A stretch of DNA of 52,881 nucleotides, counting the filler, from Jimgerdemannia flammicorona (lineage: Eukaryota), in assembly GCA_003990765.1 (NCBI GenBank). It is 2 parts of 2 records of this genome, joined end to end, with 100 filler letters (N's around TTAATTAATTAA, not from the genome) between each part and the next. Parts side by side here need not be neighbours in the genome. Positions count along the whole stretch, not along the records: positions 26,493 to 52,881 come from RBNJ01000733.1; 1 more part is not named here. One strand, given 5' to 3'. A program made the position numbers and the translations under genes. This document shows, piece after piece, positions 1 to 52,881 of this stretch. The notes beneath the pieces are model-generated. The model saw only the letters and a program-made list of their open reading frames with translations, ran no database searches and had not been told where the DNA came from. Every line of letters starts with the position of its first letter. The stretch's first letter is position 1.

Positions 1-62
1 AAGTCTTTTCATGTGAAATTCTCAGGTAGAATCTCATGTGAAATCCTATCTGAAATTCGTGA

Positions 63-569
63 AAGTAACAAGAGTTTCACTGATAATGTTTTAGATGCAG
101 TGTCCGCAGTAAAAGACTATACTAAATCGGAAATTGCAGGTACTACGATCAAATGTCTATTTCCTGTTTCTATTTCATACCATACGTCACAATGTATAAC
201 TATAGAAATTACTCTACCTGACACATCTGAGATCTTACTTAGTGAAATTATATCAATGAAAATATCTCAGACTTTGACATCTTTATTGATAATACTCTCA
301 TAATCATTGAAGAAACTAACAAACTTCTTCCAGATAAACTCTATGTCATTCTGAATTATACTCCTTGTCATTATCTCCAAGTCCCAAATATTTATCATGT
401 TAAAACTAATGCTACTGACCTCAAAGACCAAGACTTCACCATTGCAGCCTTAGAACAAAAACTAAAATCTCTACAAACACAAGAGAGAGACAGCCAAATT
501 TTTGGATGGATAGTCAGTGGATCACTACTTTGTCTCTTAGTAGTTTTAGTAGTTAAATTAATAAAATAG
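63..569 (+). pseudogene. Decayed ORF 3' end encoding a membrane-anchored glycoprotein-like tail (probably a TE or virus relic; 5' part may lie outside the window)
   Basis: The frame starting at 63 has scattered TGA/TAG/TAA stops up to 245, then is open to TAG at 567-569: ...NYINENISDFDIFIDNTLIIIEETNKLLPDKLYVILNYTPCHYLQVPNIYHVKTNATDLKDQDFTIAALEQKLKSLQTQERDSQIFGWIVSGSLLCLLVVLVVKLIK*. The DNA is intronless, AT-rich and CpG-poor. Confidence 0.4.
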
Positions 570-715
570 TGCAGGGGAAACGGAAAAGGTTTTAGAAATT
601 ACGAGCAAAAATAAATCTTCAAGCATGACGTCAAATGTTCACTTTGTCTGGTTTTGTTGCAGCACGCCCCATATAAGAACTTCAGAAACCGTCACGGGAG
701 AGGAGCACTCAAGCT

Positions 716-3700
716 ATGAAACCGACACACCAAAAAGACGACCACGCCGTAGACGCGGCTGCCCCAACGCCAGTGGGAGCCAGGGTAGCCCGTCGCCGCC
801 TGAGACAACTGGGTCGCACCCTTACTCCCGAACGGTGGTCGGGCATGAGCAGCGACGAGGACGAATGGGTCGGCCTTGAAATGCAGTTCACTTCCGCCGC
901 GGCGAGCGGAAATGGTATGAATCAGACGGATTGTTCACATTGAAGCTACTAGAGCGAAGAATACAAAAGCTGGCTGGGTTCGCCTGTTAATTATGAAGTG
1001 TACGGAATTTCTCCCCCGGAAAATTCAATTCGGTTTCGTCAACGACTCCAGACCAAGTGAAGACGATCAGGATCGGCGATATTATCATGTCTGTCACACC
1101 GGCAAACAACCCAGAGTTCGTTCCCGAGTACGATGGCCATTTGTATGACGAATCGCAGGTCAGTTTGATCTGCTTTTTATCAATGTCATTTTCGTCTTTT
1201 CGATGCGTCCATTCTCATGAGCGCATTTAACAATATCAAACGACCTTCATCCAGGAAATGCTGAGGCATCTAAGATGGTATGTTAACGAAGGACACCTAT
1301 TTAATCCTGGATTGGTTTCAATTCTCCTCCCATGACGTCTCGTCATATCATCCGATCCATCTAGGATGATGCAAAAGGACAAACTCCGCCAAGACATGTT
1401 CCTGATCGGTCCTCCTGGCCCTCTCCGCCGCGCGCTAGTTATGAAATATGCCCAGCTAACTCAACGGGAGTAAGCACTCAGCCTCTCTTTTTCGGTAAAG
1501 TTTCTTTGATCTATGACAACAAATCTTTATCTTTCATAACTTCCTCTATAGGATAGAATACGTCGCCCTCTCCAAAGACGTCACCGACGCGGACCTCAAG
1601 CAGCGCCGCGAGCTCAACGGTGGTACCTCTTTCTACGTCGACCAGGCTGCCGTTCGCGCCGCCGTCAATGGTCGCGTCCTCATCCTAGATGGCATCGAGA
1701 AGGCCGAACGTAACGTCCTTCCCATCCTCAATAACCTCCTCGAGAACCGTGAGATGGCCCTCGACGACGGTCGCTTTCTCACCAACAAGGAATACGACTC
1801 CCTCGGCGCCGAGGCCAATGCCCAGCGGCTCGAGAAGGTCTCGGACCGTTTCCTTGTCATCGCGCTCGGACTCCCCATCCCCCGTTACACGGGGTATCCC
1901 CTCGATCCCCCGCTTCGCTCCCGATTCCAAAGCCGCGACGTGAAATCCCCAGGATTCGACACTCAGGTCAAGCAGTTCACCCACCTCGTCGGGAAGAAGG
2001 TCGACCGCGACGTTGCTGAACGCATCGTCTCCGTCGCTATGGTCCTGGGCGTCACCACCGCGGGCGACGCCGCCGACGGTAATGGCGTTGACGTGCCCGA
2101 GTTCCCTGCCACCGTCGATGGCGCAGCACTTATCCTCCGCGACTTCAGGGACGTCCGCCTCCGCTTCCTCCTCGACTCCTTATACCCGTATCCCCTCCTC
2201 CCAACATGCGATCCGGAGCAACGCAGCGTCATCGATGCGACATATCACCGTTTCGGCCTCCTCGAAACCCCTGCCCGGGGGGTGAACCAATGCCCACCGG
2301 GATACCACATAATCAAGATCGAACGCGATTCTGCGACGTTGCAACCTCTCACCGTCGACAGTCGCCACCGCATCTACACTGCCCTCGTCACCTTCCAGCA
2401 CGACGCAACAGAGACGCGGCACGTTGCGCGCGTCTCCGCCGGACCGAATCCGCTCGGGCCGGCCGAGTTCTTTGTTGAGACGCCCTACGCCTCGCGTACC
2501 TTCGCCGCCATGGCCATCCTCCATACGACGGGGCAGGACTTCTGCCTCCTCGGTACGACCAAAGGCGTCGGCAAGTCGGCGCTCATCCGGCACCTCGCGC
2601 GGAACCTCGGCTATACCATCGAGTACATCCCGCTCTATCGCGACATGTCGTCGCGCGACCTGCTCCAACGCCGCGCGACCACCTTTTCCGGCGACACTGT
2701 GTGGCAGAACTCGCTACTCGTCGATGCCGCTGTCCAGGGCCACATGGCCGTGCTGGACGGGATCGAGACGCTCGGCTTCGGGACGCTCACGACGCTGCAG
2801 AGGCTTGTGCACGAGCGCGAGGCGAGGTTGCCCGATGGGAGGTCGTTGGTCGGGCCGAAGAGGTATGTGAAGCTGATGGAGGTGCAAGGCTGGACCAGGG
2901 AGCAGATGGAAGAGAGGGGTTTGGTGCCCGTGCATCCTGGTTTTAGGATCGTGTGTCTCGCTAGGGCAGCCGCAAGTGGCGGCGGAGCTGGCGCTGGAGG
3001 TGAGGGAAAGGCGGGGAGCTGGTTGAGCCCCGAGATCGCAGGGATGTTTAGGTTTGTGGTGGTACAGTCGATGCCATTGGCGGTACGTTTCGGGGTTTCG
3101 TGTTTGGTTTCTGCGTTGGGCGGCATGGGATTCTCTTGAACTTTGTGTGAGTTACATTATCGAGGCCTGCGCGCTAACGATTTTTTATCCATGGGTATCA
3201 GGAGGAAACACAGGTTCTTGAGTCCCTCTCCCCCGGCGTCGACAAAACCAAACTCTCCCTGCTCCTCAAGTTCGCAAACTGCCTGCGCGAGGACCCGGAC
3301 GATACTATCAAGCTCCTCTCGAACGCACTCTCCACGCGGTACCTACTGACTATTCATCCCTTCTTCTCTCGACGCGTCGATTGACCAATTGCCATTCCAT
3401 GCTCACGCTTTCTCTCTTGTTTCGCTCAGTCAACTTATCCGCATATGCCGCCGTATCGCCTACTTCCCTAACGAGAACCTCCACGCCGCCATCCACAAAG
3501 TTTCCCTCTCTCGCTTCCTCCCCAGTCTCGCTCGCGAGGCCTTAGAAACCCTAATGCGCGAGAACGGCATTCTTCTCGACGCAATGCCAGTGTCTATTGA
3601 GGACGTAAGTATTTTTGTTCCTCACTCCCTTTTTGCCCACAAATGCTTGGACACTCATCGCTCTCGTCTTTGCCCCTTCCACAGCTCAAGATTGAGGTTC

Positions 3701-6700
3701 TTCCCAACCGTGACTCCCCAACTCACCTTCGCATCGGCTCCATCACCGAGCCCATCGTTCGTGGCTCCAACCCGTTGCTGGTCCCACGCGTGGTCTTTCA
3801 CGAGAACCCGGCTCAGACCGAGGTCCTCATGGAGATGCTCAAGGACTACCAGCTCGGCGAGCACCTCCTTCTCATCGGGAATCAGGGAGTCGGAAAGAAC
3901 AAGCTCGCTGACTACTTCTTGCAGCTCCTCAACCTACCCCGGGAGTACATACAGCTGCATAGAGATAGCACAGTGCAGAGCCTTACAGCCACGCCGGCTA
4001 TTAAGGAGGGCGTGCTGCTGTACGAAGATTCACCGCTGGTCAAGGCCGTGACGAAGGGTGTGTAACTGTAGAGGGAGTGCATGCGCTGTCCGAAATAGTT
4101 TCTGATCTGGGGATTTTTTTTTTTTTTTTTTTTGTGTTTTCTTGGTCTCAGGTTACATCTTGGTTATCGATGAGGCGGACAAGGCTCCGACGTACGTCAC
4201 GGCGATTCTCAAGAGCTTGGTTGAGGACGGACAGATGGTGTTGGGTGACGGAAGGAGAATTGTGGCGGATGCCACGAGCGAGCCAGACGACAATGTCATT
4301 GTGATTCATAAGGTGTGATAGAAGGGGGGGGAAGTGACCCTTTCATTTTTGCTTCACTGGTGGCCTCACCGTTGGGTGAACTTATACGAGGGAGTTGTCA
4401 CCATGGATGATCGTCTCAATTGGTTTTTTCGATTGAATCGCTACAGAATTTCCGCATGATCGTGCTGGCCAATCGACCTGGTAAGTCTTGCTCCATCATT
4501 CTGATCTTGTTTTCGAATATTTCAGCTGCTCCTAATTCTAAACCAAATTCATCAACTTGATAGGGTTTCCCTTCCTTGGTAAAGCTTTGGCCAATATGAG
4601 TGCGCGCACGTTTTGAGTCTTTGGCAGCGAGAGCGTGTCAATCTGACACAGTTTTTGTTTGTAGGAAATGACTTCTATAGGGAGATCGGTGATGTGTTTA
4701 GCTGGTATGAATGTATGAATTTATGAAATCTCACATAGAATGCTCGAACATAAGGATCGGAAGCTTATCATCTCTTCTTCTTTTTTCTTTTCTTCTCGTT
4801 ATCACTGTTATTCACGAATAAAAAGCCATGCTGTCGACAACCCCGACATGGATTCTGAGGTAAGTGGATCTAATATGGGTGGGGGTGAAAACGATGGAAG
4901 CGCTACTAATGTTACGGCATACATGTAATGAAGGTTGACTCATGAGCCTTCGCTGTTGCCATTATTATGCAGATGTTCCTCCTGAAAAAATATGGACCGA
5001 ACGTGTCGGAAGACCTTCTCTTGAAACTCTCTTCGGCGTTCACCGACCTCCGCAAGCTAGTTGATGAAGGATTGATCTCCTATCCATACTCCACTCGCGA
5101 GCTCGTTAATATCGTTCGACATATGCAGGTATGCACCCATACCAATCGGCTCGCCTGTTTTCTACTGCGATTATCAACGCTTAACTCTACTTCACTTTCA
5201 CTTACCAGATTTACCCCGACGAAGGCATCTCGCGCATCCTCCAGAACGTCTTCGATTTCGACCAGTACGACCAAGCCTCCAAGGACCTCCTAATAGAGAC
5301 TTTCCAGAAGCACGGCATCCCTGTCGGGCTTGAGTCAGACTTCAACATTAAGCTCGGCCAGTCGATCGATATAGGCATGCCAGTGCTTACGGAGGTGTGG
5401 AAGCAGAGGCAGGGAGAGGCGACCGGATTCGCGGTCGAACAGGCACCTATCGCGTTCAGGGTGAGTACGGATGTTGGATGGTGGGTATCTGTTATTTATT
5501 CTTTCATGGAAAGTGACCAGAGGTTACGGTAATCTAGGGTGGATGGGATCTCTTAACTGGTAAGAAATGGAAGGACCTAGAACGCAGCGAAGGTAGGTGA
5601 CATGACTATCTATGTACCTTTTGATGATATTGCATGCCTTCGATTACATTCCAACATTGCGGCTGACATGCACAGGCCGTTCTATGACCTTCACCGAGCA
5701 ATTATACAACTTCAAGCTCCCGACCAGAGGTAAGAAACAATATAGCTGTTTTTCCATAATCCAATCGTCCGATTCCAATACCTCAATACGATGCATATTT
5801 CTCGGTAGGCGAGGCGCTCGACATTGTTGCCTTAGAAGATTCCACCCTGTTTGCTGTCTCAACCACCCCGGTAACCTTGCACCGGGTCCACCCAAATCAC
5901 ACCAAAAGTGACAGCATCGATCTATACGAATACTTTCCGTTGCAACGAGGTATGCGAATCTTTTGAACGAGATTTGGTCATATAACTTAGGTGAACCAGA
6001 GTGGTAAATTTATTCACACCGGATATTATGACTCGTCGTCGTCTAGCTCCACCACGGCTTCGAATCGCTGTTGTCAAGACGTCAGGCACGATGCGTTACC
6101 TGGCACTTCACAATCCGTCGAATAACGAGCTACTGTGTTGCGATTTCACCAAGAATACAGTCGTATCCGTTGTGGTGAGTGTCATAATCCAACAAATTAA
6201 TCGTGAACGGCATATAACTCGATATTGCCTTTCTAGCAATCTATACTGACCGCGAGATGAACATCCCACTAGCTCAAAGGTCTTGACCCAGTCAATTCCG
6301 TGATGGTAAAGAGTTTAGCGTCGTCGGGTATTCTAGGTATGGTAACTAAGTGCATTTATACCGGCTTGAGTTTATATATTTCTGTGGCGATTAACGTGGT
6401 TCTTTCAGTTTTCTACCAAGAGGAACACTCATGCATCGCCGTGCTGGATTTCAATACGAATTCCCAATTCACAGTGCGGGTACCGGTCCGAGGTAAGACT
6501 TAACTTGATACGCTGTTTTTCGATGCCACGACAAATGGCCATGAAATAACCATTTTTTTGTCTCGATGTACCCTTCCCAAGTCGGTCAACTGTTCACCAT
6601 CGAGAAGAACTACTGGATCCTTCGTGATACCCTCAAAGGCAAATACTTTGCCGCCTATGCAAGCAAAACACCCCAATGGTGAGGTCATCCATGGCAATGG

Positions 6701-7904
6701 GTAAATACGGTTCCCGGTCGTTCCACATATGCGCACTCACTCACCTGTCCTAATACCACCATAGGATACCGGACGTGATCGAGCCTTTCGATGTTGAATC
6801 CCCCGGGAAGTTTGAGCCGGTCGAAGTTGTACATGTGGCGGACTTTGAGGTCGGGAATGCGTGGGTATCACACTTTAGCTTTGTATCATCCTCGGAAGCC
6901 GTGTTATATTTTACATGTACACGATCTCCTAATTCTGCGCAGTCCACCAACTCGCTTCGTGGCCAACAAAAACGACCGTGCATTTGCTTCCATGGCAACA
7001 AATCTCACCTTCGCCTCGACAACCTTGGCATCGCCCGCGCCGACTGAGATTCATACGTTCATGAGGCCGCCAGGCGAAGACGCGCGCAACATGTACGCGA
7101 ATTTGAAGAGCGTGTCAACATATCTAGCGATATCGAAACAGTATGCTACGATCCATCCGTTGAAGGTAGGACTAGAATGGATAATTACTAAGAACATCGT
7201 CTATGCTATATTTTGTATATTTTAATTGTGATGCAATCACTTGCTCGAACTATTAGGATGGCCGCAGCGAAGGGTTCCTCGAGCTCGTCAATCCGCAAGA
7301 AAGTCGTTGCTGGAGGGTGATGATCCCACTGGCAATTCCTCCACAGACCACGCTCAGAAGGTTGGTTTCTTGTCTTTCTCCTTCTGCAATATTATGATAC
7401 GTACTGAATGTAGCACAATAACATGCCGACCCCTTCAATACCAGTGACATTCCCCTAACAGGCTACACCGTCCCCAAAATCGAACGCAATGCGGCCTGCC
7501 TCTGCGAACTGCCCAAAGGCCAACTTGTCACCATGGACAATTCGGGCATGGTACGCATATGGCAAGTGAACGCCGACGAGATCTTCCGTTCGGCACAGAC
7601 ATGGAAGCGGATGGTTGGGATCGATCAACGGGTGTTGTCAATTATTTACAACGAGAACGAGGAGGTAGGTTTCTGGCTTCTGCTTTCCCATTTAATGTTT
7701 ATAGTAACTAATATAGATGCAACCAAATTATAACCTCGTTGGTTACTTTCTGTACGACGCATGGAATGCCAGACGGACGAAAAAGGTAACGGAAAGGTTC
7801 AGGGATCTGGCGAAGGCGAGGGTGTCGGCGACGGTTCAGGACAGGGGTCGGGTGATGGCTCCGGTGAGGGTAGTGGTAGTGGTGGTGGTAGTGGTGATGG
7901 CGGT

Positions 7905-7937
<33 letters not shown>

Positions 7938-9623
7938 GGTGACGGTGACCTGAACGAGAATGGACGCGAGGAAGCCAGTTTTTCGGATCTCGCCTCCTTG
8001 ACGGTGGTAAGTTTTAATTTTGTCATGATGCTGCAATCATTTTGGTTTGCACTGCTAATTCCGATCTCTCTGTTTGAACGATTAGCGAACAGGTAATGCC
8101 GAACCTCAGAAAATCAACGATGCGCAAAGGTCGGTTCAGCATTGTTCTGATATGGTATGCATGTCTTTAATCCTAACATTCATTACTTATTTGAGTCCTC
8201 CTCTCCCCAAAAAATAGGGAGATGCACGAGATGGCGATGCGCAAGCGCCTGGAACAGATCAACATGACTGACGCTGACGGTCAGGTAACTTGCATTTGAA
8301 TCGTATATTTCGTAAGTAAATGAAAATCTCACTTCTTTGGGTTATCAAACATTTCACAGTTGTACCGTAAACACCTTGCCAACGTACAACGAGAGATTCG
8401 TGAGCTGCGTGTCGTCCTGGAGAGCATCGAGGCTAAGAATAAGGAACGAATATGGCTCAAGAACCAGGTGTCGGGTGATTTGGATGACACAAAGATGTGC
8501 GTTGTTTTCTCACGTTTCTTGGCTTTCGAATACGATGTGCGATGAATGGTTTCGCTTCATTGACACGGGCGGTATGTATGCAGCATCGAAGGTTTGACGG
8601 GCGAACGTGCAATCTACAAGCGACGTGGTGACGATGATCCGGAAATGGGCCTCTTTCAAGACAAGCCCAAGCGTATGTTCTTCGTCTTTGACCTATCTGC
8701 AAGGTAAAAAACATCTCGGTTTCCGCTCTGTTATGGATTTCATTCGTCTGTCTTATCACAATCTTACCACTCGACCTCTATACAATCGCAGCATGTACCG
8801 TTTCAACACGCACGACCGTCGCCTTGAGCGCTCGATGGAAGTCGCGCTAATGATCATGGAATCGTTCAAGGGGTTCGAACACAAGTTCGCGTACCGCCTA
8901 CTAGGCCATTCGGGCGATGGAGCCAACATCGAGTTTGTTAAGGAAGGCAAGTATCCCAAGACAGAGAAGGAATCGTTCGAGATCGTAAGCAAGATGAGGG
9001 CGCATGCCCAGTTCTGTCTGAGCGGAGGTGAGTAGAAGGCAGGGAGCAGTGGTGGTCTTCGGGGATACTTAGGATATTCTATTGATGGCTTGCATGGTTC
9101 GTGTAGATAACACTCTGGGCGCAGCATCGTACGCGGTCAAGAATATCGTGAAGGAGGAGGCGGACGATTACGTCGTCATCGTACTGTCGGATGCGAACAT
9201 TACACAATACAATATCAAACCCCATGATATTGCAAGGAGTAAGTGGATGGGAATAGTTTTCGTCGATTTGCGGATCCTGAATACGATGCCTTGCGCGGAA
9301 ATAATAATGTAACATCCCAACACAACTTTATAACCACCCTCCCTGTTCTGATCACGTTTCTAGTATTAAAATCCGACGAGCGCGTCACTGCTCAGATGGT
9401 TTTCATCGGCTCGCTGGAAGACCAAGCAGAACAGTAAGTGATTGCCTTTCAATCCTTATGATCACATGATTTGCCTGCCCTCGGTGAATAATTGCCTTCT
9501 CTGCTTTCTGCATTCGGTAGGCTCAAAAAGGCACTCGGTAGTCACGCTCACATTTGCAAGGAAAACAAGGAGCTGCCCAAGATCATGAAGAGCATTTTCC
9601 TGTCGTCGATGCTTAAGGTGTGA
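716..9623 (+). CDS. VWA8: von Willebrand factor A domain-containing protein 8 (three tandem AAA+ modules plus C-terminal VWA), multi-exon
   Basis: Spliced exons give MMQKDKLRQDMFLIGPPGPLRR, ILDGIEKAERNVLPILNNLLENREM, YTGYPLDPPLRSRFQ, FCLLGTTKGVGKS, LLLIGNQGVGKNKLAD, VIDEADKAP, NRPGFPFLGNDF, YPYSTRELVNIV, KERIWLKNQVSGDLDD, FVFDLSASMYRFN (MIDAS), GHSGDG, VLSDAN and the end ...KSIFLSSMLKV* (TGA 9621-9623). Many GT-AG introns; the start at 716 is inferred. Confidence 0.93.
7785..7950 (+). repeat. Gly/Ser low-complexity coding repeat, (GGT/GGC)n, inside VWA8
   Basis: ggtggtggcggtggtggcggt... encodes GSGEGEGVGDGSGQGSGDGSGEGSGSGGGSGDGGGGGGGGGGGGGGGDGD. Confidence 0.85.
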
Positions 9624-9863
9624 AAGACGGGGAATAGTATTTTGATGGAAGGTGGCCAGTTGGCGTAGGCACTCCATGCACAATAGAACATTAAATACCG
9701 AGAAAGGCGACGATGTTTTATACGCGATTTAAGATCCTTACGATTTCGTGATACATCATCTGTAAATGTATATAGAATTCTCGCAACAAAATGGTTTGAT
9801 TTTCTCCCGCACCCGCCTACGCCTTTCTCTTTGAAAAAGATTGTTGTTGGCGGTGAATGGTAT

Positions 9864-10842
9864 TCATCCCGACCTCCGCTGTCGTCGTTCTTCGTAAAGC
9901 GCTTCCGCCCACGTCTTGACCGTCGGATTTGTGAAACTCACAGGCGGTGACTCGAAGAATTGGTCGAGGTTCTTGCCATCAGCTGAAAAGGAATGAACCG
10001 TAGGTTACACAATTCTAGCTGAAATATCCTTGGAAATATAAACAGAACACAGCGAAAAACCATGACACTCACACTTCTCATACTCGACCGCCTGCACAAG
10101 CATCTCAAACTTGTCCAAATCCTTGACGAGTAGCGCCTCGGGCGTTGAGGCGTCTTCGTACTCTTGCCAGAGGTTACGAATCTCGCGAGACTGAGGAGTG
10201 TCGCCGAGGAGCGTGCGGAAGCTTTCAATGGCGTCCTGGAGAAGTCGGTTGGGAAATAATGATGAGGGCAGTGCGTGCGTGGTAAGACGATGAATTAGGG
10301 TACTGTGATATGAATTCTGAGGACCGGAGATCGATGTCAATGACTAACCAGCTCAAGCTTGTGCTTCTCCGTTTTGCTGACGTTCATATGTGGGGTGATA
10401 TCACCCTAAAACGATGAGAAGAGAGGGAATATTATCAATTGGTTTATATCCAGTAAATGGTCAATGATATATACATACCACGACGCTCTCTGCCAAATCG
10501 TGCACAATGGCCATCTTGACACATCTGCACACGGAGTCATCAGAATCACTTCATGAGCATTCAAACAATGCGCGAGCCATGAATACACCCGAACGTACTT
10601 GCTGGTGTCCAGACTCTTGTTGTCGAAGAGCATGGCCATTACGGCCATGCGGTGCATGTGGTCAGCAATAGACTCGGGACCTTTGATGCCATTGTCGACC
10701 CAGCCTGTGCGCTTCGTGCGCTGGCGGGACGTTGTTTTAAGAGATGAGTTGTAGATAAGACGGAATGAATCAGAGACGGATTTTGTACCTTGAGATTTTC
10801 AATGATATGGAGGAATTTAATGACATTTGATGGCTTCGACAT
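9864..10842 (-). CDS. HDDC2: HD domain-containing protein 2 / YGK1-like 5'-deoxynucleotidase, multi-exon
   Basis: MSKPSNVIKFLHIIENLK | RTKRTGWVDNGIKGPESIADHMHRMAVMAML | CVKMAIVHDLAESVV | GDITP..KHKLE | EIRNLWQEYEDASTPEALLVKDLDKFEMLVQAVEYEK | ..TVKTWAEALYEERRQRRSG*. Confidence 0.9.
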
Positions 10843-10914
10843 GGTGTAGAAGTTGTTTTCCCTTTTTCCTTTTCGATAAATACGAAAAATTTTCATATAT
10901 ATATACGTGACTTT

Positions 10915-11010
10915 CTTTGTTGTAGGCAGGCTTTGTTGTAGGCAGACTTTATTATAGGGACGCTTTGTTGTAGGCAGGCTTTGTTGTAGATAAGCTCTGT
11001 TATAGGTAGG
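10915..11010. repeat. Tandem array of six degenerate 16-bp units (CTTTGTTGTAGGCAGG) upstream of the HD gene
   Basis: Units start at 10915, 10931, 10947, 10963, 10979 and 10995: ctttgttgtaggcagg / ctttgttgtaggcaga / ctttattatagggacg / ctttgttgtaggcagg / ctttgttgtagataag / ctctgttataggtagg. Confidence 0.85.
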
Positions 11011-11233
11011 CTTTATATCCGATTCAGGAAGATAGTAATGCACACGAAAAGGATTAGGGAGGGGCTATATTATTACCACCTTGCCCGCACACAACAATTC
11101 GAATTCAGGCCAGACAGGTGTTATGATTGAAAATATAACTTAGTATTCAATCAATTCAGCCGAGGATCCGGAAGGTATATGACATACAAAATGCATAGAA
11201 CTTTGAACATTTTTACGACCAAAATCCCAAATT

Positions 11234-11850
11234 TTAAGGTCTGATTGACCTGGGCATGAGGCAAGCAACGTTATCATATTAGCTCAGATCGAGGTATGCG
11301 AACCACCAGACACAAAGAACACATAATCAAACCATATAGACCAGTACTCACAACAGATAAGGCAAGACCTCCCATCTCTCCCACACCTTCCCCGTGACGT
11401 ACGGGTCGCGCGCAACGTGGTCGTGAACCTCCTGTTCGGAATCGCTTTCGAAAATAATGCTGCTACCAATCATCTTGCCGCCCTCGTGCGAGTCGAGAAT
11501 CGCGCCAGCGCTGAGCACTAAACCTGCCTTCTTGTCCTCGGTGGCGAGGGCCAGATGAGCAGGGCGCACGGCGAGGCGCCGAGCGAGGGCCTCAGCGTCG
11601 GTATAATCATATGCGATGACCAGGAATTGTTGCTTCGAAGCTGGAATGGTGAGGTAGATCGGAGGAAAATTAAGTAGACGAGAGATGAGAAAAACGCTAT
11701 AGTCTTCGTTTTGCTGCCAATATGATTACATATTGCATGTCCTATTCGCATAGTGTAATACATACCAATGGCACTCGCCGTGAATGCTCTGGCTCCGGTA
11801 AATGTGTGCGGGAAAGAACTAGAGAGTGGACGCAGGAGTGTCGAGAGCAT
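11234..11850 (-). CDS. YCII-related domain protein with probable mitochondrial presequence
   Basis: MLSTLLRPLSSSFPHTFTGARAFTASAI | ..KQQFLVIAYDYTDAEALARRLAVRPAHL..SAGAILDSHEGGKMIGSSIIFESDSEQEVHDHVARDPYVTGKVWERWEVLPY; the R-x-x-H and DPY motifs are typical of YCII. The short last exon is inferred. Confidence 0.85.
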
Positions 11851-12268
11851 TTGTACAGCACCTTACTGTGGCTTAGGCAAGGTCACATATTTATGTGCCG
11901 TCAACAGGGGCAACCTTCAGCGAGGTTTCTTCTGTCGCCATGGAATAAGAAGAAAATAGTATGGTGAAAATACAACATGGACTTACGTAATGACTATTCT
12001 TGGAAAAATGCCTTCCTTTTCTCCTCATCATGTCGTTGGCAAATACTCCTTTTGGTGGAGCCACAATTAGTGAAGCCACGAGCCACGCGAGCGATCACAC
12101 ATCATCTGAATGAAGCTGCATTTGGTGGGAAGCTGTATTTGGTCGGAAGCAGAAATGTGTACGACATGCTGCCCTAATACACCTTGTATTTCAAGGCCTA
12201 CTTCGGTCGTCAGCACCCCCGTTCTTCTTCCCACACCACCACGCAACCCCGCCCCACCTCGTACCGAA

Positions 12269-14192
12269 ATGAAACGCGTCAAGGTCTCTTGGAACGGTAC
12301 CAAACTCGTTGTCCCCTGCGGCATCGGCTCCGACCGTGTCTCCCACCTCCTCAACGACATCACCCACCGGTTCCAAAAGCACGCCGGCGACCTCGACCAA
12401 GCGAATTACTTCGTCGAGCTGCGCACTTCGGACGGGTACCTCCTGGACAAGAGCGATACGATCGAGAGCGTCGTCGAGAACGGAGACGAGATTGAGGTGA
12501 TTGATTACAAGGCATGGATCGAGAACTTCAAGAAGAATGCTGAGCTGGAAATATGGGGAAGGATTGATCGGCAGGATTTCGTGGATGATGTCAATAAGTA
12601 TGTTGGAATTTTTGCTTTGGGGGTTCATGGTTGCTTTTCGTCGACTGCATACTCACATACCTCTCTTGGTATGTAGGTGGGTGACGATTGGCCATTCGGA
12701 GAGGTTCAACAGACTTTTCATCGATTTCGGTGTTGGTATGTCCTCTTTTTCTTTGCTCTCAACAACTCTATGGTTTTCACGCTTTCAATTCGCGTTGCCG
12801 TACATCTGACAATCTTTGACTCTTGGTAAATGTCTTCATCATTCTAGGAAATGAATCTGCCAAATTCAAAGTCTATGACTCTGAAACCCTCTCCCTCACC
12901 AAGCCCGGCGTTCTCGACGAGATTCATGGCGACGACACCTCCCAGACCTGGTACTGCTCCGCTCATTGGGATCTCACCAACTCAATTGAGATACGGGTCA
13001 AGTCGACCAGCGACTTTCGTGCGCAAATTGTCAAGGTCGAATTCCGTGACGGCATCATCGCTCCTCGGTTCAAGGTCGGCGCTATCACCACCTCACAAAC
13101 GAGCTACCCAGCACCTAGGACAACGTCTTACGTCTTGCCGGCGCTCATATCGGAAGGTCCCGCGCTCAAAGAGGACGGGTACACAACCCCCATTGACATC
13201 AAGGCAGTCGAGGTCAAATCGATGGGCGAGTCAGCTTTGCGGCTCCAACAGATCGGGAAGCCGTTCGTCGAGCAATATTGGAGTGGATATCGGGGCGCGT
13301 TCCAGAGGGTGAATGTGGAATTCCGTGTTACCAATACATCAGAGGAGACTGCATCGGTGGTCAATATCGTGGCTGAGTATCTCGACCATGATGGTAATTG
13401 GGCACCAGCAACGGTGCGTTCCGGGCAAAAGGCTTCTGAGTATTGGTAAGCAGAGCTAGAAAGCAAATAATCTTTACACCTTTTTCGGCTTGTCGCATCT
13501 TTATTACAAACCCAGACATTATATTAACCTAATTACCCTCGACTATATATTAAAGGTACGACATTAAATGCGCCCACGACACTTTTCTCCCATTTGAACC
13601 CAAAGCGACCTCCAAGCTCTCCCTTCAATTCGAGACCGACATCGACCCCACCAAGTACAAATCTCTGGATAACCGGATCCGCCGTATCCACACATCTCTC
13701 CCCGACCCCCTCCACGTACGCTTTACTCTCATCGATCAGCATAACCGGACGTCCATCATTACCATCCAGGCCGTCAACGGCCCCCCCAACGTTCCCACAC
13801 GCGCGTCCTACGAGTCCGAATTCAATTGCTCCCTCCATCACTGGATTCAGTGCGACGACATGGTCTCCGATGAGCGGCTCTTCATTCCCATCAAACATGT
13901 CGAGGAGGGCGGTGAGCGTGTCCTCGAGATCGGCCTGAAGCCCATGTCAACGACATATCGTGTCGACCAAAACCGGTTGCGGCGATGGGCGTGGGAAGCT
14001 GTGCAGAAGGGCGTTGAAGAGGTTTGGTTGGAGGATGTCGACTGGTCCGCTGAGGACAATAACTTCGGTCTCAAGATGGCTTGCCTTGTCGCCCTTGAAG
14101 ATCAGGTGATATATGGGTTGAAAGTAATGATGTGGACGCAGACGGGAAAGGTGGAAGAGTGCTTTGAAGTGCCGTTGGTGTTATACACATAG
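12269..14192 (+). CDS. Uncharacterised ~540-aa protein with an N-terminal Par3/HAL-type (ubiquitin/PB1-like) domain
   Basis: Exons 12269-12597, 12677-12735, 12848-13445 and 13556-14192 have GT-AG boundaries and sum to 1623 nt in frame. N-terminus: MKRVKVSWNGTKLVVPCGIGSDRVSHLLNDITHRFQK...LRTSDGYLLDKSDTIESVVENGDEIEVI. Confidence 0.8.
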
Positions 14193-14687
14193 CAAATTGC
14201 TGCAGTGCCTTGAATGAATGATATTTTTGGTTGTATGCAATGGACAACCACTTCTTTATTCCAAACAAAAAAAGTGTGTGCAGTACTGTCTCTTATGGTG
14301 TTGATATTGGGATAAATGATACACAAGAACGCTTGGCAATCACAAAACACTTTGGGTTATCCAACGATTTTCCGTGCAACCTAAAAAAAGATAAAGATAC
14401 AGGATAATATTTATAATGAAGTGTCGGAGTCGAAAATTAACCGAGGAACCAGAGAGTGGATTAATATTGAAGTGCACATATATGGGGATTCGCAATTAAA
14501 AAGAACTTAATTATTAGTGTTATAATAGTCCTAAGTCGCTTTTTAATCACCTCGACCACATATAATATATTACAGTGGTTTCCCCGATTGCCTAGTAAAT
14601 TGATAAATGTGTATAAGCACATGGGAGAACAGAAGGACCAGATAAAGTTCAGGGCGCAGCGTCGTCCATTGGGGCACAGCAATCTGT

Positions 14688-15329
14688 CTAGCCCCTCCCC
14701 ATCGTCACCATCATCACTGCGACCATCACGACCATGACGCTCATCGTCGTGAATGCGAACGTCGTTCGCCCTAGGGGGAACTTCTCCTTCGTCATTGCGG
14801 TTTGCGAGCTAAGGTATCGTGACGCTCCGAAGAGGACAAAAAGTATGCCCAGAAAGACAAAGGACCCGCCAAGGCCCTTGGACAGCTTCGGGTTAGCTTT
14901 GTTGAGCTCCATGAGTTGCGTGGTTGCTGTGGTGTTGTTTGGACGTATCTGTATGATGAGATAGAGTACCAAATTTAAAGGAAACGACATACACAATAAC
15001 TTGTCCGAAACACTACCTATTCCACAGGTGATCAACGAGAGAGATGTACGTATCCAAGCTAGGAATGTCCTTTCGTTAGCTAGATCGACGTGGTTTAGTG
15101 AAAGTGGACTGTGAGACTATGCGCAAGAATCTTTATTGGAGGGGAGCAAAGTATGTTACCTACATAGATGATCCCTGGCCACGCTACCCTTGTTCTCCAG
15201 CGTTAACGAGAATGACATATTGTCGTTACAGAACTGCTTTAGGTGCTGCCAGAATGTCGTACCGCTTTCGGAAGCTGTGTCCGACACCATGCTTCCATAA
15301 GTAGGCTGTGTAGTGTTAAGTAAAGACAT
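14688..15329 (-). CDS. DUF202 (YidH/Vtc1-like) three-TM membrane protein
   Basis: ..LENKGSVARDHL | ANERTFLAWIRTSLSLITCGIG | ..KGLGGSFVFLGILFVLFGASRYLSSQ..FP..; ANERTFLAWxRT is the DUF202 signature. Confidence 0.88.
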
Positions 15330-16089
15330 GGTGTACAAATCGAGAAGGCTCTGGGGGGGTCTGCGGTAAGTTCTGAGAGAGAGAGAGAGAAGGGGCTGTA
15401 AAACTTGGGGACACCCCAGATAGTCGCCACCTAACAAAGCACGTGGTGGAGACACCAGAATGGCCGGATCGCTGGTGTAATAAACGCTGAGACAAACGGA
15501 GTTAACTTCCTGCAGATCATTGATGCTTTGTTTTATTTACCAATGGCCTTGTACTACCCGAAAATTAAATATGTATACTTTGGTTTTTGGTGTCGCCATG
15601 CACACTCGAATCTACTGGCTGTTTTTCTGACCAGTTCTAATAAAAAACCACGCTTGACATAAGAGAATACTATCCTCCGCATTATTTTGGTTCTATTTAT
15701 TCCTGAATAGGCACAAGTCCCACACCTCAGGGGAAATCCTTATGCTGAAGTATGATATCGAAGAGTGAATCCAGACCTTCATTTATCATTAAAACATTAT
15801 TTAATGCAGAGACACGATGTAGCACAACGGGTGCTGTCGTTTAGAAATCACACCGGCTTTTGTCACCACTGCTGATTTCTGTAGCATTAGAGCAAAATTG
15901 ATCATTACCAGCCACAGTGTACTCTTCTCTCAATTCCTGAACGTATAGACAATATAGATGATGGCTAGACAACATTTTATATTATATTATTACAAAAGCA
16001 TTCATTCTATCAACTTATTACATCATGTAACATAGTAGTCTTCATAATCAACACAAATATGGGCAAAGGTGCTGGCATCATAGAATCAA

Positions 16090-16640
16090 GGACTTCCATA
16101 AGTACTCTCGACATACCATAAGCTCTTGTAAGTCTTAAACGCCACCGCCGTCGTTGCGACGGTCTTGTCAAAATACTCTTTCCGAGGGTTGAAGCGCGCT
16201 GTGGCACACAACTCCAAGAACTCGGTGGTATCTGTGGGTTCGACAGTGAGACCCGGGCTTGGCAGCTCCGCAACCATCATTGCCCAATCACACTCGCGGA
16301 ACGATAGGGACTGCATACACTAAAACGTGCACCGAACGAATTGTCTGGGAACGGCAAGCCCTTGAGCATATCAACGAGGCGGAAGTGGTAGCCGACTCGA
16401 AGATGTCGACGATGTCGACCCCCACAACGTGCTATTGGTGTTTTCGAGCGATATTTCAACGGACCACGATCTCGTATCGCACCCGACGTCCAAAATTTGG
16501 ATACCACGTTTGAGATCCTCTTGCATGAGAACGAAGAAGTTGTCGTTCAGGACGAGGCAGAGGAGGTAGTTTATCGAGTAGATCCATCTCCTCGAGATTG
16601 TGAGGTAGCAGGTAGGTTGGGTTGCCATTCGCCTTTAATC
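16090..16640 (-). pseudogene. Frameshifted LaeA-like/class I SAM-dependent methyltransferase pseudogene
   Basis: Motifs lie in different frames: PTYLLPHNLEEMDLLDK (YxLPxDxxE), EDLKRGIQILDVGCDTRSWSVEI (degenerate LDVGCGTGxW), GVDIVDIF, VDMLKGLPFPDNSF, and SFRECDWAMMVAEL. Several frameshifts. Confidence 0.75.
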
Positions 16641-17237
16641 CACGGCCCTGGATTCATTGAACCCGGAGGCAGTAGCGCCTCGGAGTGGTCAGCGGATTGA
16701 GGGGCATACTTACGGCCGATTGCTCGGAACTTGGTTTGCCATCGGGCCGATTATCGATTGGCTATTTCCTCTCGGTTCTGGAGGTTGGTTGAGGCATTAC
16801 TAAAAGATTAGCGTAAGGGCAACACCGGTCGGGAAGTTACGAAGAAGTGCAACCAAGGACTGACTTGGTGGGCGATATTGTTTTAATTACATGTCTTGTA
16901 AGGGCCTCCCCGCTGTGGGCCTAGAGTCCTAGAGTGCGTACAGCACAGTTACTTTCTAATCCAAACCTGCCTCATTGGCATGGTTATTAAGTCATTGTAT
17001 TGTAATAAATCTGACGTCCCGTTGCTCTACCATGTAAAAGCAAACACTAAGTACTTAATACCGTTAAAGAGCGAGGGAGGGAAGTGGGAGGCATTCAATG
17101 GCATGGACACAATGCTTCATACCATAATTACATCTGAATTTCCTCCGATCACATGATCAAATTTTGCACGTGATTTACTCCAACACGTCCAAGCTCTCAC
17201 ACGCCTTCTCCGTGACATTGCACTATCGCAACCAACT

Positions 17238-17814
17238 ATGTCCACCCAACGGGTTCACACCGATCAAGCTCCCAAGCTCGGCGGGCCTTACTGTAAGCAA
17301 CTCGCGAATTATTTTTTTGAATAGTCTACATTTTTCACACTAGTCTGACGGCAATACAACCCCTTTCCAACACAGCCCAAGCCATCATCGCCAACGGCTT
17401 TGTCTTCACCGCCGGCCAGACCGCCTTCGACCCCACTACGAACAAGCTCGTCGAGGACGATATTCGCATTCAGACCCGCCGTGTTCTCGACAACATTACT
17501 ATCGTCCTGAAGGCCGCCGGCACGTCGCTCGAACGCGTCGTCAAGACTACTGTATTCCTTCGCGACATGAACGACTTCACCGCCATGAATGAGGAATACG
17601 CCAAAGTGCGTTGACGACCAACCTTCCCAAATAATAATAATAACAATAATAATAATAATGCAATGGCTTTGTTGCATCTCAATGACTAACTATACCATAC
17701 TTGCTCTCATTCCAGTACTTTCCCGAAAATAAGCCTGCTCGCTCCACCGTTCAAGTTGCCCGGTTGCCCGGTGATGTTGCCGTGGAGATTGAGATTATAG
17801 CCTGCCTTGTCTAG
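17238..17814 (+). CDS. ridA: RidA/YjgF/YER057c/UK114 enamine-imine deaminase, 3 exons
   Basis: [33 protein letters not shown]...[55 protein letters not shown]. Confidence 0.95.
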
Positions 17815-18093
17815 ATGTAGTTAATCGCGTGAGATGTGACGCTTGCTGTGTAACCAAAAATTGTAACATGGATCTCCATCTATTTCGCGATATCCGGGGA
17901 TGACGTTGAAATTGAGTGAACAATCGCAAGTTTTGAAAGCAACAGATTTGTTGAAAATGGATGAGGGATTGCTAATAGTACGGCGCACATGTACCATAAT
18001 GCGAATCAGCTAGTTCGGATCAACCACATCAACTACAATCACACATCCTTTAAGCACATTGTCATTTTTCAGCCACCAAACCACTTTATAAAT

Positions 18094-18651
18094 TCAAGTC
18101 CTTGGACGACTGGGTTTCAACGTATGGTATCCGTACCAAACGGTCTTCGATCGCATCATCCATATTTGCGACAGTGAACAGCTCCATATTCCTTCACTCA
18201 CTTCCACCACGACCTCCAGCTCACAGAACCTACATGCAAGCGCGATGTGCAGCCTCGAGGAACTATTTGACACGGCGTCATGGAACTGGAGGTCCACGAG
18301 GCCATGGGCAGTTTTATTTGACGCCTGTGTCTCGTCTATGGTGTTGTGGACGAGGAACGAGAATGAGAGGTGCTCAAGGGAGAAACAGTGGTCCGCGAGC
18401 GTGCGAGACATGAACTCGCCGATGGGCTCATAGAAGGAGGCGGCTCCCCCCTGCTCGAGATAGCGGTAGAGTCGTTGACCCCACTCGTGGGCCCTCGTCC
18501 GCGCCGTAGTGAGGTCGCTAGGGTGTAGGGCAGGAAGCGCGAAGACGTGGAAAAACGGAATCCGAGATGGTGTAGTTGCCGCTGTTACTTGTCCACGATT
18601 TGGGGGAGGTTGCGCAGAATGATGTCGGCACGTCAATGCCAACTCACCCAA
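18094..18651 (-). CDS. Hypothetical protein or pseudogene fragment, divergent from TGS1
   Basis: 185-codon GC-rich open frame with coding-like composition (..HEWGQRLYRYLEQGGAASFYEPIGEFMSR..). No clear ATG start and no recognised domain. Confidence 0.3.
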   Translation of the reverse strand: MGELALTCRHHSAQPPPNRGQVTAATTPSRIPFFHVFALPALHPSDLTTARTRAHEWGQRLYRYLEQGGAASFYEPIGEFMSRTLADHCFSLEHLSFSFLVHNTIDETQASNKTAHGLVDLQFHDAVSNSSSRLHIALACRFCELEVVVEVSEGIWSCSLSQIWMMRSKTVWYGYHTLKPSRPRT

Positions 18652-18882
18652 GATTGCCTATTAGAACCAGGAGGAGGGTGGACACCCGGAAGGCAGAATT
18701 GCGTCGTCGTCCATGCTGTCCGGATCTGGACTATAGGTTAAGAGTAGTTGCTTTGGAGTGAGCAGCGATGGATTTCGGACGTCCGGTGGCGGTGGCTTGT
18801 GCTTATGCTGTTACGACAGCACAACCAAAAAAAAAAAAATACGCTCACTGACCTCCTTCCCACATCCAAACACGCCTCCGTC

Positions 18883-20568
<1,686 letters not shown>

Positions 20569-21183
20569 AATAGCTAATGTTGGTTATGAAGATTCGGGAT
20601 GTAAACTGACATTGGACAAGTTCATTATTCATTGAGACACCATGCCAATTTTTCAAACTTTGTGGGACTCTTTCTTAGGACTTGCATCTGGAGAAGGATA
20701 AACGTGGCGGGGCACTACTTTTCTGTAAGCTCTATGGGCAATCAAAACCGGATACCTTTTTCGCTATATAACGACTTAGCGCAGGTGTTCATTTAATAAG
20801 ATTCGTCCGCAATATAATTTCGAATTGAATGGTACCTCTCCCCACATACCTAATAATCTCTCAATCGCTAATTATATGTGGTTGGTGTGGAGGTAGACGT
20901 GATAATTGAGCAAATTTGACCATCAATTGAAACGCCATCGACCAAACTATGATATTATCTGTTACCATTCATAAATAAGATCTTATCAAAAGTAGGCCCC
21001 ACTATTAATTTCATTAACATTAAAAAAATTAAAAAAACTTAGTCTATATTTAATGATTCTAGAGGATTCTTTGACAGCCACAAACAATGATGTCATCAAA
21101 TGCCTGCGGTCCCCCAAAAACACTTAATCAAAGGAAGCACAATCACCCTCAAACACAATTTCACAACTTGAACTACTCCCGCA

Positions 21184-22231
21184 ATGTCGACAAACGACGT
21201 AGATCTGCCAGCTGGTTTGACCGGCGTTCCTGTCGAGGTGAGAAGCGCGCGCCATCTGTGCCGCTCTTCATTGTCACTGCTCTGTTTGTTGTTGTCATCT
21301 GCCCTGTACGCATCTGGTCCTCGAAATATATTGACGAACCCGGGACGCCACAAGCACTTGGTGTCCTATTTGTATGTATTAAAAAAGAAAGAAAGAAACC
21401 CCAATCTAACCAGATCTATAACACTAGGTCGAAAGACTTATTGGGCGGAAGTTCGTTCCCGGCGTAAGTTTGTTGTTTTTTGTCCAGATACTTGAATGAT
21501 CCTTTTTTGCCACTGATATGGCGTGTTTGCTCGCTACCATATTCGAGAGTCACTATTCAAGCATTATCGTCGCTTGCTGATGCAACCCATCTATCGTTCC
21601 AATCTTCCCACCTTATAATTAGGGCAATCTCTATTACTTGGTGAAATGGCGAGGATGGGAGGCGACGTATAATACTTGGGAGCCTCAGAGTCATATTCTT
21701 GACACTACTCTTATTGAGGACTTCAATGCGACATATATGAAGCAAGGCGGCGAACTCGCATTGTTGAAATCAGCGCCCAGGTTATATACCCGTGGTGGAC
21801 AGAAGATGGATCCCGAACGGGTTCGACCACCAGTCAACCCGAACTCCATTATCACAATAGATGACGATGAAGAGAAAGATGACGCAAAAAACATTGCGAA
21901 CGGTCATGAAAAGATACATGGGAAAAGGGTAAATGTCAATAGAACAAAATTGATATTAGCAACATTATTTGTAATCCACAAGGAAAACAAAATTTTTTGG
22001 ATTTTGAATTTTTCTCAAAAACAGGGTGAAAAATTGATGAGGATTATGACCGACTGACAAGCGTAGATACCTGTGATCAATTTCCTTTTTTTCTTCTGCA
22101 GAGGCTCTTTTCCAGAGCAAAAAATCAAAATCACTCAAGTAAAGCATCTGAGGCTGCCTCTATCATGGCAAGTCTCAGTAAGGTAAGTTGAGAGAACATT
22201 ATATTGGCATTGCCGAACAAAAAAGAAAAAG

Positions 22232-22265
<34 letters not shown>

Positions 22266-23517
22266 GAGGGAGATGATAAACAGTGTTTAGACTGATACTT
22301 GATCAAAGTACATACCAATTCGCTCACGCTTGTTCCGCGTTCTACAGGCGAGGAATCGTCCACGTGACCCATTGATGGAAATTGATCAGTCACAATCACC
22401 GTTGACTGTCACGCGATTCAATCGGACTAATCGACTCACCCAACCGAGCCGACCTTCATCAAGACAAGGCAAGACGCCTGGCATGCTTGCTTTCGAAAAT
22501 ATTCTCAAGAAGGTGCCTGGCCCATTAATCACTGTCGAAAATATTCACGACAATGAAGATCCACCACTGGATTTCGATTTTCTCAACGACTGGCTGCTAA
22601 CACCTGGAGTGGACGCAAACAACGAATTTTTAACTGGGTGTGACTGTGGACCGTCAGGTTGTGACCTTTCTAGGCCAAATAAGTGCGGTTGCGCCAACAT
22701 GAGCTCAAAAGAAGACGACGACGGTGATAAAATAATCATGTTTGCATACGACAAGCATGGTCGTGTGCTTGTCGATCGTTATACACCCATTTATGAGTGC
22801 AATTCACGATGCTCGTGTGGGCCTAGTTGTGGAAATCGAGTGGTGCAAAGAGGTAGGACCATTGAGATGAGGATATTCAAGGTATGGAGGGTTTTTATTT
22901 TAAAATCTCCAATTATATCATTCACTATCATGATGCATTCTTGATAACCGATTGAACCCCCATACATTTATCTGTTTCCTTAGACACCATCCAAAGGTTG
23001 GGGAGCGAAAGCAATGCACGATGTTCCACGTGGCACATACATCGACCAGTATCTTGGTGAGGTGATTACAACTGCAGAGGCAGAGCGGCGTGGAAAACGA
23101 TACGACAGGCAAGGTCGCACATGGCTTTTCGATCTGGATTTTGGAGCAGATGTAGATGATGAAGGCAGATTCAAGAATGAATACACCATCGACGCCTATC
23201 GGTGCGGCAGCGTCAGCCACTTCTTCAACCATTCCTGCGAGCCAAACCTCGAAGTACGTGTCGTCCTGGTAGAAACCAAGGATTTAAGACTGCACAGGAT
23301 TGCATTTTTCGCAAAGCGTGATATCAAAAGAGGGGAGGAACTCACGTTTGATTATTCGGGCGCGGATGGATCCGAAGAAGAATATGATAATGACGAGGAC
23401 GAGGACGACGACGAGGACGAGGACTGGGACGAAGATGGCACTACGAGAAGGAGCAGCTCACGAAAAGTGAGATGTATGTGCGGCAGCAGGAAATGTCGGA
23501 AATGGTTACACATCTAA
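21184..23517 (+). CDS. clr4: Histone H3K9 methyltransferase, Clr4/SUV39 type (chromodomain, pre-SET, SET, post-SET)
   Basis: Chromodomain VERLIGRK..YYLVKWRGWEATYNTWEP; pre-SET GCDC..C..CGC, IYECNSRCSCGPSCGNRVVQRG; SET KGWG, YLGEVIT, HFFNHSCEPN, ELTFDY; post-SET CMCGSRKCRKWL. The 5' exon structure and start are uncertain. Confidence 0.92.
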
Positions 23518-24001
23518 ACGTTCTATGTCGCCGTTCGTATTGACACATTGTCAACTATAGATGCGCATATGTTGTACGTACTGTAGTAGCCTCCGATCAT
23601 GTAGGACAACTTGTTAAATGCCTCATCATGATAGCATGCAAATTGATTAACTAAAATTGTCGTAATTGAATTGTTGGCAAGAGTGATGGAAATTCGTGAA
23701 TTATGTACCCTCCAGGCCCCTTTCATCATCCAATATGAAGCATCCATAAATGTTTTTTTACAGTGCAGTACAGTGATAGCATTGAGAACACAGTATGTGG
23801 GAAGATTGTCGAGAGTTCACTGTTGTTGCAAGAACTAGATCGAATAGATGGCATACAAACAAATACTTCAAAGCATAGCCATCACACCATATGACCACAT
23901 GAAAACAAGGCAAAATATAACATATACAAGAGTTGCCTCTAGGAACCTTGGACAATTACCAGGTGGAAGTTGCCTGATATCTCTCACTCCTTCCGTTCTA
24001 C

Positions 24002-26245
24002 TTAATCATCATCATCCAGGTCCACATCCAGATCTTGCTCTGCGACCATTTCCTCGTACTTGGACATGGGTCTGGCCGCCCTGGCGAGCGCCTGCGCCGT
24101 CTCCGACAGACGTGGCACTGAGATGGACAACAAGGCGAGCGCGCTACCGGGCGGTACGGAGGAGGCAGTGGCGGTGCCCGAGGCGCCAGTGGGTTTGGCG
24201 GCCTTGAGACTACGGGGAGAAGAGTTACGGGAAGAGGAAGATGAATAAATGGTACAGGAACGAAAAGGGAAGGGGAACGAGAGAGTGGGTGACGTACTCT
24301 GGAGCCTGCATAGGGGTATGAACGAGCACTGGCTGTGTTTTCCGGCGGGCGAAGGGGTCGAGGGCGTTGGCGCCTGCGCAAGATTTGATCAATGTTTACC
24401 CTTACATGTACCAAACTCCCAAAGCAAGTCCAACTTTTCTTCCTACGTGTGTCCAAACACCACCCGAGCCCACCCAACCTACCTATCAACTTCCTCCTCT
24501 CCTCAACCTGCTTCTTCTCCGCGACTCTCAAATCTACCTGATCTCTTCCCCTATTCTTCTTATTCAGCTTCGCCCAAGCATCCAACTGCTCGTGCCCAGA
24601 CCCCCCTGCTGTCAGATTCTCAATTTGCCTCACCCTCGCTTCGAGTCTCCTAATGGCCTCATCATCACCATCATCCTTCGCCTGCTCGATTCTCGTCAAC
24701 AGCTGCGCCTTCTCCGCTGCCACGTTGTTCGGAACATTGGACAGGGCGCGCTTCTTCTGGATCATGTCTTCCACCTCCTTGTCCGTCAGCACGTATGCCT
24801 GGGCCGCGGCCAAGTCCTCGCGCTTCGAATCCACGTGCTCGAGCGTAGGCGGACGCACGGACTCGTTCTCGAGCGTGGTCAAATAGCGAGTGTATTCAGA
24901 TTGGGTGAAGGCCTGGTTGGAGATGATGTCCATCGTGAAGTTACGTATCGCTTTGCCGTGCTTGAGGGTTAGGCATTTATTAGTGAGTTGGGTTTCCACG
25001 CGGTAGGATTTGTTGTAGTCCGCCACGTCTGATTGAGGGAAGTTCATTTAGCGTTAGTGGGGATGTGCAGAGAAGCCGGTGGGTGCGATGGCGAGGTCGA
25101 AAAATTCATACTTTGATATTGTACGCAACACTTATCCCTCGATCCCCAGCACCCCTTCTTCCCCCTCTCCACTCACCCGTAATCTCTGTGACCCTATATA
25201 CACGCGCCTTGCTGACGGGATCCATTCCGAGCATGATTCTCGTGAAACAACCTAGCCGTCCGTCGAAAAAATGAATAATCAAACAATCAACAAAAAGTTC
25301 ATCACCATATACTCTACCTCAACTCTGAAATCAAAACGGGCTCATACCAATCACCGTCTTCTCGAAGAAGGGTGCGTGCATCCACTTCTCGAGCGAAGTG
25401 CGTGGCAAGCGTATTGAATTGAGCTCGTCGAGTGTGGGGAGGCGCTTGGATTTCTAAAGAATGTACAGGAGACGGAGTGGACGTGGAAGGAAAACGAAAA
25501 GAAAAATAAATAATTTGGTCGTGAGGAAATCTGCACATTAAAGAGCAAAAATGACTGTAACGACTCCTTCCACCCTTCTCATTCCCTTCGCTCCTCCACG
25601 CACCTTCCCGTCCTCCTCCTCTTCGCTCTCTTGGCTCTCGCTCCCGTACTCGTCGTCGCTTCCGATGCTGCGCGACCTCCTGCGTTTACGTCGCTCGGGG
25701 CTTTCGGACCCATGCCGCCGGTGCGACGATCGCGTCGACTTTTCCTCCCTACGGCGCTTTAGCTCCGTGAGACCGCGCGACTGCGTCGCGCGCGTCGTGT
25801 CCTTGGCACGGGAGGAGCCTGGAGTGGGGGGGGGGATGAGTTAGGAGCGAGTGTGGAAGAAGAAAACGAGGCGGGTATGTGTGTACGTACGTCGGGTCAG
25901 ATCCTCGCCCTTGCTATCCCTGAGGGATTTGGAGCCTGATGTGTGCGGTAGGGAAGCGAGACGGACGTCAACATCACGGTCGTAACAAAGAAAGGTGTGA
26001 ACGAGGATTTTACGCACGCCGAGAGGAGTCGTCACCCTTGCCTTCCTTGAGCATCTTGAGCTTGATCTGCTGTTTAATCTGCTTTCGTTCCAACATTTCT
26101 TGGCGCTATAGGTGGCGATTGTGTTGTAATGAGCGTCCAGTCCATGGAGGTTGCAATCCGGACATGAAAGAAAGTTCGAATGATTACCTTCTCTGCACGT
26201 TCATTTAGGATCTGTTCTCTCTCAACTTCAGGTAGGGCAGCGAGC
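24002..26245 (-). CDS. RTF1: Paf1 complex subunit Rtf1 (Plus3 domain); 5' end missing in the assembly gap
   Basis: LAALPEVEREQILNERAEK (HMD region), RSRLEKWMHAPFFEKTVIG|CFTRIMLG..VYRVTEI, LTLKHGKAIRNFTMDIISNQAFTQSE, DPFARRKTQP, and the C-terminus ..LDVDLDDDD*. Confidence 0.92.
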
Positions 26246-26392
26246 CTTGCGAAGAGGAGAAATGGGATCGAAGAGGGTGTGAATTTGGGATTTTCCATTG
26301 AGATGACGCGATTGCATTTCGGCCAATTCATCAAAGGAATGGAAGTCGGCTCGACCCTCTGCAATCCCCCGCATTCCTCTGAGCCTCAAAAA

Positions 26393-26492
26393 NNNNNNNN
26401 NNNNNNNNNNNNNNNNNNNNNNNNNNNNNNNNNNNNTTAATTAATTAANNNNNNNNNNNNNNNNNNNNNNNNNNNNNNNNNNNNNNNNNNNN
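26393..26492. other. Artificial assembly linker: 44 N + TTAATTAATTAA (stops in all six frames) + 44 N
   Basis: Exactly 100 bp and symmetric; both flanking genes (RTF1 5' end, P450 3' end) are truncated at it. Confidence 0.95.
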
Positions 26493-26503
26493 AAAAAAAA
26501 AAG

Positions 26504-26535
<32 letters not shown>

Positions 26536-26629
26536 GAAAGAAAGAAAGAAAGAAAAAAAATGCAAAATGGTATTAGGGTTTAAAATAGACTGGTTACTGT
26601 ATGCAGTAGTATAGATTGTATAAAGTTAC

Positions 26630-28186
26630 CTCGCGAATGACCATTGTGAGGTACAACATGTTCTTGGTCTCTTCCAGCGATGGTATGATATCCTTCGGCT
26701 CATCACCGAGAAAGCTGATGATCTCTTCCCTGGCCTTTATTTGAATGTCCTATGCAAGTAATTTGTTGAAGAAATGCAAGGCTATTGGGTGAACATAAAT
26801 CCATGCTTACTTGAAACGACCATCAGTATATGCTCCCTATACCTTATGCTTCGCTAAATAGTAAACTGTGGTCGTGAGACTGCTTGATGTTGTGTCGTGC
26901 CCGGCCCTATCATAATAAATCTCGAATGTTTAGGCCAACAAATTCCTTGAAAAACGTAGGAAAATGACACTAAACAAACTGAGACTTACATAAAGAAAAG
27001 GGCCATGCTGTCTCTCAGCTCCTTCGACGTCAGTGGTGCTCCTTTTTCCAAGCCCTCCACTTCCATCATTAGGTCTAGTGTGTCCTTGGACATGTCATCC
27101 CGCGACCCGTACGGTTTATCACGGTGCTCCTCACGCTTCTTCTCAATTATACTGTAGAAGAGCCCGTCCATGTCGTCCAGAGCCTTGTGGACCTTAGCGC
27201 GCTTCGGAAAGAAGTACGTCATCTTCTCGAGGAAGGGAAAGATCATGAAGAGCGGGTCAGCGACGCCTTCCATGATGCAGTTGTAGGCGTCTGCATATTT
27301 GGAGAACTGGTCTTCGAGTGCCTGATGCCAACAGTTGGGAAAATAAACGCTTAACTTTCGATACTCTATACGGCCCACGGCATTGATAAATGGAACTAAG
27401 GTGCCGAAATGTATGTATAAATTACCCGGAAATCAGTCCCAAAAATATGTATACCCATGACGTCAAGTGTGACGCGTTGGCTCAGGTTGCGGAACTCGAT
27501 TAGCGACCCGTTCCTCTGGATTGTTGCAAACATCTTGATGGCAAAATCGCCGATAAATTTCGTGTCGACCGGAGGATTGAACGCGCGGTTGGCGAACATT
27601 CGGTGTCGTTTCCATAGCTGGTGGACAAGCAAATGGTCAGGAACGCTTGGCTTGGGGTTTGCTCTATGAATGTGTCTCAAATGAATTGTTACCTCGCCGT
27701 TGGAGGAAACAATGGTATGACCTCCAAGGAATCTCGCAAAGACGGCCTCCTTGTTACGGCGGAAGATGTCCATATTACCGAGTGCCTTCGGGAAGATGTC
27801 TATATAAAAATGGAATAACGCAAGGTCCGTCAACTGTTAAGGTGGGTGGAACCTCCGAGATATTATTTAGTAGACACCGTAAGTTTACCGATTTGGGTCA
27901 ATATCTGCTTGGCTAAGTCAGGTTCGGCGACATATACGATCCATAGGCCGCGCTTCCACTTGCGTACGAGGCCTTCTTTGGTAAGTATTGCGTTAATAGT
28001 GCGTTCCTCACGCACGTCATATGGGGTGCCCTTGAGCATGTATCCAAGGGTGGTAAATAGTGGGATTGCCGGAACGTTTCGGATCCCATTGGGGACGCGG
28101 AATATCCCGTAGATCTTGCTGCCCACGTAGGATGCCAAGACAGCTGTGAATACGGGTACAGCATATTCAAGCGGTAGCAATGACAT
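26630..28186 (-). CDS. Cytochrome P450; 3' part including the heme-binding motif missing in the gap
   Basis: N-terminal TM anchor MSLLPLEYAVPVFTAVLASYVG, WKRHRMFANRAF (WxxxR), RVTLDVMG, LRDSMALFFM|AGHDTT (I-helix), and YLTMVIRE (start of ExxR). Confidence 0.92.
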
Positions 28187-28507
28187 AGTGCTCTGGTTTT
28201 TCGATGACGGCGGTGAATGACAACATTGAAAAAAAAGTCGAAAGGAGCTTAAATAGACACGTCAAATGAAAAGTATCCGCAGGAAGGATGTGTGAGGTTC
28301 CGAGCTGGACACGCGACCGTGACGACTATTTCTATTGTTGGCCAAATACATAAATTGGTTAGGCCTACCATGCATTAGTGTTAACACCTCTTTGATTTTA
28401 GGTTTAAAAACAGGAACTTTTTGCTACTTAAAGTACATAAAATCTGAAGTTGAAGGTGCAGAACAAGCCAATCTTTCACAAGCAAGCACCCTCACAGAAC
28501 ACCGTGG

Positions 28508-28615
28508 CAACTATTTAAGCCAACCTCTGCACTGCACAGCAAACCAATTCCGATATTCATTTTGGTGGAATCAACATCATTTTTCTGGTAGACGTCAACT
28601 TGCCGGCGAGTGTGC
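28508..28615 (+). mobile_element. Short relic of a Pif1-family (Helitron-like) helicase
   Basis: ATI*ANLCTAQQTNSDIHFGGINIIF followed by a frameshifted SG..QL, resembling the Pif1 motif (P)FGG(I/V)NII(F/L)xGDFxQLPPV. Confidence 0.45.
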
Positions 28616-31600
28616 CAATCATGTTGGTTCCCACGCGAACAATTTTCCGTGGAACCCGCTGCGCCCAGGGGTGCTTAGCAAAACGTTTTTTGCGTGTCAC
28701 ATCTTGTCACTTCCAATGTTTGGGACTATGAACCAAGGTTGCTACCAAATTACATGCTGCCGAACAGACGATATTTAGAGTGAATACAGATACAGAAACC
28801 CCGATATACGTCCTTGGAAAGCATGGAAGAGCGCGTGATTTTTTATTTTATTTTTTTTTTAACTAACTAGGATGCCCATCTTTTACAAGAAAGTGACAAA
28901 CCTGCTGGTAAAATCCAGTATCTTCATTCGCCGAGCATATAGACTAACAAAGTCCTCCGATATACCTTCTATTAATTAAGGATTTGTTGAGTATTATTAA
29001 GAGCCGACATGAAGGATATATGTTTTTCATAACTATTTTCCATTTCCATCGTTCACCGCTCGCCCCGTTTGCATATGGCGAATTTTCAAGTACTTGTGAA
29101 TTCAGTCCGAGGTTCAGCAGCTCGCCGATTTCGAGGTAACGAAGGTGGTGTGCCTATGCCGCTGAGGCTAGTGAGAGCGATACGCCTACAGCAGGCAATC
29201 TTCTTGTTCGGCAAGCTCTCCATTTTATCTATAACATCTTAACGTCCAACGAATCGACTATTTCTCGCCTTTGTCACATGAAACACGGTGTCCGGTGGTA
29301 ACAACTAATGTAGTACAAGTGAATAACATTCTATCAAGTACTATCCTTAGAGAAATCTGCATTATCCCCAGTCTGTACAGACCCATTAAACATGGGTCAT
29401 ACTCCGTATAGAATGTCCCAGAGCACCCTGTGCGGATCAGAATGAGAAGGTCCGAAACTAAAGTCACGCAGCCTATGCAGGCATTCAAAAAGGGGTTGTG
29501 TTACCCTCAGCCACCTACGCCACAGTTATTGGTCACACATAATTGGAGAGATTTGTTAATTGTGCTAAAGGGACTCACCATTTAGTGTAGAGGGATAGGA
29601 TGTATACACTTTAGAATCGAGATTCTGAAAACGCTCTCTTTCAGCAAGTTATGTAAGGGCACTTGCTCCAAAGTCGACGCGTCCTAAATCGAGCCTTGTG
29701 GAACACCATTCAAGTCTCCATGCCAGCTGATTCAGCAAACCTTTAGTTGTTTCAGCTTGCGTGTACGTCGGGAAGAAGTGCGTTGGTGCTTACGTATCCC
29801 ATAGTGGTAGTCAGGAAAATTCTTTATAGATATTGGGTATTCGTCGTTGGCAAAAAATCAGTCTCGAAAGAATTGGAACTATAGAAATTGCGCATTCATG
29901 CAAAAAATGAGTTTCTTGGGATTCTGCATATTCATAGATCGCTTTTCAAGCTCGATAGTTGCATTTCGACGCTTTACGTAAGCAAACGTGCCGACAATTT
30001 CAAGCACTCAATTTTGGTGGAACACTATGCGAAACATCCCGCGCCCCAAACACCCCGCATCGGGCAAATGTCCCGCATCTTGCATCGGGCCCCGCGTCGA
30101 GCAAAACACCCCGCGTTGGACACGCCTATGTCAAGAGCATAGCCACTAGACATCGCGCCCCACCACTGCAACCAGCTCCGTCCCATCGAGAAGGGCATGT
30201 GTCCCCAGCCTTACGCACAGCATCGATGTTGTCACCATAGTTGAGCCCAAGCATTTGCCGAAGCTGCCGTTACTCTGTGATGAAATCCGTCGCTATTGCG
30301 TGATAGTCCATACATTAATTTATTCTCATGCACTCCCGACGCTTGACAACAGTTTTGTTTTTTCAATGTGATTTTATTTCGCGATTCCTTGACCTCCATC
30401 CATTCTTCTTTCTTCACCTACAGAAAAACAGTGTGCCGCGTTGTCGGCTACGGATTGCTGAAGGTAGAGGCTGAGCAAGATGCATGGATTTGACGGCGCC
30501 ATGCTAAGTAGATGTAGCAGATGATGAAGAGGAGTGTGCGGAGGGGAAGATGGGGTATGACCAAATCGAAAACTTTGGGGCAACAGTGTTCATGGGTTTG
30601 AGACGTGGAGTTTGTTGGCGTAATTCGAGTCAATCGATAAACCAGAGTTACATGACAAACCGATTTCCACAACTATATACCAATACGAGACGCAACAATT
30701 TGGACCGCAATTTTTGTCGATAAAATTAAAATTTTGGTGCTTTGCTTTTTGCGCGCCGAGTCAATTTGTGAACTAATCCTACACACATCAGGCATAAAAA
30801 TAATCTGGTATGCTGAAACCAGGATGTATTTAATTACATACTGACGTCGCGTAAGACCCGTAAGAAATCTCACCGTCCGCTTGTGAAATTTCCTCAGGGA
30901 ACTGATCCCGGAGCTCTGTGATGCATGAATATGTTCGAGGAGGTCGCCCGTTCGAGATTGTAGCAATATCCCCCACTTTATATCCCGCAACCATGCCATA
31001 TTTGGGTCATGCATTATCGGCATGCACAGAGATTTCGTGAAGACTGAAAATAAGAAAGAAAAGCCACGCCCCTGGCTCCGGGTGTAGTTTTCGAATTGGG
31101 TGTCGGCGGAGAGCCTCATCCAAAATTTGCTTATGAAGTTCGTGACCTGTCAGTCGGAACTCCCCTAAGCCTTCGATGTCATCCAACAAATGGGTGACGA
31201 CTTTGAGCACGCAGATCCTTTAGATGATGGCACGACATGGCGACGCGAGGTGGTCTCGCAGGATCATATCACGTAAATCATAATTCGATTCAAAATCCTC
31301 GCCGATTTACAGCGTGTGAACGGGCGGATTTACCTCCCGGAGATCGGAGGTAGATGCCCAACGAACCACGGTGGCCCTGGCGTTTTTTATGTGGAATGTT
31401 GGATCTATCTTGTATGACGGGAACGCGGTTTTGACCCAAGGCGTGTAGGCTAGTTTGAGGAACTTGTGCGATATGAGGCACCATGCTCACAGGTCGGAAA
31501 GCGATGATTTCTTCGTGGACGGTTATGGGTGGTTGAGTGTAGTGCATTGCGGTGGTGATGGATGCGGGAAAGAAAGGCTGGATAGGGAGCACTGCGCCAT

Positions 31601-31703
31601 CCGAAATAGTCTAACTTGACGACACCCGCAACCGTTTGTTCGTTTCGTAAACCCGCCCGCTTGATTCGCCAAACCCTCCCGCGAGTTCTGCTCTCCTCCC
31701 CAG

Positions 31704-31860
31704 GCTCTCTCGCCCCCGCGGCTGGCAATGAGGTAGCACTTCGTCGGCGTCACTGGCCAAAATTCTGAGCTACTTTATAACCCTTCACGGTCGCTGTTCT
31801 CGTGTTCGCAATGTGATCGTAGACTGTATGAGAAATGCTCGTCTCACCGACAGCAGGAGA
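31704..31860 (+). repeat. Diverged ~155-bp direct repeat, copy 1 (copy 2 at 34480-34630)
   Basis: Shares ctctcgccc..cggctggca..cacttcgt(c/t)ggcgtcactggccaaaatt..agctacttt..aacccttc..gtgatc..aatg(c/t)tcg..cgacagcag with copy 2. Confidence 0.8.
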
Positions 31861-31991
31861 ACCAGCCCTAGATTCGCAAACGACCTGAGCTACTACCTCT
31901 TTGGAGAATGATACATCGGCAACACAACCGGTCACGTAAGTAATTTGGTTTCTGCCTATTTTTTTTATTTTTATTTTTTACGCTTTTTGAC

Positions 31992-33254
31992 AGGTAAATT
32001 TCACAATCTAATAATGACGCTCCCATACACCGACTGCACACAGGAATGGAAAAGGTGTCGCCAGTCCTATTCACCTCCCTTACAGCCCAGATTCCTCGCT
32101 CCAGCCTTGCTTCCATATGTCATCGAATGCGTCAACAAACTCAACGAAGAACTTGGCCGTGGAGTTGAATGCCAGGATGAGCGACATTACATTCGGCATT
32201 GTTTGCAAATACTGCTTCGGGTATGCGATGAGGAACTCGATTTCCAAGACGTCAACAGCAGGGAAAACCTCAAGGTAAGAAAATCAACTTTCGTCTTTCG
32301 CATGCGTAACTTCTTTTTTTTTCTTTTTTCAGTGGGATTCAGCGCCATTCTGACCTTTTAAAATTGGAAATGCCATCAACGACCCTCGCAGAATGACTTC
32401 CTCGCCTTCTTCAAAGGTATCGCCTTCATATATCTCCGCGTTCCCGTCATCAAGCACACCGAATTGGGTCAGCGCGGCTACAAGCCCGCCCACAAGCGCC
32501 TTGACGCCTTTACCAATCGCGCCATTAAAAAATCCCTCGCCCAGGCCGTCCTCTTCCTCATCAGCAATACCGACAAGCCACACTTTCGTCCTCTAATTCA
32601 CGAATACCAACTTCGAGGAGGGCACCATCTTTGCTGGACACGACACTACCTCACATACAGCTTCATTTTATCGCCCAGCATCCTGAGGTTAAGCAGTGGC
32701 TTTTGAGGAGATCAGGAGTCAGTTGGGACCTGGCCCGATCGATCTCGCTGCTTTGACGACCGAGTCGTTGGGAAGCATGAAGTATTTTACTGCAGTCATT
32801 AAAGACGTCATGAGAATGTTCGAAAGATACCACTTTTGGGCGGAATGGTTCCAGCTGGTACATTATCTCAAATTTTCCCGCTCTCTTGCGTATACAGTAT
32901 CGTTTTGGACTGAAATTTACAATCGCTAATTCCGTTCCTAACCATTCGCCACCCTCTTCCTCTCCAACTCCTCTTCTCGAATCCCGAAAAGGTTGACCCG
33001 ACCCACTGGCTCGAACACGCCGACGCCGACACCTTGTAGGATGTCGACCACACTACGACAAAATCCACCAAACTTGAGCTCGTCTTCCGCACGCCTGCCT
33101 TGGCCTGGCTCAAGCTCCGTATCTTGATCGTCACAGTCGTGAACAAGTTCGAGCTCGAGCTCAAGCTCAGGAGGGAACCACGCTCGATACTTACATGATT
33201 TTCACCATGCTTCCCAAGGATGTCGTGTGGGTCACATTGAAGGAGCGTAATTAA
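31992..33254 (+). pseudogene. Degraded cytochrome P450 pseudogene
   Basis: EWKRCRQSYSPPLQPRFL..LLPYVIECVNKL (WxxxR helix), FEEIRSQLG..SMKYFTAVIKDVMRMF (ExxR-like), FSNPEKVDPTHWL (PERF-like), LAWLKLRILIVTVVNKFELEL, ..PKDVVWVTLKERN*. The heme FxxGxxxC motif and I-helix are missing; stops and frameshifts are present. Confidence 0.75.
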
Positions 33255-34479
33255 ACCGCCGGAGTCAGAGCCTTAAATGTCTTTGGTGGTTGGGTTGGTA
33301 TAGACCTAAACTTCAGTTTCGACAGGTCGAGGCGATTAAAAAAAGTGATTAGGAGTCTTAGATGGTCTTCTTTCAAACATTACTTTTTGTAAATAAACTA
33401 CCTTTGATATGCACATTTCCTGAAACACACTGCCATTCGGTACTAAATTGCTTCAACTGTGCGCTTATGCCAACCGCAAGCGATTCCGAATTTAGTCTTA
33501 AGGTCGCGGATGGCAGCCGTTCATATCCGGAATTTTAAGGATTAAAAAAATTCTTGTTATCGTGCGTCATTCACCGCAGCAACTAGAGATATTTGAATCT
33601 AAACCAGGAGTAAGTTTTCCTTAACAGCTGGCTCGTGACGATAGTCCGCCTTCAGTCAACAGGAAGTTTATTCACTAGGAAAAATCGCAAGGTTTGCATG
33701 TTTCACCTTGATAATTTTCACATACAACATTCAATGGTCCACTGTTGCATGTAAATTTGCAAGGAACATCGCTCCCATAATCGTACAGATGAAGAATACA
33801 TGTTTCCTTTGTTGCTACTATGTTTCATAACTCTTCCCATTTTCTAAACAAAATTATTCATTACCGTAAGATCCCAATATTTGTATGATAATAATTAGTT
33901 TCTCCGCGAACACCTATATTTTGTGCTGCCATGGCTCAATCAAAATAAAGGGTAGATTCTGGTATATGACTCCGGTTGATTTACGTACCGCTTAAATCCC
34001 CGTCTTACTACTCCGAACCCAACCCTCCCGTCCCTTCGTGAATAATAAATTGGATGAATATATGTTTGTGTATTGGGCGAATGCGTGCATGAGGAAAGTT
34101 CTGTCTCGAATGCGTTGCATCGGTCAGTTCGAAGAACCCGACATGAAAAGGTGTACAAGAGGGAGGTGGGTGGGAGTGAAAACCGTATGGTAGCGATTAA
34201 GCGGGATGGGAAGTGGTCAGGATGTTGGCGAACAATAATTGCATAATTGCTAATTATAAATGCATATTGCCTAATCGAGTAATACACGTCTTTAACGCGC
34301 TATCCCTTCGGGATCCCTTCAACCGCAATATGTAATATAAGAATCACAGTCACATTGAATATGGATGCTTAGTGATGTCAGCTAGATCTCTTCTAGATAG
34401 TGCCGCGTCTGGGTGCTCTCATCGCACGGAACACCAGTGCCCGTTTGCACAGCGGCTCCGCCTGTCTGTACTTGCTATG

Positions 34480-34630
34480 GCTCTCGCCCTTCGGCTGGCA
34501 GCGAGGGGGCACACTTCGTTGGCGTCACTGGCCAAAATTTTGGAACGAAGCTACTTTGCAACCCTTCGCCATTGCCATTTCCGTATTAGCGACGTGATCA
34601 GAGTAATGTTCGCCTCATCGACAGCAGAAG
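34480..34630 (+). repeat. Diverged ~155-bp direct repeat, copy 2
   Basis: See copy 1 at 31704-31860. Confidence 0.8.
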
Positions 34631-36211
34631 GAAACGAGGACCTGTGTATGAAGATACATATATACCACACACACTCTCTCTCTGTGCAGCGGCAGAGGAC
34701 GGCACTGAGATAACGGTGGAGTCAAGACGTTTGGCGTGCACCGCGACCTACCCCTATCGCCATACTACTTTTGTGGAAGAACACTGTCGGCTGGTAAACA
34801 GTACGGGATAGTAGACTGTGACTGGCAGCGCGGAGTTCGAGTATGACGAGATGGTTGGTTTTTCCTGGACTTGTCACCAGGAAAAATGACATATATACCA
34901 GTTTCGAGGACTTGGACGCCGTCAGTAAAGAGATTATTTTGGGTGCTGACAGTCGCGCATTTATCAGAACAACTTAGATGTTCCCAGAATTCTTCGATCT
35001 CGAGAGTGCAGGCTGTCCTTGTGTGCTTTTTTAAGCAATCATTCACCATGAAAACCTTCTACTCGGAAATATCTGACAAAAATCTCTCGTTGCGTTTTTT
35101 TTTTTTTTTTTTTTTTTTTTTCTGGCAATCAGTGGTATCATATGTTTGTCAGAGTACTCGATGCACATTAAAAAAAGAAGAAGAAAAAAGGGTCGGCAAG
35201 TGTTATAAGCGAATTGCTCGTTCGCAACGATATCGTGAGAATCAAGGCTTCCAAAATAAAAAATTAATCGTTGAATGAGTCAGGTTGCGGGGGGGGGGCA
35301 ACGTCTTCATGCGGCCTGAAGGAAAGCGAGCCGAAGGTCGATCGTTCTATTTTATTTATTTTAAAATGATGCCACTGGAAGCAAGGGTGTAGTAGAGCAC
35401 GCGAAAAATAGGACAAAAGGAAGTGGTTGGGAGGGTAGGTAAGTCGGCAAGAGAAACACAAGTGGATGTGCGTTCTGGTATTATATTTCATGCTATTGCG
35501 TAAAAAAAGCCTTTCTCTTTCATCGTTCTGCGCGCTTGAAATCTCACCAAGTAAACCACCCGACGTTTGCTTTGCTACCGTTTAAATACAATGGAATCAC
35601 ATTTTACATCTTGTAACCCAAATAACAAACTGTGTTGGCCATTGTCGCTCGCCATGTAAACTTCACCACACTTTACAATTCATCGTGTACATTGGAATTT
35701 TAACATAGGGAGTCCCTGTAACCACGCAGATGCATCTGAAAAAAGATTTGTATCACATAACGTGATGGCTTTGTCGGCGGCGATGTAAGAGTGTCGGCTT
35801 TCCCAAAAGGAAAATTGAAGTGGTGTAGTGACACCCCAACGCCAATTCTTTAGAAGCACTAGTGTGAGAGTTCTAGCAAATGAAATCGTTAATGTCTTTA
35901 TGAAACGTCCGATAGAAAACATCAAGACAGTTATTGTAGGACGTCCATGGCATCCGGAAGGTGAATAATCCTAAACTTTGCTCGTTTTGGGGATTTGGAA
36001 TCTATACCCCGAGAGAATATGCCTCTCTTCCTCTCTCCCCCTCCCCCCAAAAAAAACAAAATAAAATAAAATAAAAAATAGAACATTCCGCCCTGTAGAA
36101 ACCCGACATGCAAATTGTCAATCGACGCAGTGGCGGGCAGAATTTAAATTTTAAGCGATCACTCCTGCAAAATATATTAACAGACCGAATGGTCACGAAT
36201 GTAGAAAATGG

Positions 36212-36369
36212 TGTTGAAATTTCTATTATTTTGACATCTTGATAATGTGACTTATATGTAACTATGTCATCTTTGAGTTATGTTACTTGCAGCATAAATA
36301 CACACTATCTGGAATAATAAACAATGCTCCTCTCTTCTCCCCACACTATATTCCAACTAAGTTACAACA
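36212..36369 (+). repeat. Copia 5' LTR (158 bp)
   Basis: tgttgaaatttctattattttgacatc...ttccaactaagttacaaca; matches 52507-52654. Confidence 0.93.
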
Positions 36370-36371
36370 AA

Positions 36372-36383
36372 GGTTATGAGCCC
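36372..36383 (+). promoter_or_regulatory. Copia primer-binding site complementary to the anticodon arm of initiator tRNA-Met (hemivirus-type half-tRNA priming)
   Basis: GGTTATGAGCCC lies 2 nt after the LTR; its reverse complement GGGCTCATAACC matches the tRNAiMet anticodon stem-loop. Confidence 0.85.
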
Positions 36384-36914
36384 CACTTAGCAGCTAATAA
36401 GAAACACCTCTCTAAGACTATATGCTACTCTACACCAAGATGTCAGTGCAGATGAACCAAGGAACCAGCATGAGTATGACAAACACAGCAGGTGTGGATA
36501 CTCCTGGAATGGATATAATGGTCATAGTTCTCATAGTAAACATAAATATAGCCAAGAGGTTGATTTCTATCTTTGATAGTAAGAACTATACCATTTGGAT
36601 ATTCTATATGAGCAATCTTCTAAAAGAATACAACTTGACACAGTATATGAAACTGTAGGTACAGATTCAAGATTATGATACTGCAAATAATTACTGAGCA
36701 TTATAAGAGATTGCATCTATATTATCAAACTAATAAATGAAGCTTATAATGCATGCTATGACAGCTCACAATGTATAGGAGACTCTATATAATTATTATA
36801 TATAAGCATTCTCATCAAATTGATTTCATCTAAAATCTCAGCTATTCAATCTATAAATAAAACCCAAGAAGAGTATCTGTAAATATGCCAATTATATCAA
36901 TAATCTGATAAATC

Positions 36915-38096
36915 CACCCCTTTCTCTACTATCTTACCAGTTATAATGGTTTGGTAGGCAACCTTCCAAGTCCACTTTCTATAATTATTACCCCCTCTAC
37001 CTTGGGTTGGTTTGCTATACCTGTTGCAGGGCAGTGGGAGGGAGGCAATGGTGATGAGTTGCCTCTTTATTGGTGTCTGATCAGTGTCTTCTCCACTTTT
37101 TTGTAGTCTCTAGTGCCTTTGGCTGTATCTGGAGTACATCCATTTTGGTGCAGCACCTTCTTCCTTTTGCCATCACCAACAAGGTATTGTCTTGGTATAT
37201 CTCAGGCTATGTAGGAAGTCAGTTGACCTTGGGTATCAAGTGCTCAGTATAGGTTACCTGCAGGTCCTTGGTACCTATAGTGGAGTCCTCTGGCTTTGGC
37301 AAGCTTCCCAGTGAGTATGGTTCTGGTGTAGGTAACTGCTTTTTGGGTGTTGTCGGGATGGGAGGGGAGATGGCCATTACAGATAGGAGGAAGGGTGATA
37401 ATGGTGAACCAGTAGGATGCCAGGCTGGGGGCAGTTGTTGGGGCTGAGGTGGGTGCTACTTCAGTGGGGTCTTTTGATTGGTGTAGCATGGTTAGGTGGT
37501 AGGTGTCACTTTTGACTTCTTTTGGCGATTCATGGGGTTGGGCCCTGGTCATCTGGGGGGGTCAGGGGGTCCAAGGCTACCCATTTCAGGTGTCTTAGCT
37601 GCACTCAACTAGAACTGAGAGCTGATATGGCAATATGATTGAGGCCCATAGGCTTGAGTAGTGAGGTATTGGGGGTCTCCTCCTGCCTCATGTATAAGTT
37701 CTTTACTCACCTCAACTGGGAGAACTAGGCCCTACCCACTATGTTGTATTTTGATAAGAGTTTTTCTTTATCTATCATTCTCTTTGGAGTGGCAGAGGCT
37801 ATTCTATTCAGCTCAGATATGGTCTTATATATATATTGGGTTCTTGGGCATATGCTTTTGGTCATTGGCATATGGCTGGGTTTCTCCTGATGGTAGGGAG
37901 AGTATGGTGTGCAGAATGAGATATGGGCCAACATAGGCCCTACTGTACCTGATATGGTCAAGCTGTTGGACAATAGTTAGCTTAGGTTAATAGGGGGGCA
38001 GTACTTGATGGGTAGTGGAGGAGGGTTTTGGCCTATATATTCTAGGTTCTCTTCCAATAAAAATCTGTGGAACATTAAGTCTATTAAAAAAAAAAA
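36915..38096 (+). mobile_element. Poly(A)-tailed retroposed insertion (5'-truncated LINE, SINE-like element or retrocopy) inside copia gag
   Basis: 10-bp TSD CTGATAAATC (36905-36914) / CTAATAAATC (38097-38106); AATAAA at 38056-38061; A11 tail at 38086-38096. Removing the insert restores the gag frame IINNLIN|QVNSLRIPAE. Confidence 0.8.
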
Positions 38097-39938
38097 CTAA
38101 TAAATCAGGTAAATTCCCTAAGAATTCCAGCAGAGTATATTAGTAATAAAGACAAGATTCTGATTCTTATAAGAGATCTCTCTAAGGTATATAATATTTT
38201 AATAATAGCTATATATATATGAGAGTAGAAAACTTATAGACTACACTTATATAACAATGAGCCTCATCAATAAAGAGATGTATTAAGGAAATGGTAGTAA
38301 TGATGATGATGAGAAAAATATTCTACAGATTATACAAATGAGGTAAGAAGTATCAATAAGACCAAAAATATAAAAAATTTAATAAAAACTACCATTACTA
38401 TAGTAAGTATAAATATATACAAAATGACTGCTATTGTAAAAATAAGGAGAATGATAAAAATAAATATAAAAGTCAGTATTGATAATATGGGAGCAGTAGA
38501 AAGAAATATGATAACAAAGAGTAATATAATATAAATACTAGCAAAACTAATAAAAACCATATTTTATATATAAATAATATATGCTGTGCATTTGGAGAAA
38601 ATATCATTTAAATTTATATCTAAGCTATATACTTTTAAGCTGGTAAAAAGTAATAATATAAATAAAGTATATGTCAATATAGCTGATATCAATAATGTAT
38701 AGCTTATAAATTCAGATACTATATAATATATAATAGCCTACTAAGAATGATTCTCTATATATGAGTCTTTCAAGTATCTGATACTAATCAAATTAGATAA
38801 TAACAATATCATATATACTTAAGAAAGAGGAAATATCAGTATATATCTTTATAAAAATATCATAGAGCTTACTAATACTTTTAAGAATATACTATATATT
38901 CTAAAATAGGAAAGAATCTCTTTTCAATTAACAAAATAATGGCCTGAAGTAATAAAGAAATATATATATCTAATGAGAGCAATAGTATACAGTTTGAAGA
39001 ATGATAAGAAGATTATGATAGTATTGAATGAGATAATCTTTATAATCAATAGTATACCAAGTGATATAAAAATCTCTCTATATATAATAACTATATCTGA
39101 TATATCTAATATATAGTATCAATACTTAGAATATATAGAAAAATTGAGTCTAGAAAGAATGATTAGGAATAGATCTATACATATAAGAATTACTAGCAAT
39201 ATATTCTAATGATAACTTCTATAAATATTATATTTTAAATAAAGTATCCCAGTATCTATTTGGGAAACAGATGAAATATATATTCAGTATATTCAATTTA
39301 ATTTATTTAGATATATATAATCTAATATATACTACTTTCTATAAAGAGAAGAGATATTTTATTACATTTATCAATAATTATACATATAAAGTATATATAT
39401 ATTTCTTGTTGGTAAAGAGTGAAGTCTTGGAGAAATTCAAAGAGTTTAAAGTAATTGTGAAAAATAAAACAAGATGTAAAATATATACTATATACTCAGA
39501 CAAGAGATATAAATATATCAATAGTATATTTAAGTAGTATCTGAGAAAATATAGTATATACTATCAGATAACAGTGCTATATATATTATAGCAGAACTGT
39601 ATAGCTGAGCAATTTAACTATACAGCTATAGAAATATATAGTGAGTATAGATCAGATTATCATATTCTTATTAGGCTGAAGTCATCAATATAGTAGTATA
39701 TATATATAACTAATATATATCTCAAGTATTGAGTAAGGAATCTGACAATAATAATAAGTAATCAAGAAATAATAATAATCTTACTCCTGAGTAGAACAAA
39801 GTCTGATATATCACATCTATATATATTTGAATACAATATATATATTTCTAATAAGAATAATACTATTTAATACAAGTTTGAGCTAAAAGCTGGTAAGTAT
39901 GTATATATTTCTTAGATATTCTAGCAAGATATATATAT

Positions 39939-41385
39939 TGTAACAGACCGAAATGTACCACCCAAATTATAACTTAGCCAGATGATACGAACAATTAGCA
40001 TACTTACTCAGCATGATGTGACTTCTAGTGTATCATAGTTACCCATGCCTGCCACACTTATAATTAGCCAAGACACCAGATCAGGATTGTTTACCTGTAT
40101 CCTGAAGACACACTCATGTCCTGCAGACATACTCATGTTCTGTAGACACACCTATACCCAGAGGACATACCCAAGCATTACCAGAAGTAGTAAATCTATA
40201 GTTAGCCATATAGCAACCAGATAGCAACCAACTTGTATAAATTACCCCAGAGATAAGAGTGAATAAACCTCAGTCTGAATTGAAGTGCAAACCAAAGAAG
40301 CCTCTAAAGATTGAGCATTGGTCTCCTTATTCCACTTTGGTCTACTTTCTGATACAAAGCTGATTTTGCCAATAAGTTCAAGGAAGAACTTCACCACCTT
40401 TGGAATTATTGGTTTGCTTGCCAGATAAGCCTGAAGATTTCTGCCACCTAAAAGAAAGCTGCCTTGCTCAAGCTAGTTTCTGATGCAACTTTGCAGTGAT
40501 CTATTCACACAAACAAAGTCAGTCTTTGACACAACTTTGCCAAGAGACCCTTTCTAAGCTGCCATCTCATTTCCCAGTTAAAACCACCAATTATGGAGAA
40601 TCCACATCATCCACTGCCTTTTGAGTTATCCACTGTATTCCCAGTTGAAGCTGCCAATTTAGGAAGAATCTGCACCATCATATTCCCAGAAGAACCTGAT
40701 TTGGAAGAACCTGTGCCATCTGAGTTAATTTCCAGTTAAGCTGTTGTTTTCAAGAAGTCTGCCAATTCAGGAAGAATCTACATCATCCATCATTTCTAAG
40801 TTATCCACATTCCCAGAAGGACCCAATTTGTGCCACCCAAGTTATTATTCCCAGAAGAGCCCGATTTGTGCCATCCGAGTTATCCATTGTTCCCAGTGAG
40901 CCTGGTACAGAAGAAACCACACCAGTATAATTCCCAGTGAGTCAAATCAAGTTGTCTGCCAAATTTGCATAAGGAATATTGCCAAGATCATCCTGCATAA
41001 GAAATCCACTCATGCTATATGAGATTGTCATGCAGAAATCACATAAGGAGAACTGCTAAATTGCCAGACCATCACTCACAGAGATCATCATGCTACACAG
41101 AAATCACCTGCTACTCAAGAAGGAAACCACTCACACTATATACAAATTCTGCTATTCCCAGTTGATCAAAGAAGAAAAGACACAAATCACTGCTACACCT
41201 AGAGAACTATCTCAATAATGAAACCACTCACAGATATCCAGCTTGACTATTATACTACTAAATACCAAGGACCTCAGGAATCTTAGAACATTTTGTTGCT
41301 TTTTGACAAAGTAACTGGGGGCTCAAGCTAAACTTCATCAACCCCCAACCTTGTAATTTGCCTCCATTGAGCCAGGCATATTACA
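39939..41385 (+). repeat. Gypsy 5' LTR (~1447 bp) with internal 19-bp tandem units and TTCCCAG-anchored degenerate repeats
   Basis: tgtaacagaccgaaatg...gccaggcatattaca; collinear with 48803-50264. Confidence 0.95.
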
Positions 41386-41387
41386 TT

Positions 41388-41402
41388 TGGGGGCTCAACT
41401 AG
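41388..41402 (+). promoter_or_regulatory. Gypsy primer-binding site, tRNA-Pro type
   Basis: TGGGGGCTCAACTAG lies 2 nt after the LTR end; TGGGGGCTC is the start of the classic tRNA-Pro PBS. Confidence 0.75.
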
Positions 41403-41416
41403 AAAGATTTCAATCA

Positions 41417-43300
41417 ATGTGACTTTTCAGCTCACAAGAACCCACAGTCAAACTAGATACATTTGACACAATACCAACCTCTACCACTACAGGAGAATCA
41501 GTCATCACTAGCATTTGGACAGAAAAAGAAGTAATCACATCAAGACTTGCTAACTACCCAGTATCAGAAGGTTCCCAACCAGAAGGTAGTATAGCCTGAA
41601 ATCTCCAACCAGATTGACCAGACAATACAGGTAGCCCTGCTAGAGATTTCAGAGAACTTGTACAAGAACTAGAAGATCTTATCACATGAACCTGAGACTT
41701 TACAGCCAGACACCCCATACTAGTCCTGCTAATCTCACTAATAGAACATTTACCACAATCTCTTACAGAATTGGAAGTAGCCCCTACAAGAATACCTAGA
41801 CTTATCCCACTTCATCCAAGATCCAGAACACTATCCTCAAGATACCCAAGCATCCTCATCTCCAGTGACAGCTCAGAAAGCAAATTAGAATCAGAATCTG
41901 AACCTGAACCAGAATCAGAAAAAAGTGATGAAGAAATGGCCACTTCACTGCCAACCTTTGCAGGATACCCAGAGAAAGACCCCAGAGAATTCCTTGATGG
42001 AATTGAAGAAATTGCAGTCTTGAGGAATCTCTCAGATGAAAGAAAAATTGCCATCTACAAGGCTCAGCTTAGAGAACCAGCCAGAGGAATTTTCCATCAA
42101 ACAGCAAATAACCCAGACTCAGAACTGGCAAGACAGATGCAAGCAGCAATGTCCTATGAGCTAGAATATGAGGCCATGGTCCACTGGCTCATTGAAAAGT
42201 ATACAGAAAATGAAACCTATCACAAGGCTCAGGAATCCATCATGGGGATGAAGATGAATCTTAGAGAATCACCCAGAGCCTTCTTTACAAGAATCCAGAA
42301 GAGAATGCATGCTACTGGGTTCAATGCCACCAATTAGGACATCATCAGTCCAATAACCTTCATGAATGGAATTCCCCCAAACATTGCCCAGCATGTCCAC
42401 ACCCTAGGCATCAGAAGGTCTGAAGAGCAAGTAGATGCAGCCCAAGGATTCTTTGATGTCAGACAAGGAACTACCTAGAGTGATCATGACAGAAAAGAAG
42501 AGAAAAAAGACATCCTAGTCAAAGCCCTACAAGGACTCCTTTAAGGACAGGAAAGATCTGAAGAAAGAAGACCAGCCAAGAAAGGGAAGAAGGATAGAAG
42601 CAAAATCCAAGACCTTAGTTCCAAGTTAGACTGATTGGTTGGACAGATTGAAAAACTCACTATATATAAAAATCAGAGCTACCAAGACAATAGAGGATAC
42701 TCACTATAGAGGAGCCAAGGTTATCCACCCAGAGATAGCAAGGGTTATCAGCAAGAAGAAAGAAGATATCCTGTCTGAGATAGAGCCCAAGTCCAATGCT
42801 TCTACTGTGGACAATTTGGACACTATGCCACTGAATGTGACAATAAAAGAAGTAACCAAAGGGACTCAGAACCACCAAACTGAAGGAATGACACCCAGTA
42901 CAAGAAGACTGAAGCCCATCCTATTGAAAATTTCGAGGAAGCAAGCAACAGTGAAGACTACAGTGACCTAGACTTGTACCCTACTAAGGTTACCACCCGA
43001 AAGACAGTCTACCTAGCAGAAAAAAGGAAGAGACCTGTAGGAAGGCCATCCAGGAACATCAGCAGAAGAATCATCCAAGAAGAAGATGAAGAACATGAGG
43101 AGGAACAAGTAGAAATACCTCTCCGAACCCCCTCACCTTTTGTTTCTGAGACAAATGAGTTACCACCAAAGATGAAGAAATGGAACAAGAAGAATGAGAA
43201 CCTGCTGCTCCAAAGTCTAAGAAGAAGTACACTCACAAGACCATACCTAGAGATATTTACAATGAAGCCTGGCAGAAGATTCAAGAAGCCAAAATAGAAG
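41417..43300 (+). pseudogene. Gypsy gag with long N-terminal extension, capsid-like region and CCHC zinc knuckle
   Basis: ATG at 41417 is in frame with LPTFAGYPEKDPREFLDGIE..LREPAR..ESPRAFFTRI and with CFYCGQFGHYATEC (42797-42838); interrupted by TGA/TAG/TAA stops. Confidence 0.85.
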
Positions 43301-43439
43301 TCCCCCTTCTGCAGTTCCTGTAACTGACACCAGCTAGAGTCTGAAACAAATTGCTAAGAACCACCAGGTCTAGCACTGGCTGAGTCCCAATCCCACAGCA
43401 AGAACCAGTTCCCATCCCTGTTCAGGCAGCTAAGAGACA

Positions 43440-43810
43440 TATCAGCACCTATCTACATAGAGATATTAGAGGGCAAAAGGTGAAGATCCTCATAGACACA
43501 GGAGCAGCTATCTGTGTCATTGCCAAATGATTCTTAGACACCCTCCAATGGCCCATTGATGGACCATCCAACCTCAGAATTATAGTAGCAGATGGAGCCT
43601 GAACTCAACCCCTTGGAGAAGTATGAAATATCACTATCTCCCTTGGACACATTCAGTTCTCCATCCCTAAAGCTGTTGTTACTGAAGCTGTCACCTATGA
43701 CATGATTCTTGGTACCAACTGGATGAAGGAAATGAATGCAGTTGTTGATATTGGCCAACAAGTACTCAAGTTTGACTACTGAGGCAAGAAGTACAGAGTT
43801 AAGGTAACCA
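43440..43810 (+). pseudogene. Gypsy aspartic protease
   Basis: RGQKVKILIDTGAAICVI ... YDMILGTNWM. Confidence 0.9.
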
Positions 43811-45109
43811 GCTATGAGCAATCAAAGAAGAAGAAGAAGGTCACCATTCAGGAAGAATATGCCTGCAGCAAGGAGTCTACTATAGAAGAGGAAGAAGAAT
43901 CTGAAGACGGAAATGATCCCAGACTCAATCCCCAAATTAATCTGATAGATGACAGACCAGAAGATAATGTGTGGGCCAAGAACACCATCCCTATCACCAT
44001 TGGAGCTATTGTAGGAGAAGCCAAAGGATGCCCTATCTGCCTTAAGAGACATAAGTGTCCTGAGCACTCCTCCAAGATCATGGAAACAAGGAAATCGCCT
44101 GACACAGCCTGCCCAGAGTGCAGGAAGAAGAAGAAGAAATGCAGACATGTTTCAGAAACACCTGCAACCAAAGCTGCAGAAGTACAAGCAATTTGGAGTC
44201 AAGAATCATCTGAGGAAGAAGAAACTTCTGATCAAGAAGTCTCTGAACAAGAAGCACCTGAAGAAGAAGAAGTCTCTGAACTCATTCCCTGGGATGATTC
44301 TTGTTGGACACCACCCAAGGACAATGACCCTTGGAATACAGAAGAAGGACCCAGTATAATTACCATTATCCCAAAGAAAGAAACTCACCAAGAGAAGGCT
44401 TTTTGGCTTGGAAGGTGTCTACACCAAATGATCTTTCACTCTCCCCAAAACTATTGCTATCAGTGTCATCTGTTGGATCAACAAGAAAGACAGAGACCCC
44501 AGAGACCAGAACCCCCAACTATACTTGCACAGTCAACCACTTTTCAAGAAGTTACCACAAGGTTATAAAGTCAATTTAGAGGACAAGGCTTCTTCACCCA
44601 AACAGAAATATATCTCTTGTCTACCCTTCCCCCAACTTATGATCAAGATGGGTATCGATTCCCAAGACAACAAGAGATCAACAGCTGGGAACATCATTTC
44701 TGAGCAATGGGATATTGTAACCATGGGAGACACCCTGACTGCTGAGACTGCAGACATCAGAAGATTCACCTCAGTCATGATATTGCAGTCCATACTTTAA
44801 AGAGAGGAGACAATAGAGACCAGATCTGAAAAAGCCAAACCAGGAAGCCAGGAAGAAGAGTCCTTAAGATCTATGATTTGGGAGAAGACATCCTAGCTCT
44901 CATTAGGCATACAACTTGCCAAGAATGGGCAGAAGATGCTACCAACTTCATAGAAGCCCTAGACCCTACAGGAAGAAGAGGAATCAATTATCTCCAAGAC
45001 CCCTCTACTGGAGCCAGATAGCCACACCTCAATCTTAGAGCTTGGAGGCTCTCTACTAGTGGAGCCTCAGCCCTAGGACAGCCTGAACTTAGCAAGGATA
45101 TTACCCAGT

Positions 45110-45500
45110 ATGCCCTGCTATATCCCAAGGCCAAACCCCTGACCAAAGCCCACTCAGATGATATAGAGTATGATCTTCACAGTCTGGAGGATGAATCTAT
45201 CAAACCTGGAAAAACCTTCATAATCAGAACTGGGTTAGCCATGCAGGATCTTATATCCAACTGACCTCAAGGTCTGGACTTGCCAGACAAGGAATAACTG
45301 TGGAAGGAGAAACTATTGACCCAGGATATACAGGCGAAATCAAGGTCATCCTGCATAACAGCAGCACAGAATAGCACTGAATCATTAGAGGACAGAAGAT
45401 TGCCCAAGCAGTCTTCATGAAAGTCAAGACTCCCCAGTTACAAGAAGTCTCTGAACTAACTGAAGGAACAAGATAAGTCAAGAGATTTGGAAGTTCAGAC
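45110..45500 (+). pseudogene. dUTPase domain within the gypsy pol
   Basis: PKAKPLTKAHSDDIEYDLHS (motif I), IRTGLA, SRSGLA (II), ETIDPGYTGEIKVIL (III), GQKIAQAVF (IV), R*VKRFGSS (V). Confidence 0.9.
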
Positions 45501-45899
45501 AGAAAGGAAGTACACCTCCTTCAAGTCAACCATCTTAAGAGAAATGTTCCCCAGCAAGTGTATTGGCAACCAGTCAGACTGCACAAGAATCTTATCCTGG
45601 AGCCTGGAGAACAAATAACCTTTGAAATCTTTGCACCATCTGTCCTCAGAAACCTTTTCTTTGAACCCAAAGAAGATATTTCCCATCTGGATATAGAGGG
45701 ACACATATTCTCTGACAAGATGAACCCAGTACACTCCCAAGCAACCAATCAAAGTTGAGAAACCATCATCTTGCTGAAAGGAACCATCATAGGACATCTG
45801 GTGCCTTTTCTCAACTGAACTCATAGAGAAGTTTATGAACTAAACCTATCAGGAAATGGCAAAAGATCCCAGAAGAAAGGAAAGGCCCCTCTGTGACCC

Positions 45900-48306
45900 A
45901 GGAGACAGTAAAACCTTCCACCAATATTGGAGAAGAATTGACACCTCAACAACAACAACAACTAATAGAACTTCTCAACAAATATCAAGATATCTTCACC
46001 ACTAATTATGGAAATCTGTCATACAATCCATCATATCACCACAGCATAAATACAGGAAATGCAACACTCATCTGGCAGAAACCCTATAGAATACTCCATC
46101 ACTTGAAAACATTCAAAAGAGAGTACATTCAAGAACTCTTAGACAATAGAGTCATCTGACCCTCTACCAGCCCTTGGGCCAGCCCTATACTTATTGTACC
46201 AAAGAAAGGAGGATGGAGACTCTGCATGGACTATAGAAAACTCAATTCAGTCACTGAAAAGGATTCCTATCCTTTGCCCCGAATTGATGATTTCTGGATC
46301 AGTTACAAGATGCCAGATACTTCAGCAGTATGGACCTCTTCACAGGATTCCATGAGATCTCCATGGACCCCAAGGACATTCAAAAGACAGTCTTTCTTGC
46401 TCTAGGAAAACTGTTTGAATACCTCTGAATGCCCTTTGGACTCTGCAATGTACTCCCCACCTTTCAGAGGATGATGAATTCAGTCTATGTCCCCTTGATC
46501 CACTACTGCCTGATTGTATATAGATGATTCCAACATCTATTCAGCAAATTTTGAAGAACACCTGCACTACCTAGAGGAATTCATCAAGCTCACCTACAAG
46601 AATCACTTGAGATTGAATGCAAAGAAATGCTACTTTGGGAAACAGAAACTTGAATTCCTAGGATTTATGGTTTCAAAAGAAGGAACTCATACAGATCCAA
46701 AGAAAACCAAGAAGATCAACAATTGGCCAGTACCCAAGACTCTGAAGGAAACACTATCATTCCTGATGCTAGTATTCTACTACAGAAGGTTTATCAAGGA
46801 TTTTGCCCAAATTGCTACCCCAATTAGAATCCTTCTCAAGAAAGGAGTGCTATTCAAATGGACAGAATCACAGGAAAAAGCTTTCAGAGAACTCAAGAAC
46901 CGCATGACTACAATACCAATCCTTGTATGCCCCAATCTATAGAAGCCATTCATCTTGTATACAGATGCTTCTAAAGATGGCCTCAGAGCAGTTCTGTCCC
47001 AAGAAGGATCTAATCAACAGCACTATGTGATAGCTTATGCAAGCAGAGCTACTAACTAGCAGCATATGAACTATGACCATATAGCCCTCAAATGGCTATT
47101 CAACTACAAGGAATCCGCCAGAATCCTAGCCTGCTGGATCCTTATCCTTTAGGATTACAAAATCACCATTATTCACAAAGGAGAGAAAGCCCACAACAAT
47201 GTTAATGTACTTTTCTGCCAGCCCCAATGAACCAGAAGAAGGGTGTCCTGAGGAACTACACCCTAAAGGAAGCTCCTCAGACCATCAAGGAATAAGAAGA
47301 TCTCATCCAAAAAGAACATCAGAAAACCCACTAAGGACAGACAAGCATAGAAGATAAGATTCGAAAACAATATCAACATTGGTTCCACCTCAGAACCCAA
47401 GTCCGAGACATTATTCAGAAATGTGACATCTGGCAGAAGTATCAAGGAAAGAAGAACTATCAAGCCCCTTTGCAACTGATTCTCTCACCCACTCACATCT
47501 TTCAAAGATGAGAAGTAGATGTAATTGGACCTCTATCAGTTACACCAAGAAAAAACAAATATATCCTTGTATTTGTAGAACATCTGACCAAGTGGCCTGA
47601 GGCTTTCCCAATGGAAATTGTAGATGCTCTAACCATTGTAGGCCTTCTCCATAGACTCACACTCAGATATGGACACCCAGAAGAACTCATCTCTGACTGA
47701 GGCACAGAATTCATCAACAATATAATCACAAGTTATACTTGAATTCACAAGATACATCTCAAACAGACTACATCATACTATTTCCAGACCAATGGCATGA
47801 CAGAAAGGATGAACCAGACCATCAAGAAAGGACTTACCTGAGTCAATTCTACCAATTGAGACCTCTGCTTACCTGAGATCCTATGGGAAATTCAGAACAC
47901 CCCTGTCACCTCAACCAAACAAAAGCTATTTGAAATGATATTTGCCAAGAAAATAAGAACTACTGACCATAAGAACCTTGGAGATCTTCTAAAGAAGGCA
48001 GAACAGTTACATAATCAGGCCCGAGGTCAGATTATCAAAGCCCAAGAAAGACAAAAGAAGTATTATAACCAAAGACAGAAGGATCAGGAGATCAAGATTG
48101 GAGATCAAGTACTAGTTTGGAGAAGTATGATTGAAACAAACTTTGCCACCAAATTGGAGCCCAAATGGAAAGGACCTTATCTTGTACATAACATCAGAGG
48201 AACCAGCATCTATTTAAGAAGCATCAATAGATGAACTCTGAGAACACCAGTATATATCAATCACCTCAAGATATACCTCTTCTCACATCATGAATCAGAA
48301 AATTGA
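45900..48306 (+). pseudogene. Gypsy reverse transcriptase, RNase H and integrase (GPY/F, no chromodomain)
   Basis: [95 protein letters not shown]; multiple stops and frameshifts. Confidence 0.95.
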
Positions 48307-48802
48307 CAACTACCTCCAAACTCTTGTTCTTAGTTCCCTCTAAGCCCTATCAGTTCCCCTACCTCAGTTCTAGGAACCCAATGGAATATATCTTCAGAAA
48401 ATCCAAGTTCATCAAGAGAACCTCACTTTGGCCAAGAGGCTACTCCAGGTCCACTAGCTGCAGGCATACTATATAATTGGAGAACAATTGCAGAATCTTC
48501 CTCTTCCAGACCTAGCCTATGTCCATAACACCACTGGCCTGAACAGAAGAAATATTACTGCTGCAGACAGACTATATACAATATATAAACAAAATTCTTC
48601 TGCCTTAATCCAGGCCCAGTTCTCCCTGAATAACCTCTAAAGGATGACACTGCCCATCTACCTCAGCATCATTCACCAAGTGGAGATCCTATTTTTCAAG
48701 GAAGAAGAAGAGCCCCTGGAATGGAGTGACCATAGCTCAGATGATGATGATGGAACAGATATAGATGCAGAAGCTGCTTATGCCTATTGGGATGATGACT
48801 GA
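48290..48802 (+). pseudogene. Extra ORF (ORF3, 170 codons) between integrase and the 3' LTR
   Basis: Single frame from ATG 48290 to TGA 48800-48802 with only four internal TAA/TAG stops, consistent with mutated Gln or Trp codons; acidic tail EEEEPLEWSDHSSDDDDGTDIDAEAAYAYWDDD*. Confidence 0.7.
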
Positions 48803-50264
48803 TGTAACAGACTGAAATATACCACCCAAATTATAACTTAGCCAGATGATGTAAACAATTAGCATACTTACTCAGCATGATGTGACTTCTAGTGTATTAT
48901 AGTTACCCATGCCTGCCACACTTATAATTAGCCAAGACACCAGATCAGAATTGTTTATCTGTATCCTGAAGACATACTCATATCCTGCAGACACACTTAT
49001 GTTCTGTGGACACACTTATGTCCTGCAGACACACTTATGTCCTGTGGATATACCTGTACTCAGAGGATACACCCAAGCATTACCAGAAGTAGTAAATCTA
49101 TAGTTAGCCACATAGCAACCAGATAGCAACCAACTTATATAAATTACACCAGAGACAAGAGTAAATAAACCTCAGTCTGAATTGAAGTGCAAACCAAAGA
49201 AGTCTCTAAAGATTGAGCATTGGTCCCCTTATTCCACTCTGGATACAAAGCTGATTTTGCCACTAAGTTCAAGGAAGAACTTCACCACCTTTGGAATTAT
49301 TGGTTTGCTTGCCAGATAAGCCTGAAGATTTCTGCCACCTAAAAGAAAGCTGCCTTGCTCAAGCCAGTTTCTGATGCAACTTCACAGTGACCCATTTATG
49401 CAAATGAAGCCAGTCTTTGATGCAACTTTGCCAAGAGACTCTTTCCAAGCTACCATCCTGTTTCCCAGTTAAAACTGCCAATTTCGGAGAATCCACATCA
49501 TCCACTGCCTTTTGAGTTATCTGCTGTATTCCCAGTTGAAGCTGCTGATTCAGGAAGAATCTGTGTCATTGTATTCTCAGAAGAACCTAATTTGGAAGAA
49601 CCCATACTATCCAAGTTAATTCCCAGTTAAGCTGTTATTTTCAAGAAGTCCACTGATTCAGGAAGAATCCGCATTATCTGCCATTTCCAAGTTATCTACA
49701 TTTCCAGAAGGACCTGATTCGTGCCACCCAAGTTATTATTCTCATAAGGGCCCGATTTGCACCATCCGAGTTATCTGTTGTTCTCAGTAAGCCCAGTATA
49801 GAAGAAACCACACCAGTATAATTCCCAGTAAGCCAAATTGAGTTGTCCACCAAATCCGCATAAGGAATATTGCCAAGATCATTCTGCATAAGAAATCCAC
49901 TCATGCTACATGAGATCATCATGCAGAAATTGCATAAGGAGAACTGCTAAATTACCAGACCATCATGTACAGAGATTGTCATGCTATACAGAAATCACCT
50001 GCTACTCAAGAAGAAAACTGCTTGCACTACATATAAATTCTACCATTCCCAGTTGATCAAGAAGGAAAGACACAAATCAACGCTATATCTAGAGAACCAT
50101 CCCAATAAGGAAACCGCTTACAGATATCCAGCTTGACTATTATACCACTAAACACCAAGGACCTCAGGAATCTTATACTTTTTGACAAAGTAACTGGGGG
50201 CTCAAGCCAAACTTCATCAACTCTCAACCTTGCAATTTGTCTCTATTGAGTCAGGCACATTATA
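48803..50264 (+). repeat. Gypsy 3' LTR (~1462 bp)
   Basis: tgtaacagactgaaata...gtcaggcacattata (terminal CA mutated to TA). Confidence 0.95.
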
Positions 50265-52497
50265 ATATTAACTCTGAGAACTATATAAATATTATACATA
50301 TAGTAATATTATATAATATATACTTTAATAAAAAAGGAAATTAGAAACTCTATATAGAAGTATCTATTGAAACCTCTACTTCAGTATCTATATCTCAGTA
50401 AGTTATATAATATCTGATATCAACCTATTTAATAAAGTAAAATTATTTTCAACTACTATATATATCTGAGCTAGAATTATCTAAGCTAAGGATAACAGAG
50501 ATTAATAATAATAAGACTGATAATAATGATGATAAAAGGTTTATTAAGAGCATAGAAAGCCAAAGTAATAGCCCAAGAATGAGACTCATTTTAATTTAAA
50601 GAGTTATTGGAATATGCTAAAGATATTTCAATATAAAGACTATATGAGCTATATTGAGATATATAAATACATATTTACTACAATTTCTAGTGAGCCAAAT
50701 ATATATGATAAAGTAATAACTTTCTCTAATAATAAGAAATAGAAGTAAGTCATAAATAAATAGTATAATTTACTCATTGAGAATGATATATATGATCTAG
50801 TATTCTTTTCAACTAATTGATAAGTTATAGAATCATATTGAGTCTATAAAATTAAGCACAAAAATAATAGAAGTATAGAATAATATAAAGCTCATTTTAT
50901 TGTTAAGGATTATTTACAAGATTACAGTATTGACCATAATGAGATATTCTTACTAGTATTCAAGCTTACTTTAATGAGAATACTTCTTATAATCAGTACT
51001 ATATATAATTTAGAAATTCATCAGATAGATGTAAAGATAGCTTTTCTTAATAATAATATTAATACAGAGCTATATATTTACTAGCTACAAAGATATAAGC
51101 AGAATAATAATCTCATATATAAACTATATAAAGAATTATATAGTATCAAGTAAGCAGCTTATTTGTAGAATAGAAAAATTAATAAATATCTTCTTAATAA
51201 TAACTTTATATATTACAAAGTAGATAACTATATATATGTTCAATACTATATTGATAGAGTAGTATTTATATATATATAAGTAGATGATATTATTATTATT
51301 ATAATAAAAACAAACTTAATAAAGTAAAAGAAGCCCTGCATAAGGAATTCAAGATAACTGATATGGGTGATATATCCTTTCTTTTGAGAATATTCATTAT
51401 ATGTAATAGGAGTATATATACTATATATCTATATAATTCTTAAATGATTCAATATGAGCAAATGCAAGCTAGTAAACATCTCTATAAAAACTTTAATAAA
51501 GTTAAAGAAGTCTAATACTATGCTAGAGAAAACTATACCAATATTCCCTATTGATATGTAAGTAGTCAGTTCTCTTATATATCTTATACTAGAAATGAGG
51601 TCCAATATTTCATATACTGTAAATAAGATAGTACACTACTTATTATACTATATGCTTACCTTTGATTGATTGAGCAGAAGTAATAGTAATAATAGTAATA
51701 ATAAGAATGATATACAACTATCTAGATATATGATGCTAATTGGATAAGAGACTTAGATAATTGTCAATCTATAACTAGGTACTTCTTTTAGTTAAATAAT
51801 AAAGGAGTCATTTTATGGCAAATATATATGCAGAATTTAATAATAATATCATCTATATAAGCAGAGTATCAAGTATTATCTACAGTAACAAAAAAAAGGC
51901 ATTTGGCTATACTAGCTACTAAAGAAACTTAGATTTAATCAGAAATAGCACTCTATACTTATCTATCAGAATAATCAGTCTATGATTGCTATAGCAAAGA
52001 ACTTTATTTATTATAGTAGAACTAAACACATTGATATATAATACTATTATATAAGAGAATATAGAGAACAGAACTATATACTTAGAATACATCCCCATGA
52101 AGCATATGATCACAGATTTACTTACTAAAGCCCTTCTGGAATCAAAATTCAAGTAATATAATAAAGAAATGAGTCTTATAGTAAACTATATACCAGTAAT
52201 GGAACTATATGCCAGTAATAGATAATTATGGGACATTTTCATAATGATGAAAAGGAAGCAGAAAAACAATGCAATATATCTTTCTACATCTCTCTCTTCA
52301 AGTATTATGTTATAGTTATTCATCAGTTGTTCTTCTTCTACATTTGAGATTTTATACCATCAGGACTTATCTATATCCTACATTTTCACTATGGTTTCTT
52401 ATGTTTTAAGCATTAGTAGATAGCATTCTTTTAGTATATTTGCAGTCATTTTGCAGTTGTTACTTAGTTGCATTGCATTCTTGCATATTATCTCGTT

Positions 52498-52506
52498 GAG
52501 CGGGAG
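52498..52506 (+). promoter_or_regulatory. Copia polypurine tract
   Basis: GAGCGGGAG immediately before the TGTTG of the 3' LTR. Confidence 0.7.
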
Positions 52507-52654
52507 TGTTGAAATTCCTATTATTTTGACATCTCAATAATGTGGCTTATATGAAACTATAGTTATGTCACTCGACATGTAAATACATGCTATCCGGAAT
52601 AATAAAAAATGCTCCTCTCTTCTCCCCACACCATATTCCAACTAAGTTATACCA
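52507..52654 (+). repeat. Copia 3' LTR (148 bp)
   Basis: tgttgaaattcctattattttgacatc...ttccaactaagttatacca followed by TSD aatgg. Confidence 0.93.
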
Positions 52655-52881
52655 AATGGTAATTATTTCTTGGAAACCATTTTTTTCGTCATGCATGGGA
52701 ATGGTTGCATAAATTTTCAGCCACACCGCGCGGCCCCCCAAGATCAAATGTACTAAGAAACTTTCCTGTTGAATTTTATAAAGGCAGCCATTTTTAAAAT
52801 TCATTTGAATGGCCTTTCTGAAAACATCTATATGCTATCTATTATTTTCATTCCATAACTCTGGCTCGCTTTTTTTTTTTT

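Follow-up and report, generated by a model that had tools for sequence, protein, structure and literature searches.

Background

That transposons decay through methylation-linked C>T changes is not new, and a published dataset already contains the three DIM-2 genes found in Jimgerdemannia flammicorona, an early-diverging mycorrhizal fungus (Endogonales, Mucoromycota); a report on the mutational footprint of these genes was not found in our literature searches. We analysed a window, i.e. the whole stretch of 52,881 nucleotides from this species, in which a first-pass annotation had noticed RIP-like hypermutation of repeats in a host that it took, rightly, to lie outside the Dikarya. A protein encoded in this genome matches J. 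flammicorona proteins with 100% identity across 87% of its length.

Canonical RIP acts in bursts of clustered, strand-coordinated changes. As described in the cited part of PMC12543289, the RIP system of Neurospora crassa and other Pezizomycotina resembles our case in its TA-rich dead repeats made by C:G>T:A changes and in its DIM-2, HP1 and Clr4/DIM-5 genes. On the other hand, in J. flammicorona RID was not found, CpG leads, the young family studied has no strand polarity, intact and near-identical repeats survive, and the flanks are clean at the element under study. The DIM-2/HP1/DIM-5 branch of Neurospora RIP shows a very strong CpA preference and spreads to single-copy flanks in the cited parts of PMC12543289 and bioRxiv 10.1101/115501.

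In Zymoseptoria tritici, >98% of the C>T changes fall at CA and CG is not mutated, according to the cited results of PMC8016269. A Dim2-type enzyme and transposon C>T changes are common to both fungi, and RID is unneeded in mitosis there (PMC8016269). A Dim2 with intact catalytic motifs is predicted at three loci in J. flammicorona, but the restriction to CpA with CpG spared is absent: per cytosine, CpG is hit about 6x as often as CpA here, and CpC is near CpA. Moreover, J. flammicorona belongs to the Mucoromycota, and DNMT5 is not reported for it in the material cited.

Phycomyces blakesleeanus, whose transposons carry CG and CHH 5mC, is of the same subphylum, and its DIM-2 groups with the protein of our locus C8187; however, it has DNMT1, whereas three DIM-2 genes and no DNMT1 were found here, and the cited sections on it do not report mutational decay (PMC11258239, PMC7862722). 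Tuber melanosporum also has a large, repeat-rich mycorrhizal genome with CpG as the predominant and CpA as the secondary target, but it belongs to the ascomycetes and possesses RID and Dim2, and a CpC component is not listed in the part cited (PMC4352252). The TpCpG hypermutation of the Pucciniomycotina, from the cited part of PMC3318451, is likewise a CpG-centred transposon C>T effect outside the Ascomycota, although here TpCpG changes less than any other CpG context, and changes also occur at non-CpG sites. RIP-like decay outside the Dikarya was suggested earlier for Zoophthora radicans and other Entomophthorales; that is another phylum, the basis was dinucleotide indices, and the cited text gives no substitution spectrum (PMC11105155).

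Structure of the locus

The features of the window are collected in Table 1.

Table 1. Features of the window (o/e: observed/expected).
Feature	Position	Strand	Remarks
Gene-bearing control region	1..36211	.	47% GC; CpG o/e 1.06
Clr4/DIM-5-type H3K9 methyltransferase gene	21075..23517	+	Chromo, pre-SET and SET (Pfam); predicted to act upstream of DIM-2 as its partner
Young solo terminal repeat of a tyrosine-recombinase retrotransposon	33992..34321	.	CpG intact
Old Ty1/copia retrotransposon	36212..52654	+	Heavily decayed, split by two insertions; from direct sequence reading, LTR repeat, and integrase/RT/RNase H similarity to young copia ORF
Copia target-site duplication AATGG	36,207-36,211 and 52,655-52,659		
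Copia 5' LTR	36212..36369	+	0 CpG; then primer-binding-like site; nearest outer CpG 15 bp away
Unclassified repeat, ~1.15 kb	36930..38080	.	Separate, sitting in copia; 46.5% GC, 2 CpG
Copia internal segment A	38107..39938	+	GAG-pre-integrase and integrase; 21.8% GC, 0 CpG
Ty3/gypsy retrotransposon	39939..50264	+	Nested in copia; target-site duplication ATAT; 41.5% GC, 25 CpG, o/e 0.06
Gypsy 5' LTR	39939..41385	+	
Gypsy 3' LTR	48803..50264	+	TA in place of terminal CA
Copia internal segment B	50265..52200	+	RT, RNase H; 22.9% GC, 0 CpG
Copia 3' LTR	52507..52654	+	Milder decay, 2 CpG left; nearest outer CpG 33 bp away

The first-pass annotation placed the start of the decayed block at 38,107, which is wrong, as it begins at 36,212. 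Its description of the copia coding DNA as TA-rich with collinear motifs was reproduced: both quoted decayed motif strings were found (at 39,114 and 52,027), and the integrase, RT and RNase H of the window copia are collinear with the young copia ORF. The copia and gypsy block together retains 31 CpG against 552 expected. The unclassified repeat inside copia has matches in 4 other loci (78-80% identical, 630-1,180 bp), and a search of the window against Rfam gave 0 matches.

Mutation spectrum and controls

The two LTRs of the single gypsy insertion record changes made after insertion. Their first 185 bp carry exactly the 10 differences counted earlier, all of them transitions, and over the full length there are 1,272 identical columns, 141 transitions, 7 transversions and 61 gap columns (ts/tv 20). 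With C>T polarity assumed, the changed sites are 62/72 at CpG, 49/222 at CpA, 28/158 at CpC and 1/181 at CpT. The transversion load is very low and the transitions extend beyond CpG, as had been claimed.

The same order of contexts was repeated in four alignments. In a young copia family of 30 copies, 1,798 of the 7,155 CpG observations (25.1%) were lost, while C>T changes, counted with all CpG-derived sites excluded, affected 216/8,621 CpA (2.5%), 145/8,458 CpC (1.7%) and 46/9,693 CpT (0.5%). Per cytosine, CpG loss is about six times that at CpA, and CpC almost equals CpA. Private transversions occurred at only 40 of 85,557 sites (0.05%) and private T>C at 15 of 42,964; between pairs of young copies there are ~18-55 transitions per 738 bp and 0-2 transversions. 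Compared with the transversion rate per site, the rates per cytosine are elevated ~300x at CpG, ~50x at CpA and ~10x at CpT. CpG loss also varied with the 5' neighbour, being 18.3% at ACG, 11.8% at CCG, 10.3% at GCG and 6.9% at TCG. CCG (CHG) methylation as the origin of the CpC changes was rejected, a C preceding CpG being changed in 0.95% of cases versus 2.5-2.6% at CCC/CCT.

The C>T effect is limited to transposons. The claim of a CpG-rich flank held with a CpG o/e of 1.06 over positions 1-36,210, but this flank is not wholly single-copy, as it includes paralogues (70-83% identical) and the young 330-bp repeat. Ten paralogous host loci, at 70-83% identity and perhaps subject to selection, keep their CpG (o/e 0.96-1.26), with ts/tv of 1.3-1.9 at nine of them and of 3.5 at the tenth. 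The copies of the young repeat are 81-100% identical, and a comparison of 9 of them gave 1-10 transitions and 0-3 transversions; this repeat, young and with CpG intact, is a control which shows that mutation does not set in immediately on a new repeat. An ORF that we take, from its motifs, to be recombinase-like adjoins the repeat unit in locus L162. CpG is back 15 and 33 bp outside the copia edges, in the flanks of this one element. Old copia 3' ends were aligned in 19 of 30 loci, 11 of which reach the end. Among the 10 besides the window, 8 have 0 CpG and one, L054, keeps 12 next to a CpG-rich flank; L047 has 11 left next to a flank that is free of CpG, and in L036 none is left next to a CpG-bearing flank. 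Edge sparing at these ends is suggestive only.

Strand polarity is absent from the young copia family, in which both strands are changed: 1,015 of 1,991 neighbouring changes are on the same strand (155 of 312 for non-CpG only, null 157.6), and strand heterogeneity is 1.08 and 0.97. Of the three families, a single one has a slight surplus of same-strand neighbours (384/620, null 355.7, p 0.018 uncorrected); changes are weakly clustered in the LTR set (p 0.029). The load per copy is overdispersed, with values of 3.9 for CpG and 1.95 for non-CpG in the young family, and of 6.0 for non-CpG versus 1.6 for transversions in gypsy pol. In 15 gypsy LTR copies the load ranges from 0.4% to 21% and tracks neither flank composition nor transversions; neighbourhood was rejected as its driver, for it is uncorrelated with flank GC, CpG and TpA in the 15 of 30 copies with a usable external flank.

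The transversion clock reads 0.00047 : 0.0019 : 0.0143. When the young rates are multiplied by 30 (our own arithmetic), the old copia family is predicted to have lost 54% of CpA, 41% of CpC and 13% of CpT, and 48-52%, 52-59% and 11-13.5% were observed, respectively. For gypsy the clock over-predicts, with 9.7% against 5.9-7.5% seen at CpA and 6.7% against 4.4-5.6% at CpC. Taken as a whole, the clock fits within ~1.5-fold at CpA and CpC. Since the clock-scaled young rates predict the TA-rich window copia, this element would be ~30x older rather than hit harder. The copia RT matches form a series from open through TGA-broken to TAG/TAA-broken frames, and intact copia ORFs survive, with open frames reaching 1,522 codons.

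Methyltransferase genes

Three DIM-2-like loci, C8187, C11271 and C3657, are diverged paralogues that retain an intact motif I, PCQ and ENV, and by sequence they are assigned to the DIM-2 family rather than to DNMT1. They have an RFTS-BAH-MTase layout (Pfam), in which the RFD and BAH of the C8187 protein fall below the cut-off. The closest solved structure for a DIM-2-like protein is Neurospora DIM2 (E 6e-39, vs 1.5e-25 for DNMT1), and in a tree of 16 rows with C8187 as the only one of the three loci, the DIM-2 clade has a support of 100/98, C8187 grouping with Phycomyces DIM-2 (92/93, long branch). Homologues of DIM-2 also occur in Endogone, Phycomyces, Basidiobolus and Gigaspora. Neither RID nor DNMT1 was recovered. 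For RID, two genome HMM scans (PF00145, TIGR00675), one of which picked up each of the five methyltransferase genes known from all routes together, gave none in this fragmented assembly of 35,354 contigs, in which a gene could be missing. The genome search with a DNMT1-like query matched only a DIM-2 locus, and PF12047 only the C11271 DIM-2. PMC9963178 lists for this species three DIM2, two HP1 and three Clr4-type proteins, whereas DNMT1, RID1 and DNMT5 are missing from its list. The start of the ORF at 21,075-21,467 matches a J. flammicorona Clr4 entry of that dataset. A DIM-2/HP1/H3K9 methyltransferase set is present, with HP1 taken from PMC9963178 alone and Clr4 in the window. A TDG-like glycosylase gene, cut by a contig end, is also present, and lost T:G repair as the cause is not supported.

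Discussion

We consider it probable, from the spectrum and the gene set, that the locus results from DIM-2 methylation of transposon heterochromatin followed by steady deamination. New transposon copies would enter H3K9me/HP1 heterochromatin, where the DIM-2-type enzymes, the sole DNA cytosine methyltransferases found, may methylate them; in vitro, both CG and non-CG sites are methylated by DIM2. As judged from the mutation spectrum, methylation would be strongest at CpG, weaker at CpA and CpC, and weakest at CpT. Methylcytosines would then deaminate singly on either strand, the T:G mismatches presumably being poorly repaired, and the pattern seen is a steady, context-specific loss of C in each copy. 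CpG would go first, leaving the practically CpG-free gypsy of 41% GC, and CpA and CpC later, leaving the copia of 22% GC. Within this reading the decay is continuous, and the TA-rich copia stands at its old end, with no separate burst. The hits look independent, clock-like and on both strands, despite the overdispersion between copies. This best fit is the second of the alternatives in the first-pass annotation, deamination of methylation at CpG plus non-CpG.

Several observations count against passive decay, namely the very large mutation excess with a TDG-like glycosylase gene present, the overdispersed copy load, which among LTR copies follows neither flank composition nor transversions, the weak same-strand excess in one family, the weak clustering in the LTR set, and the over-prediction by the clock in gypsy; many small premeiotic doses would equally appear clock-like. 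Also, Neurospora DIM-2 is said in the cited part of a review to prefer CpT, which is the least-hit context here, and this counts against the methylation reading.

The explanation that survives second best, possible but doubtful in our view, is a DIM-2-dependent active mutator, in which a paralogue or a partner deaminase would make the C>T changes in repeats. It would work in mitosis, like the Zymoseptoria system, or a little at each sexual cycle, like the heterochromatin branch of RIP in Neurospora. How large the excess is, the three diverged paralogues and the overdispersion among copies point to this mutator, and as far as the sources are cited there is precedent in that Z. tritici Dim2 lifts the mitotic mutation rate >tenfold (PMC8016269) and DIM-2 mediates RID-independent RIP. 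Both precedents, however, are described there as strongly CpA-specific, while CpG leads ~sixfold per cytosine here; the Neurospora branch spreads to flanks, while CpG resumes so close to the copia edges; and the young family lacks polarity. Doubtful too is a RID-free, DIM-2-only mutagenic defence of the Endogonales, with one of the three paralogues actively making C>T in repeats (CpG > CpA > CpC >> CpT).

Canonical RID-dependent premeiotic RIP on any duplicated DNA is largely refuted and highly improbable. In its favour, the C:G>T:A changes are restricted to repeats with sharp edges, the LTR pair has a ts/tv of 20, and a fragmented assembly could miss a gene. But the changes target CpG ahead of CpA, RID was not found in the two scans and is reported in Pezizomycotina only, and a kingdom-wide survey scores the species no_rip. 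Furthermore, the species has 37,472 repeat matches >1 kb at 95-100% identity, long copia frames stay open, host paralogues (possibly under selection) are unaffected, and the young family has no strand-coordinated runs. The RIP indices suggested as a check are merely borderline in copia (TpA/ApT 1.05-1.11, (CpA+TpG)/(ApC+GpT) 0.99-1.07) and speak against RIP in gypsy (0.73 and 1.56, respectively). "RIP-like" holds for the outcome and fails for the process, given CpG as the main target, no polarity in the best-resolved family, transversion-clock scaling, intact elements and RID not found. APOBEC-like editing in retrotransposition, plain AT-biased drift or an assembly artefact, each of negligible probability, would suit LTR elements being the clearest targets and neutral DNA drifting AT-ward, but they are refuted because the pattern is symmetric, post-insertion and context-specific: both strands are equally changed, the LTRs of one insertion diverged afterwards, the context ranks recur in four alignments, intergenic DNA 15 bp away is unaffected, and target-site duplications mark real insertions.

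With DIM-2-type enzymes as the only apparent cytosine methyltransferases, the DIM-2 signature may be readable in J. flammicorona without RID, DNMT1 or DNMT5. TA-rich, RIP-looking relics can form outside the Dikarya without RID, and so RIP calls based on indices may err in both directions. The predicted methylome would have CpA at ~17%, CpC at 12% and CpT at 3% of the CpG level, a prediction which separates passive deamination from an active mutator and bears on the origin of RIP. If active DIM-2 mutagenesis were true, repeat-directed mutagenesis would predate the Mucoromycota/Dikarya split, and RID would have come later, speeding up a DIM-2 pathway that already existed.

Transposon block in the window

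In the window, the C>T decay is observed in a copia element into which a gypsy element is nested. Outside this block CpG is abundant: the observed/expected ratio over positions 1-36,210 is 1.06, and CpG is back 15 bp upstream and 33 bp downstream of the copia element. The block itself has 31 CpGs versus 552 expected. GC content is 22-23% in the copia coding segments, which lack CpG altogether, and 41.5% in the gypsy element, where the CpG ratio is 0.06.

Features of the window, positions along the whole stretch
Feature	Position	Strand	Details
Clr4/SUV39 H3K9 methyltransferase gene	21,075-23,517	+	chromo, pre-SET, SET; ORF start matches a J. flammicorona Clr4 entry of PMC9963178
copia element	36,212-52,654		sequence read directly and repeat search
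copia LTRs	36,212-36,369 and 52,507-52,654		target duplication AATGG
Unclassified repeat in copia, ~1.15 kb	~36,930-38,080		46.5% GC, nearly without CpG, end near A run
gypsy element nested in copia	39,939-50,264		LTRs 39,939-41,385 and 48,803-50,264; target duplication ATAT

Both decayed copia motif strings quoted in the first-pass annotation are present in the window, and its count for the first 185 bp of the gypsy LTRs was reproduced (10 differing sites, 10/10 transitions). The whole LTR pair has 141 transitions versus 7 transversions; if polarity is taken as C>T, 62/72 CpG, 49/222 CpA, 28/158 CpC and 1/181 CpT sites are changed. The classical RIP indices, suggested there as a check, are borderline in copia (1.05-1.11; 0.99-1.07) and negative in gypsy (0.73; 1.56).

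A dUTPase-like stretch upstream of the gypsy RT (45,180-45,480) was recognised by eye. Copies of the unclassified repeat (78-80% identical) lie at differing positions in or beside old copia copies at loci L051, L052, L053 and L060. Short tandem arrays occur at 10,899-11,026 (intergenic, 16-bp unit) and at 20,304-20,429 (coding, 21-bp unit, in a presumably TGS1-like gene). Between contigs C732 and C733, N runs surround a 12-base AT-only palindrome (26,393-26,492), probably assembly filler.

Substitution spectrum in repeat families

Loci were sampled from the genome's own assembly (231 Mb, 35,354 contigs): 30 gypsy LTR loci (40/3,011 candidates scored), 30 gypsy pol loci (40/2,013), 30 loci from the old copia family that includes the window's element (40/1,249; 27 of sufficient length) and the best 30 copia RT loci (150/1,188). 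DNA searches preferentially pick up copies decayed to the same degree as their query; the HMM search is biased towards intact copies. The best 30 copia RT loci (L095-L124) form one young, star-shaped family. They come from a single burst, with 94-96% identity to one copy, a CpG-rich parent (o/e up to 1.4) and some frames open over >1,000 codons.

CpG loss in the young family is 25.1% (columns: CG 5,357, TG 952, CA 825, TA 21, other 5). With all CpG-derived sites excluded, C>T changes number 216/8,621 at CpA, 145/8,458 at CpC and 46/9,693 at CpT, so CpT is least affected yet not spared. Private transversions were counted at 40/85,557 sites and private T>C at 15/42,964. The order CpG > CpA > CpC > CpT recurs in both gypsy sets (LTR and pol); the old copia family has 0 CpG remaining, and its CpA and CpC losses are far above CpT. 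By 5' base, the young family ranks A (18.3%) > C (11.8%) > G (10.3%) > T (6.9%) at CpG and A (4.8%) > C (2.5%) > G (2.0%) > T (1.0%) at CpA. This order is opposite to the TpCpG target described for rusts and Microbotryum (PMC3318451).

Burst or clock

Strand symmetry is observed in the young family: neighbouring changes lie on the same strand in 1,015/1,991 cases (for non-CpG changes, 155/312 vs a null of 157.6), and strand balance per copy is binomial (1.08, 0.97). Pointing the other way are gypsy pol, with 384/620 same-strand neighbours vs a null of 355.7 (p 0.018, uncorrected), mild clustering in the gypsy LTR set (p 0.029) and overdispersed mutation loads between copies. Among 15 LTR copies, load ranges from 0.4% to 21%, unrelated to flank or transversions.

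Losses scale with age. Private transversion rates are 0.00047 in young copia, 0.0019 in gypsy and 0.0143 in the old copia family. By arithmetic, the young rates x30 predict losses of 54% at CpA, 41% at CpC and 13% at CpT, and the old copia family shows 48-52%, 52-59% and 11-13.5%. For gypsy, the young rates x4 predict 9.7%, 6.7% and 1.9%, and 5.9-7.5%, 4.4-5.6% and 1.1-3.3% are seen. Therefore, one steady rate set covers the three ages, within ~1.5-fold at CpA and CpC. The 150 copia RT matches form the same kind of continuum, beginning with open frames (<=1,522 codons), followed by frames broken by TGA and ending with copies broken by TAG/TAA.

Flanks, host paralogues and other repeats

Ten loci paralogous to the window flank (70-83% identical) have CpG o/e of 0.96-1.26, with ts/tv of 1.3-1.9 at nine loci and 3.5 at the tenth; since these paralogues are old, their retained CpG is compatible with homology sensing. 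The window copia is better preserved at its 3' end than 8/10 other copies are over that stretch, and for an effect of gene-rich flanks on copia 3' ends one case is supporting and two are contrary. A multi-copy host gene family (31,878-33,524, L151-L157 and L159; 70-77% identity) is clustered on contig C601, and some members directly adjoin CpG-free DNA.

The 330-bp solo repeat at 33,992-34,321 retains its CpGs, and nine copies each carry 1-10 transitions relative to it, mainly at CpG in the more altered ones. With up to 99.7% identity to copies elsewhere (L160-L168), this terminal repeat belongs to a recently active family. On other contigs a second copy of its first 149 bp comes after the terminal repeat, which adjoins a tyrosine-recombinase-like ORF (L162), an arrangement which we take to resemble split-direct-repeat retrotransposons, Ngaro-type.

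Predicted methylation machinery and proposed mechanism

The non-Dikarya lineage suspected in the first-pass annotation is borne out (Endogonales, Mucoromycota): a methyltransferase fragment from this genome matches two Jimgerdemannia flammicorona proteins at 100% identity across 87% of the fragment and an Endogone protein at 56% identity (3 matches among 611 candidates).

HMM and protein searches of the genome gave three DIM-2-like loci (contigs C8187, C11271 and C3657), all of which retain an intact motif I, PCQ and ENV. Three contigs also carry DNMT2-like pieces, interpreted as two genes. The best solved relatives of the C8187 protein are 9BAQ/9BAZ/9BAP (E 6e-39, vs 1.5e-25 for DNMT1), structures of Neurospora DIM2 according to PMC11315935. 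A tree built from 16 of the 18 protein-search matches (all but P0004 and P0021) places the C8187 protein, with a long branch, in a DIM-2 clade (100/98) next to Phycomyces (92/93). The three paralogues are mutually ~30-37% identical in aligned exons. A TDG-like gene is also present. The Clr4/SUV39 gene lies 13 kb from the transposon block in the window, across the scaffold gap.

DNMT1 was not found in the genome with a DNMT1-like protein and PF12047 as queries, and therefore DIM-2-type enzymes may carry out CpG methylation by themselves. RID was not found with two HMMs, the query being other than RID's own sequence. Independently of these searches, the entries for J. flammicorona in PMC9963178 comprise three DIM2, two HP1 and three Clr4-type proteins and RNAi genes, with no DNMT1, RID1 or DNMT5 among them; the same source limits RID-1 to Pezizomycotina.

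An active DIM-2 mutator converting C>T in repeats is a less likely alternative. It has precedents in Z. tritici Dim2 (PMC8016269) and, in Neurospora, the heterochromatin branch of RIP (bioRxiv 10.1101/115501), but both are CpA-specific. As for RIP, a survey of 1,239 genomes reports signatures in ascomycetes only and scores both J. flammicorona and Endogone as no_rip (PMC12543289); Tuber, with a CpG and CpA bias, has RID (PMC4352252), and in Zoophthora RIP is suggested by RIP indices (PMC11105155; for known background, see PMC13297926 and PMC7862722). We found no publication on repeat hypermutation in Endogonales among titles and abstract openings, a scope outside which most subscription literature lies.

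In steady methylation-linked decay, H3K9me/HP1 would recruit DIM-2 to transposons, where it may methylate CG and non-CG sites, and the methylcytosines would deaminate under inefficient repair. The CpG C>T excess over transversions is ~300-fold per cytosine; unrepaired chemical deamination at soil temperature, against a neutral rate of ~1e-9/site/year, might produce an excess about that large. Neurospora DIM2 methylates CG and non-CG sites in vitro (PMC11315935), and Phycomyces transposons are reported to carry CG and CHH methylation (PMC11258239). The hypermutation of repeats described in the first-pass annotation is real and its end state mimics RIP, but the defining features of RIP fail. With the spectrum, transposon confinement, young-family strand symmetry, scaling with age and gene set observed here, the process fits steady C>T decay by DIM-2-type enzymes, through a presumed methylation step, better than RIP.

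What the first reader, a model, noticed from the sequence alone, without database searches (positions are those of the whole stretch)
48290..48802. Hidden third ORF downstream of integrase, ending exactly at the 3' LTR
Not in the ORF track. Reading through four TAA/TAG stops gives 170 aa with no frameshift: MNQKIDNYLQTLVLSSL*ALSVPLPQF*EPNGIYLQKIQVHQENLTLAKRLLQVH*LQAYYIIGEQLQNLPLPDLAYVHNTTGLNRRNITAADRLYTIYKQNSSALIQAQFSLNNL*RMTLPIYLSIIHQVEILFFKEEEEPLEWSDHSSDDDDGTDIDAEAAYAYWDDD*. Its ATG overlaps the integrase end, suggesting coupled translation. It occupies the env position but has no signal peptide or TM; it looks helical with an acidic-aromatic tail like an activation domain or DNA mimic. It is a candidate undescribed retrotransposon accessory protein (transactivator or silencing suppressor).
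Basis: partly seen in the sequence, partly recalled or inferred. Interest (0 to 1): 0.75.

Follow-up and report, generated by a model that had tools for sequence, protein, structure and literature searches.

The report
Extra retrotransposon gene, possible self-activator
A dead jumping gene here preserves a small extra gene of no known family; it was kept by selection, seems to have its own promoter, and is always paired with a matching set of short repeats in the element's main promoter, which suggests, without proving, that it switches on its own element.

Summary
The reading frame is real. It is a 170-codon accessory gene of a high-copy Ty3/gypsy LTR family. The four stops are minority decay states (3–5 of 30 copies). 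Subfamilies show purifying selection (A–B transversion ratio 0.20, CI 0.07–0.43), and 39 of 40 integrase-picked loci carry the gene.

Corrections: 'ends exactly at the LTR' is a private 39-bp deletion. It is the fourth frame, because integrase is itself a separate ORF. Coupled translation is only a rival: a TATA-like box lies 69–83 nt upstream and the start context is strong, pointing to an internal promoter.

The gene and the upstream U3 form a divergent cassette on near-identical integrases. Gene type matched U3 repeat type in 97 of 98 typed copies, with no mismatch.

No Pfam, PHROG, PDB or Foldseek match. An HTH-like helix pair and kinship to ORFs in two other lineages are weakly supported.

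Best reading (about 45%): a foamy-Tas-like or VANC-like, sequence-specific activator of its own LTR. Linkage alone could explain the pairing. This scan already noted similar ORFs and the split integrase elsewhere in this genome.

The parts
39939..41385 (+). 5' LTR (about 1.45 kb); preceded by ATAT, which recurs after the 3' LTR (possible 4-bp target duplication, weak in AT-rich flanks)
   Evidence: (1422 aligned columns, 145 differences, 138 transitions)
41388..41405 (+). Primer-binding-site-like tract (likeness to a tRNA-Pro site is recalled, not tested)
   Evidence: sequence
41420..45909 (+). Frame 1: gag, aspartic protease, unknown stretch, dUTPase-like region (dUTPase label recalled from motifs); broken in this copy
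   Evidence: 1507 codons free of fixed stops over 16 copies; PF13975 E 1.5e-11
45836..47230 (+). Frame 2 (-1): RT and RNase H; slippery-like heptamer near 45851 in sibling copies; 90-nt deletion near 47075 in this copy
   Evidence: PF00078 E 7.3e-7, PF17919 E 8.3e-4
47227..48306 (+). Frame 3: integrase as its own ORF, its ATG overlapping the RNase H stop (ATGA)
   Evidence: 55 ATGA and 9 ATAA of 65 anchored genome loci; PF18697 E 5e-4
48211..48218 (+). TATA-like box inside the integrase coding sequence; candidate internal promoter, 79 nt before the ATG
48290..48802 (+). Accessory ORF, 170 codons, subfamily A, four decay stops at 48341, 48371, 48455, 48638; predicted long helix 34-69, short-helix/turn/helix 74-101, acidic tail 136-170
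48799..48802 (+). Junction of a private 39-bp deletion that removed the hairpin and G-rich tract found before the LTR in sibling copies
48803..50264 (+). 3' LTR
48970..49045 (+). U3 array of four 19-nt subfamily-A repeat units (three units at 40106-40161 in the 5' LTR)
49138..49169 (+). LTR TATA-like box (49138) and AATAAA (49164), in a block shared by subfamilies A-D

Best explanation
Shown: this is a decayed copy of a protein-coding accessory gene carried by nearly all copies of this Ty3/gypsy family, under purifying selection while the family was active (about 0.93). Shown: the gene and the first ~250 nt of U3 form one divergent cassette between a shared integrase and a shared TATA block, and each gene type travels with its own tandem, mostly palindromic repeat just upstream of the LTR TATA box. 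Inferred (about 0.6): the gene is read from a short mRNA started at a TATA box inside the integrase gene. Inferred (about 0.45 overall): the protein binds its own subfamily's U3 repeats through the helix pair at 74-101 and, through the acidic tail, activates the LTR or keeps it free of silencing. It would work like foamy-virus Tas or plant VANC without being a member of either family.
For: Selection: A-B net dS 1.04, dN 0.12; transversions at second positions over four-fold sites A-B 0.20 (0.07-0.43), B-C 0.43 (0.23-0.82); shifted forward frames give no such deficit. Presence: 39 of 40 integrase-picked loci and 2 of 2 metagenome contigs, after integrase. Cassette: A-B identity 0.92 in integrase, 0.72-0.73 in the ORF, 0.61-0.64 in U3, 0.93 at the TATA block. 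Pairing: 97 of 98 typed loci concordant, 1 without a scorable repeat, 0 discordant; L110 has a B gene and B repeats with an A-like stretch between them. Promoter: TATTTAAG or TATATAAG 69-83 nt upstream in 113 of 119 anchored loci, the only TATA-like box shared along 7 kb (16 of 16 copies), made of rare codons (TTA 13% of Leu, ATA 14% of Ile); A at -3 in 118 of 119. Candidate relatives E and G also have TATA boxes 67-87 nt upstream (19 of 20, 9 of 10), and G is followed by a 35-nt-period array. Fold: two models from separate alignments give the same long helix, short helix, 4-residue turn, 16-residue helix; SopB, VirB, ParB and sigma-4 DNA-binding domains align to residues 56-111 at Z 3.7-4.4, rmsd 2.5-3.1.
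Against: No binding or expression data. Gene and U3 are adjacent, so linkage alone predicts pairing. Models are low-confidence (pLDDT 55 and 41); the HTH rows are below the tool's trust level and the ParB group did not recur with the G model. Profile tests against DUF3102 and DUF1016_N gave probabilities of 3% or less. A and B are 88% identical over codons 81-100 yet have different repeats. The helix pair is only mildly basic (5 K/R, 2 D/E). A-C selection is not significant (0.62, CI 0.34-1.28). Tail codons have few silent changes (3, 1, 1 of 15-18), so their conservation may be a nucleic-acid signal. Lineage E has the candidate relative but no U3 array; palindrome counts are also raised in lineage F, which shows no such ORF. 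Kinship to E/G is weak (hhalign probability 19-29%), and A against E alone is at shuffle level. The TATTTAA pattern was chosen after seeing the site.
Confidence: 0.45

Rival explanations
1. An RNA-level helper: it exports or protects genomic RNA (like CERV or Rev), or promotes the frameshift and stop-restart events that this element needs to make RT and its stand-alone integrase (like caulimovirus TAV). The U3 pairing would be linkage.
For: Pol is split by a -1 step and an AUGA overlap. A conserved hairpin follows the ORF. CERV is a retrotransposon precedent (PMC10309623, abstract); TAV-dependent reinitiation is described in PMC10275272 (passages).
Against: Lineage E carries the candidate relative with a chromodomain-type pol; hits of the same Pfam search have open frames up to 1181 codons, though its junctions were not mapped. 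Does not explain why gene and U3 diverge together while pol is shared. No RNA-binding family matched.
Confidence: 0.2
2. A general counter-defence protein that binds a host silencing, methylation or deamination factor through its acidic tail, with no sequence specificity.
For: The host clearly attacks these elements: CpG o/e 0.06 in the element against 1.06 in host genes. Acidic tails are kept in A-D, E and G. The ORF diverges faster than integrase.
Against: No match to a known mimic. A non-specific suppressor gives no reason for type-specific repeat arrays.
Confidence: 0.17
3. On expression only: the gene is translated from full-length RNA by termination-reinitiation at the integrase stop, not from an internal promoter.
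For: Stop overlaps the start position in 14 of 16 B, 29 of 30 C and 2 of 34 A loci, across different upstream indels, and in L173. Integrase uses the same overlap and both frames begin M-x-Q-R. AUGA reinitiation is documented in viruses (PMC10275272, passages).
Against: 32 of 34 A loci place the stop 14 nt downstream. Strong -3 context here against C/T at the integrase start. It would need a frameshift and two restarts in series. No shared upstream structure (z -0.02 and 0.38 in two copies, -2.2 in a third).
Confidence: 0.3
4. An env-like or particle-structural protein.
For: It sits in the env position (PMC7264820, sections read).
Against: No transmembrane stretch, 170 aa, no match in BFVD or PDB at E <= 0.001.
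Confidence: 0.06
5. Not a gene: an open stretch by chance.
For: The window copy has four stops; no RNA evidence.
Against: Frame-specific absence of fixed stops, transversion-based selection signal, fixed start and stop, length differences between subfamilies in whole codons (504, 510, 513 nt), open homologs at 57-75% identity in metagenomes.
Confidence: 0.03

Closest known systems
Sense additional ORFs between pol and the 3' LTR (aORF-3S; Vicient and Casacuberta, PMC7264820; abstract, first third of text and section 7 read)
   Same: Family-wide extra ORF, same sense, between pol and the 3' LTR, function unproven.
   Different: The sense examples reviewed are env-like, some with transmembrane domains or spliced mRNA; this one has no transmembrane stretch, has a candidate internal TATA box, and pairs with U3 arrays.
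Foamy virus Tas/Bel1 (PMC517496, passages; abstracts)
   Same: Accessory gene made from an internal promoter, acidic C-terminal activation domain, DNA targets in the LTR: the layout proposed here.
   Different: No sequence or fold match found. Binding and activation are shown for Tas, only inferred here. No subfamily-specific site can lie at the internal promoter, since A and B share that sequence.
VANC proteins of Arabidopsis VANDAL transposons (PMC5735166, abstract and Discussion read)
   Same: Element-encoded protein that varies together with tandem-repeat targets between related elements, in a methylating host.
   Different: VANDALs are DNA transposons (recalled); no homology found; demethylation untested here.
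CERV of C. elegans Cer1 (PMC10309623, abstract only)
   Same: Novel non-env regulatory protein of an LTR retrotransposon.
   Different: CERV comes from a spliced mRNA and exports genomic RNA; no match found in the libraries searched, and no direct comparison was made.
ParB/SopB/VirB-type HTH domains, DUF3102, DUF1016_N
   Same: Long helix, an IG..L motif, then a short helix, turn and long helix; weak structural rows and weak Atlas rows.
   Different: No significant sequence, profile or structure score.

Membership tests
Ty3/gypsy LTR retrotransposon (host element) | Paired LTRs with TG...CA ends | tested here: met
   the 3' LTR ends in TA, consistent with decay
Ty3/gypsy LTR retrotransposon (host element) | Domain order protease, RT, RNase H, integrase | tested here: met
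   Pfam
Ty3/gypsy LTR retrotransposon (host element) | Integrase within a single Pol polyprotein | tested here: not met
   integrase is a separate frame in 64 of 65 anchored loci; the element is an atypical member
Ty3/gypsy LTR retrotransposon (host element) | RT phylogeny places it in a named clade | not tested
   no RT tree was built
Sense additional ORF (aORF-3S) | [quoted passage not shown] | tested here: met
   39 of 40 integrase-picked loci
Env-like ORF | Transmembrane domain | tested here: not met
   max hydropathy 0.96 over 19 residues
Foamy virus Tas/Bel1 | Sequence or fold homology | tested here: inconclusive
   no Pfam hit, no BFVD hit from a low-confidence model
Foamy virus Tas/Bel1 | Internal promoter | tested here: inconclusive
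   conserved TATA-like box and start context; no transcript data
Foamy virus Tas/Bel1 | Direct binding and activation of LTR elements | not testable with these tools
   needs EMSA and reporter assays
VANC anti-silencing proteins | Protein varies together with tandem-repeat targets | tested here: inconclusive
   97 of 98 concordant, but linkage is not excluded and the repeats are not shown to be targets
VANC anti-silencing proteins | Sequence-specific demethylation in trans | not testable with these tools
   needs expression plus bisulfite sequencing
ParB-like HTH / DUF3102 / DUF1016_N | Significant profile or structure match | tested here: inconclusive
   Z 3.7-4.4; hhalign probability 0.2-3.3%

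The most novel reading that the evidence does not exclude
A family of LTR-retrotransposon-encoded, sequence-specific transcription or anti-silencing factors: each is made from its own internal promoter, swaps between elements as a gene-plus-U3 cassette, co-evolves with palindromic arrays in its LTR, and has moved between positions (after integrase, after a spacer, inside the LTR) in unrelated gypsy lineages.
Probability: 0.3. Interest if true: 0.85.

Novelty: new variant of a known kind. Interest (0 to 1): 0.6.

Why it matters
Extra ORFs of LTR retrotransposons are common and mostly without a known job (PMC7264820). Here the gene comes with candidate targets: four natural gene types, each with its own repeat, and naturally open copies of three types are on record (A and B in the genome, C-like and D-like proteins in metagenomes). 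That makes a cognate-versus-non-cognate binding test direct. If it holds, a simple retrotransposon has reached the regulatory layout of complex retroviruses and a VANC-like answer to host methylation. If it fails, this is one more conserved accessory ORF of unknown function.

Tried and rejected
No family found: Pfam on the window ORF and on 25 alignment members (best E 0.012, scattered); PHROGs on 17 members; PDB sequences (best E 0.98); Atlas, whole protein and residues 40-135 (top scores 0.90-0.91, mixed families). Foldseek PDB and BFVD: 0 matches at E <= 0.001. VIA-align: best Z 5.3 and 5.7, none at 8 or more. No relative confirmed among 317 candidate stretches in prokaryote genomes or 187 in viral contigs. 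My DUF1016_N and DUF3102 hunches (recalled motifs) were not supported. RNA runs: no RNA holder listed, so no reads were laid. NG86 omega alone was set aside as a test because within-subfamily values were also 0.19-0.28 and A-C dS saturated. The count of open B copies (13 of 15) is inflated, since I picked those loci largely for having no stops. The generic palindrome count did not separate lineages with and without the ORF. Whether the protein forms dimers remains open. Literature: searches found no description of this ORF family or of an AUGA-split integrase; the library lacks most subscription papers and no supplements were read.

Full report
Setting. The finding lies in a 10.3-kb LTR element, 39939-50264. 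Its LTRs differ at 145 of 1422 aligned columns, 138 by transitions; CpG o/e is 0.06 in the element and 1.06 in host genes. Pfam gives protease, RT, RNase H-like and integrase C-terminal hits in Ty3/gypsy order. The host taxon was not tested.

Observation. The translation is exact. A DNA search of the genome gave 1811 first-look candidates, 40 scored, 30 fetched including the window copy. No codon of the frame is a stop in half the copies, against 5-12 in each other frame; the window's four stops occur in 3, 5, 3 and 4 of 30 copies. All 29 others have a 39-nt spacer before the LTR that folds as a hairpin (z -1.9 to -4.0 in three copies). The abutment on the LTR is therefore a private deletion.

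Subfamilies and selection. Protein searches gave subfamilies A (window), B and C and a rarer D. On 78 of 80 loci (two dropped: one frameshifted, one truncated), A-B net dS is 1.04 and dN 0.12. Because transition bias lowers NG86 omega even within subfamilies (0.19-0.28), I used transversions: second-position over four-fold rate is 0.20 (0.07-0.43) for A-B, 0.43 (0.23-0.82) for B-C and 0.62 (0.34-1.28, not significant) for A-C. Shifted forward frames show no deficit; two reverse frames mirror it but are closed by fixed stops. Singleton changes are spread over the three codon positions, as decay predicts. Of 40 loci picked by integrase alone, 39 carry the ORF. Database homologs are 22 unnamed metagenome proteins among 2318 candidates, and 5 among 1.84 billion representatives. 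Both metagenome contigs recovered place it right after integrase.

Element layout. Over 16 of 20 fetched long stretches, frames free of fixed stops are 1507 codons (gag to dUTPase-like region), 495 codons (RT-RNase H, -1) and 374 codons (integrase, -1). Integrase starts at an ATGA overlap with the RNase H stop in 55 of 65 anchored loci, ATAA in 9. The finding is thus the fourth frame. Earlier scan notes report the split integrase too.

Expression. The integrase stop overlaps the start position in 14 of 16 B, 29 of 30 C and 2 of 34 A loci; in 32 of 34 A loci it lies 14 nt downstream. A TATA-like box at window 48211 stands 69-83 nt before the start in 113 of 119 anchored loci; it is the only such box shared along the 7-kb internal region, uses codons that are rare in integrase, and is followed by no other ATG in 114 of 119; the -3 base is A in 118 of 119, whereas the integrase start has C or T there. 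The anchor pattern included the box, so this count is not blind. I favour an internal promoter (0.6) over reinitiation (0.3); both may operate. No RNA holder was listed.

Cassette and repeats. A and B share integrase (0.92 identity, equal to within-subfamily), the spacer (0.95) and the LTR TATA block (0.93), but differ in the ORF (0.72-0.73) and the upstream U3 (0.61-0.64). U3 holds tandem arrays just before the TATA block: period 19 in A, 18 in B and C, one or two units in D. Of 120 loci, 98 could be typed: 49 A/A, 26 B/B, 20 C/C, 2 D/D, one C without a scorable unit, none discordant. In 5 B loci the first 70 nt of U3 scored closer to A; by eye only L110 is clearly A-like, over about 150 nt, and it keeps B repeats. 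This is the pattern VANC proteins show with their targets (PMC5735166, abstract and Discussion), but adjacency alone could produce it.

Protein. The model has pLDDT 55, helices 2-18, 34-69, 74-81, 86-101, 103-134 and a disordered acidic tail. Nothing matches significantly. SopB, VirB, ParB and sigma-4 domains align to residues 56-111 at Z 3.7-4.4, below trust. Direct profile tests against 26 DUF3102 and 7 DUF1016_N sequences were inconclusive. The final codons are conserved at silent sites, so the tail is weaker evidence than it looks.

Other lineages. Prompted by earlier notes, I fetched 40 loci from an integrase zinc-finger search. Lineage E (23 loci; chromodomain-type, recalled motif) has a ~270-codon ORF after pol in the 20 loci where it could be extracted, with a TATA box 67-74 nt upstream in 19. 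Lineage G has a ~265-codon ORF inside the LTR, TATA 87 nt upstream in 9 of 10, then a 35-nt-period array. E and G are homologous (100%). Against the window's family, G scores 28.8 (E 0.0012, probability 19%; 60 shuffles max 18.2), E alone is at shuffle level, and the enlarged E/G set reaches 29%. The G-type model repeats the helix spacing. The region was chosen after a search, so kinship is plausible, not proven. Lineage F (14 loci) shows neither ORF nor array; E has no array.

Verdict. A real accessory gene (about 0.93), filed under sense additional ORFs (PMC7264820) but not env-like. It most likely works like foamy Tas (PMC517496, passages) or VANC (about 0.45), and is not shown to be a member of either. 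Searches found no published description. Earlier notes of this scan describe such ORFs in this genome; in the short notes I saw, none mentions the gene-to-repeat pairing or an internal TATA box.

Noticed in passing
window 47227-47230; L001-L080; L173, L174: Integrase is a stand-alone ORF whose ATG overlaps the RNase H stop, with a weak start context; how it reaches the particle is unexplained. Already noted by this scan on other DNA.
   Followed up: yes
window 45836-45909: The -1 step falls between the dUTPase-like region and RT, with a GGGAAAC/T slippery-like heptamer in several sibling copies and in L174, not between gag and protease.
   Followed up: partly
window 43783-45150: About 450 codons of unknown function between protease and the dUTPase-like region, with Cys/His clusters and acidic runs; no Pfam hit for 43783-44565.
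   Followed up: no
window 49250-50100; loci L002-L080: The LTR after the TATA block is a ~1.1-kb mosaic of short shared blocks in varying order between copies of all subfamilies.
   Followed up: no
window 38000-39938 and 50265-52200: The element is nested in a very AT-rich (22-26% GC) decayed element whose frames recall Copia integrase and RT (recalled motifs, not tested).
   Followed up: no
L161-L172: Lineage G carries a ~265-codon ORF wholly inside its LTR, followed by a palindrome-containing array; 6394 first-look candidates in the genome.
   Followed up: partly
L110: A B-type gene and B-type repeats flank an A-like first ~150 nt of U3: a possible recombinant or intermediate.
   Followed up: partly
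window 21623-23517: Host gene with chromodomain-like, pre-SET-like and SET-like exons (a Clr4/Suv39-type H3K9 methyltransferase by recalled motifs).
   Followed up: no
window 11420-11722 (-): Small host gene with 40-59% identity to bacterial proteins in 24 loci.
   Followed up: no
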